This document shows, piece after piece, positions 1 through 64,000 of a stretch of 64,000 nucleotides of DNA. Origin of the DNA: an uncultured Pseudomonadota bacterium (GTDB taxonomy: Bacteria; JAMCPX01). A program made the position numbers and the translations under genes. The notes beneath the pieces are model-generated. The model was not told where the DNA came from. It searched no databases and saw only the letters and a list, made by a program, of their open reading frames with translations. The stretch spans positions 4,067 through 68,066 of the forward strand of contig CAZJPN010000040.1 in the NCBI GenBank assembly GCA_964547905.1, read 5' to 3'. Position 1 is the stretch's first letter, and each line of letters starts with the position of its first letter.

Positions 1-311
1 CCATAGGGGTCCTGGAATACGATCTGGGCTTCACGCCTGAATTTTTTGAGCACAGCTCTGTTGTTATGCTTCGCTGCATCCACCATATCGATGCCGTCAA
101 AGAGGATGCTGCCGTGCGTAGGCTTTATCAACAGCAATGCCGACCTACCGAGCGTTGACTTGCCCGAACCGCTCTCGCCGACAAGCCCGAGTGTTTCATG
201 CTCGTTGATAAATAAAGAGACCCCGTCAACAGCCTTTGTTTCAGATTGTTTACGAAACAGGCCGTGACCTGTATAGTAGACTTTCAGATCTTTTATGTTT
301 AAAAGTGGCAT
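1..311 (-). CDS. ABC transporter ATP-binding protein (oligopeptide/dipeptide type), N-terminal part; gene continues past the window edge
   Basis: Reverse-strand translation from ATG at 311..309 gives MPLLNIKDLKVYY...LGLVGESGSGKSTLGRS (Walker A). The frame stays open to position 1. Not in the ORF track because it runs off the window. Confidence 0.6.
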   Translation of the reverse strand, partial: MPLLNIKDLKVYYTGHGLFRKQSETKAVDGVSLFINEHETLGLVGESGSGKSTLGRSALLLIKPTHGSILFDGIDMVDAAKHNNRAVLKKFRREAQIVFQDPY

Positions 312-412
312 GCGGTATTCATAGCTTGAACCATAATATTATGCAAGTCTCAATTGCTTGAAACTATAGTAATAATTGTTATGCTGATAAATAAAATAAA
401 AAAGGAGGCAAT

Positions 413-832
413 GTGCAAAGAACACTTTCAATGGTAAAACCGGACGGAGTGAAGAAACAGATCATAGGAAAGGTCGTATCCATGTTTGAGGAAAAAGGTA
501 TAAAGGTCGTTGGTATAAAGATGCTTTCTCTGACCAGGGAGAGGACAATGGGTTTTTACAGGGTGCATAAGGACAGGCCTTTTTTTGACAGCCTCACAAC
601 CTTTATGTCCTCAGGACCTATTGTAGTAATGGTATTGGAGGGAGATGATGTTATAAATAAGGTCAGGGGTATCATGGGTGCAACAGACCCGAAAAAGGCA
701 GATAAGGGAACTATCAGGAATATGTTTGCATCCGGTATTGAAAAGAATATCGTACATGGCTCGGATAGTCCGGAAAGCGCTGCAACCGAGATCCCATACT
801 TCTTTTCAGAAATGGAGATCCATAACTATTAG
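413..832 (+). CDS. ndk: nucleoside diphosphate kinase
   Basis: 139 aa with typical NDK sequence (MVKPDGV...GIKMLSL...NIVHGSDS). GTG start preceded by AAAGGAGG at about 402-409. Confidence 0.9.
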   Translation: MQRTLSMVKPDGVKKQIIGKVVSMFEEKGIKVVGIKMLSLTRERTMGFYRVHKDRPFFDSLTTFMSSGPIVVMVLEGDDVINKVRGIMGATDPKKADKGTIRNMFASGIEKNIVHGSDSPESAATEIPYFFSEMEIHNY

Positions 833-919
833 GATGAGCAGCGAGAATATATGACCATCACGCAATGGGACCGTTAGCCCTGAGTTGTAAACACAGAATA
901 ATAACACTATATTAAAATC

Positions 920-1939
920 ATGGCTAAGATTGATATTAAAAATCTACAGGTAAAAGACCTCGAACAGACGCTCAAACAGCTTGGCTTGCCTGCTTACAGT
1001 GCAAAGCAGATATTTATATGGCTTTACAAAAAGCATGTCTATGACTTCGAACAAATGACGAACCTATCCATGCCATCGCGGCATTTGCTTGCAGAGCAGT
1101 TCGAAATCCCTTCTCTGAAGGTACGGGAGAAAAAGGTCGGCCGTGACCATACGACAAAGTATCAGTTCGCCCTGCACGACGGCTCTGCAATAGAGTCCGT
1201 GCTCATACCCATGGGCAGATGGCATACGCTGTGCGTATCGACACAGGTCGGGTGTGCACTCGGATGCAAGTTCTGTCTCACCGGCATAAAAGGGTTCAAA
1301 CGCCACCTCAGCGTATCCGAGATTACGGGACAGCTTGCTGCTGCCCAGGCTGAAAGCCCGCACACCTCCATATCCCACATCGTGTTCATGGGTATGGGAG
1401 AGCCCTTTGCCAATTATGACAACACCCTCAAGGCAATAGACATCATGACATCCGAATACGGGTATCAATACTCCCACCATAGGATCACCGTATCGACAGC
1501 CGGCCTTGTTCCACAGATCAAACGGTTTATCGAAGAATCAAAAGCGCACCTCGCTGTGTCACTGAATGCCCTGTACGATGATACAAGGACTGCACTGATG
1601 CCCATCAATGCGAAGTATCCCCTGAAAGATCTAACAGCGGCCATGAAAGATTACCATAAGAAGAGAAAGGGCTGGATCACCTTTGAATACGTCATGATCC
1701 GGGATATAAATGACGGCATAGCCCACGCCATCCAGCTTGCAAAGCTTCTCAAGGAATTCCCTTTCAAGGTCAACCTGATCCCCTTTAACGAGCACTGGGG
1801 CACCGGCTATAAGCGGCCCGATGAGGAGCATATACGGGCATTCCAGGAATACCTTTTGAACCACACGATCGCGTGTATGGTAAGGACAACCCACGGCGAA
1901 GAGATAGAGGCAGCGTGCGGACAGCTCGGCGGAAAATGA
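920..1939 (+). CDS. rlmN: 23S rRNA/tRNA adenine-C2 methyltransferase, radical SAM (RlmN/Cfr family)
   Basis: 339 aa with the radical-SAM cluster motif CALGCKFC. The N-terminal HhH-like region and C-terminal GEEIEAACGQL are typical of RlmN. Confidence 0.88.
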   Translation: MAKIDIKNLQVKDLEQTLKQLGLPAYSAKQIFIWLYKKHVYDFEQMTNLSMPSRHLLAEQFEIPSLKVREKKVGRDHTTKYQFALHDGSAIESVLIPMGRWHTLCVSTQVGCALGCKFCLTGIKGFKRHLSVSEITGQLAAAQAESPHTSISHIVFMGMGEPFANYDNTLKAIDIMTSEYGYQYSHHRITVSTAGLVPQIKRFIEESKAHLAVSLNALYDDTRTALMPINAKYPLKDLTAAMKDYHKKRKGWITFEYVMIRDINDGIAHAIQLAKLLKEFPFKVNLIPFNEHWGTGYKRPDEEHIRAFQEYLLNHTIACMVRTTHGEEIEAACGQLGGK

Positions 1940-1970
1940 TCCGCCCTGCGACAAGACGCAAGGTATCCAA

Positions 1971-2062
1971 TCTCCCCTCCCTTGACGGGAGGGGACAAAG
2001 GGGAGGGAGAAAATGCCAGCCTATCACCTCCCACCTAACCTCCCCTGTCAAGGGGGAGGGAT
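1971..2062. repeat. GC-rich palindromic repeat element, copy A (about 92 bp; hairpin termini CCCTCCC-TTGAC-GGGAGGG and CCTCCCC-TGTCAA-GGGGAGG)
   Basis: Seen directly: tcccctccc/gggagggga forms a 9-bp stem with loop ttgac. A second hairpin, cctcccc/ggggagg, is the inverted version. The internal segment aaaggggagggag...tgccag...cacctccc aligns with copy B near 53.85 kb. Confidence 0.5.
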
Positions 2063-2131
2063 AAAAGGAGATCTGCAGCAAGACCACAAGGGACTACAAA
2101 TTAAGTATTAAAACTTTAAGGAGGACATTCA

Positions 2132-3019
2132 ATGAAGATAACTATTCTGGACCTTAACTTTTTTAAAACGGATTCGATAGCAAGTTTTTTGATAGAAACA
2201 ACGGACGGACCAATCTTGATCGAGACGGGACCAGACACCACCTATAAAAACCTTACAGGATCGCTCAAAAATTTTGGCTATTCTGCGAAGGACGTACTGG
2301 GTGTTTTCGTCAGCCACATACATCTTGATCACGCCGGTGCAGCGTGGCACTTTGCGGATGCCGGCGCAACCATATATGTACATGCCAACGGTGCACGGCA
2401 CATGGCGGATCCATCCAAACTCTTTGCATCCGCAAAGCAGATCTATAAGGACGACATGGACAGGCTGTGGGGGCAGCTCAAACCGATATCCCAGGATCGT
2501 ATCCATCCTACCGCAGACGGAGAGGTCATAACCATAGGGGGTGTCAAGATACAGGCGTTTTCCACCCCCGGGCACGCGTCCCACCACAATGTATACCTTG
2601 TAGACGGTATGATGTTCACCGGGGATGTGGGAGGGATACGCATCAAAGACGGGCCTATTTTTGCACCGACACCGCCGCCGGATATAAATGTTGAAGTCTG
2701 GCAGGAATCCATAAAAAAAATACGCCAGCTAAAGCCATCGGCACTATATCTTACTCACTTCGGTATGTTCAAGGATGTCACAGAACATCTTGAAAGACTT
2801 GAGGGCATGCTTCTTCAATGGACAGAATGGATTGGAGACAGATTAAAACAGGGCAAAACGGATGAGGCGATTGTGAAAGAGTTCGAGGCATACTTCAAAA
2901 GCTTGATACAGCAAACAAGCAGTGACCAGGGGCTTTTTGAACGCTACGAGCTCGCTGACCCTTCATACATGAACGCACCAGGGCTTATCAGGTACTGGAG
3001 GAAGTTCCGGGGTTTATAA
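2132..3019 (+). CDS. MBL-fold metallo-hydrolase
   Basis: 295 aa with the HIHLDHAGA (HxHxDH) metallo-beta-lactamase motif. AAGGAGG RBS upstream. Confidence 0.75.
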   Translation: MKITILDLNFFKTDSIASFLIETTDGPILIETGPDTTYKNLTGSLKNFGYSAKDVLGVFVSHIHLDHAGAAWHFADAGATIYVHANGARHMADPSKLFASAKQIYKDDMDRLWGQLKPISQDRIHPTADGEVITIGGVKIQAFSTPGHASHHNVYLVDGMMFTGDVGGIRIKDGPIFAPTPPPDINVEVWQESIKKIRQLKPSALYLTHFGMFKDVTEHLERLEGMLLQWTEWIGDRLKQGKTDEAIVKEFEAYFKSLIQQTSSDQGLFERYELADPSYMNAPGLIRYWRKFRGL

Positions 3020-3095
3020 TCCGCTGCGAGGATGACCCCATAATGCTTGCTTTTTTTTGATAAGTTTATTCTACCTCTGGTATGGAGGAGAATAT

Positions 3096-3644
3096 ATGAA
3101 AAAGGTTCTCACCGCTTTTTTGTACTCGTTTTTTGTCATACTATCGGTATCCGGATGTTCTGACCACAGCTCTTCACAAAACCCATACGCCCATCTTTGC
3201 AATAAATTTGTATCCGGCACCCGGCTGGTCTCCCTATCACCCGGCCAGGGTACACAGTTCGGGGACCAGCGGGTTACAGCGGTTATCAACGGCGTTGATG
3301 CATCCTTTACACCTGCGACGATTTTCCTGGGAAACAAGGCACGGGGCATCACCATCACATCTCAATCCTCCAGCGCATTGTCCGTCGGTTTCACAACAGC
3401 AGGCACGCCGACTGCAGGCACCTATCCTCTCGTTATAGAAGATAGTTCCGGCAACTGTATCTATGCCGCGAATGCCTATGCGTACACGCCTCCGGTGAGC
3501 AGTGCGTTCAGGACATTTGTCGGATTCGGTGCAAGCGGCACAGCCGGATTCCAGTCCGACAGTTACAACGAGGCTGCACAGCTCAATGGCCCGAGTTCGG
3601 CTTTCCTATTATTTTTTTTCGGGTTAACGCAGGTAAACTGCTAG
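3096..3644 (+). CDS. hypothetical lipoprotein (Ig/TIG-like beta-rich)
   Basis: Start moved to the internal ATG (MKKVLTAFLYSFFVILSVSGC). Signal peptide plus lipobox LSVSGC. GGAGGAG RBS about 7 nt upstream. The C-terminal tail (LLFFFGLTQVNC) looks like read-through, so a frameshift is possible. Confidence 0.5.
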   Translation: MKKVLTAFLYSFFVILSVSGCSDHSSSQNPYAHLCNKFVSGTRLVSLSPGQGTQFGDQRVTAVINGVDASFTPATIFLGNKARGITITSQSSSALSVGFTTAGTPTAGTYPLVIEDSSGNCIYAANAYAYTPPVSSAFRTFVGFGASGTAGFQSDSYNEAAQLNGPSSAFLLFFFGLTQVNC

Positions 3645-3927
3645 CCAAACCTGCACACAGCAGGATCATGATGAGCAGCCAGAGGTATGCGATCCGGTGT
3701 TCCAAAAAGAATATGGTTGACCGGTGAAGTGCTACAACAAAGGGGACACACAGACCCAGGGCGATACTAAAAGCAAGGAACTTGATACCAAGGTGCATAT
3801 GTTTGAAGAGCTTGATCAAGACCCTGTAGGCAACAAGGATGAACAGGATATCGGCAACCGCACTGAGCAGCAATATACCCATAACAGCTATGCCTTCGAC
3901 ACTCAGCCAATGCATGTCAGCCTCCAA
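3583..3927 (-). CDS. hypothetical small membrane protein
   Basis: 114 aa with three predicted TM helices, directly downstream of pyrD (3-nt gap). Its 3' end overlaps the 3' end of the plus-strand lipoprotein ORF by about 60 nt. Uncertain. Confidence 0.35.
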   Translation of the reverse strand: MEADMHWLSVEGIAVMGILLLSAVADILFILVAYRVLIKLFKHMHLGIKFLAFSIALGLCVPFVVALHRSTIFFLEHRIAYLWLLIMILLCAGLASSLPALTRKKIIGKPNSGH

Positions 3928-3929
3928 GC

Positions 3930-4847
3930 TTATTTTTTTGCCGCACCGATAAGGGATGCGAATGTTTCGATGCCCGCACCTGAGAGATAACCATGAAGCT
4001 CGCCTACAAGCCGGGCTGCAATACCCGGGTTTATGAAGTTTGCAGTGCCTATCTGTATTGCGGTCGCACCTGCAAGCGCATACTCCACGATATCCTCTGC
4101 GGTAGATATACCGCCGACACCTATGATCGGTATATCGATCCTGCCGTATGTATCATACACAAGCTTCAGCGTTATCGGTTTGATCGCAGGCCCTGACAGG
4201 CCTCCTGTTTTTGCGCCGAGGAACGGCCGTTTGTTTTTTATGTCAATGGCCATTGCAGGATAGGTATTCGCAATACTTACAGCATCCGCTCCACCCTTCT
4301 GTGCGGAGACAGCTACATCGACGATGCTGGTAACCATTGGTGAAAGTTTCACGATGAGTGTTTTATCCGTTGCGTCCCTTACCTTTTGTGTAATGGTCTG
4401 CACGACAAGAGGGTCTTTCCCGAACTCGGCACCGCCGGCCTTCACGTTCGGACATGATATATTCAGTTCGATACCGTCTATCCGTTTGATCCTGTTCAAT
4501 CTTCGCGCAAGCTCCACGTACTCATCTACAGATGTGCCAAAGACGTTGACGATAATCACCGTGTCGACATCCCTTAAGTGAGGTATCACGTCCTTGAGAA
4601 ATGCGTCCAGACCTATATTCTCAAGCCCTATTGAGTTTATCAATCCGGAAGGGGTTTCTTTAATCCTCGGCTCTGGATTGCCTTTTCTCGGTTCAAGGGA
4701 CAGGCCCTTTGTTACAAACCCGCCTATGCTATCGAGGGATAGAAATTTTTTATATTCGATGCCGTAGCCGAATGTGCCGGAAGCGCCGATGATGGGATTC
4801 TTAAGACGCATCCGTCCGATCTTTACCTGCAATGATTTTTTATTCAT
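3930..4847 (-). CDS. pyrD: dihydroorotate dehydrogenase (class 1 catalytic subunit)
   Basis: 305 aa with strong PyrD family sequence (GASGTFGYG...LNISCPN...GGISTAEDIVEY). No pyrK is adjacent. Confidence 0.9.
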   Translation of the reverse strand: MNKKSLQVKIGRMRLKNPIIGASGTFGYGIEYKKFLSLDSIGGFVTKGLSLEPRKGNPEPRIKETPSGLINSIGLENIGLDAFLKDVIPHLRDVDTVIIVNVFGTSVDEYVELARRLNRIKRIDGIELNISCPNVKAGGAEFGKDPLVVQTITQKVRDATDKTLIVKLSPMVTSIVDVAVSAQKGGADAVSIANTYPAMAIDIKNKRPFLGAKTGGLSGPAIKPITLKLVYDTYGRIDIPIIGVGGISTAEDIVEYALAGATAIQIGTANFINPGIAARLVGELHGYLSGAGIETFASLIGAAKK

Positions 4848-5034
4848 TTATTTTGCACCCTTGAAATCTTGAATCATTGACCAAAAAAATGCAATAAGAA
4901 GGTTCGCATAACAACGGAGGCTGTATCACAATCCCCTTTTTGTCACCCTGAAGACCGCCCTGCCATTCCGAATATGACACAGTCTCTAAAAACAGGGGTA
5001 ACGAAAGCAGATGTTCGATAACTACTTGAAAAAA

Positions 5035-5107
5035 AGCGCCTGAGGGGATTTGAACCCCTGACCTACGGAGCCGGAGTCCGTCGCTCTATCCACTGGGCTA
5101 CAGGCGC
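5035..5107 (-). tRNA. tRNA-Arg (anticodon CCG)
   Basis: Reverse complement reads GCGCCTGTAGCCCAGTGGATAGAGCGACGGACTCCGGCTCCGTAGGTCAGGGGTTCAAATCCCCTCAGGCGC. Acceptor, D, anticodon (loop CTCCGGC gives CCG) and T arms (GGTTCAAATCC) are all well formed. Ends are approximate. Confidence 0.8.
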
Positions 5108-5127
5108 AATTTTCGACTCTATCGCAA

Positions 5128-5757
5128 TTAACTCCATGCTTTTATGATTTCGGCAGCAGGCGTCACAATAACCATTCTTGTCAAAACCTTGAGTGCGAGT
5201 TCATGCATTTCCCTGTCCATGGCTGATACCCCGTCGCTTACAACAACAGGATAAAACCCCCTGTTGGATGCATCCCTTGCACTCGATGCAACACCGAATT
5301 CTGTCGATATACCTGTAAAGACAACGGTCTCTATACCCTTGTTCCTCAGCAGGTATTCAACATGCGTACCTATGAATATGCTCGCGGTATGCTTGTTAAT
5401 AACTATATCGTCGCCACAAGGTGCAACATCGGATGCTATTTCGGCATCACTTGTTCCGGGTTTCATGAATGGAGGCAGCTTCGCAGGATCATCTACACCG
5501 TAGCGCCTCATCGTGGAATAGATTGCCCATGAGGAATTGTACTGCGGCGGCAAATGGGTAATCTTTGAGTATATTACAGAAACACCTTTTTCTCTTGACT
5601 TGCTTATAACTGTTTTAAGGTTGGACAAAAACTCTTTCTTGTTGAATATATTGTTAACAAGCGCATTCTGTACATCCCATACAACGAGAGCTGTATGTTC
5701 CGGGTTGACTATTTCTTTTATGGACTCGTATATAGTTTTGTTTAAAAATTTTTTCAT
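5128..5757 (-). CDS. isochorismatase-family cysteine hydrolase
   Basis: 209 aa with isochorismatase-like family sequence (ALVVWDVQN...VFTGISTEFGV with the catalytic Cys region). Confidence 0.75.
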   Translation of the reverse strand: MKKFLNKTIYESIKEIVNPEHTALVVWDVQNALVNNIFNKKEFLSNLKTVISKSREKGVSVIYSKITHLPPQYNSSWAIYSTMRRYGVDDPAKLPPFMKPGTSDAEIASDVAPCGDDIVINKHTASIFIGTHVEYLLRNKGIETVVFTGISTEFGVASSARDASNRGFYPVVVSDGVSAMDREMHELALKVLTRMVIVTPAAEIIKAWS

Positions 5758-5828
5758 GACCGGATACCTCCTTTTTGTACTAATATTAATAATTTTGACT
5801 TATAATTTCAAACGACAGCTAAATTTTC

Positions 5829-8777
5829 TTAAAGATCCCAAATATCTTCAATGGATAAAAAGGTTTCGACAATCCCGGGATCGAACTGAGTACCAGAACA
5901 TCTGTTCAATTCGGTTATTACTTCGTCTTTGGACATACCTTTTCTGTACGGTCTATCGGAAATCATAGCATCCACAGCATCTGCAACCGATAATATCCTT
6001 GCGAGTAGCGGGATCTGATCGCCCTTCAATCCTACAGGATAGCCCGTACCGTCATAGAACTCATGATGGTACCTTATTATTGGAGTGATCTCTTTCAACT
6101 GTTTTATCGGAGCAATTATTTCTTCTCCCTTCGTCGGATGCTGCTTTATTAAAGACCATTCTTCTTCCGTAAGTTTCTCTCTCTTATCGATTATACCTGC
6201 GTATGTGCCTATTTTACCTATGTCATGCAACAGGGATGCCACTTCAAGTTCTTTTAATGCCTTTTCATCAAGTCCTATTGACCTGCCTATAGCAATGGCA
6301 TATTTTGCAACCCCCTCTGAATGGCCGGAAGTCCATTTCGATTTTGCATCTATTACATTTGACAGGGATTTGATAGTTGCCATGGACGATTCCTCAAGGT
6401 CTGATATAAGCTTTGAATTGGCCAGCGCTATAGAGATCTGAGACCCGAGCCTTTCAGCCGTTACAAGATTTTCGTGTGTAAATGCAGAGATTCTTTTTGA
6501 ACCGAAACTCAGGATCCCTATGACCTCATTACCTATCTTAAGCGGAATTCTCATGACAGACATGAATTCATTATTTAAAAGCTCCCGCTCTAACATAAAA
6601 ATATCATTAACCTCGCTGAGATTCGGTATGTATTGTGGTCTGCCCGTCTTTATAACATCTGTCAAACTGGTATCGGTGAATAAGAAAGACGATCCCAATA
6701 CAGAAGTAAGTTTACCGGAACTTGCTATAAGGTTAAACCCATGTTTGTCTTTATCGACAAGTCTGATATCCGCTAAATCGCAGGGAAGCAATTTACCAGC
6801 CATTCTTGTCACAGTGTTTAATACATCCTCCGATGTCAGGTTGGACAGAATACTTCTGTCTATTTCGTACATGGTGTTTATTATCTCTATTCTGTGTGCA
6901 AGCTCCATTGTCTTTTCTACGGATTCCCTGTATAATTTTGCCTGTTCAAGTGCGGTTGAAACCTGATTTGCTATACCGATGATGGCATTATAATACCTCT
7001 CAGTAAAACGCGATGCCGCATGCTCTTTTTTAAAATAAATACCGGCAACAATGCCAAGCAACGCATCTCTATTCAATAGCGGGATTACGAGCAGGGTATT
7101 GATGTATTTTATGTCTACATATTTAGAAAAGGATAACCATGTTATACTCTCCTCCTCTACATCAACAACAGGCATCGCAATATTTTCACCAAATACGCTG
7201 TGAGCAAATCTTATCAGAAAAGGCCTTCTTATATTAATAAGATTTTTTATATGCTTCATATCGATATTCTCTGTTCTAAAAAACGGCAGTATGTCATTGG
7301 GCATATCCACTTGTTCGCCCGGCACAAACACCCCTGCTTGCTTGTCCCAGAGGTATGAAACGGTAATATTGCAGCCCATGATTTCTCTGCTTGACTTTAC
7401 AGCCTCAAACATAAGTTTATCTACATCCGTAATCGTTGCAACAGCCTCTGACAGAGAAAGCAACTGCGAGGTTATCTCCATTTCTTCTTGAAGCCTTTGT
7501 TCGGATAATTTACGTTCCGATACATCTTTGAAGGTTAATACTATTCCATTTACATTTGGGTCTTTAATCAAATTCATGGCGGATATTTCTAACCAGTGAT
7601 ACGTACCATCGCTATGCAAATAACGGGTTTCGCCTTTATAGGTGATATCCGGTTTACTAAGGACTTGATTGAAATTTTTCATGACCTTGGTCTTGTCATC
7701 TGGATGGATAAATTCAACACCGCTTTTGCCCAACCTGTCCTTTATTTTATAACCTGTAATACTTTCAAATGAAGGCGAGATATATTTATTTATCCCTTTT
7801 TCGTCCACCAAGACTATTATATCCGTACTGTTCTGTACAATAGCACGGAACCGCTCCTCGCTCTTGTGCAGATCTTCCTCCATCATCTTGCGATCCGTAA
7901 TATCCCTTGTATGAAGGACTATCCCTTGAACAATGGGATTGCCCAGCATATTCACTCCAACCACCTCAACCCATATATAGGTTCCATCCTTGGCTAAATA
8001 GCGTGCTTGAAGAGAGTGAACTTTGTAAGGATCATCGAGTAATTCATTAAAGATTCCGGATACCATGGCTTTATCTTCTGGGTGGATAAGATTGAATACG
8101 CTCTTACCAAGCATCTCTTTCGAATTATAGCCGCCGACATTGCTAAAAGACGAAGACGCATATTTCCTTTTCCCTTGCTCATCGATAACGACTATCGAAT
8201 CATAACTATTCTGAACAATTGCCTTGAAAAACTCTTCGCTTTTACGCAATGCATCTTCCGCCCTTTTCCTGTCCTCGATCTCGTGTTCAAGCTGCTCTGT
8301 ACGATTTTTAAGTTCATCTTCTATATACTTACTATCTGTTATATCCCTTGAGTTCACGACTATGCCCGCAACCTCCGGTATATCAAGCATACTCTTTGCC
8401 CTTATATCGAGGAAATGCCATGAACCATCTTTATAATAAACTGGGATTTGCATCTGCTTTACAGCCCCGGGATTCTTGATGAGCGCTTCAAACATATTTT
8501 TAACCTTTTGAACATAATCCGGATGAACCAATTCAATGAAGGTTTTACCCGTTATCTCTTCGGGTTTGTAGAAGTCATCAACATTATAACCTATATTCTG
8601 ATAGCGTATCGTCCCGTCTTTATCCAGGATCGTAATTTTACTTTGCAAATTTTCTACAATAGAACGAAAAAACAATTCTTCTTTATCATGTTTACCCGTA
8701 TGATCTAGATCTACAGGCTTTATCTTAGCCTTTTGAGCAATATCTTTTTTGTTGGACATGTGTTTGCCTTTTCTCAT
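5829..8777 (-). CDS. multi-PAS/GAF sensor protein with C-terminal HD-GYP domain (putative c-di-GMP phosphodiesterase)
   Basis: 982 aa. Several PAS-like segments and two GAF-like segments. The C-terminus has HDIGK...HHEFYDGTGYP, the HD-GYP signature. The exact start is ambiguous (M1 or M7). Confidence 0.85.
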   Translation of the reverse strand: MRKGKHMSNKKDIAQKAKIKPVDLDHTGKHDKEELFFRSIVENLQSKITILDKDGTIRYQNIGYNVDDFYKPEEITGKTFIELVHPDYVQKVKNMFEALIKNPGAVKQMQIPVYYKDGSWHFLDIRAKSMLDIPEVAGIVVNSRDITDSKYIEDELKNRTEQLEHEIEDRKRAEDALRKSEEFFKAIVQNSYDSIVVIDEQGKRKYASSSFSNVGGYNSKEMLGKSVFNLIHPEDKAMVSGIFNELLDDPYKVHSLQARYLAKDGTYIWVEVVGVNMLGNPIVQGIVLHTRDITDRKMMEEDLHKSEERFRAIVQNSTDIIVLVDEKGINKYISPSFESITGYKIKDRLGKSGVEFIHPDDKTKVMKNFNQVLSKPDITYKGETRYLHSDGTYHWLEISAMNLIKDPNVNGIVLTFKDVSERKLSEQRLQEEMEITSQLLSLSEAVATITDVDKLMFEAVKSSREIMGCNITVSYLWDKQAGVFVPGEQVDMPNDILPFFRTENIDMKHIKNLINIRRPFLIRFAHSVFGENIAMPVVDVEEESITWLSFSKYVDIKYINTLLVIPLLNRDALLGIVAGIYFKKEHAASRFTERYYNAIIGIANQVSTALEQAKLYRESVEKTMELAHRIEIINTMYEIDRSILSNLTSEDVLNTVTRMAGKLLPCDLADIRLVDKDKHGFNLIASSGKLTSVLGSSFLFTDTSLTDVIKTGRPQYIPNLSEVNDIFMLERELLNNEFMSVMRIPLKIGNEVIGILSFGSKRISAFTHENLVTAERLGSQISIALANSKLISDLEESSMATIKSLSNVIDAKSKWTSGHSEGVAKYAIAIGRSIGLDEKALKELEVASLLHDIGKIGTYAGIIDKREKLTEEEWSLIKQHPTKGEEIIAPIKQLKEITPIIRYHHEFYDGTGYPVGLKGDQIPLLARILSVADAVDAMISDRPYRKGMSKDEVITELNRCSGTQFDPGIVETFLSIEDIWDL

Positions 8778-8888
8778 AACTATTAAATATACGATTTAAT
8801 AAATTTATCAAGTTATATAATCAACACCTGCATCATTGTATTGACATAGTATCTAACTTTAGGATATAGAACAATAGGAATTGTTTAT

Positions 8889-10337
8889 ATGACTGATTCT
8901 TATGACGCGGTAATTATAGGTTCCGGTTTCGGGGGTGCTATACCAGCACTCAGACTTGCTCAGGCGGGAAAAAGTGTTCTTGTGCTTGAACAGGGCAGGG
9001 TATTTACGGAGCAGGATTTCAAACAATCCTGGGATCTTAAATATCTATCCAATCTTCTCAGCATAACCACATCCGACGATTATGCTACATTTTTCAGATC
9101 GGGCATGGTTCTTGGTGGCGGTTCTGTCGTGTTCTCAGGGCTTATGAACAGGTCACCTTCGGAAACATTTCAGTTTGTCGATTACAACGGCTATAAAGTT
9201 TGGCCTGATGCCGTAAACAGACAGGTGCTTGATCCTTATTATGATATGGTTGAAGGCATGATGCAGGTAAGACAGGCAACATGGAACGAGGTTTCTAAAA
9301 CAGGCGGTATGTTCGCAAAGCTATTGGACAATGTTGGTTTGACCTGTGATAGAGCGCGTTTCCCTTATGTCAACTGCAGGCAGTGTGGTTATTGCGAGGC
9401 AGGTTGTATCTACGGGGCAAAGCAATCGCTCATGCACAACTACATACCTCAAGCGCAGGCAGCAGGTGCGGAGTTCAGAACAGGATGCAGGGCAATGTTG
9501 ATTCAACCTGCAGGTCCAACCTACACGAGCGGCTACACAGTTTCCTACATCGGACCTGATGATACCATATCATCAGCACAGGGCACTGTTGTAATACTTG
9601 CAGCAGGAGCTATATATTCGCCCGAATTGCTTCTTCGATCAAAACAGTACCTTCCGAATTTATCCAATCAGGTTGGAAAGAATTTTAATAACAACGGCGG
9701 CATAAGGTTCGGTATTGAGCTGCCTGACGGACTACCATCCATAGAATGCTATAAGGGCATGGATAGTGCCGGGGTTATGACCTACGCATACTGGCAGGAT
9801 TACGGTATTACAATTGAGGCAGGCACGTCGCCGGCATCTATATTTACACTAAACATACACAGATCCGGTGCTTATGGCTGGGGACTTGAATTCAAACATT
9901 GGGCAAAATCGGTATACCCATCAAAGCTGATTATAGCGAACATCATGGGACCTGTTACAGGCGAAGGCTATGTATACCTGAACAATAATAACCTGCCCGC
10001 CGTACACTTTCCCTTAACACAGAACCTGTCAAATTATATAAACAATAAGATAGCCCCGATACAGGCACTTACAAAGGCAAACAATGCAATCCTGCTTCAG
10101 ACAATGCCCTCCGGTTATATGTATTCTATAGATCACATGCTTGGCACATGCAGGATGGGCGATGATCCGGTTTATTCCGTAGCAGATGCCAATGGGCAGA
10201 TATGGAACTACACCGGTTTATTTGTTTCTGATTCAAGTTCAATACCATGCGGTACCGGCGTTAACCCGTCAACAACTATAGCAGCCAACGCAGAGAGAAT
10301 AGCGAACTATATTGTAACCAACTGGAATAACTTGTAA
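8889..10337 (+). CDS. GMC-family FAD oxidoreductase, cholesterol-oxidase-like
   Basis: 482 aa. N-terminal FAD fold YDAVIIGSGFGGAIPALRLAQAG. The C-terminus (HMLGTCRMG...LFVSDSSSIPCGTGVNPSTTIAANAERIA) resembles the cholesterol oxidase / 3beta-hydroxysteroid oxidase branch of GMC enzymes. Confidence 0.72.
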   Translation: MTDSYDAVIIGSGFGGAIPALRLAQAGKSVLVLEQGRVFTEQDFKQSWDLKYLSNLLSITTSDDYATFFRSGMVLGGGSVVFSGLMNRSPSETFQFVDYNGYKVWPDAVNRQVLDPYYDMVEGMMQVRQATWNEVSKTGGMFAKLLDNVGLTCDRARFPYVNCRQCGYCEAGCIYGAKQSLMHNYIPQAQAAGAEFRTGCRAMLIQPAGPTYTSGYTVSYIGPDDTISSAQGTVVILAAGAIYSPELLLRSKQYLPNLSNQVGKNFNNNGGIRFGIELPDGLPSIECYKGMDSAGVMTYAYWQDYGITIEAGTSPASIFTLNIHRSGAYGWGLEFKHWAKSVYPSKLIIANIMGPVTGEGYVYLNNNNLPAVHFPLTQNLSNYINNKIAPIQALTKANNAILLQTMPSGYMYSIDHMLGTCRMGDDPVYSVADANGQIWNYTGLFVSDSSSIPCGTGVNPSTTIAANAERIANYIVTNWNNL

Positions 10338-10408
10338 CATTTTTTATACCATTATGTCATTCTCTCCCGACTGCATGGAGTGGATGGGTTTGGCCGGCAG
10401 TGCTTGCT

Positions 10409-11530
10409 TCACTCGAAAGTCACGAACCCCTGTGCTTTTTCAAGCAGTTTGCCTTTTACGCCAAGGTCTTCGAGGCTTTTTATCCTTCCGGTTTTGCGTG
10501 TTTTGAGGATTGTTTTGACGGTTGTTGGTCCTAAGCCCGGAACCCTCAATAACGCTTCTTTATCCGCTTTATTGATAATGACGGGATAGAATTCAGGATG
10601 CCTTTGAGCCCATTCTTCTTTCGGATCCCGATCCAGTTTCAAATTGCCGTAACCGTCCAGAAAAATGTCGTTGCTTTTAAATCCGTATTTGCGGATAAGG
10701 AAATCCACTTGATAGAGACGGTGCTCGCGTATCAGCACATCATCCGGATTCATCATGAACGTCTTCTCTCCGGGTATGTCCCTGGCACCAAGGCCTTTTT
10801 GATAAGCAGAAAAGTAAACCCTGTGGAAGTTCAGCCTGTCGTACAAGCCGAACATGTAATCTATAATTTCAGAGTCCTTTTCATCGGATGCGCCGACTAC
10901 GAACTGCGTTATGCACTTGACTCTTGCGAATCGGCTTTCTTTAGAGGTTAGCTTGCTCATGAGCTTTATAGGACGGATGATATCATTCATATAATGCTTT
11001 TTTCCGGAAAGCAGTTCAAGGTGCCTGCTGCCTGTGGTCTCGATGTTCAATGATACCGCACTCGCAAGAGAGATGGAGTCCTCGACAGCGTTATCGGAAG
11101 CTCCCGGGATAATTTTGAGATGTATATATCCTTTATAGTGATATTTGTACCTGAGGATACGGGCCACGGCATTGATCCTGTCCATGGTATAATCAGGGGT
11201 GTTGATAACACCCGAACTCAGGAATAAACCGAATACCTGTCTTTGCCTTATATATTCCATGAACATGTTTGCGGTTTCTTCCGGGCTGAGGGTGCAGCGT
11301 CTGATATTGGTATCGGATCTTAAAGGACAATATTTACAGTCATTGGAACAGGCATTGGAGAGCAGTGTCTTTAAGAGTATAGAGTATCCGCCGTTGGGGA
11401 GTGTTACCGGGTAGAGCCATTTTCCCCCACCGTGTCTTTCCCTGTGCTCGTCCTTGGTTGTCCCACAGGCACAAGCAAGATCATACTGTGCATCCTCCGA
11501 AAGAAGCTTTAGTTTTTCTATGGTATCCAT
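10409..11530 (-). CDS. radical SAM protein, putative DNA modification/repair family, with C-terminal helix-hairpin-helix
   Basis: Start moved to the internal ATG (MDTIEKLKLL...). The first ~53 codons of the long ORF are AT-rich read-through. Radical-SAM motif CSNDCKYC (CxxxCxxC). C-terminal LRVPGLGPTTVKTIL is HhH-like. Confidence 0.7.
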   Translation of the reverse strand: MDTIEKLKLLSEDAQYDLACACGTTKDEHRERHGGGKWLYPVTLPNGGYSILLKTLLSNACSNDCKYCPLRSDTNIRRCTLSPEETANMFMEYIRQRQVFGLFLSSGVINTPDYTMDRINAVARILRYKYHYKGYIHLKIIPGASDNAVEDSISLASAVSLNIETTGSRHLELLSGKKHYMNDIIRPIKLMSKLTSKESRFARVKCITQFVVGASDEKDSEIIDYMFGLYDRLNFHRVYFSAYQKGLGARDIPGEKTFMMNPDDVLIREHRLYQVDFLIRKYGFKSNDIFLDGYGNLKLDRDPKEEWAQRHPEFYPVIINKADKEALLRVPGLGPTTVKTILKTRKTGRIKSLEDLGVKGKLLEKAQGFVTFE

Positions 11531-11637
11531 AAAGTTTATCCTTATTTTATATCTTTGTGGGCAAAAATAGCAAGTTATTGCAATGGCAAGAAGTTTAGAT
11601 GTAAAAATTTTTATTAAATGAAAAATTTCTTTTTTTC

Positions 11638-11667
11638 TTGACAAGGAGTGCAGAACATAATTTATAT
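11638..11667 (+). promoter_or_regulatory. candidate sigma-70 promoter of the nuo operon
   Basis: TTGACA, a 17-nt spacer, then TTTATA/TATATT, about 20 nt upstream of the nuoA RBS (GAGG) and ATG. Pattern match only; coordinates approximate. Confidence 0.35.
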
Positions 11668-11683
11668 ATTGAGGTTTAATTGT

Positions 11684-12043
11684 ATGCAAAATTATAGTTT
11701 TATAAACATAGCAATATATGCGGTCATTATAATAGGCTTTGCGGTCATTACCATAGTACTCTCGGCACTTGTCGGTCCGAAGGCAAAGTCAAAAGAAAAG
11801 CTCTCGCCGTACGAATGCGGCGTTGAGCCTGTCGGCAATGCACGGTTCAGTTTTCCGGTGAAATATTATGTCATAGCCCTTATGTTCCTGATCTTCGATG
11901 TCGAGGTTGTATTCATGTATCCATGGGCGATTATCGTCAGGGCACTTGGTGCTTTCGGCATGTACGAGATGAGCGTTTTTATATTTATCGTACTCATCGG
12001 GTTTGTTTATGCGTGGAAGAAAGGTGCGTTCGAATGGGAATAG
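11684..12043 (+). CDS. nuoA: NADH-quinone oxidoreductase subunit A
   Basis: Start moved to the internal ATG ([14 protein letters not shown]...). 119 aa. Matches NuoA/ND3 (three TM helices, ...EVVFMYPWA...). Confidence 0.85.
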
Positions 12044-12531
12044 AAGAAAAACTCGGCGACAGTGTATTTACCACCAAACTTGATCAACTCGTCAACTGGT
12101 CAAGGAAGAACTCTCTGTGGCCCATGCCCTTTGGAACAGCCTGCTGTGCGATAGAATTTATGGCGACCGTGGGAACCAGATTTGATCTCGCGCGGTTCGG
12201 CGCGGAAGCAATGAGATTTTCTCCGAGGCAATCCGATCTGCTTCTCGTTGCAGGGACAATATCAAACAAGATGGCCCCCGTTTTAAAGAAGATCTACGAC
12301 CAGATGGCAGAACCGAAATGGGTGATATCCATGGGTTCCTGCGCAACCTCCGGAGGCATATTCGATTCATATCCGACATTACAGGGGATTGACACCATTA
12401 TACCTGTCGATGTCTATGTTACCGGCTGTCCGCCGAGGCCGGAGGCGTTGATAGATGCGATAATGCAGCTGCAGGAAATTATCAAGCAGGAATCCGTACG
12501 AAGACCGAGAAAGGCGATGTCCTTAAAATAA
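12034..12531 (+). CDS. nuoB: NADH-quinone oxidoreductase subunit B
   Basis: MGIEEKL...[18 protein letters not shown]...GSCATSGG...GCPPRPE, the classic NuoB with its Fe-S cysteines. The start overlaps the nuoA stop. Confidence 0.9.
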
Positions 12532-12532
12532 T

Positions 12533-13036
12533 ATGTCGGAATTGATTGAAAACATAAAGAATAGATTTGGCGGGAAGATTATCTCTGTCCAGGAGGAGTT
12601 CAGGCCGAGATCGATAAAGGTTGCGGCCGGAGATCTGCTTGAGGTAATGACGGTGCTGAAGAACGAGGAACCGTTCCGGTTCAACCAGATACTTGATATC
12701 GCGGGTGTGGATTTTCTGAATCAGAAACCGAGATTTCTTGTTGCGTATATACTGCTCTCGACCATAACGAACAAGAGGTTGATCGTCGAGACGGATGTCG
12801 ATGAGTTTGAATCGGTGCCAAGCCTTACCGGTGTATGGTGCGGTGCTGACTGGTTCGAGAGAGAGCTGTACGATATGTTCGGTATAAAGATAAAAGGTCA
12901 CCCTGATTTAAAGAGGATCTTAATGTCAGAAGACTTTGAGGGTCACCCCCTGAGGAAGGATTTCCCGGTGAGGGGAACCGTTCCTCCGGAACAGCGTTAT
13001 GCTCCGTGGGATAAAAGAAGGACAAGGGAATACTGA
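12533..13036 (+). CDS. nuoC: NADH-quinone oxidoreductase subunit C
   Basis: 167 aa of NuoC (30-kDa subunit) family sequence, separate from nuoD. Confidence 0.9.
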
Positions 13037-14223
13037 TGTTTACTTTTGAGAAGAAAAAGAAAGACACCATGATCCTGAATATGGGGCCGTCCCATAATGC
13101 GACCCATGGTACCTTGCGTATCGTACTCGAACTTGATGGTGAAAGGATTGTCAATTCAAATCTGGAGATAGGGTATCTGCACAGGGGCATTGAAAAGATG
13201 GCAGAGCAGCGGACGTATAACGGTTTTATACCTCTTACAGACAGGATGAACTACGTATCTCCGATAATGAACAACATTTCGTATGCACTGGCAGTTGAAA
13301 AACTGCTGGGCATAGAAGTACCGAAGCGGGGTCAGTATCTCAGGGTCATCATGAATGAGTTCACGAGGATAGCCGATCACCTTATAGCAATAGGAACAAA
13401 TGTTGTTGATATGGGTGCACTTACAAACTATTTCTACTTCTTCAAAGAAAGGGAAAGGATCTACGACCTTATCGAGAAGGTGGTTGGTGCACGGTTGACC
13501 ACAACCTTTACAAGGGTTGGAGGTATTGTAAGAGACGTGCCCGATGACTTTGGATCCGATGTAAAATTTCTGTTGAAGGAAATACCCAAATCAATAAATG
13601 ATGTTGATAAACTTTTAACGAAAAACCGCATATTCATGGACAGGACCATAGATGTTGGTACATTAACACAGGACAGGGCACTTGAGTATGGATTTACAGG
13701 TCCTGTGCTGCGCGCGACAGGGCTTTCATGGGACTTGAGAAAGAAACAGCCCTATTCAAGCTATGAAGATTTTCAGTTTGATGTGCCAATAGGTGAAAAT
13801 GGCGATACATACGACAGGTATCTTGTAAGAATGGAAGAAATGAGACAGAGCCTGAGGATTATACAGCAGGCAATTGATAATCTTCCGGGAGGGCCTGTAA
13901 GCGTTGAAGACCCCCATATCACGCTTCCTACCAAAGAAGAAGTTTATAATACCATGGAAGGCTTAATCCATCACTTTATGCTTATCATGTACGGCATCAA
14001 GGCAAAGCCCGGGTATGTGTATTTTGGAACGGAGGTTGCAAATGGAGAACTTGGTTTCTACATCGTCAGCGATGGTGAACAGTACCCATACAGGTTAAAG
14101 GTAAGACCTCCATGTTTTGCCATATTCCAGGCATTTCCGGAAATGGTGAAGGGACATCTTATATCGGATGCAGTGGCAATACTCGGTAGCCTTAACATTG
14201 TAGCAGGGGAGCTCGACAGATGA
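13036..14223 (+). CDS. nuoD: NADH-quinone oxidoreductase subunit D
   Basis: 395 aa of NuoD (49-kDa subunit) family sequence (LNMGPSHNATHGTLRIVLELDGE...). ATGA overlap with nuoC. Confidence 0.9.
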   Translation: MFTFEKKKKDTMILNMGPSHNATHGTLRIVLELDGERIVNSNLEIGYLHRGIEKMAEQRTYNGFIPLTDRMNYVSPIMNNISYALAVEKLLGIEVPKRGQYLRVIMNEFTRIADHLIAIGTNVVDMGALTNYFYFFKERERIYDLIEKVVGARLTTTFTRVGGIVRDVPDDFGSDVKFLLKEIPKSINDVDKLLTKNRIFMDRTIDVGTLTQDRALEYGFTGPVLRATGLSWDLRKKQPYSSYEDFQFDVPIGENGDTYDRYLVRMEEMRQSLRIIQQAIDNLPGGPVSVEDPHITLPTKEEVYNTMEGLIHHFMLIMYGIKAKPGYVYFGTEVANGELGFYIVSDGEQYPYRLKVRPPCFAIFQAFPEMVKGHLISDAVAILGSLNIVAGELDR

Positions 14224-14696
14224 TTCAGTTTTCACAGTCGGCAAAAGATAAGGTTGAAGAATTGAAAAGGGCGTATCCTACAAAGGATGCATGTCTGCTT
14301 CCCGTATTGCATATTGCCCAGAAAGAATTCGGGTATATCTCTCCCGAGGTAATGGAGTATGTTGCCGGTGTGGTCGGAGTATCACCTGCAAGGGTATACG
14401 GTGTCGCTACATTCTACACCATGTACAATAAAAAGCCCGTGGGTAAGTATCATGTCCAGGTATGTACCAACATATCCTGTCACCTTGAAGGCTCTGCAAA
14501 GATCGTTGATACCCTCAGATCTGTTTTAGGTATAGAAGAAGGACAAACGACAAAAGATAATATGTTTACCCTCTCTACCGTTGAATGTCTCGGGGCATGT
14601 GGGTTTGGCCCTGTAGTTCAGATAAACGATGAGTATTACGAACAGTGCACGGAAGAAAAAGTGAAAGAAATTATAGGGGATCTCAGGAAGAAGTAA
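14220..14696 (+). CDS. nuoE: NADH-quinone oxidoreductase subunit E
   Basis: 158 aa with the thioredoxin-like 2Fe-2S motif (CTNISCHLEG...CLGACGFGP). Confidence 0.9.
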   Translation: MIQFSQSAKDKVEELKRAYPTKDACLLPVLHIAQKEFGYISPEVMEYVAGVVGVSPARVYGVATFYTMYNKKPVGKYHVQVCTNISCHLEGSAKIVDTLRSVLGIEEGQTTKDNMFTLSTVECLGACGFGPVVQINDEYYEQCTEEKVKEIIGDLRKK

Positions 14697-15967
14697 TGGA
14701 ACAGATACTTTTAAAAAATGTAGAGGGTACAAAGCTTACCACTATCGACAACTACCTTGCCGTTGGAGGCTATGAGGCTGCAAAGAAGGCCATTACTTCG
14801 ATGACCCCTGCACAGATCATCGATGAGGTTAAAAAGTCGGGTTTGCGCGGCAGAGGCGGTGCAGGATTCCCTGCGGGTATGAAATGGGACTTTGTTCCAA
14901 AGGATTTCAAAGGTCCGCGATACCTTTGCTGCAATGCGGATGAAGGCGAGCCAGGCACGTTCAAAGACAGGGAGCTCCTCGAGAAAAATCCACACTTGCT
15001 TATCGAAGGTATGATCATAGCGAGTTATGCAATAGGTGCGGAGCTTTCGTTTATCTACGTACGTGGCGAGTTTGTTAAGGCAGCAAATACCCTTGAAGCA
15101 GCCATTGCTCAGGCACGGAAACAGGGCTTTCTTGGGGAAAGAATCTTTGGTACGGATAAAAAGATCGATATCATAGTTCACCGCGGTGCAGGTGCATATA
15201 TATGCGGTGAAGAAACAGCACTTATAGAATCTATAGAAGGAGAGCGAGGTAATCCAAGGGTAAGGCCGCCGTTCCCTGCTGTTGTCGGCGTATTCAACAA
15301 GCCGACCGTTGTCAACAACGTCGAAACGCTTGCAGCGGTGCCGTCCATTATAAAGAACAGCGGACAGTGGTATGCTGCGATCGGAGTGCCTCCGAGGAAT
15401 ACAGGTTCAAAGCTGTATGCCGTAAGCGGGCATGTGAACAAGCCCGGGGTCTATGAACTGCCCATGGGAACAACCTTAAAAGACCTTATCTATACTTATG
15501 CCGGTGGTATAAAGGGCAACAAGAAATTAAAGGGAGTTATACCGGGCGGCTCTTCCACGCCGGTACTCCTGCCCGAAGAGATCGGCGTGAGCATGGACTT
15601 CGACTCGCTTGCAAAGGCAGGCTCAATGCTCGGTTCTGCTGCGGTGATTGTTATGGACGAGGATGTATGTACGGTTGAGGAGTCCCTGAGGCTTTCGGAA
15701 TTTTATGCACATGAATCATGCGGACAGTGTACGCCATGCAGGGAAGGCACTGTCTGGATGACAAAGATACTTGATAGGATTGAACAGGGTAAAGGGGTAC
15801 AGGGTGATGTTGAATTGTTGGAAAGGGTATCGGCCAACATCATGGGGAATACGCTGTGTCCCCTCGGTGATGCAGCGGCAATGATGATGCTCGGCTTCTT
15901 AAAGAAGTTTAAAGATGAATTTACTCTGCATATAAAATCGGGCAGATGTCCGATCCAAAAAAAATGA
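14696..15967 (+). CDS. nuoF: NADH-quinone oxidoreductase subunit F
   Basis: Start moved to the ATG overlapping the nuoE stop (MEQILLKNV...). FMN/NADH-binding GRGGAGFP and the 4Fe-4S motif ESCGQCTPCREG. Confidence 0.9.
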   Translation: MEQILLKNVEGTKLTTIDNYLAVGGYEAAKKAITSMTPAQIIDEVKKSGLRGRGGAGFPAGMKWDFVPKDFKGPRYLCCNADEGEPGTFKDRELLEKNPHLLIEGMIIASYAIGAELSFIYVRGEFVKAANTLEAAIAQARKQGFLGERIFGTDKKIDIIVHRGAGAYICGEETALIESIEGERGNPRVRPPFPAVVGVFNKPTVVNNVETLAAVPSIIKNSGQWYAAIGVPPRNTGSKLYAVSGHVNKPGVYELPMGTTLKDLIYTYAGGIKGNKKLKGVIPGGSSTPVLLPEEIGVSMDFDSLAKAGSMLGSAAVIVMDEDVCTVEESLRLSEFYAHESCGQCTPCREGTVWMTKILDRIEQGKGVQGDVELLERVSANIMGNTLCPLGDAAAMMMLGFLKKFKDEFTLHIKSGRCPIQKK

Positions 15968-15983
15968 AAACAGGAAACGTGAA

Positions 15984-17618
15984 ATGCCTACATTTGAAAT
16001 AGACGGTAAAAAGATAACAGTCGAGCAGGGAAGAACGGTGCTTGAAGCAGCTCGCGACAACGGTATCGAGATACCGTATTTCTGCTTTCACGAGTCTTTC
16101 AAGAGCGGGGGGTTGTGCAGGATGTGTCTTGTTGAGATAGAGAAAATGCCAAAACTCCAGACGTCGTGTACAACCGTTGTGACGGAAGGCATGGTTGTAA
16201 AAACAACGACAGACAGGGTCAAACAGGCACGGAGTGCTATACTTGAGTTTATTCTTACCAATCATCCGCTTGACTGCCCTGACTGCGATCAGGCGGGCGA
16301 GTGCGTTTTACAGGAATACTCCCATAAATACGGACCGGACAGGAGTGCTTTCAGGGAACCAAAGGAACTCAGAGAGCATATACAGTTGAGCGAGCACATA
16401 GCCTATGATCCCGAGAGATGCATCATGTGCGAGCGGTGCGTACGGTATTACAGGGATGTTGTGGGCAGCGAGGAGCTCGCTGTCATGCAAAGAGGCTCTC
16501 ATTCCGAGATAGCGACGTTTCCCGGCAGGCAATTGGACTATGGTTATATCGGGAATATTGCCGATATATGTCCCGTCGGTGCGCTTACAACGAAGAATTT
16601 CAGGTTTAAAGAAAGGGTGTATAATCTCAGGGCAACAGAAACCATTTGTCCATTGTGTGAAGCGGGATGTACCATCTATGTCGATGCGAAGAAGTATACC
16701 GTTTACAGGGTAAGATCACGGAACAAGAACCTTACAAGTCTGCATGAACACCCCAACAGGAATGTCACGGCACTGTATCCGAAGGTTTTTGTCGACGCCA
16801 TATCGAGAAGCTCGTTTATCTGTGATGACGGGAGGTTTGGTTATAAAAAAGCAATAGAGAACGGGACTATTCCCGGGCCCATCAACAGGTACGAACCGGA
16901 AAACAGGACATGGAGTAACGTGATATCATTGGTTGCCCAGAAGGTAAAACAGGCGGGTACAAAGGTGGGCGGTATCGTGTCACCGTTTGCAACCAACGAG
17001 GAGGTTTACGCATTTTTATATCTAATAAAGGATATCTGCGGTACGAATGCCATAGGTGTCATAAACTTTCCGGATGCAAAAGAGTATAACGAATCATCGA
17101 AATTACAGCTACGCAAAGGTTCACAGTCGCCGAACCTGAAAGGTATTGAGCAGATTGCAGGGGCACTGGGTATAAAGATTACTTCTGTTGATGAGGTTAT
17201 AGCCTCAAAACCGGAACTCCTGTATGTGCTCGGACCGACATTGAACCGGATGGATGCGTATACGGAAAAAATCAGCGGCATAAAATTTATTGTCCTGCAG
17301 GATTTTAAGGCTTCCGCATTTGCAGATAATGCGCACATAGTTCTGCCCGGATTTAACTTCGCGCAGAAAGATGGAACATACACAAACAAGGACGGAAAAG
17401 TACAAAGGATAAGGAAAGCCGTTGATGCAAAGGGAGATGCAAGGAATGATCTTGATATACTTACGGATATTATATACAACATATCGGGCAAAAAACTCGG
17501 TAGTTTTGATCGCGTACTGGGCATCATTGTAAAAGAGATACCATTTTTTAACGGTGCTGACGCCGTGATACTCACGACCGGAATTAATTTCAGAAAGGCA
17601 GCGGGAAGGTTATGGTAG
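15984..17618 (+). CDS. nuoG: NADH-quinone oxidoreductase subunit G (short form)
   Basis: 544 aa with an N-terminal 2Fe-2S ferredoxin fold and 4Fe-4S motifs (CRMC...CDQAGEC...CIMCERC). Shorter than enterobacterial NuoG. Confidence 0.88.
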   Translation: MPTFEIDGKKITVEQGRTVLEAARDNGIEIPYFCFHESFKSGGLCRMCLVEIEKMPKLQTSCTTVVTEGMVVKTTTDRVKQARSAILEFILTNHPLDCPDCDQAGECVLQEYSHKYGPDRSAFREPKELREHIQLSEHIAYDPERCIMCERCVRYYRDVVGSEELAVMQRGSHSEIATFPGRQLDYGYIGNIADICPVGALTTKNFRFKERVYNLRATETICPLCEAGCTIYVDAKKYTVYRVRSRNKNLTSLHEHPNRNVTALYPKVFVDAISRSSFICDDGRFGYKKAIENGTIPGPINRYEPENRTWSNVISLVAQKVKQAGTKVGGIVSPFATNEEVYAFLYLIKDICGTNAIGVINFPDAKEYNESSKLQLRKGSQSPNLKGIEQIAGALGIKITSVDEVIASKPELLYVLGPTLNRMDAYTEKISGIKFIVLQDFKASAFADNAHIVLPGFNFAQKDGTYTNKDGKVQRIRKAVDAKGDARNDLDILTDIIYNISGKKLGSFDRVLGIIVKEIPFFNGADAVILTTGINFRKAAGRLW

Positions 17619-18691
17619 ATTATATAACAATTGCAATCTATACGCTCATGAGCATTGTTGTGTTTGTACTTATACTTACAACAGTGGCATTCCTTACACT
17701 TGCAGAAAGGCGAGTAAGTGCATTTATGCAGGACAGGTTTGGTCCGAATAGAGTGGGCCCGTGGGGGCTTTTCCAGCCAGTTGCAGACGGTTTGAAATTC
17801 ATTATGAAAGAAGATGTGACCCCTCTCGAGGCAAACAAGGTCCTTTATACCGTCGCACCGCTTTTAGCGATAATACCCGCAATGCTTACATTTGCCGTCG
17901 TTCCCTTTGGCCACGACCTTTTTTTGCACGGAAGGGTTATAAACCTTCAGATAGCGAATTTGAATGTCGGTATACTGTACGTTTTTGCAATAGCATCGAT
18001 GGGTATTTTCGGCATCATAATGGGCGGCTGGGCATCAAACAACAAATATTCCCTGTTGGGCGGATTACGATCCGCATCCCAATTTATAAGCTATGAAATT
18101 TCAATGGGGCTTGCTGTCATTGGTATTTTGATGGTTTATGGCTCTTTAAAACTGAATGATATTGCTCTGTATCAGGGAAGTCTATGGTTCAATGCTATAC
18201 CGAAATGGGGCGTAATTGTTCAACCGCTTGGATTTATCATCTTTCTCGTGAGTGTGTTTGCGGAAACAAACAGGGTTCCCTTTGACCTGCCCGAGGCGGA
18301 ATCAGAGCTCGTGGGAGGCTATCATACGGAATACTCGAGTATGAAGTTCGCGTTCTTCTTCATGGGCGAGTATGCCAATATGATTACAGCATCGGCACTG
18401 ATAGCGACGCTTTATTTTGGCGGCTGGCAGGTACCGTATCTTCACAACATAGGGTTTATTATCCCCAAACTCGGTGTATTGCACATGCAGCAATGGCTTG
18501 TGGCGATCATAGAGGTGCTCTCGTTTGTTGTAAAAGTCGGATTTTTCCTGTTCTTTTTCCTCTGGGTCAGGTGGACACTGCCAAGGTTCAGGTTTGATCA
18601 GCTTACGGCACTTGGCTGGAAAGTACTTATACCCCTTGGTATTCTCAACATTGTCATAACAGGTGCACTTATCATGCTCAGGATTATATAA
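17612..18691 (+). CDS. nuoH: NADH-quinone oxidoreductase subunit H
   Basis: 359 aa of NuoH/ND1 family sequence (LAERRVSAFMQDRFGPNRVGPWGLFQPVADGLKF). Confidence 0.9.
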   Translation: MVDYITIAIYTLMSIVVFVLILTTVAFLTLAERRVSAFMQDRFGPNRVGPWGLFQPVADGLKFIMKEDVTPLEANKVLYTVAPLLAIIPAMLTFAVVPFGHDLFLHGRVINLQIANLNVGILYVFAIASMGIFGIIMGGWASNNKYSLLGGLRSASQFISYEISMGLAVIGILMVYGSLKLNDIALYQGSLWFNAIPKWGVIVQPLGFIIFLVSVFAETNRVPFDLPEAESELVGGYHTEYSSMKFAFFFMGEYANMITASALIATLYFGGWQVPYLHNIGFIIPKLGVLHMQQWLVAIIEVLSFVVKVGFFLFFFLWVRWTLPRFRFDQLTALGWKVLIPLGILNIVITGALIMLRII

Positions 18692-18693
18692 TT

Positions 18694-19233
18694 ATGCCAG
18701 AAAAAACCATGACAAAGAAAAAGAAAAATTATCCATTTAAAGAAGCGATTTATCTTATAGAGATACTCCGCGGACTTGGTGTTACGATTAAGCACTTTTT
18801 CGTAAAGCGGAAGTTCGCCATAAATTATCCCGAAGAAAAGCTAAAAATAGTTGGTAACACACAACAGACCATAAAGGTGATGGACAAGGATGCACAAAAG
18901 CTTATGGACAGGATAGAAGTTACCATGAATTACAGAGGGAAGCACGCGTTGCTTGTTGACGGGGATCTTGGAAGGTGTGTTGCGTGTAAAATGTGTGAAA
19001 CCGTATGCCCATTCTTTGCCATATACATTGAACCTGAGGAATCTCCCGATCCACGGAAGGAAAGAAGTCCGAAGATATTCGAAGTCGATCTTACACGGTG
19101 CGCATACTGCGGATACTGTGTTGAAGCGTGTCCCGAGAATGCAATAACGATGACATCGTTCTACAGCCTTGTTGCACGGCAAAGACCGGAGCTATCCATA
19201 CAGAAAAAAGAATTGAGGACCGTGATAAAATGA
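18694..19233 (+). CDS. nuoI: NADH-quinone oxidoreductase subunit I
   Basis: 179 aa with two 4Fe-4S ferredoxin motifs (CVACKMCETVCP, CAYCGYCVEACP). Confidence 0.9.
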   Translation: MPEKTMTKKKKNYPFKEAIYLIEILRGLGVTIKHFFVKRKFAINYPEEKLKIVGNTQQTIKVMDKDAQKLMDRIEVTMNYRGKHALLVDGDLGRCVACKMCETVCPFFAIYIEPEESPDPRKERSPKIFEVDLTRCAYCGYCVEACPENAITMTSFYSLVARQRPELSIQKKELRTVIK

Positions 19234-19733
19234 TAAGCAATGCATTGTTTTACATAACCGCAGTCTTATTAGTTTTAACTTATATTTATGCCGTCATTGC
19301 GGGGAATCCTGTTTATAGCGCTATAGCGATGGGAATCGCATTTTTCCTTACGTCTTTTATGTTTGTTCTGCTCGGAGCCCCATTCCTTGCAGTGGTGCAG
19401 GTCATTATATATGTCGGTGCGATGCTCGTCATGTTCCTCTTCATTATTATGATGTTCAACCTGAACAAATTATCGACTGAGCCTGTTCAATACAAAGCAT
19501 CGACCATTTTCTCATATTTTCTTATAATGGTTGTTTTGTTGATATCTTTTTACATGGCACGAGGAGTATTAAAGATGCCCCAGGGATTTACTATTGTAGG
19601 ATTTGGTTCTGCAGAAAATATAGGCTTTAATCTTATGCGTTATTACCTGCTGCCGTTTGAGCTTGCATCTTTTATCCTTCTCGTCGGCATCTTTGGTGCT
19701 ATAGCGTTTATTAAAAAAAGGAATAAGATATGA
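19230..19733 (+). CDS. nuoJ: NADH-quinone oxidoreductase subunit J
   Basis: Start moved to the ATG overlapping the nuoI stop (MISNALFYITAV...). 167-aa membrane subunit. Confidence 0.85.
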   Translation: MISNALFYITAVLLVLTYIYAVIAGNPVYSAIAMGIAFFLTSFMFVLLGAPFLAVVQVIIYVGAMLVMFLFIIMMFNLNKLSTEPVQYKASTIFSYFLIMVVLLISFYMARGVLKMPQGFTIVGFGSAENIGFNLMRYYLLPFELASFILLVGIFGAIAFIKKRNKI

Positions 19734-20029
19734 GCTACCAATTGCTTATCGTTCTTAGTTTTGTACTGTTTGCAATAGGTATGATTGGTGTTGCCATGCG
19801 AAGAAATATTGTTATTGTACTTATATCCCTTGAACTTATGCTTAACGCAGTGAATATCCTTTTCGTATCCGCATCAAAGTATATGCACACTCTGGACGGT
19901 CAGATATTTGTTATCATGGTTATAACCATAGCAGCGGCAGAAACAGCAATAGCCCTTGCACTTGTTGTAAAGATATTTAAGACAGTCGGTATGGTAAAGA
20001 TAGACGACTTGAAGAAGCTTAAATGGTGA
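19730..20029 (+). CDS. nuoK: NADH-quinone oxidoreductase subunit K
   Basis: 99 aa of NuoK/ND4L family sequence. Confidence 0.9.
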   Translation: MSYQLLIVLSFVLFAIGMIGVAMRRNIVIVLISLELMLNAVNILFVSASKYMHTLDGQIFVIMVITIAAAETAIALALVVKIFKTVGMVKIDDLKKLKW

Positions 20030-20033
20030 TAAA

Positions 20034-21971
20034 ATGGAACTGAACATAGTAAGATATATCTTAATATTTCCCATGCTTGGATTTTTGGTAAACGGTCTTA
20101 TCGGACATAGGCTTGGGAATAAAGCAGTAGGATGGATTGCTAATATTACTGTGCTTTTAAGCTTATCTATTTCAGTGTACCTGTTTTTACAGCTTCTTTC
20201 ATTACCACCTAATGGAAGACTTATAACGGATACGGTGTATACATGGATAAATTCAGGGAGCCTCAACATAGACTTCAAGCTCATGGTAGATCCTCTTACC
20301 GCTGTTATGCTGCTTGTTGTGACTGGTGTTGGATTCTTGATACATATTTATTCTGTAGGATACATGCACGGAGACAAAGGTTATTCAAGATACTTCTCCT
20401 ATCTTAACCTGTTTATGTTTTCAATGCTACTGCTTGTACTTTCATCGAATATTGTACTTATGTTTGTGGGTTGGGAAGGCGTTGGTTTGTGCTCTTATCT
20501 CTTAATAGGCTTCTGGTATGAGAAGGATTCAGCCGCAAATGCAGGTAAAAAGGCCTTTATAACAAACAGGATAGGAGATTATGGCTTTTTACTTGGTTTG
20601 TTCTTGCTTGCATCTGCATTTGCTTCAAAGGGAATTTTAACACTTGATTTTACTACGATGGCAGCACACATATCCCTTATCTCACCACAAATACTTACTA
20701 TCGTTGGAATACTTTTGTTTGTTGGAGCAACGGGTAAATCAGCACAGTTGCCCCTGTATGTATGGCTTCCTGACGCAATGGAAGGTCCGACACCGGTGAG
20801 TGCCCTTATCCACGCTGCAACCATGGTCACGGCAGGCGTATACATGATAGCAAGGATGAACTTCTTATATGTGCTTGCACCAACGGCACTGGAGGTTGTT
20901 GCAATTGTGGGAGGTCTTACTGCCCTCTATGCGGCAACCATAGGAGTTGTTCAAAACGATATAAAAAGGGTGCTTGCGTACTCCACCATCAGTCAGCTCG
21001 GCTACATGTTTGTCGGTGTCGGTGTTGGTGCGTTCAGTGCTGGTATATTTCATCTCATGACGCATGCCTTTTTTAAGGCTCTGCTCTTTCTTGGTGCAGG
21101 CAGTGTGATGCATGCCCTTTCAGGGGAGCAGGACATGAGAAAGATGGGTGGTTTGAAAAATAAGATCCCGGTAACATACGCAGTATTTCTTGCTGCTGCA
21201 CTCGCGATATCAGGCATACCGGGGCTGTCCGGGTTTTTCAGCAAGGATAGCATTCTTGCTGCAGCCTATGCGTCTGGTCATAAAGTAATCTGGTTCTTGG
21301 GTTTTATAACTGCTCTTTTAACGGCTTTCTATATATTCAGACTTATATATATGACATTTTATGGAGAGAGCCGTGTGGAAAAACATGCTGCCGAACACAT
21401 TCATGAATCACCAAAGGTGATGACCATTCCACTTATTATACTTGCTGTTCTGTCTGTGATAGGTGGCTATATAGGTGTGCCACAGTTCCTCGGGAATATA
21501 GTCGGATGGCATAATTCCGACATATTTGTTCATTTCCTCGCACCTGTCTTTCATACCATGCCTGAACATGAAATGTCTGTTTCTACTGATTCATGGCTTA
21601 TGATTGGATCTATTACCATGGCAATTTTAGGCGTATTCTTTGCATGGTATGTCTATCTCAAATCGAAGATGCAGCCTGCAAAAAATGCTGCTGAGTCTTT
21701 ACCCGGTTTCTACAGGTTAGTTCTGAATAAATATTATGTCGATGAGATTTATAACGCAATTATTATCAAGCCGCTTATGTGGGTGTCGGAGTCCTTCCTC
21801 TGGAAGATATTCGATGTAGGGGTTGTTGATGGTGCTGTTAACGGCTCTGCGCATGTAACGCAATGGGCATCTACAAAACTCAGGAAGATACAGACAGGTG
21901 ATTTTCAGGTATATGTGATGCTGTTCTTGATAGGCGTCATCTCGGTTTTAGCATACTTTGTGTTGAGGTAG
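20034..21971 (+). CDS. nuoL: NADH-quinone oxidoreductase subunit L
   Basis: 645 aa of NuoL/ND5 antiporter-like subunit. Confidence 0.9.
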   Translation: MELNIVRYILIFPMLGFLVNGLIGHRLGNKAVGWIANITVLLSLSISVYLFLQLLSLPPNGRLITDTVYTWINSGSLNIDFKLMVDPLTAVMLLVVTGVGFLIHIYSVGYMHGDKGYSRYFSYLNLFMFSMLLLVLSSNIVLMFVGWEGVGLCSYLLIGFWYEKDSAANAGKKAFITNRIGDYGFLLGLFLLASAFASKGILTLDFTTMAAHISLISPQILTIVGILLFVGATGKSAQLPLYVWLPDAMEGPTPVSALIHAATMVTAGVYMIARMNFLYVLAPTALEVVAIVGGLTALYAATIGVVQNDIKRVLAYSTISQLGYMFVGVGVGAFSAGIFHLMTHAFFKALLFLGAGSVMHALSGEQDMRKMGGLKNKIPVTYAVFLAAALAISGIPGLSGFFSKDSILAAAYASGHKVIWFLGFITALLTAFYIFRLIYMTFYGESRVEKHAAEHIHESPKVMTIPLIILAVLSVIGGYIGVPQFLGNIVGWHNSDIFVHFLAPVFHTMPEHEMSVSTDSWLMIGSITMAILGVFFAWYVYLKSKMQPAKNAAESLPGFYRLVLNKYYVDEIYNAIIIKPLMWVSESFLWKIFDVGVVDGAVNGSAHVTQWASTKLRKIQTGDFQVYVMLFLIGVISVLAYFVLR

Positions 21972-21977
21972 GATGAA

Positions 21978-23525
21978 ATGGGATTTAAAGAAAATATACT
22001 TTCGATTATAATCTTTTTACCGCTCCTTGGGGTATTGTTTGGTGCATTTATAAATAAAGATAATAAATCTGTCATAAAGTGGTTTACGCTGATAGTATCA
22101 CTGATAGAATTTGTTGTCTCATTGTTTTTGGTCATACACTTTGACTCTTCATCTATAGGTATGCAGTTTACGGAGAAATATGCATGGATACCGGTGTACA
22201 ATATTAACTACCAGCTCGGCATAGACGGGCTAAGCCTGCTTCTTATACTTTTAACGACATTTCTTACCCCGCTTGTGCTTCTCGGTTCCTGGACATACAT
22301 AAAGAAACGCGAGAAGGAATATTATCTGTGGTTCCTCGTGCTTGAAACCGGTATGATCGGTGTTTTTGCTTCACTGGATCTTATTCTTTTCTATGTATTC
22401 TGGGAAGCGATGCTTATACCGATGTACATCATCATAGGTGTCTGGGGAGGTCCACGCAGGATATATGCTGCCGTAAAATTCTTTATATATACAATGTTCG
22501 GAAGTCTGCTAATGTTGGTGGCAATTATTTATCTTTACTTTGCTTACGGTGCTCAGACAGGCACCTACACCTTTGACCTGTTAAAACTGTACAACCTTTC
22601 CCTGCCATTGAGCACACAGATATGGCTGTTTGCAGCCTTTGCACTTTCTTTCGCTATTAAGGTTCCAATATTTCCGTTTCATACATGGTTGCCTGACGCA
22701 CACGTTGAGGCACCGACAGGCGGTAGTGTTATTCTTGCAGGCGTTTTACTGAAGATGGGGACCTATGGATACATGCGATTGGCAATGCCATTGTTTCCAA
22801 TCGCTGCAAATGCCTTCCTTCCTTATATTGCAGTGCTTGCAATCATAGGTATTATTTATGGGGCGCTTGTTGCAATGATGCAGCCTGATATCAAAAAACT
22901 GGTTGCCTATTCGTCCGTCAGCCATCTCGGGCTTGTTATACTCGGGCTCATGGCTCTCAATATTGAGAGTGTTGATGGTTCGGTCCTGCAAATGATCAAC
23001 CATGGGCTTTCAACTGGCGCACTTTTTATGCTTGTCGGTATGATATATGAACGCAGGCACACAAGGGAGCTCTCTGAGTTTGGCGGTATTGCAAAGACCA
23101 TGCCTGTTTTTGCAACAATATTTATGATCGTAACGCTTTCTTCCATAGGACTGCCAGGCCTCAATGGGTTTATAGGAGAGTTCCTCATATTGTTAGGTTC
23201 ATTTTTTGCAAGGCCGATATATGCCGTCTTTGCAGGTATAGGTGTTATCCTTGGTGCTGTATACATGTTGAGAACCTATCAGAAGGTGTTTTTTGGTAAG
23301 ATAACGAACAAGGCGAATGAGGATCTTAAAGATTTGAGCCCAAGGGAAATTATTGTTATGATACCTATATTGATAATGATCGTCTGGATTGGTGTTTATC
23401 CAAAGCCATTCCTCAATATTATCCATAATGCGAGTGAATCATACATTCAGTATGTCAAACCGCAGACAACGCAGATCAATTATCAGCAGAATACCGTGCC
23501 ACAAATGCCAGAGAGGTTAAAATAA
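21978..23525 (+). CDS. nuoM: NADH-quinone oxidoreductase subunit M
   Basis: 515 aa of NuoM/ND4 family sequence. Confidence 0.9.
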   Translation: MGFKENILSIIIFLPLLGVLFGAFINKDNKSVIKWFTLIVSLIEFVVSLFLVIHFDSSSIGMQFTEKYAWIPVYNINYQLGIDGLSLLLILLTTFLTPLVLLGSWTYIKKREKEYYLWFLVLETGMIGVFASLDLILFYVFWEAMLIPMYIIIGVWGGPRRIYAAVKFFIYTMFGSLLMLVAIIYLYFAYGAQTGTYTFDLLKLYNLSLPLSTQIWLFAAFALSFAIKVPIFPFHTWLPDAHVEAPTGGSVILAGVLLKMGTYGYMRLAMPLFPIAANAFLPYIAVLAIIGIIYGALVAMMQPDIKKLVAYSSVSHLGLVILGLMALNIESVDGSVLQMINHGLSTGALFMLVGMIYERRHTRELSEFGGIAKTMPVFATIFMIVTLSSIGLPGLNGFIGEFLILLGSFFARPIYAVFAGIGVILGAVYMLRTYQKVFFGKITNKANEDLKDLSPREIIVMIPILIMIVWIGVYPKPFLNIIHNASESYIQYVKPQTTQINYQQNTVPQMPERLK

Positions 23526-23526
23526 T

Positions 23527-24972
23527 ATGTACGTTGATTTAAATTACTCTGCAATACTTCCGCAAATAATAATTGCTCTGACACTTTTTATAAGTGCAAT
23601 GCTTGATGCTTTTACCTCGGCAAAAAAATGGCCTGTAGGCATCATAACATTGCTTGGAATAGGAACTGGGATTGGTTCGGCCATATACCTATGGGGAAAT
23701 AAGATTGTTTCGTTTTCTCAAATGGTTGCATTAGATGAATTTTCTCTATTTCTGTTTATAACTGTTATGATTGCAGGGTTTATAACGGTACTTGTTTCTT
23801 TGAAATATGTAGACGACATAGAATCAGATTCAGGGCATTTTTATCTGTTACTGTTGAGTTCCTTACTCGGAATGATGTTTCTTATTTCTGCAACAAATCT
23901 AATCATTATCGTACTCGGACTTGAGCTCATGAGCCTTTCCATATATCCATTGGTAGGATTCACGAGAGATAGACAAATAAGCCTTGAAGGGGCAATGAAA
24001 TATCTTGTTCTCGGTGCGTTTGCAACGGCCTTCATGCTCTATGGTATAGCCCTTATCTACAGCGTGCTTGGGACAATGGATCTTTATACTATAACAAGGG
24101 TTCTATCAACTACACAGAATCTTACAACCAATATAGTTATGATGGCGGGTGTCGCATTTATACTTATTGGATTTTCATTCAAGGTTGCACTTGTTCCCTT
24201 TCATGCATGGACGCCTGATGCCTATCAGGGGGCACCCGCACCTATTACCGGATTCATGGCTGCAGCAGTGAAGGCCGCAAGTTTTGCAGCAATTATAAAA
24301 GTGTTGATAATAGTTTTGAGTTCATATCATGTGCCTGTATCAGAGGCGCTTTGGTGGCTGAGTGCTGTTACCATGTTTACTGGTAATATCATTGCAGTAA
24401 TGCAGAAGAATGTAAAACGTATGCTTGCCTATTCGAGTATAGCCCACGCAGGATATGTGGTAGTAGGGCTTGTATCCGGAACTGCGTATGGCATGTCATC
24501 AGCCCTGTTTTATTTGATCTCCTATACCTTTACGATCACCGGTTCATTCGCAATCATTACCTATCTTGAGAAAAATGATGGGACAGGGAGTGAACTTTCT
24601 GATTTCAGTGGCCTTGCAAAAGACCATCCCTTTTTAAGCATTGTGATGACCGTATTTATGTTATCACTTGCCGGGATACCTCCGACAGCCGGATTTATGG
24701 CAAAATTTTATGTATTCAGTGCTGCAATCAAAAGCGGGTATATAGGGCTTGCAATCTTCGGTATTTTGACAAGTGTAATCTCACTATATTATTATCTCCG
24801 TATTGTTTATGCCATGTACTTTGAAGAAGCGGAGGTGCAGACAAATGTACCTGTACCGGTAGGCATATCAGCGGGTGTCATAATAGCTTTATGGGGTGTT
24901 ATCCAGCTTGGTATTTTACCTTCCGATATAATGAGTTTTGCCATGCAGTCCATCCAATCTATGATCCATTGA
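23527..24972 (+). CDS. nuoN: NADH-quinone oxidoreductase subunit N
   Basis: 481 aa of NuoN/ND2 family sequence. Confidence 0.9.
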   Translation: MYVDLNYSAILPQIIIALTLFISAMLDAFTSAKKWPVGIITLLGIGTGIGSAIYLWGNKIVSFSQMVALDEFSLFLFITVMIAGFITVLVSLKYVDDIESDSGHFYLLLLSSLLGMMFLISATNLIIIVLGLELMSLSIYPLVGFTRDRQISLEGAMKYLVLGAFATAFMLYGIALIYSVLGTMDLYTITRVLSTTQNLTTNIVMMAGVAFILIGFSFKVALVPFHAWTPDAYQGAPAPITGFMAAAVKAASFAAIIKVLIIVLSSYHVPVSEALWWLSAVTMFTGNIIAVMQKNVKRMLAYSSIAHAGYVVVGLVSGTAYGMSSALFYLISYTFTITGSFAIITYLEKNDGTGSELSDFSGLAKDHPFLSIVMTVFMLSLAGIPPTAGFMAKFYVFSAAIKSGYIGLAIFGILTSVISLYYYLRIVYAMYFEEAEVQTNVPVPVGISAGVIIALWGVIQLGILPSDIMSFAMQSIQSMIH

Positions 24973-24983
24973 CCCGAAAAATC

Positions 24984-24997
24984 CAATAGGGAAGTTT
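24984..24997. repeat. left arm of a perfect 14-nt inverted repeat (AATAGGGAAGTTTG) bracketing the nuoN/PAP2 convergent intergenic region
   Basis: Seen directly. Its reverse complement CAAACTTCCCTATT lies about 160 nt downstream, at about 25159-25172. Confidence 0.35.
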
Positions 24998-25156
24998 GTT
25001 TATTCACTCAATCCTGCAATCCACTTGATATCTCTAAGTTTTCTTATAGAAACGAGCTTTTAGTCCTCTGTATGTTTATATGCTATTACCCGGTATGTTT
25101 TCCTTATCGGATTTTCGAAGAATACCTTTATTTGATGCAGGCTTATCGTTCATTCC

Positions 25157-25792
25157 TCAAACTTCCCTATTTTTCAAACGCATTTTCCGGGTTGATAGCA
25201 AAGAATAAGCTGTTATTATTACAGATCCAATAAGCCAACTGCCAAAAACATCGCTCGGCCAGTGTACTCCAAGGTAGACGCGGCTTATGCCGACAGATAG
25301 TACTATTATAAACGCAACAGTATACGTCCACAATCGTGCAAGATGCAGTCTTCTTAAGATGATGACAAGCTCCACGATTATGACAAAGGTCATTATCGAA
25401 TGACCGCTTGGAAAGGAATATCCAGAGGCCGGTATACCGAGCCAGCTTATAGGTCTGGTTCTGTGCACAAGCTCTTTGACGGAAACCTCCGTTACGAAAC
25501 TCAAAAAAGATATGGCAAGGAATTCTTTTACTTGTCTGTATGCTTTGCGTCTCCACAGCCATCCGCCTATTATTACAATAATTACTATTACGGTGTATTC
25601 ATTACCCAATAGAGTAAACAGTTCCATGACAATAAGCATTGCATTTGATTTGTTTTGTTGGATAATGCTTATAAAGAAAATGTCGAAGGCACTTGTTTTA
25701 TTCAATACGACCAATAAGGTCAGGTCAATGGTGCATACGCTCAGTACTATCAATAAAACAAGGCGGTATAAAAAGTACCGTTTATGAGACAT
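25157..25792 (-). CDS. PAP2-family phosphatase (phosphatidic acid phosphatase type 2 / haloperoxidase fold)
   Basis: 211 aa, membrane-bound. Motifs KxxxxxxRP (KELVHRTRP), PSGH (SFPSGHS) and SRVYLGVHWPSD (SRxxxxxHxxxD). Confidence 0.75.
   Translation of the reverse strand: MSHKRYFLYRLVLLIVLSVCTIDLTLLVVLNKTSAFDIFFISIIQQNKSNAMLIVMELFTLLGNEYTVIVIIVIIGGWLWRRKAYRQVKEFLAISFLSFVTEVSVKELVHRTRPISWLGIPASGYSFPSGHSIMTFVIIVELVIILRRLHLARLWTYTVAFIIVLSVGISRVYLGVHWPSDVFGSWLIGSVIITAYSLLSTRKMRLKNREV
25159..25172. repeat. right arm of the 14-nt inverted repeat (CAAACTTCCCTATT)
   Basis: Reverse complement of 24984-24997. It overlaps the 3' end of the PAP2 gene. Confidence 0.35.
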
Positions 25793-25794
25793 GG

Positions 25795-26793
25795 CTATGT
25801 CTTGAGCTGGGTATAGTTCGAATATAGACCTTGAGGAAACTCCGGCAGTATATTGCGCGTTACATCCTGCATGTCATGCTCCGATAGCTTCTTTCTCCGG
25901 TGCAGCCTGTTGAGCTGTTTCCGTATCTGAGTGGCGATATGTATTATCTCAATACCTGTTGGATCGAATTGTGTATAAATAGACTTGTCTCCATTGTTGA
26001 GTACGTCAAAGATGGCATCAATGGAATAATGCTTGTACGTATCAAACTGCTGGTTCGAAAGTTGCCACTTTTTGTCGGAGGTAATGCCCTTAAATATATT
26101 TCTGATAAGTTTTTTCTTGTTAACAAGCATCATACCGTTAAAGATATTTTTATTGGTTGAGAAAGAAAAGAGTGTTTTTTCAAGCGTATGTTTGAGCAGG
26201 TCATTGTCATCCTTGTGTCGCAGTTTAAGGGTTCTTTCTATGGTTTTTACGGCCTTATCGTTTACAAGCTTGTCAAAGCGTATTTCCCAGTAGGAGTGAA
26301 GAAACATTTTTTTTCTGTACATTGTTATGATCATGTTCGGGACAAAATAGTTATGTGCTATTACGTCGGACGCAAGGTGGCTGATATAACCATAGGCAAA
26401 AGCTCTCTGGTGGTCGTTTTTTGCCGATTTAAACACCTGATTTGCTACAAGCCAATTATGACAATGATATTCATACTCCGTAAAATTCTTTCCTATGACA
26501 ATATCCGCGCCGATATTGCCGTACAGAAAGTCGTATGGATAACTTTTGATGAGCCCCATTATCTGGGGTGCCAGCAGTTGGGAGAAGTTCAATACTTCCG
26601 TAGCGAGATCTATGTGGGATATGGGACCCCAGCAAAAACCGGTTGATGGAAAGATTATTATGAGCAATATTGCCGTAAAAAGTACAGACGGCCAGAACAA
26701 ATGTTTCTGTAAAAAAAAAGCCTTTTGTATTTGGTTATTTATTATTAGAGGATGTTTTGTCTGCAGACTGGTTACTTGTTTTATTCTGTGCAT
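25795..26793 (-). CDS. zinc-dependent phospholipase C-like family protein (start uncertain)
   Basis: A signal/TM segment followed by [11 protein letters not shown] and [12 protein letters not shown] (His-rich, PLC-like). The 5' end overlaps the FmdB gene by about 59 nt, so the true start is probably downstream (non-ATG). Confidence 0.45.
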
Positions 26794-26992
26794 GAGTCTG
26801 TGGTTTATTGTTTTTTACATAATCCGTGGCATACCAGCCACTGCCTTTTAAAATGAACGAGCTGCTTTTAGATATTAACCTTTTAACCTTGCCTTTGCAT
26901 CTTGGGCATGTAGTAATTGGTTTTTCCGATATTTTTTGAAACATATCAAATTTATATCCGCACGACGTGCACTCATATTCGTATGTTGGCAT
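26735..26992 (-). CDS. FmdB-family zinc-ribbon protein
   Basis: 85 aa starting [15 protein letters not shown]...CPRCKG, the classic FmdB CxxC...CxxC signature. Confidence 0.7.
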
Positions 26993-26995
26993 TAT

Positions 26996-27238
26996 TCATT
27001 CTCCCTTTCTTACGATCTGTATCAGTTTCTTTTTCGAACTTTTGCCGCTCTTTATCTTAATGTCCGATCGCCCGATCTTAAAATGACGGCTTAATAAATA
27101 TAATAATTCCTCATTGGCTTTACCGTCAATAGGAACGGCTTTCAGATAGGCCTTTAGAATTGTATCTTCTTGTTTTATCTCACTTGTTCTTGATAGAGTT
27201 TTTACATAAACATAGAAATTTTCGGCTTTATCTGACAT
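26996..27238 (-). CDS. DUF167 (YggU-like) protein
   Basis: 80 aa. The segment ...PIDGKANEELLYLLSRHFKIGRSDIKIKSGKSSKKK matches the YggU/DUF167 consensus (GKAN...L...S). Confidence 0.65.
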   Translation of the reverse strand: MSDKAENFYVYVKTLSRTSEIKQEDTILKAYLKAVPIDGKANEELLYLLSRHFKIGRSDIKIKSGKSSKKKLIQIVRKGE

Positions 27239-27746
27239 TAGAATTCTTTGATTTGTTCGTCATGAGTGCGAGTGTATCGTCTATATCCTTTTGTTCTTTT
27301 ACTATCTCTGTATCAAGCATCTTAAGGTGTACCTCAAGTACGGCCTTCAGATTTGCCTCAAGCTGGATCTTCTGCCTTCTTAATTCCTTTATCTCGTTTA
27401 TAATCTCCATATACCTGTTCTGAGCACTGTTTATAATATCTTCAGCCTTAATCTTTGCGTCCGCAATAATGAGCTGTGCTTCCTTTAGTGCATTAGCGTG
27501 GATATCGTCTTTCAAACGCTGGGTTGTCAGCATTGTTTCTTTTATAGTTTGCTCCCTGTCTTTGTATTCGCTGAGGCTTTCGGTTTTATCTTTTATCTGC
27601 TGCTTTACATTCATGTTTTCTGTAATGAGTTCCTCCATCTCATTGCGGACAAGCTCCATGAACGTGTCAACCTCACGCCTGTCATAGCCATTTACAATCC
27701 TTTTCCTGAACTGCTGCTGCTGTATATCAAGTGGGGTTAATTTCAT
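27228..27746 (-). CDS. DivIVA domain protein
   Basis: Start moved to the internal ATG (MKLTPLDIQQQQFRK), the canonical DivIVA N-terminus. AGGAGG RBS directly upstream. Coiled-coil remainder. Confidence 0.75.
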   Translation of the reverse strand: MKLTPLDIQQQQFRKRIVNGYDRREVDTFMELVRNEMEELITENMNVKQQIKDKTESLSEYKDREQTIKETMLTTQRLKDDIHANALKEAQLIIADAKIKAEDIINSAQNRYMEIINEIKELRRQKIQLEANLKAVLEVHLKMLDTEIVKEQKDIDDTLALMTNKSKNSNVR

Positions 27747-27858
27747 AATACTCTCCTCCTTTCGACTACCTATATACACCTGCTGGATAGAAATGTCCAA
27801 TAAAAAGGGATGGTAGAAGGATCTACCACCCCTTAACAGTATTTTAAGTGTTGTATGC

Positions 27859-28671
27859 TTACGAAGCTATTGCTGGAACAATGGAATGTTTAAGCTTTGT
27901 TAATGCTTTTTGCTCAAGCTGCCTTACCCTCTCCTTCGATATGTTGTATTTCTCGCCTATCTCTTGAAGGGATAGTGGGTTGTCTGCCATAACCCTATAC
28001 TTGATTATATACTGCTCTCTTTCCGGTAATGTCTTAACAGCCTGTCCTACTGTCTGCTTGAGTACTGTATCTTCTTCCTGCTTGCTTATCCGCTCTTCGA
28101 GATTTTCATCTTCATCTACGAGTTGATCGAGATGGGACTCCCTGCTTTCATCATCCAATGTTACGTCAAGAGATACATCTCTTAGTCTTAATCTGTTTTC
28201 AAAATCCTTGGCTTTTTTCTCTATCTTGCTTTCATCTATAAGCATCTCAGCGTTGTTTTCCGGCTGAACTTTATTCAGTGAGTAGAACAGCTTTCTTTGA
28301 AGCTGTGTTGTTCCTATTTTGACCAGACTCCAGGTTTTCATTATGAAGTTTTGAATGTAAGCCCTTATCCACCATACAGCATATGATATCAATCTGAATC
28401 CCTTGTACGGGTTAAATTTCTTTACAGCCATCATCAATCCTAAATTACCCTCCTGAATCAAATCCATCAGTTTAACGTTGTAATGCCTGTATTCGAGGGC
28501 TATCTTTACTACGAATCTCATGTTGGCTGTTACAAGCTTGTGAGCCGCGTTTATGTCCTTTTTTTCATAGTACTTTATTGCCAACCTCTTTTCCTCCTGG
28601 GGAGTCAAAAGAGGATACTTGTCTATCTGTGCCAGGTATTTTGTTAAATTGTCATTCAACACCATTTGCAT
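27859..28671 (-). CDS. rpoH: RNA polymerase sigma factor, RpoH (sigma-32)-like
   Basis: Start moved to MQMVLN... with AGGAGGAGG 5 nt upstream. Sigma-70 regions 2-4 are present. The RpoH-box-like LQRKLFYSLNK matches Q(R/K)(K/R)LFFNL. Confidence 0.75.
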   Translation of the reverse strand: MQMVLNDNLTKYLAQIDKYPLLTPQEEKRLAIKYYEKKDINAAHKLVTANMRFVVKIALEYRHYNVKLMDLIQEGNLGLMMAVKKFNPYKGFRLISYAVWWIRAYIQNFIMKTWSLVKIGTTQLQRKLFYSLNKVQPENNAEMLIDESKIEKKAKDFENRLRLRDVSLDVTLDDESRESHLDQLVDEDENLEERISKQEEDTVLKQTVGQAVKTLPEREQYIIKYRVMADNPLSLQEIGEKYNISKERVRQLEQKALTKLKHSIVPAIAS

Positions 28672-28795
28672 ATTAGCCTCCTCCTTTAAGCTTCTTAGTA
28701 TATACACTGGATTTCAAATAGTCAAGTACTTAAAACTTTAAGCCTCAGTTATACGGGATTTGAAATCTTTTCTTCACCTTTCAAAAAGGCATTAC

Positions 28796-29695
28796 TTAAA
28801 ATTTGCCAGTGTCAAAATCCTTAAATATTTGTTTTATCTTGATTATTTCGTCTTTATCCATAAATTTTTTTCTGTCATAATCGAGTTCATGCCCTAATCC
28901 TAAAGACTTGTCCGTCCATAATGGATTGTATGAGAGCAATTTTACTTTCTTAATACCATTCTTGTCAAGAAAGTTTGCTATAGACACAAGATTTTCCTCT
29001 GTGGTTGTTATATCAGGGATCAAAGGGACTCGAGGGGTTATCGCTATACCACCTTTATCGTACAATCTCAGAAAGTTTTGTAGAATAACAGTGTTCGTAG
29101 TGCCTGTGTACTTCTCGTGCAGGATTGGATCTATAAATTTTATATCAAAGAACACCATATCAATTGATGGTAACACAAGCTTATCGAACAATGCATAATT
29201 ATACAATCCGCATGTTTCTATATTTAAATGTATGCCCGCTGATTTTAATTTTATGGAAAGAGCCGATAAAAAATACATATATACTGTAGGCTCCCCGCCG
29301 GAAAACGTTACCCCACCGAATGAATGTCTGTAGAAAGGTTCATCTTTCATGATCTCTGAAAATAATGCATCAATAGTATAAGGCCTTCCTGCACGTTTCA
29401 GTGCCCCGGATGGGCAAACATCCACACATTCCATGCACCTGTTGCATGCCTGGCGGTTAATCCTTTCGGTGTCAGCAAGGTCTATTGCATGCTGTTTACA
29501 TGCCTGTACACAATCTCCACAGGAGATACACACCTTTGAATCGAACATAAGTTCCTGATATGCATGTTTTGTCTCCGGGTTATGACACCACACGCACCTG
29601 AGAGGGCAACCCTTAAAAAAGATAAGTGTACGAATGCCGGGTCCGTCATCAAGGGAATTTCTTTTGAGATCAACGATCATCGCCTGTGTTTCCAT
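28796..29695 (-). CDS. glycyl-radical enzyme activating protein (long form with extra 4Fe-4S clusters)
   Basis: 299 aa. N-terminal radical-SAM motif CPLRCVWCHNPE, plus two ferredoxin-like Cys clusters (CISCGDCVQAC, CNRCMECVDVCP). Typical of activases for the PFL2/eliminase GRE class. Confidence 0.85.
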   Translation of the reverse strand: METQAMIVDLKRNSLDDGPGIRTLIFFKGCPLRCVWCHNPETKHAYQELMFDSKVCISCGDCVQACKQHAIDLADTERINRQACNRCMECVDVCPSGALKRAGRPYTIDALFSEIMKDEPFYRHSFGGVTFSGGEPTVYMYFLSALSIKLKSAGIHLNIETCGLYNYALFDKLVLPSIDMVFFDIKFIDPILHEKYTGTTNTVILQNFLRLYDKGGIAITPRVPLIPDITTTEENLVSIANFLDKNGIKKVKLLSYNPLWTDKSLGLGHELDYDRKKFMDKDEIIKIKQIFKDFDTGKF

Positions 29696-29899
29696 CTATG
29701 TCCAGCCTTTTTTACTCTATGGCCCGTTATAATTCAAGTGTCATTACGAGGAGCGGGTACCAAACTAAGTTTGGGCGGATGAAGTAATCTACAAGCAGAG
29801 GGATTGCTCGACTCAGCTTCGTCCCGCGTTGCGCGGGATGCCACTCGGCTTGCAACGACATGAAGCTATATTTATGCAGGGTTATATAGTTACTTTCTT
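29696..29899 (-). promoter_or_regulatory. structured ~200-nt intercistronic spacer between the GRE and its activase
   Basis: Several GC-rich hairpins are visible: CCCGCG-TTG-CGCGGG, CCAAACT-A-AGTTTGG, and an outer GCTTC...GAAGC pair. No ORF. An AAAGG RBS sits just before the activase ATG. Confidence 0.3.
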
Positions 29900-32884
29900 T
29901 CATACCCTCATCTGCTGCCTGTTTATGATTTCAAGCTGGAGGTCCTTGTCAAGTTCCACGAAGTAGGCGTTGTACCCGGACACCCGCACCAGAAGGTTTC
30001 TGTAATTTTCCGGATGTTCCATTGCATCTTTTAATGTCTCTGTTGTTACAATATTGAACTGCATCTGCATACCTCCGAGTTCAAAGTAGGATTTTGCGTA
30101 CGCTGTGATCTGGTCAACGGTTTCTTTATGCGTATCCCTTGAATCGGGTGCTACCTTTACGTTGAATGCTATGTTGTTTGGCATCTTCTCCGGCTTAAGC
30201 CCTGCTATTGTCCTTATGCTCGAAAGCAGGTCAACGCCTTTCACATTCTCCGGGGTCAGTCCCGGTGTAAATGGCTTATACCTTAATCTTCCGCTTGGTA
30301 ATGCACCTGAAAGTGTACCGAATGCAACATGGTTTGACATACTCCAGAATCCTACCAAATAATGCCCGCCCCTGTAGTTTGTCCTGTTGTAGAATATATC
30401 AAACACTGTATCTATGACTCTCTGGGCAAGCCGGTTTACCTCTGGATTATCCGAACCGAACTTGGCAACCTTGTTTTGAATCATGGCATGGAGTTTTTCA
30501 TAGCCCTCAAAGTTGTTGTCAATGGCTTTATGGAGTGTTTTAAAATCCGCTTTTTTTTCGTCATAAACAAGTTTCTTTATTGTCATAAGGCTGTCCACAA
30601 TGTCGGTTAATCCGATACAGGCAACGCCTGATGTATTGTACATGGCGCCCCCTTCTGTTAGATCCTTGGCACTGTCCATGGGCCCTGTAAACATGGATGA
30701 AAGGGTTGGTGTTGGCCGTATAACCTGATGTGCAAACCCGAGGCTGTTGTTGTAATCTATTGTCTGATATGCAAGGAATCGTAATTGTTTCTCAAATGCA
30801 CTGAAGAAATCTTCAAATGTAGGGAATGCATCTTCTTCGATACTGCCTGTTTTACTGCCAATCTGCTCTTCTGCCAGAGGATGGATGCCGTTGTTGAGTG
30901 CCATCTCGAGTGCAGCTACCATGTTAAACATCATGCTGTTTGTATGTCCGAAGTGTTTGCCAGGTATGGTAGGCTCAACGCACCCCGTAGCACACCACTG
31001 CCGTGCATCTTCTTCTTTGAATCCGATACTTTTGAGGGACTGTATCATTGCCTTATCATTGTGGATAGAAGGGGTTGCAGTTGTTACCATATTTACCTCG
31101 ACAAGCCTTCTCAAATAGGTATCCGAGTTGATATCGGGATAGTACCTGGCATTCATGTTGGGATCACGTATGGTGAGCATCTCAGTGACCTTGAGGAAGA
31201 TATAGGTCATGTCGTTAACCGCACTGTTGCCGTTTTCATCTATACCACCGAGCGTGATCGCCTGATCTGAGGATGAGCCACCAAAGAGTTTGTTCCCTAT
31301 GTCAGCTACGAGCGGTAGATGATCCTGACACCTGAAAAAGAAATTCCCTATAAGCTCTATTGCCTGTTTTATATAGGTTTCCTTTTCTTCCGCTGTTTTC
31401 AGCTTTTGCATATCCGATTCAAAGTACGGCTGCAGCCACAGATCAAGATGACCGAGCGATAGCCCTGCATTTGTACTTTCGTTGTGCAGGGCAATCCACA
31501 GTATCCAGAGAGACTGTACAGCCTCGTACAGTGTTCGTGCACCATAAGCCGGTACCCTTCCCAGCATATCTGCAACCCTTTTGTAATGTTCTGCAGTACC
31601 GTTGGCAGCACCGTGTTTTTGTGTCTCTGTGGTAAGCCCGATAGCCTCTTCTTTAAGATTATTCGCATAATTAAGTACGCCCTGCAGTGCGATCTCTATT
31701 GCACTGTAGAATGTTTTATGTCTTTCATCATCCGTCTTAGCTTTTCTCTTTGCTGCATCTTCTATTGCAGGAGCAAGTCCGTACTTCAGCATCCTTGGAA
31801 AATCAGGAACAGTATGTGATAGGGCAACGGTCTTCCACATGAAGTACAATACAAACTTTTCATCAAGTTCCTGATACCTCGGAAAATTATTTGTGGAGCG
31901 TGCATATTCTCTTACATTGAGATCAGACCAGAACGGGAATACCTTTTTGTCTAATGATTCTACTGAGTGCTCGTCTATATCATAAGGCTGGATCTTTCTT
32001 GTTGATATTGTTTTCAATTCCGGCCAGAGTGTAATGCCGTGACCTTCTGGATAAATGACAACACCAACATCCCTTGATGTTGTTGTCCCGGCAAGCATAC
32101 TGTTTGCTCGTATAAAGGGTTTTTTATTTGTGAGGATGTAATTGAGTGCCTGTGCCTGTCTGAGTATTGGGGGTCTTCTTGTGCCTTCTCTGTCATGTTC
32201 AAACCCTGTTTTCATAAAATATTCTGTTATAAGTTCGGGTCTTTCCGGACAGATTGAAGGTTTTGATGAAAAGTGTAAAGCCCTCTGAGCATCAAGGCCC
32301 GGAAAATCTTCTATTGTATATTTCTGAAGGTATTGTTCATCAAGGTATTTTACATTATCATTCGGTTTTGCAGTTAATTGTCCATTCCGGGATATAAGTG
32401 GAACATTGTTTTCTTTTGTTTGTTTATCATGCACAGATTTTGTTGCAGTATTTGTTACTGCTTTTTTATCTGCTTTTGGCGGTATAAAATTATTAAGCAG
32501 ATATGCAAATCTGGAAAGGTAGCTCAGATTGCCCTTGAAGGTAAGTTTGTTGGTCAATAGATAATTTAGCATATCTTCCGGTGAAAGTGTTGCAAATTCT
32601 TTGATTATTCCCGGAGATTTGTATATTATCGTCAGGTCTGCTTTTTCGGGTATGCCGTGCCTTACTTTCATCTTCCCATCGTGGAATATCATGTAAAGTT
32701 TTACAGATTTATCACGCGTCTGTATTGCGATTGTCTTGTTAAAGGTATTGTATTCATTCTTGATCATCTCTCTGAATTTCTTGTTGAATGTAAATTTCAA
32801 GGACATGCTCTTAAGGAGCACATACATAATGTTTTCCAAAACCAGAGGATTTGTTAAGATAGTTTCTTTTGCACTTGTTTCCAT
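29900..32884 (-). CDS. glycyl radical enzyme (PFL2/eliminase-type core) with N-terminal SCP2-like lipid-binding domain
   Basis: 994 aa. C-terminal glycyl-radical motif RVSGYNAYF. Cys loop ATGCVEP (GCxE, as in the dehydratase/lyase GREs). The N-terminal ~175 aa match the SCP2 pattern (...DGKMKVRHGIPEKADLTIIYKSPGIIKEFATLSPEDMLNYLLTNKLTFKGNLSYLSRFAYLL). GGGAGG RBS upstream. Confidence 0.85.
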   Translation of the reverse strand: METSAKETILTNPLVLENIMYVLLKSMSLKFTFNKKFREMIKNEYNTFNKTIAIQTRDKSVKLYMIFHDGKMKVRHGIPEKADLTIIYKSPGIIKEFATLSPEDMLNYLLTNKLTFKGNLSYLSRFAYLLNNFIPPKADKKAVTNTATKSVHDKQTKENNVPLISRNGQLTAKPNDNVKYLDEQYLQKYTIEDFPGLDAQRALHFSSKPSICPERPELITEYFMKTGFEHDREGTRRPPILRQAQALNYILTNKKPFIRANSMLAGTTTSRDVGVVIYPEGHGITLWPELKTISTRKIQPYDIDEHSVESLDKKVFPFWSDLNVREYARSTNNFPRYQELDEKFVLYFMWKTVALSHTVPDFPRMLKYGLAPAIEDAAKRKAKTDDERHKTFYSAIEIALQGVLNYANNLKEEAIGLTTETQKHGAANGTAEHYKRVADMLGRVPAYGARTLYEAVQSLWILWIALHNESTNAGLSLGHLDLWLQPYFESDMQKLKTAEEKETYIKQAIELIGNFFFRCQDHLPLVADIGNKLFGGSSSDQAITLGGIDENGNSAVNDMTYIFLKVTEMLTIRDPNMNARYYPDINSDTYLRRLVEVNMVTTATPSIHNDKAMIQSLKSIGFKEEDARQWCATGCVEPTIPGKHFGHTNSMMFNMVAALEMALNNGIHPLAEEQIGSKTGSIEEDAFPTFEDFFSAFEKQLRFLAYQTIDYNNSLGFAHQVIRPTPTLSSMFTGPMDSAKDLTEGGAMYNTSGVACIGLTDIVDSLMTIKKLVYDEKKADFKTLHKAIDNNFEGYEKLHAMIQNKVAKFGSDNPEVNRLAQRVIDTVFDIFYNRTNYRGGHYLVGFWSMSNHVAFGTLSGALPSGRLRYKPFTPGLTPENVKGVDLLSSIRTIAGLKPEKMPNNIAFNVKVAPDSRDTHKETVDQITAYAKSYFELGGMQMQFNIVTTETLKDAMEHPENYRNLLVRVSGYNAYFVELDKDLQLEIINRQQMRV

Positions 32885-32996
32885 ACCACACCTCCCTAAG
32901 CTACTGATTTTTTAGCTCTATGCACAAATTGAGCCATGAGGCTGCTTCTCTGTTTTTTGATCATATTTTTTCATTATTTTATTCCCCTCTTTATTA

Positions 32997-33779
32997 TTAC
33001 CCTTTTCTCTGGCTGCCTGTGATCTGAACAAATTTATTCAAAAAATGTATGACCTTTGCAGTAGGTCCAGGATACACAGATAGCTTCCTTTTCCGTATCC
33101 CCTTTATCGACTCTTTGATTACATGATCGGCCTTGTCCACAACAATCTTGATCACCTTTCCTGTTGGACTGATGCCGTAATCATCGGATTGCAGGATGGG
33201 CGTATCAGCCCAGAAAGGGTATAGAATGGTTACATCAATACCTTTTGAATGGACCTCCCCGTACAGAGACAGCCCGAACCCGCGCATTCCGAACTTCGAG
33301 GCTGAATATGCAGTACTGTACCTGGCACCGACGAACCCTGCGACAGATGACATGAGCACAATATGTCCCTTTTTCCTTTTCAGCATAGCCGGCAGGAACA
33401 TATAGGTAAGACGCATCGTTGCAAGCAGGTTTGTTTCCATAAGCTGTTCCCATTTGTCCCGCGGAACTTCTTGAAAATCTCCGTATGCAATAATGCCGGC
33501 ATTGTTTATCAAAATGTCTATATCCGGGGTTATCTCAAGACACCTGTCGTATAATTCCTCACATCCTTTTTTGTCGGAAAGGTTTGCGTTGATCAGTCCG
33601 ATAATCTTGCCTCCCGCATTGGATGAACCTAAACGATCAGCCATGCTGTCAAGCTTTGATTTGTTCCGACCACTGAGTATAAGATACGCCCCTAACTCAT
33701 AAAACTGCTTTGCAAATTCCTGCCCAAATCCGCCTGTTGCTCCAGTAACCAATATCTTTTTACCGAACAATGATTTCAT
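32997..33779 (-). CDS. SDR-family oxidoreductase
   Basis: 260 aa with the Rossmann motif TGATGGFG, NNAG, and the catalytic YSASK. It is the first gene of the SDR-GRE-activase string. Confidence 0.8.
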   Translation of the reverse strand: MKSLFGKKILVTGATGGFGQEFAKQFYELGAYLILSGRNKSKLDSMADRLGSSNAGGKIIGLINANLSDKKGCEELYDRCLEITPDIDILINNAGIIAYGDFQEVPRDKWEQLMETNLLATMRLTYMFLPAMLKRKKGHIVLMSSVAGFVGARYSTAYSASKFGMRGFGLSLYGEVHSKGIDVTILYPFWADTPILQSDDYGISPTGKVIKIVVDKADHVIKESIKGIRKRKLSVYPGPTAKVIHFLNKFVQITGSQRKG

Positions 33780-34016
33780 CGTTTTACCTGATTACCTTCC
33801 CTTAAAAAGAATAGCGTCATTATAGCGGTGTTATTTTTAAAGTCAAAGGGAAGAATTGACTCAAACACGCAAAGGGAAAGGTCGCTTGTTTGTTTGGGGT
33901 ATCATGACCTGACTTCCACCGGGGTAGCATTTGCAGATGAATGGACTCCTACATTCGCTTGACAAGAATGGTTTTATTAGGTAGCCAGATCTAATCAAAC
34001 TAAAAGTGAGGCACAG

Positions 34017-34340
34017 ATGTACGCAGTGATAAAACATTCCGGGAAACAATTCACGGTAAAACAGGGTGATGTTGTAGCTCTTGACAGGATAGAAGATGCT
34101 CAGAAAGATACGGAGCTGCAAATTACCGATGTTCTTCTTGTGAATGATGGCGCAAGCACCATTATCGGTACCCCTATCGTGGCCAATGCGTTTGTTAAGT
34201 TAAAGGTATTGGGCGAAAAAAAAGGTGATAAGATAGTTATCTTCAAACACAGAAGGAGAAAGAATTACAGGAAGAAGCAGGGGTTTAGGCAGATTTTTAC
34301 AACGGCGAAGGTCGAAGACATTATATATAAAAACAATTGA
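34017..34340 (+). CDS. rplU: 50S ribosomal protein L21
   Basis: MYAVIKHSGKQFTVKQGD..., 107 aa. Confidence 0.9.
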   Translation: MYAVIKHSGKQFTVKQGDVVALDRIEDAQKDTELQITDVLLVNDGASTIIGTPIVANAFVKLKVLGEKKGDKIVIFKHRRRKNYRKKQGFRQIFTTAKVEDIIYKNN

Positions 34341-34349
34341 GGTGTTCTC

Positions 34350-34601
34350 ATGGCACATAAAAAAGGACAGAGCAGTTCGGTAAACGGAAGGGACAGTCAA
34401 GGACAAAGGCGTGGAGTGAAACTTTTTGCAGGGCAGCCAGCAAAAGCAGGTAATATAATCATAAGACAGGTTGGTGAAAAATACAAAGCAGGGAAGAATA
34501 CAGGTCTTGGTAAAGATTTTACAATATTTGCTCTCAAAGATGGTATTGTGAAATTCACACGCTCAAGTAACAAGGTAACAGTCAATGTGATTTCCGCCTG
34601 A
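34350..34601 (+). CDS. rpmA: 50S ribosomal protein L27
   Basis: [29 protein letters not shown]..., 83 aa. Confidence 0.9.
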
Positions 34602-34732
34602 TATAAGCGGCTATAGAGATAGTAAAATTTAATCCCCACGACCCAAGCCCCGCTTGGTTACCACCTCCCCATCAAGCAAATCTTTACTCACATCTTTTAC
34701 TGGATGGATCAGAAGTGTAGTTATGATTGAAA

Positions 34733-34755
34733 GATTCCCACTCTTAAGATAAGAG
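34733..34755 (+). promoter_or_regulatory. perfect 9-bp-stem hairpin (CCACTCTTA-AGA-TAAGAGTGG) directly upstream of the obg RBS
   Basis: Seen directly. It is followed by GGTGGAGGGGAG (the SD) and the obg ATG. Function unknown; it could be an attenuator or RNase site. Confidence 0.25.
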
Positions 34756-34770
34756 TGGTGGAGGGGAGTT

Positions 34771-35757
34771 ATGAAATTTATTGATACTGCAGAGATCCAT
34801 GTCAAAGCCGGCAACGGAGGGAACGGCTGTGTCAGCTTCAGACGGGAAAAGTATGTACCGAGGGGCGGTCCTGACGGAGGCGACGGAGGGAATGGCGGGA
34901 ATATCATTATCCGAAGTTCAACAAGACTGTTCACCCTGATCGATTTCCGCTATGTGCGGCATTACCGCGCAAAAAACGGCGTTCACGGCAAGGGTAAGAA
35001 CATGTACGGCAGGAACGGTGAGGATCGCATTGTTGAGGTGCCTGTAGGAACACAGATATACGATGTTGATACAGACAAGCTTATAGCTGATCTGTCAAAA
35101 CCTGATCAAGAGATCATTATTGCAAAGGGCGGTAAGGGCGGAAAGGGAAACTCCAGATTTGTCAGTTCTACCCATCAGGTACCGCTTGAGTCTGAACCCG
35201 GTGAGCCGGGAGAACAAAGGCACATAAGACTCGAATTAAAACTGCTTGCGGATGTCGGACTCGTCGGTTTTCCAAACGTAGGGAAGTCCAGCTTGATCAA
35301 AAGGATATCCAATGCACATCCAAAGGTTGCTGATTATCCGTTTACCACTATTGCGCCGATTCTTGGCATTGTACGCTATAAGAACGAAAAAAGTTTTGTG
35401 GTTGCAGACATACCCGGATTAATAGAAGGGGCACATAAGGGTAAAGGACTTGGGGATCAATTTCTGAAACATATTGAAAGGACGAAACTTATTGTCCATA
35501 TACTGGATGCAACGAGAGACAGCGATCCGTATAATGATTATCAGGTTATAAATAATGAATTGCAGAGTTATAGCGAATCACTGGTTAAAAAGGAGCAGCT
35601 TGTTGTCATGAATAAAATTGATATTCCTGTTGTAAGAAACAAATTGATGGATTATATAAATATATTTAAGACGCATAAAATCGAGGTTTACACTGTATCA
35701 TGCGTTACCAGTGAAGGTGTTGATAAACTGGTTGATGAGATTGCGAAAAGGTTATAA
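34771..35757 (+). CDS. obg: GTPase Obg/CgtA
   Basis: 328 aa with the N-terminal Gly-rich Obg fold (GNGGNGCVSFRREKYVPRGGPDGGDGGNGG) and a GTPase domain (GFPNVGKSS). Confidence 0.9.
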   Translation: MKFIDTAEIHVKAGNGGNGCVSFRREKYVPRGGPDGGDGGNGGNIIIRSSTRLFTLIDFRYVRHYRAKNGVHGKGKNMYGRNGEDRIVEVPVGTQIYDVDTDKLIADLSKPDQEIIIAKGGKGGKGNSRFVSSTHQVPLESEPGEPGEQRHIRLELKLLADVGLVGFPNVGKSSLIKRISNAHPKVADYPFTTIAPILGIVRYKNEKSFVVADIPGLIEGAHKGKGLGDQFLKHIERTKLIVHILDATRDSDPYNDYQVINNELQSYSESLVKKEQLVVMNKIDIPVVRNKLMDYINIFKTHKIEVYTVSCVTSEGVDKLVDEIAKRL

Positions 35758-35771
35758 CAAATAAAACAATT

Positions 35772-36908
35772 ATGAAAAAATTGGTTGTTAAAATAGGAAG
35801 TTCCGTTTTAACCCTTGAGAACGGTAATCCCGATCCTATTAGGTTCAGGATATTTGCAAAAGATGTATCCCGTGTGATCGAAAAAGGATATGCTGTCGTG
35901 ATTGTATCATCAGGTGCAATAGCGTTCGGTATCTCTATTGCCGGGAAATCACTTGCTCCCGTGAGTATACCCAATAAACAGGTATTATCGAGCATAGGAC
36001 AGCCTTTACTTATCAACGCATATATGACCAACCTCAAGCCCTACAATAAGGTTGTTACTCAGGTACTTCTCACACATGAGGATTTTATTGACAGGCAAAG
36101 ATATCTCAATGCAAGGAGATCCATGGATCTGATGCTTGAAAAAGGATTCATCCCTGTTGTGAATGAAAATGATGCAATATCCGTGGATGAGATTAAAGTT
36201 GGAGATAATGATACTCTTTCTGCGATGGTTGCCGCTATGATCAATGCGGACAGGCTTATAATTCTCAGCAATATAGATGCAATCTTTGACAAAGACCCCA
36301 ATAAGTACAGTGATGCGAAGCCTATCAGTGAAATAAAACATATTGAACAGTACAAGATCTTTGATGACAGCAAGAGCAGGTATGGTGTCGGCGGTATAAA
36401 AACCAAGATATCCGCCGCCAAGCAGCTTGCGCGAATAGGTATAAGCACGACAATAGCAAACGGTAAGATAGAAAATATTATAACAAAACTTATAGATCAG
36501 TTCGCGCAGGGAAGCGGCGAAAGGCTTGGTACAACTGTTTTAGCGGGCCAGAGGAAGATAAACGGTACAAAAAAATGGGTCAGTCTCCTCCTGAAATCCT
36601 CCGGTTCTATAACTGTGGATGAGGGGGCTTTGTCGGCCTTGTCAAAAAATAAAAGTCTGCTCGCTGCGGGTATCATGAATGTATCAGGGACGTTTAAACA
36701 GGGGGATGTTATAAGTATAACAGATGTTCATGGTCGAGAAATAGGCAGGGGTATAACAAATTATTCTGCTCCTGAGATAGGAATGATAAAGGGCAAGAAA
36801 TCCTCACAAATCAACAGCTCGCTGGGGTATTTTAAAGGGGATGAGGTCATCCACAGGGATAATCTTATGCTGACCTCCTCCATTTCCCCCTTTAGCAAAG
36901 GGGGATGA
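35772..36908 (+). CDS. proB: glutamate 5-kinase
   Basis: 378 aa with a kinase domain plus a C-terminal PUA domain. Confidence 0.9.
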   Translation: MKKLVVKIGSSVLTLENGNPDPIRFRIFAKDVSRVIEKGYAVVIVSSGAIAFGISIAGKSLAPVSIPNKQVLSSIGQPLLINAYMTNLKPYNKVVTQVLLTHEDFIDRQRYLNARRSMDLMLEKGFIPVVNENDAISVDEIKVGDNDTLSAMVAAMINADRLIILSNIDAIFDKDPNKYSDAKPISEIKHIEQYKIFDDSKSRYGVGGIKTKISAAKQLARIGISTTIANGKIENIITKLIDQFAQGSGERLGTTVLAGQRKINGTKKWVSLLLKSSGSITVDEGALSALSKNKSLLAAGIMNVSGTFKQGDVISITDVHGREIGRGITNYSAPEIGMIKGKKSSQINSSLGYFKGDEVIHRDNLMLTSSISPFSKGG

Positions 36909-36930
36909 AGGGGGATTAAGGATTGGATAT

Positions 36931-38184
36931 ATGAATAAAAACGATGTAACAAGCACAGCACAAAAGGCAAAACAAGCGGGTCTGAAACTCGGAGCTGCAG
37001 GCACAGCAAAAAAAGACGCAGCACTTCAATTTATGTCTGCAGGGCTTATGGAGTATGGTGCATTGATTATGAAAGCTAATACTGTTGATGTTGATAATGC
37101 AAGAAAACAGGGCTTTCAATCGGCTTTTATTGACAGACTTATAATTACAGAGAAAACACTCAAATCCATGGTTGACAGCATACATGAGGTTAAGGCATTG
37201 AAAGATCCTGTAGGTGAGATCACAAGGGCGTGGACACGTCCGAACGGATTACTTGTCGGCAGGATGCGCATACCCCTCGGCGTTATACTTATGATATACG
37301 AATCAAGACCGAATGTTACAGCAGATGCATCAGCACTGTGCATAAAATCAGGCAATGCCGTGATTTTAAAAGGCGGCTCTGAAGCAATCAATTCAAACAG
37401 GGCGATAGTTCAGGTATTATCGGATGCCTTAAAAAAGGCAGACCTGCCATCCGGAGCTATACAGTTTATCGATACGCATGATAAAGACGTGCTGTATGAA
37501 TTTTTGAAACAGGATGAGCTTATAGATCTTGTCATACCGAGAGGCGGAGAAGAACTTATAAGGGCGGTTGCGCAGCATTCTCGAATCCCCGTGTTAAAAC
37601 ACTATAAAGGTATTTGTCATATATTCGTTGATGCGGATGCGGATATGAACATGGCAAAGAGCGTTTGCTTCAATGCGAAGGTACAAAGGCCTGGTGTTTG
37701 CAATGCAATGGAAACGATGCTTGTACACAAGGATATTGCAGCGCAATTTTTACCGGAGATGATAGATATGTACAGAAAAGCAGGGGTTGAGATCCGGGGG
37801 TGTGAGAAAACCGGAGAAATAATAAATAATATAAAGCCGGCAACAGAGCAGGATTGGTTTACGGAATATCTTGACCTTATCCTTTCGGTAAGGGTTGTGG
37901 ATTCGATCGATCAGGCTATAGAACATATAAATCATTACGGATCACATCACACGGATTCTATAATAACTAAAAATGTCGAACATTCCATGAGATTCTTTCG
38001 GGAGGTGGATTCGTCCACAGTACTGGTAAATGCTTCCACAAGGTTCAGCGACGGTTTCCAGCTTGGACTTGGTGCTGAGATAGGCATATCAACTTCAAAG
38101 CTGCACGCTTTTGGTCCCATGGGACTTGAGGAATTAACCGCCCAGAAATTCGTTATCATGGGTAATGGACAGATCAGGGAATAA
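36931..38184 (+). CDS. proA: glutamate-5-semialdehyde dehydrogenase
   Basis: 417 aa of the ProA family. Confidence 0.9.
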   Translation: MNKNDVTSTAQKAKQAGLKLGAAGTAKKDAALQFMSAGLMEYGALIMKANTVDVDNARKQGFQSAFIDRLIITEKTLKSMVDSIHEVKALKDPVGEITRAWTRPNGLLVGRMRIPLGVILMIYESRPNVTADASALCIKSGNAVILKGGSEAINSNRAIVQVLSDALKKADLPSGAIQFIDTHDKDVLYEFLKQDELIDLVIPRGGEELIRAVAQHSRIPVLKHYKGICHIFVDADADMNMAKSVCFNAKVQRPGVCNAMETMLVHKDIAAQFLPEMIDMYRKAGVEIRGCEKTGEIINNIKPATEQDWFTEYLDLILSVRVVDSIDQAIEHINHYGSHHTDSIITKNVEHSMRFFREVDSSTVLVNASTRFSDGFQLGLGAEIGISTSKLHAFGPMGLEELTAQKFVIMGNGQIRE

Positions 38185-38836
38185 GGACGTGAAGAGTCGT
38201 TTTGGTATTCTTGGGGGCAGCTTCAACCCAATACATGTAGGCCATTTGAGAGGGGCCGAAGAAATACGGCAGCGATTCTCACTTGAAAAGATCCTGTTTA
38301 TACCAACCTATGTACCACCGCATAAGCCTGCGGAGTCTGTGCTGGAATACCGTCATAGAAAAAATATGACCGGCATAGCGATCAATACCAATCCTGGTTT
38401 TATACTCGAAGATATCGAAGAACATCTTCCGTCGCCGTCCTATACGTACCGAACCATTCAGGCTCTCATACAAAAATACGGCAGTGATGCTGAGTTTAGC
38501 TTTATTTTGGGCGAAGATGATTTTGCAAATATTAATACATGGCATTTACCGTCTACAATCTTTTCATTGTGTTCATTAGTAGTAATAACCAGACATGACA
38601 CCCCTAAAAACCTTAAGCAGCTTTTACCTGTTGACCTAAAGGACGAATTCTGGTACAAAGAACAAAAAGGGATTTTGATGCATAAAAACGGAAAAAAGGT
38701 TTACCTGTCTTCTTTGCCTGTGCTTGATATTTCATCAAGCGAGATAAGGGCTCTTGTTCAACGGCGCATGTCAATACGTTATCTTACGCCGGATCCAGTA
38801 ATAGAATATATAGAAAAGGAGAGGCTGTACTATTAG
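38165..38836 (+). CDS. nadD: nicotinate-nucleotide adenylyltransferase
   Basis: GILGGSFNPIHVGHLRGAEE is the (H/T)xGH nucleotidyltransferase motif. The start may be the downstream GTG (about 38189) rather than the ATG that overlaps proA. Confidence 0.8.
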   Translation: MDRSGNKDVKSRFGILGGSFNPIHVGHLRGAEEIRQRFSLEKILFIPTYVPPHKPAESVLEYRHRKNMTGIAINTNPGFILEDIEEHLPSPSYTYRTIQALIQKYGSDAEFSFILGEDDFANINTWHLPSTIFSLCSLVVITRHDTPKNLKQLLPVDLKDEFWYKEQKGILMHKNGKKVYLSSLPVLDISSSEIRALVQRRMSIRYLTPDPVIEYIEKERLYY

Positions 38837-38876
38837 TAATCCTACTCCGGATCTTATAAAAAAAATCAAGGAACTG

Positions 38877-39179
38877 TTGTCTGATAAACTGGCAGAAGAT
38901 ATCGTTGTTATAGATATGAGGAGACATTTAAGTATCGTTGATTATTTTATAATTTGTTCTGTCAAATCCGAAAGACAATGCCTTGCCATATCCTGGTATG
39001 TAAGGGATGAGCTCGGCAAAATCGGAATAAAGCCTCAGGGTGTGGAAGGGGAGAAGTTCGGAACTTGGGTTGTTATTGATTATGGCGATATTGTACTGCA
39101 TGTTTTTCTTGATGACATGAGAGCCTACTATGATATAGACGGATTATGGTCGGATGCTCAGAGAGCTGTGATAGAATAA
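38877..39179 (+). CDS. rsfS: ribosomal silencing factor RsfS (iojap-like)
   Basis: DYFIICSVKSERQCLAISWYVRDEL... matches RsfS. The annotated start is TTG. The frame is open further upstream, so the true start may be an upstream non-ATG codon. Confidence 0.75.
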   Translation: MSDKLAEDIVVIDMRRHLSIVDYFIICSVKSERQCLAISWYVRDELGKIGIKPQGVEGEKFGTWVVIDYGDIVLHVFLDDMRAYYDIDGLWSDAQRAVIE

Positions 39180-39181
39180 TA

Positions 39182-39646
39182 ATGCTCATAAATGTAATAT
39201 CCGTTGGGTTACCAAAAGATAAACGCATTCAATATTTGACAGACAGCTATCTTGAAAGGATAAAAAATTATTCATCAATATCTTTGAAGACGGTAAGGCA
39301 GGAACCGCTTTCCTCAAAAGCAGAAACTGCAGCTTTGAGAAAGGAAGCAAAAAAATTGGTAGAACTTATGGAAGGCTGCTACAATATTATCCTTGATAAG
39401 GACGGCGATATGATGAGTTCCGAGTTGTTTGCAAACTTTTTAAATAAGCGTATAATAAGTGGTGTAAAGGTTATGAATATAATAATTGGCGGGCCGATAG
39501 GCATTGATATTTCTATAAAACAAAGGGCGGATAAGATTTTATCGTTATCAAGCATGACATTCCCTCATGAGCTAACGATGGTAATAATAGCGGAACAAAT
39601 TTACAGGGCATTTGCAATACTGCATGGGCTGCCGTATCATAAATAG
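39182..39646 (+). CDS. rlmH: 23S rRNA (pseudouridine1915-N3)-methyltransferase
   Basis: Start moved to the internal ATG (MLINVISVGLPKDK...). 154-aa SPOUT fold ending GLPYHK. Confidence 0.85.
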   Translation: MLINVISVGLPKDKRIQYLTDSYLERIKNYSSISLKTVRQEPLSSKAETAALRKEAKKLVELMEGCYNIILDKDGDMMSSELFANFLNKRIISGVKVMNIIIGGPIGIDISIKQRADKILSLSSMTFPHELTMVIIAEQIYRAFAILHGLPYHK

Positions 39647-39654
39647 GTGAATAG

Positions 39655-41010
39655 ATGTATCAGGCGATGGTATTTTTACTGATTGTTATCTTGTTTTTGT
39701 TTGGGTATCTTTCGCTGTTTAATGGAAAAGAGATAGAACTTTTTCTGTCAAGAACTACATCCGTTCATACAACTGTATCTGCTATTGTTATAGCTTCTTT
39801 CATACTTGGTATGCTCTTAATGGCAGTTGTCAGCCTTATAAGGGAGGCAAGCAGGATTTATAGAGACTGGCAGAAAAAAACCCAGGTTACCAAGGAAAGT
39901 CTTAGCATCTCCCTTGTGGAGAAAGGTAATTTCGAAATAATTAAGGGCGATATAGAGAAGGCTAAGTCTTATTATGTGGATGCTATCGCAAAAAATTCTT
40001 TAAATATAAATGCGCATATAAAATTAGCAGAATGCTACATAATACTGAAAGATAATCAGAGCGCTTTGAAAATATTGTTAAAGATTAAATATCAGGACCC
40101 GGAAAATATACCCCTGCTTTTGGTACTTTATAGGGTATATTCTATCACTAAGGAACCGAATAGTACGATAGATGTGGGGAAAAAACTCGTGAGTATAGAA
40201 GAAGAAAACATAAGTTTCCTGTCTCTTTTGAGGGATGCATATATAGCGGCTGAAAAGGCAGAAGAGGCTTACAGAACGCATAAAATTATCATGAAGCTTA
40301 CCAAAGGTAAAGAAGAATATAAGGGTGAGAGGCAGAGGCTGGGAGAACTGAAATATAAATATGCTCTGTCCATCCTTAATAATGGTGATGCGGATCTCGC
40401 ACTAAAAAAACTTGGGGATGTAAGGAAGCTCAATCCTGAATTTGTCCCTGCGTATGTAACGAGCGGTGAAATACTTCTCAACAACAAGGGTGATATGGAG
40501 AAGGCCATCGAGGAATGGGAGGCTGGTTATTCAATGACACAGAATGCAGTTTTCCTGATCAAAATGGAGGATATTTATCTTAAACATGACAATCCTTTTG
40601 AGCTTATTCGTTTTTACAGGAGATTACTGTCGAACAGTCCGGATGACATACTTACAAGAATCATGTTTGCAAAACTTATGCTCAGGCTCGAGATGGTCGA
40701 TGATGCTTCCGAGCAGCTTTCGTATCTGGACAATAAATGGATACGCATACCATCGACAGAGATACTCAATGCGGAATTATTGGCAAAAAAAGGAGATTAT
40801 TCCTCAGCATATAAAAAATTGAAATCAACCCAGGCAAGTGGTGTACAATTAAAATTTCCATACGTGTGTTCTAACTGTGGATACGAAACCGGTGTATGGG
40901 CTTCAGAATGTCAGCGATGTAAGAAAGTCAACAGTTTGACATTGAAAACAAGCAAAGAATTGGAATCTTTCAAGCCTGTGCAAACGAAGATCCACGATCT
41001 GCTCGTATAA
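39655..41010 (+). CDS. LapA-LapB-like fusion: two-TM DUF1049-like N-terminus, TPR repeats, C-terminal rubredoxin-like zinc ribbon
   Basis: 451 aa. Two N-terminal TM helices with a basic linker (LapA-like). Multiple TPRs. The C-terminus has CSNCGYETGVWASECQRCKK (CxxC...CxxC), as in LapB/YciM. Confidence 0.6.
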   Translation: MYQAMVFLLIVILFLFGYLSLFNGKEIELFLSRTTSVHTTVSAIVIASFILGMLLMAVVSLIREASRIYRDWQKKTQVTKESLSISLVEKGNFEIIKGDIEKAKSYYVDAIAKNSLNINAHIKLAECYIILKDNQSALKILLKIKYQDPENIPLLLVLYRVYSITKEPNSTIDVGKKLVSIEEENISFLSLLRDAYIAAEKAEEAYRTHKIIMKLTKGKEEYKGERQRLGELKYKYALSILNNGDADLALKKLGDVRKLNPEFVPAYVTSGEILLNNKGDMEKAIEEWEAGYSMTQNAVFLIKMEDIYLKHDNPFELIRFYRRLLSNSPDDILTRIMFAKLMLRLEMVDDASEQLSYLDNKWIRIPSTEILNAELLAKKGDYSSAYKKLKSTQASGVQLKFPYVCSNCGYETGVWASECQRCKKVNSLTLKTSKELESFKPVQTKIHDLLV

Positions 41011-41026
41011 TTTCATCCGACTCATT

Positions 41027-41242
41027 ATGCCAGCCCTTTACTGCTCAATGTGCGGCAGGCCTGTTAAACCGACTATCCATTTTAAGGATCATTATTTAGT
41101 TGACTATTATATCGAGGTTACCGGTGATACAGAGCATGTTGCGATAGTGAGCGATGAGCAGGACAAACCGGATGAGAGCTATTCAAAATTAATATCACGG
41201 AAAGAGATAATAAGGTGTGTCGATTGTAAGAATAAAAATTAA
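41027..41242 (+). CDS. small zinc-ribbon protein (hypothetical)
   Basis: 71 aa with two CxxC pairs (CSMCGRP...CVDCKNK). No RBS checked. Confidence 0.35.
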   Translation: MPALYCSMCGRPVKPTIHFKDHYLVDYYIEVTGDTEHVAIVSDEQDKPDESYSKLISRKEIIRCVDCKNKN

Positions 41243-41416
41243 AATTATGTTCGACAAAGATTTCAAGAGAGATATAGTTAAAAAAATTTTTAAGAAAGAG
41301 GAAAGTTAAAGTAGGTTTCGGTTACCTCTCGTATTCATTCAATGGCAATCATTTTTTTTTAAAATACTGCATGCTTATATTGCAAATAAAGACAATTTGG
41401 GTTATTCAAATATGCT

Positions 41417-43666
41417 ATGAAGCAGTTGCTTTCATACATAGTGCCTTATATCAATTTTATTGAAAACGCATTGTTAAACTACAACGGCAGGATAACGGAT
41501 CTCGGTACACAGATCATGTGGGGGGCTGTTTTTTTTCTCGGAATACTGTTTTTTTTTCTTCATAGAAGGTACAAAAACAAAGCAAAAAAAATTGATCAAA
41601 ACTCGGCGTCTTTGGGTAGACGTGCAGCAAGACTTTCAAAGATTGGTGATTTTATAAATTCAGCCAAGATTTATGAAAGAAGCGGCAATCTTCAACCCGC
41701 AGCGGATGCATACTATAAGGCGGGGGCGATATATTACGCGACACAGCTGTATAAGCGTTTGGGCATGAAAGATAAGCAAGCCTCGGCACTTGAGCAGATA
41801 AGTTTTCATAAAGAGGCAGGCGAACTCTACAGGGAATTATCCATGTATAAGCAGGCAGGAGAAAACCTGCTCAAAGCGGGTGAACTATTAAAGGCAGCAA
41901 ATATGCTTGAAACGACAGGAGAAATAGAGAAGGCTGCTGATACATATATGTCTGCAGGGTTTAATCTTCGTGCAGGGGAGATTTACACCAAGCTTGATGA
42001 CAAAGCTAAGATTGCCTCTGCATACGAGGCTTCGATTGTCATACCGAAAGGTGATATAATGCCAAGGGCAATAACGAATTATGCTATGAGGGCAATCCTG
42101 GCTTATATTGCCATGGGTAATATGCAAAAGGCGGCAGACGTTGCAGAGAAGGCCGGTTTAAAAAAGTATGCAGCAGAACTTTATTCTAAACTTGAGAACT
42201 GGGAAAAGGCAAGTGACCTTTATCTTTCAATGAACGATAAGAAATCAGCAGCGGATGTTATGGAAAAGGCTGGTTGGCAAGAAAAAGCCTCTCTTGTAAG
42301 GGCATCTTATTATGAAGATAACGGTATGAAGCGAGAAGCAATACAGATTTATGAAAAATTGAATAAATTTGATTACGCAGCAAGGCTCTATGTCTCGATA
42401 GGCGAAAAAATGAAGGCAGCAGAGCTTTATGCAAAGGCAGATAAGTATGTTGTTTCTGCGTCCCTATTCAAGGAGTTGGGTTATGTAGACAAGGCTTTAT
42501 CAATGCTGGAATCAGTATCTGAATCCGAAAAGCAGACCGGTGACGCCTTGATATTAAGGCTTGATCTGTTTATGGAAAAGGGCATGTACAAAGAGGCAAG
42601 TTCTCTTGTAGAAAAAATGCTTTCTGGAAAATCTCTTTCCGAAGAAAACTTACAGCTATATTATAAACTGGCTAATGTATACGAGGAAGAAGGAAGGGCA
42701 AAAGATGCAATAATAATATACAATAAACTTCTCAAAATCGATCCCGCTTATACGGATGTAAATGAACGAATAGAAAGACTAAAGCGAATAATTGAAGCAC
42801 CATCACCTTCCGTTATTGATCAGTATGCACAAACAGTTATGCTCTCTGATACCGGAGAGGGTATACTTTCAAAGCGATACAAACTCATCGAAGAGCTCGG
42901 AAGAGGCGGTATGGGCATAGTCATAAAAGCCCAGGATATTCTGCTTGGAAGGGTTGCTGCTATTAAGATTATGTCAACCGGGGGATCATCTGACCCAAAG
43001 CGCATAGACGCCTTTATACGGGAGGCAAGAACATCTGCTTCACTGAATCACCCCAATATTGTTACTGTTTATGATGTTGGCGAAGATAGAAATGCGTTTT
43101 ACATAGTCATGGAGTTTGTAGACGGTATGACCTTAAAAAGGTTTCTTGAGGACTACCCCGAAGGAATGCCAACGCAACTTTCGATATTCGTCGCCGTTCA
43201 GATGCTCAAGGGATTAGCATACGCCCATGAAAAAGGTATAATACACAGAGATATAAAGCCTTCGAATATCATGTGGACGCCGAAGAGGGTTGCTAAGCTT
43301 ATGGATTTCGGACTTGCAAAAGCTATGGAAGAGATAAAACATGGTGAAACCATTGTTGGTGGTACACCTCTTTATATGTCGCCGGAGCAGATACTTGGAG
43401 AGAAAACAGATTCAAGAACCGATATTTACTCTTTTGGATGTACACTGTATGAAATGCTTTCGGGTAAACCTCCTTTTACACAAGGTGATGTGGGTTATCA
43501 TCATGTACATACACCACCCATACCTATAAATAGTATCAATACTCAAATTCCTCGATGGCTATCCGATATCACTATAAAATGTCTCGAAAAACTTCCTGAA
43601 AATAGGTATCAGTCTGTTGAGCAATTATTTAATGATATACAAAAAAGTTATAAGGGAATGAAATGA
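41417..43666 (+). CDS. Ser/Thr protein kinase (Hanks-type) with N-terminal TM helix, ~13-residue repeat array and TPRs
   Basis: 749 aa. The C-terminal kinase has GRGGMGIV...AIK...HRDIKPSN...DFGLAK...GTPLYMSPE. The N-terminus has one TM helix (WGAVFFLGILFFFL), then about 20 repeats of the form xxKAA(E/D)xYxK(A/L)G. Confidence 0.8.
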   Translation: MKQLLSYIVPYINFIENALLNYNGRITDLGTQIMWGAVFFLGILFFFLHRRYKNKAKKIDQNSASLGRRAARLSKIGDFINSAKIYERSGNLQPAADAYYKAGAIYYATQLYKRLGMKDKQASALEQISFHKEAGELYRELSMYKQAGENLLKAGELLKAANMLETTGEIEKAADTYMSAGFNLRAGEIYTKLDDKAKIASAYEASIVIPKGDIMPRAITNYAMRAILAYIAMGNMQKAADVAEKAGLKKYAAELYSKLENWEKASDLYLSMNDKKSAADVMEKAGWQEKASLVRASYYEDNGMKREAIQIYEKLNKFDYAARLYVSIGEKMKAAELYAKADKYVVSASLFKELGYVDKALSMLESVSESEKQTGDALILRLDLFMEKGMYKEASSLVEKMLSGKSLSEENLQLYYKLANVYEEEGRAKDAIIIYNKLLKIDPAYTDVNERIERLKRIIEAPSPSVIDQYAQTVMLSDTGEGILSKRYKLIEELGRGGMGIVIKAQDILLGRVAAIKIMSTGGSSDPKRIDAFIREARTSASLNHPNIVTVYDVGEDRNAFYIVMEFVDGMTLKRFLEDYPEGMPTQLSIFVAVQMLKGLAYAHEKGIIHRDIKPSNIMWTPKRVAKLMDFGLAKAMEEIKHGETIVGGTPLYMSPEQILGEKTDSRTDIYSFGCTLYEMLSGKPPFTQGDVGYHHVHTPPIPINSINTQIPRWLSDITIKCLEKLPENRYQSVEQLFNDIQKSYKGMK

Positions 43667-43716
43667 CAGTAAGTTTAGAGATTAAAAGTTTAGGATTTCG
43701 AAAATAAAAGATCGAT

Positions 43717-44298
43717 ATGCGCATTATTGTTGTTGCAACAAACAACGTTGCGAAATTCAAGGAAATTCAAGAGATAATAAATAGGTACGGCATTATTGCA
43801 CAGATGCCTGACATAAAAATAGATGTTCATGAAGGCGTTGTGTCTTATGAGGAAAATGCAAGGATAAAAGCCTCTTATTTGACTTCAAAACTGAGAATCG
43901 ATGCTTTGGGAGAAGATTCTGGCATAGAAGTCCCCGCACTCGGTGGATTTCCAGGTGTTATATCGGCAAGATTCATCGATGGCTCTGATAATGATAGGAA
44001 TGCTGCTTTGCTTAGCAAGATGGTCGCTATTAGGTCTGATGATAGAAAGGCTGTATTCAAAGCTTATGTGGTTATATCGCTAAAAAATGGAGGGTATCTT
44101 ACAGGGTATGGAGAACTGAAGGGTATGATGACTACAACACCGGAAGGTAGCAGCGGTTTTGGCTACGATCCAATTTTCATTCCTGATGGTTATGATAAGA
44201 CACTTGCTCAGATACCAGGAGAGGAAAAAAATAAGATAAGTCACAGGAAAAAAGCGATAGAGATGGTTCTTAAAGAGTATATTAAATACGAGGCATAG
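43717..44298 (+). CDS. rdgB: non-canonical purine NTP pyrophosphatase (RdgB/HAM1 family)
   Basis: 193 aa with ...GFGYDPIFIP...ISHRKKA, typical of the Ham1 family. Confidence 0.85.
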   Translation: MRIIVVATNNVAKFKEIQEIINRYGIIAQMPDIKIDVHEGVVSYEENARIKASYLTSKLRIDALGEDSGIEVPALGGFPGVISARFIDGSDNDRNAALLSKMVAIRSDDRKAVFKAYVVISLKNGGYLTGYGELKGMMTTTPEGSSGFGYDPIFIPDGYDKTLAQIPGEEKNKISHRKKAIEMVLKEYIKYEA

Positions 44299-44299
44299 A

Positions 44300-44380
44300 G
44301 AAATTCAAAATTCAAAACTCAAGGTTAAAGGAATTCAAGATTCAAAATTACATATTAAATATTCAAGATTAAGAATTAGA
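44300..44380. repeat. AT-rich degenerate direct-repeat array (TTCAARAWT units; ATTCAAGATT x2, ATTCAAAA x3)
   Basis: Seen directly in AAATTCAAAATTCAAAACTCAAGG...GAATTCAAGATTCAAAATTA...ATATTCAAGATTAAGAATT, upstream of the polysaccharide gene cluster. Confidence 0.4.
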
Positions 44381-44403
44381 GACTGAATCTAAGGGGGATC
44401 AAA

Positions 44404-45600
44404 ATAAAAGTTTTAAGGATCATTGCGAGGCTTAACATTGGGGGACCTGCTATACATACGATTCTTTTAACCCATTATCTTAACAATACCTTTGAAACTA
44501 AACTTGTTGTCGGTAGTATATCAGAGGGTGAGGAGAGCATGGATTATCTGCTTGAGCGCTACGATGTTAAACCGATATATCTCAATACACTGAAAAGGGA
44601 GCTTTCTTTTAGAGGAGATATTAAGTCGATGTTTTCAATCTATAAACTCATACAGGAATTCCAACCTGATATTGTACATACGCATACAGCAAAGGCAGGA
44701 GCAGTCGGCAGAGGTGCAGTAATTTTATACAACCTTTTGCATTTAAGGTTCGGCAAAAAGAAAGTAAAGCTTATACACACGTTTCATGGTCATGTATTCG
44801 ATGGATATTTTAACGAGGCTGTCACCTATGTTTTTCTATGGATAGAAAGGCTCATGGCTTTCTTTACAGACAGGATTATCGCTGTAAGCGATAATCTAAA
44901 GTATGAACTCACGAACAAATACAGAATAGCATCCGATAGCAAGATAAAGGTTATATATAATGGTTATGATCTAAAACCATTTCTCAATATTGATAGATCA
45001 TCTGATCTAACGGAAAAAGAAAAGAATACTGCACGAGGAGAAATCTGTATTACAATCGTTGGACGGCTTGTTCCTATAAAAGGACATAAATTCCTTATTC
45101 AGGCATTCAGCAGGCTTGAGTTTCCATCAAGACTTGTTATAGTAGGGGACGGGATATTAAAGGAGGAACTTGTGCAGCTTGCGGAAAAACTCGATATACG
45201 TCAAAGGATTGATTTTCTCGGATACAAAAAGGATGTTGTCCCTATATACCGTGAAACCGATATGGTTGTATTAAGTTCCCTGAACGAAGGTGCACCTGTA
45301 GCTGTTATAGAGGCTCTTGCTTCGGCAAAGCCGGTTATTGCTACTGATGTAGGAGGTGTAAGAGATTTACTCGGTAAAAAAGCACATTCAATTGCAGATG
45401 GCATCTCTCTTTGTGAAAGAGGCATACTTACGCCTCCTGCGGATGCAGAATCGATAACAACGGCAATAAACTACCTTGTAAATAATCCAGGAATTGGCTA
45501 TGAAATGACAAGCAAAGGGAGGGCATTTGTGAGTGAATATTTTACCGTTGAAAGATTATTAGAAGATATAAAAATGCTTTATGCGGAAGTGCTGGAATAA
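44404..45600 (+). CDS. glycosyltransferase family 4 (GT-B, GT4-like); start extended to a non-canonical codon
   Basis: The ORF track starts at ATG 44539. The frame is open back to 44380 and encodes KVLRIIARLNIGGPAIHTILLT..., the Gly-rich GT4 N-terminal motif. There is no ATG/GTG/TTG upstream. ATA at 44404 lies 5 nt after the AAGGGGGA SD. The C-terminal GT4 region has EGAPVAVIEALASAKPVIATDVGG. Confidence 0.55.
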   Translation: MKVLRIIARLNIGGPAIHTILLTHYLNNTFETKLVVGSISEGEESMDYLLERYDVKPIYLNTLKRELSFRGDIKSMFSIYKLIQEFQPDIVHTHTAKAGAVGRGAVILYNLLHLRFGKKKVKLIHTFHGHVFDGYFNEAVTYVFLWIERLMAFFTDRIIAVSDNLKYELTNKYRIASDSKIKVIYNGYDLKPFLNIDRSSDLTEKEKNTARGEICITIVGRLVPIKGHKFLIQAFSRLEFPSRLVIVGDGILKEELVQLAEKLDIRQRIDFLGYKKDVVPIYRETDMVVLSSLNEGAPVAVIEALASAKPVIATDVGGVRDLLGKKAHSIADGISLCERGILTPPADAESITTAINYLVNNPGIGYEMTSKGRAFVSEYFTVERLLEDIKMLYAEVLE

Positions 45601-47360
45601 TGTATGTATATATAACATTATTCGTATCTTTTTTAATAGCTGTTGTATGTGTCCCGATAGTGAAGCGTGTTGCAGTTCATTATGATGTAATATCGCATCC
45701 AAAGCATGACAGATGGAATAAAACCCCTGTACCTCTGCTTGGAGGCGCAGCTATCTACATTGCAACGATTGCAGGGTTCGCTGTCATGTCCGGATGGGAC
45801 AAACATACAATCATTATTATTTGTGCTGGAACCGTCCTGTTTGTACTTGGTATGATAGATGATTTCAAGCATCTTTCCCCTCCTGTAAAGCTTATCGTGG
45901 AGATAGCTGTTGCAGCTTTTATAGTAATATTCGGTCTTCAATGGGATATTACGGGTAATGCCGCCCTTGATATTATCATAACAGTTATATGGGCTGTTGG
46001 TATTACCAATGCATTTAATCTTTTGGATAATATGGATGGACTATCAGCAGGTATAGCAAGTATAACGGGCGTTGTTATCTTTTTATGCTTATTTGGCAAT
46101 GCCCAATCGCCAACAGCCGCTTTGTTGGCTTCATTGATAGGTGCTGCCCTTGGATTCCTTGTTTATAATTTTAACCCAGCATCCATATTCATGGGCGATT
46201 CCGGTAGCCTTTTTATAGGGTTTATGCTGAGCAGTATTGTCCTTGTGCCTGAGATTAAGCTGCCGGGGCAATTGTTGCAGGTGATCATACTTCCGGTGCT
46301 GATCTTTCTTATACCGATTTTTGATACAAGCTATGTGGTATTTACGAGGAAACTATCTGGGGTTAATGCAATGAAAGGTGGGAAAGATCATACCTCGCAC
46401 AGGCTCGTAAAGGTAGGGTTATCAGAGAGAGGCGCAGTCATAGTTATATACATTATCAGTATACTATCCGGTATACTGGCATATCTCGGCAGGTTTATGT
46501 CGATCTATATTTATATTGAGTTGATTTTCTTATTTACCATTACCCTTGTTTTTCTCGGAGTTTATCTTTCCAAGATCAAGGTTCATGAAATAAACGAAAA
46601 TGAAAAAGGAGCGATATCAATTATTGTGAATGTTACCTATAAGAGAAGGATTTTCGAAATAATGCTTGATCTTATCATTATATTCGTATCGATCTATGGA
46701 GCCTATATCCTCAGATTTGAAGGTAGCGCATTTCAAGCCAATATTGTCATGCTGTTTAAATCTTTACCCATTATACTCAGTATTCAAATTGTGTCCTTTT
46801 ATATAGTGGGTATTTATAAAGGGGTGTGGAAGTATACGGGTACACATGAGGTATGGACTATTATAAAGGGCATTATAATCGGTGTTGGCTTGAGTATGCT
46901 GTCAATCCTGTTGATATGGAGGTTCACGAATTATTCCAGAACGGTTTTTATTATCTATGCAATAATCCTGTTTATACTCATGGCATTGTCACGGTATACG
47001 TATAAGTGGTTCGATTATCTGTTTAAGAAAAATAGTGGAGAGGAGTATAAAAAGGTTGTTATATATGGGGCAGGCGACAGCGGTGAGTTTGCAGTCAATG
47101 AAATACTGAATAATGAACAGTTGAAATTGACCGCTGTATGTTTTTTGGATGACGATACTATGAAACATGGAAGATCCATTCATGGGTATCCGGTAGTCGG
47201 CGGGATCGACAGACTTGAAGGCGTAATAAAAAACAGGAGTATCGATGAGGTTATTATCTCGACCCCAAAGATAAAAGAAGATAAAATAAAAAAGATCAAA
47301 CAAATCTGCGAACAAACCGGTGTCATACTGAAAAGATTTTCATTAAAGATAGAGGACTAA
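45600..47360 (+). CDS. MraY/WecA-family polyprenyl-phosphate sugar-1-phosphate transferase fused to a C-terminal TM plus Rossmann-like (CoA-binding-like) domain
   Basis: 586 aa. The N-terminal 10-11 TM helices carry NAFNLLDNMDGLSAGIA and FMGDSGSLFIGF (WecA/MraY motifs). The C-terminal ~230 aa include VVIYGAGDSGEFAVNEIL...VVGG...IDEVIIS, as in WbaP/PglF N-domains. Confidence 0.75.
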   Translation: MYVYITLFVSFLIAVVCVPIVKRVAVHYDVISHPKHDRWNKTPVPLLGGAAIYIATIAGFAVMSGWDKHTIIIICAGTVLFVLGMIDDFKHLSPPVKLIVEIAVAAFIVIFGLQWDITGNAALDIIITVIWAVGITNAFNLLDNMDGLSAGIASITGVVIFLCLFGNAQSPTAALLASLIGAALGFLVYNFNPASIFMGDSGSLFIGFMLSSIVLVPEIKLPGQLLQVIILPVLIFLIPIFDTSYVVFTRKLSGVNAMKGGKDHTSHRLVKVGLSERGAVIVIYIISILSGILAYLGRFMSIYIYIELIFLFTITLVFLGVYLSKIKVHEINENEKGAISIIVNVTYKRRIFEIMLDLIIIFVSIYGAYILRFEGSAFQANIVMLFKSLPIILSIQIVSFYIVGIYKGVWKYTGTHEVWTIIKGIIIGVGLSMLSILLIWRFTNYSRTVFIIYAIILFILMALSRYTYKWFDYLFKKNSGEEYKKVVIYGAGDSGEFAVNEILNNEQLKLTAVCFLDDDTMKHGRSIHGYPVVGGIDRLEGVIKNRSIDEVIISTPKIKEDKIKKIKQICEQTGVILKRFSLKIED

Positions 47361-47363
47361 TAT

Positions 47364-48068
47364 ATGAAGCTGTCTATTGTCGTGCCTGTTTATAACGAGA
47401 AGGATACCATCGAAAGCATTTTATCCAGAATCATGAACGCGGACGTATATAACATGGAAAGGGAGATCATTGTTGTTGATGATTTTTCGACCGATGGAAC
47501 AAGGGATATACTCGAGAAGTACAGGGGTACTGCTGTAAAGGTCTTTTATCAAGATAAGAACAAAGGCAAGGGCGCAGCTTTAAAAACGGGATTTAATAAG
47601 GTAACCGGAGATTTTGTTATAATACAGGATGCAGATCTTGAGTATGATCCAAAAGATTACGAAAAATTATTGAAGCCTTTGATAGACGGTAAGGCAGATG
47701 TTGTATACGGCTCAAGGTTTATGGGTGGAGAGCCGCATCGCGTAATATACTTCTGGCATTATCTCGGCAACAAATTTTTAACCATGTTTTCCAATATGTT
47801 CACCAATCTAAACCTTACGGATATGGAAACTTGTTACAAATTGTTCAGGAAAGGGGTGTTGGACAGAATTACCATAGAAGAGGATAGATTCGGGTTCGAA
47901 CCTGAAATCACAGCTAAGGTTTCTATGCTTGATGTTAGGATCTACGAGGTTGGCATATCTTACAGCGGCAGAAGTTATTCCGAAGGCAAGAAGATAGGTT
48001 TTAAAGACGGTTTTAGGACACTTTATGTTATAGTCAAATACGGATTGTTTAAGAGAAGGCCGTCGTAG
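47364..48068 (+). CDS. glycosyltransferase family 2 (polyprenyl-phosphate glycosyltransferase, DPM1/ArnC-like)
   Basis: 234 aa with LSIVVPVYNE, VVDDFSTDGT and QDADLEYDP (DxD). Confidence 0.8.
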   Translation: MKLSIVVPVYNEKDTIESILSRIMNADVYNMEREIIVVDDFSTDGTRDILEKYRGTAVKVFYQDKNKGKGAALKTGFNKVTGDFVIIQDADLEYDPKDYEKLLKPLIDGKADVVYGSRFMGGEPHRVIYFWHYLGNKFLTMFSNMFTNLNLTDMETCYKLFRKGVLDRITIEEDRFGFEPEITAKVSMLDVRIYEVGISYSGRSYSEGKKIGFKDGFRTLYVIVKYGLFKRRPS

Positions 48069-48071
48069 CTT

Positions 48072-48098
48072 CAACCCCTAAAAACGTAGTGGGGGGTT
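48072..48098. terminator. possible bidirectional terminator hairpin between convergent genes (AACCCC...GGGGTT)
   Basis: A 6-bp GC stem with a 14-nt loop spanning the stop of the minus-strand acyl-CoA dehydrogenase. Weak. Confidence 0.25.
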
Positions 48099-49296
48099 AT
48101 TCGAATGCCTTAATGCCTGTTATATGTTCTCCGAGTATAAGCGTATGTATGTTATGTGTACCCTCGTAGGTGTACACGCTTTCAAGATTATTCATGTGCC
48201 TCATGCATTGGTAATCATCGGTTATTCCGTTTGCTCCGAGTATGTCACGACAGCTCCTTGCGATCTCGAGTGCGATTTTTACATTGTTCAACTTTGCAAG
48301 TGAGACATGATAATGTTTCCAACTGCCGTTGTCCTGCATTTTACCAAGGCGCCACACGAGAAGCTGTGCCTTCGTTATTTCGGATAGCATCCACACGAGC
48401 TTTTCCTGTATAAGTTGATACCCTGCGATTGGCTTTGAGAATTGTATCCGTTCCTTCGCATAGTCAAGTGCCTCTTCATAGCATGCCATAGCAGCACCGA
48501 GTGCACCCCATGCAATGCTGTATCGTGCGTGCATAAGACAGGTAAGCGGAGATTTAAGTCCGCCACTCTTCGACAGGATATGGTCTTCGGGGATTCTGCA
48601 TTCATCGAAGTTTAACTCTGATGTTACCGATGCCCGCATTGATAACTTACCGTGTATGTCCTTTGAAGTAAAACCTGGAGTACCTTTTTCAACAAGGAAT
48701 CCTTTTATGCTCCTGGGATCGTCTTTTTTTGTTTTTGCCCATACAACAACGATATCCGCCACAGAACCATTTGTTATCCACATTTTCGAGCCGTTCAGTA
48801 TATAATGGTTGCCTTCTTTTATCGCTGTGGTGCGCATACCCGAAGGGTTTGAGCCAAAGTCAGGTTCTGTTAGTCCGAAACATCCTATTTTCTCACCACT
48901 GGCAAGCTGTGGTAGCCAGTGGTTTTTCTGTTCTTCACTGCCAAATTCGTGTATTGCTGTCATGGCAAGCGAACTCTGTACGGATGCAAAGCTCCTTAAG
49001 CCCGAGTCGCCCCTTTCAAGCTCCTGCATCATTAACCCGTACGATATGCCGCTTACCTTGTTACACCCATAGCCTTCAATGCTGGCACCAAATACACCAA
49101 GTTTTCCGAGACCGGGAACGAGCTCCATAGGAAAACTGGCGTCCCTGAATGACTGCTGTATTTTAGGCATAAATTCCTTGTCAACAAATTCTCTGACGCT
49201 CTGCCTGGTGAGACGTTCTTCTTCAGACAATAAATCATCGAGTATATAGAAGTCTGTTCCTTTAAATTGTTTCATAATAAAAATTTTTTTTAGCAC
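48097..49296 (-). CDS. acyl-CoA dehydrogenase, glutaryl-CoA dehydrogenase-like
   Basis: 399 aa with ACAD N-terminal, middle and C-terminal domains ([21 protein letters not shown]...). Start may be M8. Confidence 0.8.
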
Positions 49297-49324
49297 ATAT
49301 GACGGTATAAGTCAAATTCCTGGG

Positions 49325-49834
49325 TTATAATATCTCAACAATACAAATAATGACCATGATTATTGCGACCATGCCTTTGAAGATTGTACCTTTTAGTCTT
49401 CCTATTGCAGACACCCATCCTTTATGTGCCGCATCAAGTGTCTGCCTGCTCTCCATTATTGATACGATGAAGGCACCCGTAAAAGTTCCCAATGCAGCAC
49501 CGATTATCGCACCAATACCGAGCAACAGAGGAGCCAGTACAATAGATCCTGCGATGCCTCCTATTATAGATACGATCACAGCCTTCCGCGATACCCCTGC
49601 CTTTGAGGCATCTTTTATACCGAACAGTATCTCCCCCAATTCTGCTAATAGCGTAAGCACCGCTAATATAATAACCGTTATCCAGCCGATATAATGTGCC
49701 TTTGTTATAAGAACGAATAGGAATACAGCGATAAAGGATATGAGCGTACCAGGCATACCGAACACAATGGAGATCGTCGATACGATCATAATTGAGAAGA
49801 GCAGTATTGTTAAAAAGATATGAAAAGCTGTCAT
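49325..49834 (-). CDS. DUF456-like integral membrane protein
   Basis: 169 aa with four or five TM helices and Gly-rich GGIAGS/GIGAIIGAALG segments. Confidence 0.45.
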   Translation of the reverse strand: MTAFHIFLTILLFSIMIVSTISIVFGMPGTLISFIAVFLFVLITKAHYIGWITVIILAVLTLLAELGEILFGIKDASKAGVSRKAVIVSIIGGIAGSIVLAPLLLGIGAIIGAALGTFTGAFIVSIMESRQTLDAAHKGWVSAIGRLKGTIFKGMVAIIMVIICIVEIL

Positions 49835-49873
49835 AATTTATCCTCTCTTAAAGAGTTCTATTCGGCTATAAGC

Positions 49874-50713
49874 TTACACTATTTTCTTTTCTATGTTGCC
49901 GAGCAGCTTGATAATCTGAGCGATTGTCTTTTTGATCACCTTTCTTTCGACAACCATATCGATCATACCGTGTTCAAGCAGAAACTCGGCCCTTTGAAAA
50001 CCTTCGGGTAATTTTTGCCCGATTGTGTCGGATATAACCCTTGGTCCTGCAAATCCTATGAGAGCCTTTGGTTCGGCAATGATAATATCCGCTATGCTTG
50101 CAAAGCTTGCAGCAACCCCTCCTGTTGTCGGATCTGTAAGCAGGGTAATATAAAGGGTTTTACTGTTGTTCAACCTGCTTAAAGCTGCGTTTGTTTTAGC
50201 CATTTGTAAAAGTGAAAATATGCCTTCCTGCATCCTTGCTCCGCCAGAAGATGTTACGATGAGTAAATTTGATTGTTCTTCGGTTGCACGTTCTATCAAC
50301 CTTGTGATTTTTTCTCCAACAACGCTGCCCATACTTCCGCCCATAAAATTAAAATCAAAAATACCTATGTTAACAAAAAGATCGTTTATTGTGCCGTATC
50401 CCGTGACAACTGCATCTTTTATTCCGGCTTGTTTCTGGGTTTCCTTTAATTTATCTCTGTATCTTGTTTTATCTTTGAAATCCAGAGGATCGATTGACTC
50501 GACATCATGCCATAACTCGTGAAAGCTCTTTTGATCTATGAGTATATCAATCCACTCCTGCGATGATAATCTGAAATGATAGTTGCATTTCGGACAAACT
50601 TTGAGATTTTTTTCAACCTCTTTTCTATAGATGATCTCGCCGCAGTTATTACACTTGATCCATAGACCGTCAAGGCTGTTTTTTGTTTTATTATCTGAAC
50701 TAAATAGAGGCAT
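49874..50713 (-). CDS. accD: acetyl-CoA carboxylase carboxyltransferase subunit beta
   Basis: 279 aa with an N-terminal zinc ribbon (CNNCGEIIY...CPKCNYH) and the carboxyltransferase domain. Confidence 0.9.
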   Translation of the reverse strand: MPLFSSDNKTKNSLDGLWIKCNNCGEIIYRKEVEKNLKVCPKCNYHFRLSSQEWIDILIDQKSFHELWHDVESIDPLDFKDKTRYRDKLKETQKQAGIKDAVVTGYGTINDLFVNIGIFDFNFMGGSMGSVVGEKITRLIERATEEQSNLLIVTSSGGARMQEGIFSLLQMAKTNAALSRLNNSKTLYITLLTDPTTGGVAASFASIADIIIAEPKALIGFAGPRVISDTIGQKLPEGFQRAEFLLEHGMIDMVVERKVIKKTIAQIIKLLGNIEKKIV

Positions 50714-50916
50714 TTATATCTTTATAAACTGATTAGGTTTTACAGTTTAAATGTACTGTAGGTTTTTTCGTTTTGCAAGTAATTTGCTAAGCATTTTATC
50801 AACTTTTTTTCCATCAAAGATCCTCTATCAAAATCAAAATAATACATGGGTAAGGTTAATGCCTGTCATAACGCGCTCTTTTGTTTAATAGCACACTTTA
50901 AGGTTATCGTGCAAAG

Positions 50917-52218
50917 TTAGTGTCCAAGCCTTGGCACCACATACTTTGAATAAATGTACGAGAGAACAAAACCGGTGACAAAAAGTATCAAAACGTATTT
51001 TGAAGACGATGCAAGAATGCCGAGCGTGAGCAACAAAAATACTATACCGGTGAACAGCGGGATGATGATCCCGCCCTTTATCCTGAATATCCGGGCTGTA
51101 TCCTTTTCCCTATAACGCAGAGCAATAACAGAAAATGAGATGATGGCATACACGAGTGTTTCTATGGATGCAGCGACAAGTATAGGCACAAGGAATGCCT
51201 TTGGATGAAAAGCAATGGTAACCGAAAACGCGGCGATGATTGAGAATATAATCAACAGTGCGATCCATGGGGTAAAATATTTGGGATGGAGTTTACTCAT
51301 AAATTTAGGAAAACTCCCTTCCCTTGCAAGGGCATAAATAAGCCTTGAGTTCCCCATGACCCCTGCGTTGAAGGAGGTCATTGTTGCGAGAAAGCTGATG
51401 CCGGCCATTATATAAAGCCCGATCTTTCCTGCAAGAGTTTGTCCAAAGATCAGATGCGGTATTGGAGAATGGACTACCTGACTGAGAGGTACAATGCCCA
51501 TGGTAGCATAGGCGAATAATGCGAATGTCACCGTCAGTAGTCCTACGGATAGGGGCAGGGAGTACGAAAGTACTGATTTGCCCGAAGCCACCTCTTCCGC
51601 AAGCGGTGTTGTCCATTCAAAACCTGTATAAACGAATATAGCGGTTGCAACAGCAGTACCGAACCCGCCGATGCCGGCAGGTGCGAATGGAACAGAGGCT
51701 ACACTAAAATGTGATGAAAATATCGCGTAAAGAGACAATCCTATAATGCCCGCAAACATCACGTACGTAAGTATGTCTTGTAATGCACCCGCTATCTCAA
51801 CACCGAGTATGTTCATGATTATGGCAACGATAAGGAATATAAGTACCCACAGCCTTGCTGATAGGGCAGGGGACAGGGCATGGAGTACCGCTGAGAAGAT
51901 GTATGTCTCGGCAGATGCTATAATAATGGAAAAGAACACATAGAAGATTGTTATCGTTAATGAGGGAGTATCTCCGAAAGCCTTTTTTGTATAAACCCTC
52001 ACGCCTGCTGCAGTCGGGTACATACCTGCAAGCTCTGCAAAAGACAGCGCGACCAGACCCGTAACAATGCCGGCACATATAATAACGAATACGATTGCCC
52101 AGCCCCCGACCTGCGATGCTGCCTTTATCAGTGCGGGAAAATCGCTCGATGCAAGAGCAATGCCCGCACTTGCAGATACAAGGGTTCTCATGTGAAGCGC
52201 TTTTTTGAGCTGCGGCAT
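50917..52218 (-). CDS. APC-family amino acid/polyamine permease
   Basis: 433 aa with 12 TM helices and APC-type N-terminal sequence. Confidence 0.8.
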   Translation of the reverse strand: MPQLKKALHMRTLVSASAGIALASSDFPALIKAASQVGGWAIVFVIICAGIVTGLVALSFAELAGMYPTAAGVRVYTKKAFGDTPSLTITIFYVFFSIIIASAETYIFSAVLHALSPALSARLWVLIFLIVAIIMNILGVEIAGALQDILTYVMFAGIIGLSLYAIFSSHFSVASVPFAPAGIGGFGTAVATAIFVYTGFEWTTPLAEEVASGKSVLSYSLPLSVGLLTVTFALFAYATMGIVPLSQVVHSPIPHLIFGQTLAGKIGLYIMAGISFLATMTSFNAGVMGNSRLIYALAREGSFPKFMSKLHPKYFTPWIALLIIFSIIAAFSVTIAFHPKAFLVPILVAASIETLVYAIISFSVIALRYREKDTARIFRIKGGIIIPLFTGIVFLLLTLGILASSSKYVLILFVTGFVLSYIYSKYVVPRLGH

Positions 52219-52220
52219 GA

Positions 52221-52574
52221 TTATTTCCAGACAATATCAACTATGGAATCAAGAACCATCTGATCCTTTTGTGAAGCAAACACCTTTAATGTGCCGTCGA
52301 GGTACAGTCGTGAAGGGTTTGCCTTGCCTGTAAAGATGTCATTTATGACATCCGCATTTGCCGATAAGGTTATGTCCGCATTCGGGGTGTCCTCAAGTTT
52401 TACATCAACCACGGTTCCCTTCTCTACCTTCAGTGTTGCAACTGCCTCTGGGTCTTTTGTCTTGACGACAAGGAGCTTCGACCATCCCTTCAGGATTTTC
52501 TTCAATGTCATATTTTCATTAACCTTTTTTACGAATGTATTGAGCGTGCTTATCAGTGTTTCCAATGTGACCAT
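52221..52574 (-). CDS. SCP2 (sterol carrier protein 2-like) domain protein
   Basis: 117 aa. ADITLSANADVINDIFTGKANPSRLYLDGTLKVFASQKD matches the SCP2 core. Confidence 0.7.
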   Translation of the reverse strand: MVTLETLISTLNTFVKKVNENMTLKKILKGWSKLLVVKTKDPEAVATLKVEKGTVVDVKLEDTPNADITLSANADVINDIFTGKANPSRLYLDGTLKVFASQKDQMVLDSIVDIVWK

Positions 52575-52583
52575 GATACCTCC

Positions 52584-53690
52584 TTACATCTCCTCGATTT
52601 CTATGTCCCGTTTTTTCAGTTCTTCTATGAAGTGTTCCGGCTGGATGCATGCCTCTGCGGGGATTACGCCGGTCTGCTTGATCATACCCTTTGCCATCAT
52701 TTGTGCGCCGATAGAAGCAGGTATACCGGTAAGCCTGCTCATGCTGTCAATGGCGCCCCATGAGTATGTTTTGGGCTTGCCTGATTTTGTCCCGTGTACA
52801 TCAACCCTCAAGCCCGATACAGGCAGGGGCTTGTCCTTGGAACCGAATATATTCGAAAGTACGGCAAGGTCTCCGCTCAGAAATTCGCTTACCGCATGAA
52901 GCTTCTTCTCTGTTGATACCGCATCCGTATCAACGAGGAACTTACCGAGCTTATTTATGTCCTTCGGGAGCAGTGTACCTTTTAAGGTAACATTGCAAAC
53001 ACCCTTGATATATCGTGGTATTGTAACGGGCTCCGGATGGCCCACATAATAGGCGTTCTGCACGCCTATTGGTTCCGGGAATTTTACATCTTCATTGCCC
53101 GACAGTGCGTTTACGTCGATCCACTGATGGTCCTCATAACTTGGAGCTGTACCCTGGATGACATGGAACACGTGCTTTGTAACAGCCAGCCCCTCTGAAT
53201 CGGCAATAGAGCCGACCCAGTAGATATTGATCGATTCCACCGTATCGAGCTTGTCCGCCCCGTATCGTGCAAGCACATTTGTTATGCCCGGGGTCCAGCC
53301 CATGCCTATAAGCGCTGTGACATTGTTTGAACGCGCCATATCGCTGTACGAGAGTGCACGTTCGGTTGCATCGTGGTCATCGCATATATCGACATAGCCG
53401 ACGCCGGATTCTATTGCCAGTGGTAATATGACCTTCTCATATTTGTAGAACGGACCTACGCAATTGACAACGACATTTGCTCCTTTCAGTATCCTCAGGA
53501 CATTATCACGTTTGTTAACATCGCATTGTTCAACCGAAATATTGGGCAGACCTATTGATTTTGCCTTCTTCTCCGCAACATCCTTTCTGAGATCGACGAT
53601 GATAACCCTGCTCTCAGGTGAGAACCGAGCAAGATCAGCAACAACCTCACTACCCATATCTCCAGCACCGCCGAGTACGACAAATTTCAT
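52584..53690 (-). CDS. saccharopine dehydrogenase-family NAD(P)-binding oxidoreductase
   Basis: Start moved to MKFVVLGGAGDMGSEV with AGGAGG 4 nt upstream. Rossmann N-domain plus the saccharopine-DH C-domain. Confidence 0.75.
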   Translation of the reverse strand: MKFVVLGGAGDMGSEVVADLARFSPESRVIIVDLRKDVAEKKAKSIGLPNISVEQCDVNKRDNVLRILKGANVVVNCVGPFYKYEKVILPLAIESGVGYVDICDDHDATERALSYSDMARSNNVTALIGMGWTPGITNVLARYGADKLDTVESINIYWVGSIADSEGLAVTKHVFHVIQGTAPSYEDHQWIDVNALSGNEDVKFPEPIGVQNAYYVGHPEPVTIPRYIKGVCNVTLKGTLLPKDINKLGKFLVDTDAVSTEKKLHAVSEFLSGDLAVLSNIFGSKDKPLPVSGLRVDVHGTKSGKPKTYSWGAIDSMSRLTGIPASIGAQMMAKGMIKQTGVIPAEACIQPEHFIEELKKRDIEIEEM

Positions 53691-53846
53691 ACAGCCTCCT
53701 TTTGGGTGAGCGATATTCATTGTTGGAAGTATGCTATATTTATTAGCATTGATAAGGCAGAGAAAGCAATATAATTTTAAGGCACTTGCTCATATAGAGT
53801 GGGTAAGATCAATATTTCCTACCCTTTGACGGTCTTCCCTTTCTTA

Positions 53847-53942
53847 TCTCCCTCCCTTAATGGGAGGGATTAAGGGAGAGTGAATTTTTCTGCCAATTAC
53901 CCCCACCCTGCCCCTCCCCCCGTCAAGGGGGGAGGGGACAAC
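53847..53942. repeat. GC-rich palindromic repeat element, copy B
   Basis: TCCCTCCC-TTAAT-GGGAGGGA, then TAAGGGAGAG...CTGCCAATTACCCCCACC..., then CCCCTCCCCCC-GTCAA-GGGGGGAGGGG (a perfect 11-bp stem). Collinear with copy A at 1971-2062. Confidence 0.5.
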
Positions 53943-54103
53943 TAAGATATAGCTCTATCAGGAGAATATTTGCCCACTCATGGTGAGAAAGAACTTACAA
54001 TTTTAATTGGCGGGGAAAGTTTTAAACGGGTTCATCATATGAATATTCTTCCTTTCTAATAATGAAGCAGAGTTCCACAAGCTTGCCAGAGGATATCTAC
54101 TGC

Positions 54104-54140
54104 GTATCATATAAAAATCTTCCCACTGTATCATATAAAT
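54104..54140. repeat. 12-nt direct repeat GTATCATATAAA x2 (24-nt spacing) upstream of the lipase lipoprotein gene
   Basis: Seen directly. Each copy contains a TATAAA -10-like hexamer. Confidence 0.35.
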
Positions 54141-54196
54141 GCTATACACAATATTATTAGGATAAGAACCCGAAGATTTCTCTATAAGGAGGGTTT

Positions 54197-55846
54197 ATGA
54201 GAATAAGGCTTATACTATCGATAGGTTTAATCGCTTCTCTGATGCTCGCATGCTCCAGCAGCAGTACAACTCAATCATCACCCGTTGTAATCAGCAATTA
54301 CCATGTGGCTACAAATTTCACGGTAACGGCAAACCCTTATGGCCCATCACCTACGCCCGCTCAGCTTAATTATGCGGTGTTTACAAGGTATCGTTACAAC
54401 CCGGAGCCAGCCCAGATAAAAGCAATACTTGTACTCATGCCTGGATTTTTTGGCGGTGCGGGTGATTTTGATGAGATGGCAAGGACCATAGTCCAGATGG
54501 GAAAAGGCGACATTGAGGTATGGGCTGTTGACAGGAGGTCAGTTTTGCTTGACGACTTTACAGGCATGAAGGAGGCATGGAATAAACAAGATCCTTCCAT
54601 TGCTTTAGGCTATTATTTCAGCGGGGCAACTATTAACGGCAAAACATACGCAGGTGCCCCACCTATAGCGTCCATATCATACATGTCTGAATGGGGGATT
54701 GACATGACACTGCGGGATTTGAATACAATTATCTCACTCGTTCCTCAACAGTATCGCAAAACAAATCTCTTCCTGGGCGGGCATTCTCTGGGCGCATTCA
54801 TTGCACAGGATTATGCCGCGTATGATTTCGGAGATTATCCCACAACTACAGATGCAGGTTACAATAACATCGCAGGCGTTATCCTGCTTGACGGCGGAGG
54901 ATCAAACCTTTTCGCCACCACTCCAACAGAGGGGGCATATCTTACAGGGAGCGGCATTCCATCAAGTTTCTTTGGAGTATCTTACAATTTGCCAAGTGTA
55001 AACGGCCTCGAGGCAGACCCTTCTTCTGTTATGGTCGTAAACCTGCTGGGCCAGCTAATCGGTCCTGTGTTTTTAAACATGTTTACCTTTGTTCAGATAG
55101 AAGGCATGTACGCCCTGCTTGAGCCAAACCAATTATCACCCATGCTCCAGTATTCTGATTTCCAGCTTATTGCTCTTGGTTTACTCGGTAATATGCAGTT
55201 CAAGGCAACAAACCAGGCAATGCTCGGGTTTGCAATGGACAGGAATTTCAGCCCTATCAGCATCATGACGGCGACCCTTGGGAGCGCAAACGGCCCGCTT
55301 ACAACAACAACCACAAACCCTTTCTTTCCGGGAATACCCATATCTCAGCCCACGGATAAAGGTACCATGACCTACACATGGAACAGTCAGAATCATATAA
55401 CGAGTATTACGGATCTTGCTGCTGTACTTTCAAATACCTACACAACCATGTCAGAGCGGTATTTTCCTACCAGGCTGCTGCTGGACTCGCTTGCGCTGGC
55501 TGATTACGGGCCAACACAAATGACAAATTGGAGGTATCAGCAGGGTATGCATGTACTCTATACGCCGGAGATGGATGCTCCTGTGCTTGCATTCGGTGGA
55601 GGTGCAGGTGTTGAACAGACTACAACAGATTTTAATCAATACATGGGGCTTCTTCCGCCTGCGCGCGGTTGTAATGGCCAGCCGAGGGCTGCATGCGGTT
55701 TCGATATACATATCATGCCCAATTATACACACCTTGATGTACTGCTTTCTGACCCGACATTAACCAGTGATAATGTCGATGCGATGATATATAACTGGAT
55801 CATGAGTCATACAGCCGGCAACCTTCCTGTACCATCATTACCCTGA
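54197..55846 (+). CDS. secreted lipoprotein, alpha/beta-hydrolase lipase/esterase
   Basis: Signal peptide plus lipobox (SLMLAC). GHSLGA nucleophile elbow (GxSxG). AAGGAGG RBS upstream. Confidence 0.65.
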   Translation: MRIRLILSIGLIASLMLACSSSSTTQSSPVVISNYHVATNFTVTANPYGPSPTPAQLNYAVFTRYRYNPEPAQIKAILVLMPGFFGGAGDFDEMARTIVQMGKGDIEVWAVDRRSVLLDDFTGMKEAWNKQDPSIALGYYFSGATINGKTYAGAPPIASISYMSEWGIDMTLRDLNTIISLVPQQYRKTNLFLGGHSLGAFIAQDYAAYDFGDYPTTTDAGYNNIAGVILLDGGGSNLFATTPTEGAYLTGSGIPSSFFGVSYNLPSVNGLEADPSSVMVVNLLGQLIGPVFLNMFTFVQIEGMYALLEPNQLSPMLQYSDFQLIALGLLGNMQFKATNQAMLGFAMDRNFSPISIMTATLGSANGPLTTTTTNPFFPGIPISQPTDKGTMTYTWNSQNHITSITDLAAVLSNTYTTMSERYFPTRLLLDSLALADYGPTQMTNWRYQQGMHVLYTPEMDAPVLAFGGGAGVEQTTTDFNQYMGLLPPARGCNGQPRAACGFDIHIMPNYTHLDVLLSDPTLTSDNVDAMIYNWIMSHTAGNLPVPSLP

Positions 55847-55870
55847 AGAAACACGATGGGGTGAAAATAT

Positions 55871-56830
55871 TTATGCATGTTGGACAGGGGCTGAGTCATA
55901 TATCTGCGCCAGCCCCTGTTTCATGGTAATCCCGGTTTTCAAGCCGAGTATGTTTCGTGCCTTTGAAGTATCGTAGGTGTGATGCCGTTCAAAGAATTTA
56001 ACTTTATTGGTAAAAGGTTTTTTACCCTTTAAAGAAAATGGCCTGTCAGCAATTCTTGCGATCGGCATAATAAGCCATAGAGGTATGCTGATTATCATAC
56101 CTCTGTGCGTAAATGTCTTTATGAGCTTATACAGTTCTATCATCTCTATGGTTTCATCGGATGAAACATTGAATATGTTGTTATAAGCACGATCATTGTT
56201 TATGATGGAGATCAAAAAATCGGTAAGATCGTCAATATGAATCAACTGCCATTTGACAAGGCCCTTTCCTACAAGCGGCAATATGCCTATTTGTGACAAT
56301 TTTAATAGCTTAGATAGGACATGAGGTTCATCGCGGCCATACACTGCCGATGGTCTTATAATAGCTGCATTCAACCCGTTCTTTATATAGTTCTTTACTA
56401 CTTTTTCCGATTCTATTTTTGAAACACCATAATCGTTGTAAGCGGCATAAGGTAGTTCCTCATTCAATGGATATGGTCCATCATTGCCGCTGATTACAGC
56501 GATAGAACTGAGATAGATCATTCTTTTTATATGCATCTCTTTTGCAACGCTGCATACTTCCTCTGTCCCTCGGACGTTTATGTCCATCATTTCCTTTTTG
56601 CCGCCATTCACGACAGCAGCACAATGGTATAGAAGGTCACACGATTGAAAGGTTTCTTTTAGTAAATCTTTGTTGTGGATATCGCCATAGACCTTTTTAA
56701 TGGTTTTCGGGAGCGAAAGAGCCTTTTCGGGTGAATGTATAAGTCCGGAAACATCATGTCCCTGTTTAAAAAGTTTTACAGCGAGTGATTTTCCTATGAA
56801 TCCTGTTATGCCTGTAATGGCAATCTTCAT
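55871..56830 (-). CDS. NAD-dependent epimerase/dehydratase (extended SDR; 3beta-HSD/NAD(P)-binding family)
   Basis: 319 aa with GITGFIGKSL (GxxGxxG) and the catalytic YGVSK (YxxxK). Confidence 0.75.
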   Translation of the reverse strand: MKIAITGITGFIGKSLAVKLFKQGHDVSGLIHSPEKALSLPKTIKKVYGDIHNKDLLKETFQSCDLLYHCAAVVNGGKKEMMDINVRGTEEVCSVAKEMHIKRMIYLSSIAVISGNDGPYPLNEELPYAAYNDYGVSKIESEKVVKNYIKNGLNAAIIRPSAVYGRDEPHVLSKLLKLSQIGILPLVGKGLVKWQLIHIDDLTDFLISIINNDRAYNNIFNVSSDETIEMIELYKLIKTFTHRGMIISIPLWLIMPIARIADRPFSLKGKKPFTNKVKFFERHHTYDTSKARNILGLKTGITMKQGLAQIYDSAPVQHA

Positions 56831-56876
56831 ACGACAGTTTGTTTTTTTAGATCTGATCCTGGCAGGGCATATAAAT

Positions 56877-58346
56877 TTACTTTACCGTTATAAACTGTGC
56901 AAGGACCGTTTTAAGATGTTCGGTATCAAGGGGTATGTCTTTTAATTCCGACCTGTTGACAATATGTCCGAATGTGGTTTCAAGAAAGATCTTGAAATTA
57001 TGTATCGTCTTTCTGAGTTCTATAAATTTGAACCTGTTTAACAGGTCTTCCTCTTTATAGATGCCGATACTGTCAAAAAATTTCTCAAACTCTTCATGAT
57101 CACTGTATCGTACGAGCGAAAAACTTATATCCTGGAAATAATATATGTACTCCTTTATCATAGTAAACAACATCTGGATGGTATAGTTGTGTTTTACGCC
57201 GCTGTCTGTAGTGTTTTGTTCAAAGAACTCAAGTACGTTTTTGAACAGCCATATATCCTCTCTCAATCGTAACGACTGCTCTATCTTTGATACGAAATCA
57301 GGGAATATATCCGTACCTTTTATCGATAGGTCAAACTTGTGGGCAACCAGGATAATGGATTGTTGAATAAAATTTGCAAGGATGCCTTTGGCGGAATCTA
57401 TTGCAGCCCGTAGTTTTAAAAGATTTCCTATCTCTATTGCGTCTTTCAGTATCTGTCCAAAAACCTTTCTGATCTCTATGCTGAGTTGAAAAGACAGGGA
57501 ATCTATCGTTGCGATTATACTCTCATCGTATCGGTTGTTTTCTTTTTTCTTGAGGAACTCGTCGTCGAGGAATTTTGTTATCATCTTTGCTTCGGAGTTT
57601 ATAAGTGTAAATAAAAGGAGTGAAGCCCTCAGCTCTTCGATGTCTTCGGATTCATTGTTTATATGCCTCAGATATCGAATAAGTTTGAACAGAGATAAAA
57701 ACACAATGGATATTTTTACCCTCAAATTCTCGTTTGTTATGCCGTTTACTATAATTCTTATGTTCCGGTCGTGGATCTTATCATATCTCTCGAGGAATGG
57801 CTCCGATTTGAGAGGATTAAAATACTTGTTGAGAGATATCTCTCTGCTTGTAAGCTGACCGAGATTGCTATACATGGTGTAAGAAACCTTTTTGGTGTTG
57901 GCAACCGTTTCGTAAAGCGCACCGAGGTTCAGAAAAGTTATGTAGAGCAGATAAAGACTGTCTCGTGGAGACGATTGGTTAAGATATAATTCGATAATCC
58001 TGTCCCTTGCATAATCGGCTAAAAGCCGGTTCTCTACATAAGCCTGAAAATAAAACGCATTGGCAGAATGATCAACGAGCAAAAGCCTTATGATGGAAAC
58101 TATGCGTTTTGCGGATCCGGATAGTATTTTGATTTCGTTATAAAAGTTTTTGGATATGATCTGTTCTTTATTCGATAGGGCAAGATTATCTATGTTGAAA
58201 AAACGCTCGGTTGCTTTTAGAAGCATTTCAAGCTCGTCAAGCAGTCTGTCTTTACCTTCTATTGCAAGCGTTTCAAGCCATTTATCCCGTTCTATGGATA
58301 TGGCTTTTTTCATCGTGTAATCTTTTTTAGTATCCATAGTGTTCAT
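56877..58346 (-). CDS. hypothetical protein (all-alpha, no recognisable domain)
   Basis: 489-aa ORF with codon usage like its neighbours. Its start overlaps the gpsA stop by 20 nt, so it is operonic with gpsA and the epimerase. No motif recognised. Confidence 0.5.
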   Translation of the reverse strand: MNTMDTKKDYTMKKAISIERDKWLETLAIEGKDRLLDELEMLLKATERFFNIDNLALSNKEQIISKNFYNEIKILSGSAKRIVSIIRLLLVDHSANAFYFQAYVENRLLADYARDRIIELYLNQSSPRDSLYLLYITFLNLGALYETVANTKKVSYTMYSNLGQLTSREISLNKYFNPLKSEPFLERYDKIHDRNIRIIVNGITNENLRVKISIVFLSLFKLIRYLRHINNESEDIEELRASLLLFTLINSEAKMITKFLDDEFLKKKENNRYDESIIATIDSLSFQLSIEIRKVFGQILKDAIEIGNLLKLRAAIDSAKGILANFIQQSIILVAHKFDLSIKGTDIFPDFVSKIEQSLRLREDIWLFKNVLEFFEQNTTDSGVKHNYTIQMLFTMIKEYIYYFQDISFSLVRYSDHEEFEKFFDSIGIYKEEDLLNRFKFIELRKTIHNFKIFLETTFGHIVNRSELKDIPLDTEHLKTVLAQFITVK

Positions 58347-59349
58347 CTTTTAACGACCTGCCCAATAATGATTTGATGGACTCTTTTGCGTCTTTACCCC
58401 TGTGCAGGATCTCGTATATTTCCGCCGATACCGGCATATCAATATTCAGTTTCTCGGAAATCATTTTGACGGATACCGATGTCTGTACGCCTTCTGCTAC
58501 CATGATCATGCTGTCCAATATGTCCTTTATACGTTCGCCTCTCCCGATTTTGAATCCAACAGTCCTGTTCCTGCTTTGTTCGTCCGTTGCCGTGAGAACA
58601 AGATCCCCGAGTCCGGATAACCCGGAAAATGTTTCCTTCTTCGCGCCCATTTTTATACCGAGTCGTATTATCTCGGCAAGTCCTCTTGTTATAATGGCTG
58701 CCCTTGCACTCTTGCCTATATTTGCTCCATCGCATATACCCGCAGCTATGGCTATCACATTTTTAAGGCTTCCTCCAAGCTCAACGCCTGTCACATCATC
58801 CGCAGCATAGAGCCTTAGCGTCTTGGTATTTAGGGTATTCTGGAGTTCTCTGGCTGTCTGTATGTTGTCCGAAGCTATAGTGACTGCCGTCGGCATACCT
58901 GCTATAACCTCTTTTGCAAAGCTTGGCCCCGAAAGAGCGGCACAAATGATGTCTTTGCCCAATACATCCTTTATAACCTCTGTCGGCCGCATGAGTGTCG
59001 AGGTTTCGATACCTTTAATCGCACTCACGACAACGGCATCTTTTTCTCTATATGAACCCACATGCTTTATTATGTCGCGCATGTATTGAGAAGGCACCAC
59101 GATTATGAGAAGTTTTTGTTTTTGGATTGCCTCTTGGATATCGACGAACGCCCTAATCCTTTCGGATAGGACAATGCCTGGCATAAAATAGGTATTTATG
59201 TGCCTGGTATTTATGTCGTCACAAAGCTCTTTTTCTCTGGCCCATAAAGAGACAGTGTAATCATTTACCGCCAGTATATGCGATAGGGCTGTTCCCCAGC
59301 TTCCGGCACCGATAACAGCGATCTTCTTCTCCACGTATAACTCCTTCAT
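58327..59349 (-). CDS. gpsA: NAD(P)H-dependent glycerol-3-phosphate dehydrogenase
   Basis: Start moved to the internal ATG (MKELYVEKKIAVIGAGSWGTAL). 340 aa, the typical GpsA length and motif. Confidence 0.85.
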   Translation of the reverse strand: MKELYVEKKIAVIGAGSWGTALSHILAVNDYTVSLWAREKELCDDINTRHINTYFMPGIVLSERIRAFVDIQEAIQKQKLLIIVVPSQYMRDIIKHVGSYREKDAVVVSAIKGIETSTLMRPTEVIKDVLGKDIICAALSGPSFAKEVIAGMPTAVTIASDNIQTARELQNTLNTKTLRLYAADDVTGVELGGSLKNVIAIAAGICDGANIGKSARAAIITRGLAEIIRLGIKMGAKKETFSGLSGLGDLVLTATDEQSRNRTVGFKIGRGERIKDILDSMIMVAEGVQTSVSVKMISEKLNIDMPVSAEIYEILHRGKDAKESIKSLLGRSLKDEHYGY

Positions 59350-59659
59350 TTTATAGCAGCGAGGAAAAATTTCTTTTTTATTATCTACGACTTTAAAAAA
59401 TTTGCAAGCAATAAATTTAAGTGTATCAAAAATACATTTGCAAAACTTCTCCATCAAAACCCAAATATTCAAAACAAACAATGAAAGAACAAAACCTGGT
59501 TTAATTTTGTTTCTTTGGATTTGTTGAGGGTTTCGATATTAGAATTTATTAGTATTTAAGGAAATTGTGAATCGCACGACCTATGCTTTTACAGCCGTAT
59601 ATTTCTCATCGAGCGATTTGCGATTAAATCGGGCTGATCGTAAAGAAGAAATGCATGTT

Positions 59660-60907
59660 TTATAAATGCTGAATTGCACCGACTATATCCATATCTTTCA
59701 CCTTCTCCTGGTGTCCGTCGGAAAGTCGCTTCAGTGTAACATATCCTTCTTTTAATTCATCCTTACCTATGATGGCGACTGCAAAAGATTTTATTCTGTC
59801 TGCACGCCGCATCATACTCTTGATAGTTTTTTCGCCGTATCCTATTTCACACGTTTTTTCCGCCTGTCTCAACAGCAGTGCAATATCAAGCGCCTTTTGC
59901 TTGGCTTCTTCTGTTAAGGGAATAATAAAAACATCGAGCCCATTTATAGATGGTGTGTCTATCAATCCTGCAATACGCTCGACACCCATTGCAAAACCAA
60001 TTGCAGGCGTGTGTGTGCCCCCGAACAATTCGACAAGATAGTCATACCTCCCGCCTGCGAGTACTGCATTCTGTGCCCCGGCATCTTCAGCGGTAAATTC
60101 GAATACGGTTCTTGAATAGTAATCAAGTCCTCTTACGAGTCTCGGATCGATGAGATAGAATAATTTCAATCCATCAAGACCTGCTTTAACTGTATTGAAA
60201 TGTGCCGAGCAATTGCTGCATAGATAATCTGTTGTTTTTGGTGCATCTGCTGTGGCTGCAATGCAACCGTGTTTTTTACAGTCCAGAATTCGCAGAGGGT
60301 TTGTATCGATTCTCCTTTTACAATCATCGCACAGTTTATCTTTTATGGTGTTGAGGTATGATTTTAATGCCTGTGTGTATCCGGGTCTGCAATCCGGACA
60401 TCCTATTGAATTGATTCTTATGGTTATACCCTTTACAGAAAGGGCTTCGATTATCATATCTGCAAGTTTTATAATTTCGATATCTATAAAGGGATCGGCT
60501 ATGCCCAGGCTCTCACACCCTGTCTGATAGAACTGTCTGAACCTCCCCTTTTGCGGTCTCTCATGCCGGAACATCGGTCCTGTATAAAACCATTTCTGTA
60601 TGGGATCCTGCTTGTCTATACTGTGTTCAAGGTATGCCCTGACGGCGGATGCTGTACCCTCGGGTCTCAGAGAGAGGGAATCACCGCCGGTGTCTTGAAA
60701 GGTATACATCTCTTTCTCTATTATATCTGTTCCTGTGCCGATGCTTCTCACGAACAGGTCTGTTTTTTCAAGCAGCGGGGTGCGGATCTCTTTGAAATTA
60801 TAAAGGTTGAAATACTTTTTTGCGATATCTTCTATGTGTTGTAATTTATAGCTTTCGGGATAAAATATATCATTAAAACCACGGATAGATTGAAACTTGC
60901 TGTCCAT
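59660..60907 (-). CDS. hisS: histidine--tRNA ligase
   Basis: 415 aa of class II aaRS with motifs 1-3 (FRHERPQKGRFRQFYQ; GGRYD) and an anticodon-binding domain. Confidence 0.9.
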   Translation of the reverse strand: MDSKFQSIRGFNDIFYPESYKLQHIEDIAKKYFNLYNFKEIRTPLLEKTDLFVRSIGTGTDIIEKEMYTFQDTGGDSLSLRPEGTASAVRAYLEHSIDKQDPIQKWFYTGPMFRHERPQKGRFRQFYQTGCESLGIADPFIDIEIIKLADMIIEALSVKGITIRINSIGCPDCRPGYTQALKSYLNTIKDKLCDDCKRRIDTNPLRILDCKKHGCIAATADAPKTTDYLCSNCSAHFNTVKAGLDGLKLFYLIDPRLVRGLDYYSRTVFEFTAEDAGAQNAVLAGGRYDYLVELFGGTHTPAIGFAMGVERIAGLIDTPSINGLDVFIIPLTEEAKQKALDIALLLRQAEKTCEIGYGEKTIKSMMRRADRIKSFAVAIIGKDELKEGYVTLKRLSDGHQEKVKDMDIVGAIQHL

Positions 60908-60921
60908 GCGGTTCTCTAAAA

Positions 60922-62526
60922 TCAGCTTTTTGATTTTTTATATTTCAAGAGCCTGTAGTTTATGCTGTCCACGAGAGCGATCCAGCTTGCCTCGATGATA
61001 TTCTGTGATACGCCAACAGTACCCCATCTGTTTGTCCCATCGCCTGATTCTATGAGAACCCGTACCGATGCCCCGGTCCCTTCACCGGAAGAAATTACCC
61101 TGACTTTGAAATCCAACAATTTTACATTTCTTAGTTCGGGATAAAACTTCTCCAATGCTTTTCTAAGGGCGTTATCCAGAGCATTGACAGGCCCATTGCC
61201 CATTGCAGCCGTGTGCTCAAGCTTCCCGTCAACCTCGAGCATAATGGTTGCCTCTGCTATAGGCGGTTCATCCTCTTTTCTCTTTTCGTCTATTACCCTG
61301 AAGCCCACAAGCCTGAAGAATTTCCTGTGTCTGTTCATAGACTTATTTATGAGCAGTTCAAGGGACGCTTCTGCAGCCTCATACTGATACCCTTTATTCT
61401 CAAGCTCCTTAATAGTTCTCACAATACGTGATGCATCCACAGCATTATAAAGACTTATACCAAGCTCTTTAGACTTCATGAGAATATTGGCTTTGCCGGA
61501 CAAATCGGACACAAGTATGCGTCTGCTGTTCCCTACGAGTGCAGGGTTTATATGTTCATATGTTTTTGTATTTTTTACAATGGCATCCACATGAACGCCG
61601 GCCTTGTGGGCAAAGGCGCTGTCTCCAACGTACGGCAGGTATTGATTCGGCGGCAGATTGGCCAATTCATCAACAAGCCTTGAAATCTCCTTCAGCCGTT
61701 TGAGGTTTTCACCCAGCACATTATAACCCATCTTTAATTGCAGCGGTGGAATGATGGAACACAGGTTTGCATTGCCGCACCGTTCTCCATAACCGTTGAT
61801 TGTACCCTGGAGATGACGAACGCCATGTTTTACCGCAATCAGCGTGCTTGCAACCGCTGTTTCAGAATCATTGTGCAGATGTATGCCAAGCTTATCAGGG
61901 TTTATGAGCACTTTGACATCTTCAATGATGTTTTCTATGTCCCACGGCATTGTGCCGCCGTTTGTGTCGGCAAGCACTATACGATCCGCGCCGCCCTGCT
62001 CGGCCGCGAGAATGGTCTTCAGAGCGTATTCTTTGTTGTTTTTGTAACCGTCAAAGAAATGCTCTGCGTCATAGATAACGCCGCTCATGTACCTTTTTAA
62101 AAATTTTACAGAATCGAATATAAGCTCAAGATTTTCATCGAGTGATATACGCAGTGCATCTCTCACATGGAGGTCCCAGCTTTTGCCGAATATCGTGGCA
62201 TAGTCTACACCCGATTCTACGATTGCCCTCAGGTTGGTATCATTTGCAGCGGTTACGCCTTTTTTTCGCGTGCTTCCAAACGCAGTAAGATGTGTTTCCT
62301 TCAGTTTTATTGCGGAAGCCTTTTTAAAAAACTCGATATCCCTTGGATTCGAACCGGGCCATCCGCCTTCTACATAGGCAAAGCCTATATCCTCAAGGGC
62401 GTTGAGGATTCTCAACTTATCTTCCACGGAAAAATTTACGCGTTCAGACTGAGAGCCGTCCCTTAAAACAGTATCATAAACCTCTATTTTTTTAGAAGTC
62501 ATGGAATGGTTCAGGGATTTGCTCAC
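60922..62526 (-). CDS. citramalate synthase / 2-isopropylmalate synthase family (LeuA/CimA long form)
   Basis: 534 aa. LRDGSQ...[11 protein letters not shown]-terminal signature, HxH metal site (HLHND) and a C-terminal LeuA-dimer regulatory domain. The GGWPGSNP motif favours CimA-type. Confidence 0.75.
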
Positions 62527-63740
62527 TTTGCCTTGTCAAGTCCGAATGCTTCGTGAAGCACCCTTACAGCAAGTTCTGTATACTTTGCCTCTATGACACA
62601 TGATATCTTTATTTCCGAGGTACTGATCATCTGTATGTTTATGTTCTCTTTTGCAAGTGCAGAAAACATTTGTTGTGCAACGCCTGCATGGCTTCTCATG
62701 CCTGCACCTATGATGGAAATCTTTGCTATGCTCTGATCCGATACCACATTTTTGGCATTGATATCCTTTGCAATATCTTTTATTATCTCCATTGCACGTT
62801 TGAAATCGCTCTTTGCTACGGTGAATGTAAGATCCGTATTGCCTTCTGTGCTGATGTTTTGAACGATCATGTCCACGTTTATATTCGCATCTGTCAACGG
62901 CTTAAAGAGCTTTGATGCAATACCCGGTTTGTCGGGTATTTGTACAAGTGTTATTTTTGCCTCATTTTTGTCATACGCTATACCGGAAACTACTGCTTCT
63001 TCCATATCTTTATCCTCCGTTACCAATGTTCCTCCACTGTCTGTGAAGGTAGATTTTACCATTACTGGAACCTTATACTTCATTGCAAACTCTACAGACC
63101 TTGTTTGCAAAACCTTTGCTCCAAGGCTTGCCATTTCAAGCATTTCTTCAAAGGAAATCTTATCAAGCCTTCTCGCCTCTGGTACAATGTTCGGATCCGT
63201 GGTGTATACGCCGTCAACATCTGTGTATATCTCGCACACATCCGCTTTGAGGGCTGCAGCAAGGGCAACCGCAGTTGTATCCGATCCTCCCCTGCCAAGG
63301 GTTGTGATATTGCCTTTATCATCAATACCCTGAAAACCCGCAACCACCACAACGTAGCCATCCTTGAGCGCCTTTCTTATCTTTGTATCTTCTATTTTCA
63401 GGATGCGGCTTTTCGAATAAGCAGAATCCGTTACTATAGGTACCTGAAAACCGAGAAAGGATTTTGCCTTATGCCCCATTGCATTGAGTGCTATGGATAA
63501 AAGGCCAATCGTAACCTGCTCGCCTGTTGATACAACCACGTCATACTCTCTAAGGTCCGGTATCTCTGCTGTTTTATTGGTGTAGTCAACAAGTTTGTTT
63601 GTTTCGCCAGACATTGCAGATACAACAACGATGAGGTCATCTCCCTTGTCCTTTGCCTTTGCCACTTTTCTTGCTACGTTTTTGATCTTATCTATATCTC
63701 CCACTGATGTTCCGCCGAATTTTTTAACCACTAAAGCCAT
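62523..63740 (-). CDS. lysC: aspartate kinase
   Basis: 405 aa starting KFGGTSV, with VVVSAMSG and two C-terminal ACT domains. Confidence 0.9.
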
Positions 63741-64000
63741 ATTTTTTTACCTCTCTTGAAATTTTTGCTGTTTCCTATTTCACCCAAAATTTCTTTTTTG
63801 CCTTTTAATGCTATCAATCTACCATCCTTTTTAATACTGAAAATTAAAAACAAATCAAGATAATTTGCAAGAGATTTAAACTTTTCTGGCCATTCTATCA
63901 AAAGGAATCCTTTGTCCGAATCTAAATCATAGATACCGATTCTGGTTAATTCGTCATCTGAATTTATTCTGTAGAGATCCGCGTGAAATATCGGTACCGT
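63731..64000 (-). CDS. tsaE: tRNA threonylcarbamoyladenosine biosynthesis protein TsaE (C-terminal part; gene starts beyond the window end)
   Basis: Reverse-strand frame open from 64000: ...[36 protein letters not shown]... This matches TsaE/YjeE (HxDLYRL...EWPE). The stop overlaps the lysC start by about 10 nt. Confidence 0.6.

Follow-up and report, generated by a model that had tools for sequence, protein, structure and literature searches.

An SCP2-fused glycyl radical enzyme in a three-gene string: a candidate oxygen-free radical system for lipid-like substrates

We found that three consecutive genes of an uncultured Pseudomonadota bacterium, all on the minus strand, encode an SDR, a glycyl radical enzyme (GRE) with an N-terminal SCP2 domain and a GRE activase, in this order. 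The family to which the GRE belongs, the SCP2-GREs, is large, widespread and as yet without a characterised member; its enzymes probably use radical chemistry to transform the polar head of some lipid. We hold with moderate confidence that the string is an oxygen-free radical enzyme system for an amphiphilic, lipid-like substrate. Positions below refer to the window, that is, the whole stretch of 64,000 nt that was analysed (contig CAZJPN010000040.1 of assembly GCA_964547905.1, positions 4,067 to 68,066). The features of the locus are as follows.

33819..33846 (-), promoter-like site, TTGACT-16 nt-TATAAT, 11/12 matches; consensus match only
32997..33779 (-), SDR, 260 aa, first gene of the string; Pfam adh_short E=1.8e-48
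29900..32884 (-), SCP2-fused GRE, 994 aa, one unbroken ORF with the RBS GGGAGG ahead
32486..32851 (-), SCP2 domain, aa 12-133 of the GRE; PF02036 and Foldseek, translation checked
32369..32485 (-), basic flexible linker, aa 134-172 of the GRE; low pLDDT, net positive charge
30317..32269 (-), PFL-like barrel core, aa 206-856 of the GRE; Pfam PFL-like
30968-30988 (-), Cys loop TGCVEPT of the GRE; Cys635 and Glu637 form the CXE motif
29957..30265 (-), glycyl radical domain, aa 874-976 of the GRE; Pfam Gly_radical
29972-29989 (-), glycyl motif VRVSGY of the GRE; Gly970 codon at 29975-29977
29822..29838 (-), hairpin with a 7-bp G+C stem, TCCCGCG-CAA-CGCGGGA, in the 204-nt GRE/activase spacer
28796..29695 (-), activase, 299 aa, radical SAM; TIGR02494, Pfam Radical_SAM and Fer4
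25795-26793 (-), Zn-dependent phospholipase C-like gene, by Pfam; context only
25157-25792 (-), PAP2 phosphatase gene, by Pfam; context only

The called ORFs of the SDR, the GRE and the activase coincided exactly with the positions given in an initial annotation of this DNA, and the SDR gene lies directly upstream of the GRE gene, as had been claimed there. The strong promoter-like site precedes the SDR gene. This gene and rplU are divergent, with 237 nt between them, and the site lies in that interval, ∼40 nt upstream of the SDR start codon. The spacer hairpin, which has no T-run after its stem, may be an mRNA-processing or stability element; support for it is weak because the surrounding 91 nt folded no better than shuffles (z-score only -1.0). 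The window contains no TetR gene, unlike relatives, which often carry one. Its surroundings in the window are housekeeping and envelope genes (DivIVA, sigma-70, a PAP2 undecaprenyl-diphosphatase-like gene, Obg/ProB/ProA). The phospholipase C-like and PAP2 genes (25157..26793) form a pair on the same strand, 4-5 genes downstream of the string; this arrangement was repeated in an 82%-identical relative and was not seen beyond that clade.

Judged by its sequence and by its predicted structure, the protein is an intact GRE of the PFL-like branch of the glycyl radical superfamily. Pfam PFL-like matched aa 206-856 (E=9e-157) and Gly_radical aa 874-976 (E=9.5e-24). The AF2 model of the whole protein was of high confidence (pLDDT 91.4, pTM 0.92), and in Foldseek it matched glycerol dehydratase (GDH), CutC, propanediol dehydratase and HypD at TMt 0.91-0.95. 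The glycyl fingerprint RVxG[FWY]x6-8[FL]x4Qx2[IV]x2R, as defined in PMC13450708, was present in full (RVSGYNAYFVELDKDLQLEIINR, aa 967-989), and R967, S969, G970 and Y971 were invariant in 66/66 family members. The GCVEP loop and the RVSGY motif named in the initial annotation were thus both present at the called positions. A frameshift or split gene was considered and rejected, since the ORF is continuous and the full-length architecture is conserved in relatives.

The Cys loop (G634-C635-V636-E637-P638), which has a single Cys, was invariant in the family and contains the CXE motif, which defines the eliminases and isomerases (PMC13450708). In every characterised member of these classes the Glu of this motif deprotonates the substrate hydroxyl (PMC13450708). 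Cys635, Glu637 and His357, the last being the equivalent of GDH His164, were invariant in 66/66 family members. From these motifs the core is placed in the CXE class (1,2-eliminases/isomerases), closest to the glycerol/propanediol dehydratases and CutC, and the eliminase-type core proposed earlier was borne out by the loop and by the His164 equivalent. Among proteins of solved structure the best sequence relatives were the PFL2 of A. fulgidus (E=7e-110) and glycerol dehydratase (E=1.8e-101), while MASS (3e-52), BSS (2.4e-43) and PFL (1.3e-25) were weaker. The predicted active-site positions were polar and almost invariant (S356, H357, T358, N472, S476, D540, Q541, H647, T648, S848, S850 and H852). 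An active site of this kind would fit a small polar substrate equally well.

None of the named GRE families could accommodate the protein; all were rejected because of missed HMM cut-offs or replaced substrate residues. The NCBIfam models for HypD, HpsG/HpfG, the decarboxylases and PFL gave scores against cut-offs of 371/1100, 342/1000, 339/1000, 258/1100, 198/1150 and 125/994 bits, none of which reached the cut-off.

Relative to glycerol dehydratase the GRE carries an N-terminal extension of about 185-200 aa; such an extension had been noted before, at a length of ∼175 aa that proved too short. It consists of the SCP2 domain (∼12-133), a disordered basic linker (∼134-172) and a conserved strap (∼173-200). 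By sequence the domain was borderline: PF02036 matched aa 45-130 with 20.0 bits in the full-length GRE, below the gathering score of 21.3, and with 23.5-24.7 bits, above this score, when the N-terminus was scanned by itself. Across the family, 25/49 N-termini matched SCP2 at E<=0.01 (best E=2.5e-8). The AF2 model of aa 1-140 (pLDDT 86.8) consists of helices, four strands, two helices, a strand and a C-terminal helix, and at E<=1e-3 it retrieved SCP2-fold structures and virtually nothing besides. In the Foldseek search of the PDB the best 46 matches were all SCP2-fold proteins or domains, led by UbiJ-SCP2 (6h6p, E=2e-7) and including AF1534, human SCP2, MFE-2 SCP2L and the C-terminal domains of alkylsulfatases. 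The predicted fold thus agrees with the sequence match, so that the domain is best described as SCP2, as first annotated. By analogy with these structures it is predicted to bind lipid in a hydrophobic cavity. The linker was modelled at pLDDT < 50 over aa 138-150; across the family the corresponding region (reference aa 132-172) varied in sequence and in length (31-75 aa) and was net positive in 64/66 members (median +6). Any docked pose of the SCP2 domain on the core is uncertain because of this disordered linker of ∼30-75 aa.

The fusion is not a peculiarity of this genome. The best 80 genome loci aligned from about query residue 1-35 to the C-terminus, showing that the ∼1000-aa fusion is conserved, and the 120 best protein matches were 975-1080 aa long. 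These 80 loci came from >10 phyla, including Desulfobacterota, Bacillota, Actinomycetota, Chloroflexota, Spirochaetota, Myxococcota, SAR324 and Asgard archaea, and among them SCP2-fused GREs occurred in Smithella, Syntrophaceae and Desulfatibacillaceae. A profile of the N-terminal domain matched 349 representative clusters at E<=1e-10, among them stand-alone proteins of 145-180 aa and GREs in which the C-terminus is followed by the same domain. The module is associated with this GRE clade in three architectures: as an N-terminal fusion, as a separate gene and as a C-terminal fusion. At one locus (L089) a GRE without the N-terminal domain, 38-42% identical to the query core, is followed by a 162-aa homologue of the SCP2 module and then by the activase; the 162-aa protein aligned to the N-terminal domain with an hhalign probability of 99.4% (E=2e-21). 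That the sister clade keeps the module as a separate gene or as a C-terminal fusion argues that it is a true functional partner of the GRE.

The family appears to have been overlooked because its SCP2 match falls just below the Pfam threshold in the full-length protein. A precomputed PF02036 call was present in only 2/120 listed homologues, and those members named by their source were labelled 'formate C-acetyltransferase' or 'pyruvate formate lyase family protein'. The remark of the initial annotation that no characterised GRE with an SCP2 domain was known to it agrees with the June 2026 GRE review, which lists none (PMC13450708), and in the GRE/pyruvate formate-lyase literature on SCP2, lipids, Smithella and Asgard archaea we found no description of the architecture. 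A cultured carrier exists, Acididesulfobacillus acetoxydans INE, with the gene order TetR-GRE-activase-AOR; a search of the literature for expression data from Acididesulfobacillus found none.

The partners of the GRE differed in how constant they were. The activase scored 289 bits with TIGR02494 (cut-off 174) and matched Radical_SAM and two Fer4 clusters in Pfam; it has a CxxxCxxC motif at C30/C34/C37 and two ferredoxin-type cluster motifs. From these features we regard it as a long-form GRE-activating enzyme, as previously annotated, of the type that installs the radical on what is here Gly970. It was adjacent to the GRE in 60/79 related loci. The SDR has the motifs TGxxxGxG, NNAG and YxxxK of a classical SDR and reached none of the NCBIfam equivalog cut-offs. 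An SDR was found in the flanks of 22/79 loci (within 3 kb in 19), and the SDR of the window was 26-27% identical, over the full length, to SDRs beside SCP2-GREs in other phyla, an identity at which orthology between clades was not established. Because of this identity and of its presence in 22/79 loci, we regard the SDR as a recurrent and not a fixed partner. Of the neighbourhood of SDR, SCP2-GRE and activase that the initial annotation proposed to look for in related genomes, the activase recurred in most loci and the SDR in a minority.

Other neighbours included TetR (32/79 loci), AOR (11/79) and an AMP-ligase (11/79). A Pfam census of the 258 immediate neighbours of 76 loci counted TetR_N 29, adh_short 14, AOR 11 and EEP 7 times, along with 12 extended SDRs of the 3beta-HSD/NAD_binding_4 type; alpha/beta hydrolases, GDSL lipases and PIG-L were also present. 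In one Desulfobacterota clade we observed GlpK (739 bits, above its cut-off) and a long-chain fatty-acid-CoA ligase-like gene near the GRE, and acyl-CoA dehydrogenase and MlaE likewise occurred among the neighbours of relatives. The Smithella clade has extended SDRs of the HpnA/OleD/SdmB-like lipid-biosynthesis type. When the GREs were grouped by sequence, SDR recurred in 4/7 clusters and AOR in 3/7, whereas GlpK, MlaE, EEP, PLC and PAP2 were each limited to one clade; such clade-limited, lipid-flavoured neighbours could be mere synteny. Neither the EEP neighbour nor the Zn-PLC-like protein of the window had any match in a PDB sequence search, so that Pfam is the sole source of their phospholipase identity.

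We infer, as the initial annotation did, a lipid-like substrate and a hydroxyl/keto step by the SDR; the case for the substrate has become stronger because the module occurs in three architectures and the neighbourhoods are rich in lipid and aldehyde enzymes. Our best reading of the SCP2-GRE is a lipid-headgroup 1,2-eliminase or isomerase, and we consider its likeliest substrates to be lipids that are built on glycerol or headed by a polyol and that bear a free hydroxyl; alkyl- and acyl-glycerols, dialkylglycerols and long-chain vicinal diols are examples. The SCP2 domain would take up the hydrophobic tail, possibly at the membrane surface with the aid of the cationic linker, and would hold out the polar head, with its hydroxyl, to the active site buried in the GRE. 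There, the Cys635 thiyl radical would abstract H from the carbinol carbon and Glu637 would deprotonate the hydroxyl to give a ketyl radical, upon which the beta leaving group (OH, OR, phosphate or amine) would depart, aided by His357. The product radical would regain H from Cys635, yielding an aldehyde or ketone. The SDR in the window, or AOR together with the fatty-acid-CoA ligase in other lineages, would then convert the carbonyl or alcohol product towards fatty-acid metabolism.

An alternative that we judge unlikely is that the SCP2-like module carries no lipid but has a structural or regulatory task, and that the substrate of the GRE is a small polar metabolite. The sister clade encodes the module either in a small gene of its own, placed between those of the GRE and the activase, or as a direct C-terminal continuation of the glycyl radical domain; the accessory subunits of multisubunit GREs are encoded and act in these places (PMC13450708 section 4.2). 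In addition, the active-site positions are polar and invariant. However, the known small subunits of GREs are Fe-S or rubredoxin-like proteins and not SCP2 folds (PMC13450708), while the domain has retained both the canonical SCP2 sequence pattern and the fold. Moreover, lipids or alkyl chains are the ligands of all its structural neighbours (UbiJ, SCP2, MFE-2, alkylsulfatases), and the fatty-acid-CoA ligase, acyl-CoA dehydrogenase, lipases and MlaE near the GREs also speak against a mere accessory. A biosynthetic or membrane-remodelling role, in which for example a lipid would be deoxygenated or dehydrated at its head group or at a polyol side chain to give a specialised membrane lipid, would suit the position of the string among housekeeping and envelope genes, the lack of a TetR regulator in the window and the HpnA/OleD/SdmB-like SDRs alongside the Smithella clade. 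We nevertheless consider it quite improbable: TetR control is frequent among the relatives, AOR, fatty-acid-CoA ligase, acyl-CoA dehydrogenase and GlpK are catabolic partners, and the combination of a highly conserved core with a patchy spread over >10 phyla suggests an accessory trait acquired by horizontal transfer.

A hydrophobic substrate could also mean a hydrocarbon, with SCP2 delivering alkanes to an X-succinate-synthase-like enzyme. Such a role has been proposed for A. fulgidus PflD and PflD-like Asgard GREs (PMC8163825 for Hermodarchaeota); the function of A. fulgidus PFL2, the best solved relative, is debated between dehydratase and MASS, and the PflD-like GREs of Hermodarchaeota, described in PMC8163825 as 33-38% identical to A. 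fulgidus PflD, were annotated there as Ass/Bss. The presence of the SCP2-fused family in Smithella, Syntrophaceae and Desulfatibacillaceae points in the same direction, and SCP2 would suit a hydrophobic substrate. Against this, no family member examined has lost the CXE Glu or the His164 equivalent, by which the hydroxyl-activating eliminases and isomerases are recognised, and the similarity to BSS (2.4e-43) and MASS (3e-52) lies far below that to the dehydratases (GDH 1.8e-101). Genes for the beta, gamma and delta small subunits were not found in the 79 neighbourhoods, where the candidate small ORFs were MoaC, a Fis-type HTH protein or unannotated, and the frequent AOR and SDR partners fit a carbonyl product, not a succinate adduct. 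Membership of the X-succinate synthases was rejected because of the weak BSS/MASS similarity and the lack of small Fe-S/rubredoxin genes in these neighbourhoods, and we regard a hydrocarbon-activating function as very improbable. A paper on anaerobic limonene metabolism deals with an X-succinate synthase and has no bearing on this protein.

Returning to the lipid-headgroup eliminase or isomerase, a GRE clade that has recruited an SCP2 lipid carrier would bring amphiphilic lipids within the reach of glycyl-radical chemistry. The turnover of ether and polyol lipids in anoxic sediments is poorly understood, and the SCP2-GRE could explain anaerobic attack on lipid moieties that resist hydrolases (ethers, polyol side chains). 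The carrier-bearing clade spans sulfate reducers, syntrophs, Chloroflexota, Actinomycetota, spirochaetes and Asgard archaea, and A. acetoxydans INE offers an entry point for experiments. A bolder proposal, which we put forward as a speculation with less than even chances by a wide measure, is that the family provides the missing route by which membrane lipids in anoxic habitats are broken, without oxygen, at their ether bonds or polyol heads. Candidate substrates would be alkyl- or dialkyl-glycerols, plasmalogen or archaeol-type cores and inositol- or glycerol-headed lipids. Neighbouring phospholipase C-like, phosphatase, deacetylase or esterase proteins would expose the free hydroxyl, the SCP2 module would lift the lipid from the membrane, and a GRE ketyl radical formed beside the ether or another leaving group would expel a fatty alcohol or aldehyde, which SDR, AOR and fatty-acid-CoA ligase would pass to beta-oxidation. 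Were this true, neither its lipid substrate nor its lipid-carrier subunit would have a precedent among GREs; the characterised PFL-like GREs act on small soluble substrates, or on hydrocarbons with the help of Fe-S accessory subunits (PMC13450708).

Finally, we compared the SCP2-GRE with known systems. With glycerol/propanediol dehydratase (1r8w, 5i2g, 9rco) it shares the ten-stranded barrel (Foldseek TMt 0.93-0.94), the CXE loop, the His164 equivalent, the glycyl fingerprint and a long-form activase, at 27-29% identity. By analogy the two likely also share their chemistry, with H abstraction from the carbinol followed by beta-elimination to a carbonyl. In contrast to the dehydratases, which have no such part, the SCP2-GRE has an extra N-terminal region of ∼200 aa with SCP2, and of the diol-binding residues of GDH (H164, H281, S282, Y339, D447 and Y640) only H164 is kept. 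The replacements are S282->G474, H281->A473, Y339->D540, D447->N649 and Y640->W847, to which N156->M349 can be added, and the score with TIGR01774 (glycerol dehydratase) was 482 bits against a cut-off of 678. Genes for a bacterial microcompartment were not noticed among the flanking genes that were inspected.

CutC, IslA, IseG and HpsG are of the same class and have the same CXE mechanism. CutC and the C-S lyases IslA, IseG and HpsG illustrate that this scaffold also allows leaving groups other than water. CutC binds the trimethylammonium group through Asp216 and Tyr208, and Thr502 is another residue of its pocket. Using the CutC/GDH correspondence, which we take to be established, the position of Asp216 is His357 in the SCP2-GRE and that of Tyr208 is position 349, which is variable (M/L/S/V/Q). 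The SCP2-GRE scored 377 bits with TIGR04394 (CutC; cut-off 1050) and reached none of the equivalog cut-offs for CutC, IslA and HpsG.

The CXE motif is also common to YbiW and PflD, isomerases of 1,5-anhydroglucitol/mannitol-6-phosphate, which cleave the ring ether C-O bond after deprotonation by Glu (PMC13450708). By analogy, they are the closest precedent for an ether cleavage by the SCP2-GRE; they differ from it in their substrates, which are soluble sugar phosphates, in having no lipid-binding domain and in sequence (∼23-25% identity; NF007437 352 bits, cut-off 1109). The best solved sequence relative, A. fulgidus PFL2/PflD (2f3o), has the CXE loop as well, whereas it is only 776 aa long, carries no SCP2 and is ∼27% identical in the structural alignment.

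For the N-terminal domain the best structural matches were UbiJ/UbiT, the C-terminal domain of the alkylsulfatases SdsA1/Pisa1 and MFE-2 SCP2L, at 14-21% identity. To our knowledge, none of these modules is a partner of a GRE. UbiT probably serves as the lipid module for UbiU/UbiV, the O2-independent hydroxylases of ubiquinone synthesis. The logic common to these systems and the SCP2-GRE would be that a tethered or separate lipid module holds the tail while a catalytic partner treats the head.

The gene string lies on the minus strand of the window, with the following elements (genes from open reading frame (ORF) calls):

33846-33819, 5' of the SDR gene: promoter-like site TTGACT-16-TATAAT, near-consensus (consensus match only)
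32997-33779, minus strand: SDR, 260 aa
29900-32884, minus strand: GRE, 994 aa
29822-29838, in the 204-nt GRE-activase spacer: hairpin TCCCGCG CAA CGCGGGA, 7-bp G+C, unique, with no T-run after it
28796-29695, minus strand: activase, 299 aa

The initial annotation had described a glycyl radical enzyme (GRE) with a GCVEP Cys loop and an RVSGY glycyl motif, a long-form activase and an SDR immediately upstream, and all of these descriptions held. The GRE matched the Pfam families PFL-like (aa 206-856, E=9e-157) and Gly_radical (aa 874-976, E=9.5e-24), its Cys loop reads TGCVEPT with one cysteine only, and its sequence RVSGYNAYFVELDKDLQLEIINR satisfies the whole GRE fingerprint of a June 2026 review (PMC13450708). 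The activase carries CxxxCxxC and two ferredoxin-type motifs and scored 289 bits against TIGR02494, for which the curated GRE-activase cut-off is 174. An AlphaFold2 model of the GRE built with 66 homologues (pLDDT 91.4, pTM 0.92) superimposed on glycerol dehydratase, CutC, propanediol dehydratase, HypD and A. fulgidus PFL2 with target-normalised TM scores of 0.91-0.95. Judged by its sequence, the protein is thus shown to be an intact glycyl radical enzyme with an activase.

The promoter-like site falls within the divergent intergenic region between SDR and rplU/rpmA/obg, a strong ribosome-binding site precedes the GRE gene, and a scan of the coding strand for terminator-like sites between the genes of the string found none. 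The fold of the region around the spacer hairpin was non-significant (z=-1.0); the hairpin may act on mRNA stability or processing and in this way set the GRE:activase ratio. In an 82%-identical relative (L006), a TetR (TetR_C_33) gene at 8502-9179 lies immediately 5' of SDR. A search for ORFs of >=80 aa 5' of the window's SDR found no TetR at 33780-34016, a 237-nt promoter-bearing spacer beside rplU, and the sole such ORF, an unannotated 86-aa TTG ORF at 33861-34121, overlaps the oppositely oriented rplU. The genome of the window seems to have lost or relocated the regulator. On the same strand 3' of the string, Pfam matches identified sigma-70, DivIVA, a Zn-dependent phospholipase C-like gene and a PAP2 phosphatase. 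The phospholipase C-like protein (25795-26793, Pfam E=8.6e-20) had no match in NCBIfam and PDB sequence searches and looks like a divergent member of its family. Further genes of the window form a housekeeping context that is consistent with a chromosomal location:

5035-5107: tRNA
5829-8777: PAS-PAS-GAF-HD (HD_5) signalling protein, 982 aa
13036-24972: run of ORFs, of which the four scanned match complex I (nuo) subunit families
41417-43666: TPR-Ser/Thr kinase, 749 aa

The proposal that the GRE begins with an SCP2 domain was borderline by PF02036, which scored 20.0 bits in the full-length protein against a gathering score of 21.3, and 23.5-24.7 bits when the N-terminus was scanned by itself. 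The borderline score also explains why just 2 of the 120 homologues listed had a precomputed PF02036 call. The proposal was nevertheless borne out by three agreeing lines of evidence, which settle the identity of the domain. SCP2 was matched by 25 of 49 aligned relatives' N-termini (best E=2.5e-8), and two further ones matched the SCP2-like alkylsulfatase C-terminal family. The predicted secondary structure follows the SCP2 order (N-terminal helices, four strands, two helices, a fifth strand and a C-terminal helix). Finally, the 46 best PDB matches of a model of aa 1-140 (pLDDT 86.8), down to E~5e-3, were all SCP2 folds, among them UbiJ-SCP2 (E=2e-7), AF1534, human and insect SCP2, MFE-2 SCP2L and alkylsulfatase C-terminal domains. 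Residues ~12-133 are therefore shown, at the level of the predicted structure, to form a genuine SCP2 fold. The model shows the linker that follows (aa ~134-172) as disordered. In the family alignment, the linker stretch (reference aa 132-172) has a length of 31-75 aa and a variable sequence, and it carries a net positive charge in 64 of 66 members. Between linker and GRE core lies a conserved, extended segment with the consensus D.V..L.DPYL..Y...DFPRL.

A protein search returned 209 relatives at E<=1e-10, of which the best 120, one fragment excepted, measure 963-1080 aa and align over 95-100% of the query with 46-88% identity. In a genome scan with one genome per species we confirmed at least 586 relatives, and the best 80 of these align from query residue ~1-35 on. 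These 80 come from Desulfobacterota (Smithella, Syntrophaceae, Desulfobacterales, Desulfatibacillaceae, Desulfomonilia), Bacillota including the cultured Acididesulfobacillus acetoxydans INE, Actinomycetota (Anoxymicrobiaceae, Geothermincolia), Chloroflexota, Spirochaetota, Leptospirales, Myxococcota, Bacteriovoracaceae, SAR324 and Asgard archaea (Jord-, Frey-, Hod- and Promethearchaeota). The clade to which the window belongs is made up of MAGs labelled as unclassified 'bacterium' with 76-88% identity, compared to ~50% for all others. SCP2-GRE is a family with a conserved fusion and not a one-off. Some genomes carry tandem SCP2-GRE genes (990 and 989 aa at 3908-9899 of L034, a Geothermincolia MAG; also L041, L023 and L021), and L021 has a second, shorter GRE-activase pair behind its N-fused one. 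Such arrangements suggest paralogous diversification of substrate range.

The SCP2 module also occurs in other arrangements. When a profile of the N-terminal domain was searched against 1.84 billion representative proteins, it gave 682 matches (349 at E<=1e-10), which include N-fused GREs and fragments, stand-alone proteins of 145-180 aa, and sequences in which a linker and this same type of SCP2 domain come after the GRE C-terminus (...RVSGYTAYFKDLNPQMQ.EII.R). Several more C-terminally fused fragments were found, one of them, in locus L088, immediately 5' of an activase gene. In locus L089 the order is a GRE without the N-terminal domain, an ORF of 162 aa matched by the profile (hhalign probability 99.4%, E=2e-21), and the activase. 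A masked run of N is the sole break in the frame of this GRE, which shares 38-42% identity with the core of the window's GRE and is clearly closer to it than any characterised GRE. The module thus comes in three forms (N-terminal fusion, separate gene and C-terminal fusion), always with this GRE lineage. A fusion/fission pattern of this classic kind argues for joint function of the two parts and is the strongest new evidence for their pairing. In L089, a 616-aa DUF362 protein (10811-12661) lies 3' of the activase; it had no match in an NCBIfam search and may be an extra Fe-S partner particular to the sister clade. Another profile match, the 371-aa P0137, appears to join the same SCP2-type domain to a non-GRE C-terminal region that is CoA-binding/sugar-transferase-like by eye, and could be a further fusion partner or an assembly or gene-calling chimera.

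Neighbours of SCP2-GRE genes in 79 non-redundant loci (ORFs called and clustered; crude ORF calls, raw counts ignoring kinship)
Activase: 60 of 79, adjacent; most other loci end at a contig edge
TetR (TetR_C_33 type): 32 of 79, immediately 5'
SDR cluster: 22 of 79, 19 within 3 kb
Aldehyde:ferredoxin oxidoreductase (AOR/AFOR): 11 of 79
AMP-dependent ligase: 11 of 79

Of the two genes that flank SCP2-GRE in the window, the activase recurs in most loci and the SDR in about a quarter. Pfam families counted among 258 immediate neighbours give a matching picture (TetR_N, 29; adh_short, 14; extended SDR (Epimerase / 3beta-HSD / NAD_binding_4), 12; AFOR, 11; Exo_endo_phos (EEP), 7; PIG-L, at least 4; GDSL lipases, 3; Hydrolase_4 and other alpha/beta hydrolases, several). 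SDR occurs in 4 of 7 GRE sequence clusters and AOR in 3 of 7; no neighbour gene is universal, and several may reflect clade-specific synteny. One Desulfobacterota clade has Maf-GlpK-MlaE, Fd-AOR, TetR-GRE-activase, EEP-Trx, a fatty-acid-CoA ligase-like gene, an ADP-forming CoA ligase and an acyl-CoA dehydrogenase, and its GlpK exceeds the curated cut-off. In the Smithella clade, TetR-GRE-activase is followed by an extended SDR (HpnA/OleD/SdmB-like) and a classical SDR. The window's clade has an SDR or a Hydrolase_4 esterase 5' of GRE, and the phospholipase C-like and PAP2 genes 3' of the string are kept among close relatives. A patatin gene lies nearby in L089, and FadL-type (Toluene_X) transporter genes, ~10 kb from GRE, stand at the ends of the flanks fetched for L002 and L003. 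PIG-L deacetylases adjoin GRE repeatedly, in Asgard and Actinomycetota loci alike; those of the PIG-L/LmbE de-N-acetylase type lie at:

L024, 14505-15344
L055, 8705-9547
L073, 8893-9726
L074, 652-1485
L078, 4020-4838

An inositol monophosphatase adjoins SCP2-GRE in L030 and, together with PIG-L, hints at an amino-sugar or inositol lipid head group. The neighbours shown to recur are TetR, SDR, AOR and fatty-acid-CoA ligase genes. Taken together, the neighbours indicate that the product is a carbonyl or an alcohol and that the system belongs to fatty-acid and polar-lipid metabolism. In L003, a Cas12a (Cpf1)-type locus (1-4825; REC1, RuvC, NUC), seemingly in two ORFs and with Cas2 and transposase fragments, lies just 5' of the Leptospiraceae SCP2-GRE.

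The window GRE reached no cut-off of the NCBIfam equivalogs and subfamilies. Its nearest solved sequences are A. fulgidus PFL2 (7e-110) and glycerol dehydratase (1.8e-101), followed by HypD-like dehydratases, propanediol dehydratase and CutC; MASS (3e-52), BSS (2.4e-43) and PFL (1.3e-25) are much remoter. In the alignment, Cys433, Glu435 and His164 of glycerol dehydratase correspond to Cys635, Glu637 and His357, which are invariant across 66 family members, whereas its glycerol-binding residues are replaced (S282 to G474, H281 to A473, Y339 to D540, D447 to N649, Y640 to W847 and N156 to M349). By the established correspondence between CutC and glycerol dehydratase, CutC Asp216 aligns with His357, and CutC Tyr208 with position 349, which varies within the family. 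A near-invariant polar set (S356, H357, T358, N472, S476, D540, Q541, H647, T648, S848, S850 and H852) points to one conserved polar head group family-wide. In every characterised eliminase, whether C-O, C-N or C-S, the glutamate of the Cys-x-Glu (CXE) loop takes a proton from the substrate hydroxyl; it has the same role in isomerases, of which YbiW and PflD go on to cleave the ether C-O bond of a ring (PMC13450708). From this rule and the CXE-class residues we infer carbinol-H abstraction and beta-elimination for the window GRE. The same CXE and His residues contradict an alkylsuccinate-synthase-like activation of hydrocarbons, as do the distances to MASS and BSS and the absence of X-succinate synthase-type small subunits, which we sought in the 79 neighbourhoods; hydrocarbon activation has been claimed for PflD-like Asgard GREs (PMC8163825), and for this family we consider it very improbable.

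We propose that the SCP2 module would bind the tail of an amphiphile and feed its hydroxylated head to the GRE active site. There the thiyl radical would take H from the carbinol carbon, giving a ketyl radical from which the beta leaving group departs, and this 1,2-elimination (or isomerisation) would yield an aldehyde or ketone, possibly with release of a fatty alcohol; the window SDR could interconvert alcohol and carbonyl forms. As the substrate class we favour lipids that have a glycerol or polyol head bearing a free hydroxyl. Ether lipids are the most interesting option, albeit a speculative and rather unlikely one, since ester cleavage needs no radical chemistry and YbiW and PflD already show ether cleavage of the GRE type. 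The SCP2 domain might instead be a structural accessory of the GRE that binds no lipid, which would fit both its position beside the activase gene and the polar active site; since this clashes with the universal lipid association of the SCP2 fold, and the neighbour genes do not fit it, we regard it as doubtful. A biosynthetic role in lipid remodelling seems less probable still.

For the tail-binding carrier, the working analogies, drawn from the fold matches and established knowledge, are UbiJ/UbiT with the ubiquinone enzymes and the SCP2-like domain of alkylsulfatases. The review (PMC13450708) tallies six C-O, one C-N and three C-S eliminases, three isomerases, decarboxylases, X-succinate synthases and AAREs, and stresses that whole GRE clades are still unannotated. 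None of its GREs acts on a lipid or contains an SCP2 domain, and full-text literature searches for the combination of GRE and SCP2 found nothing relevant, in keeping with the initial view that no characterised GRE carries this domain. Compared with these known systems, the window protein is a GRE eliminase/isomerase scaffold with a new type of partner module, and its family probably represents a new substrate class.
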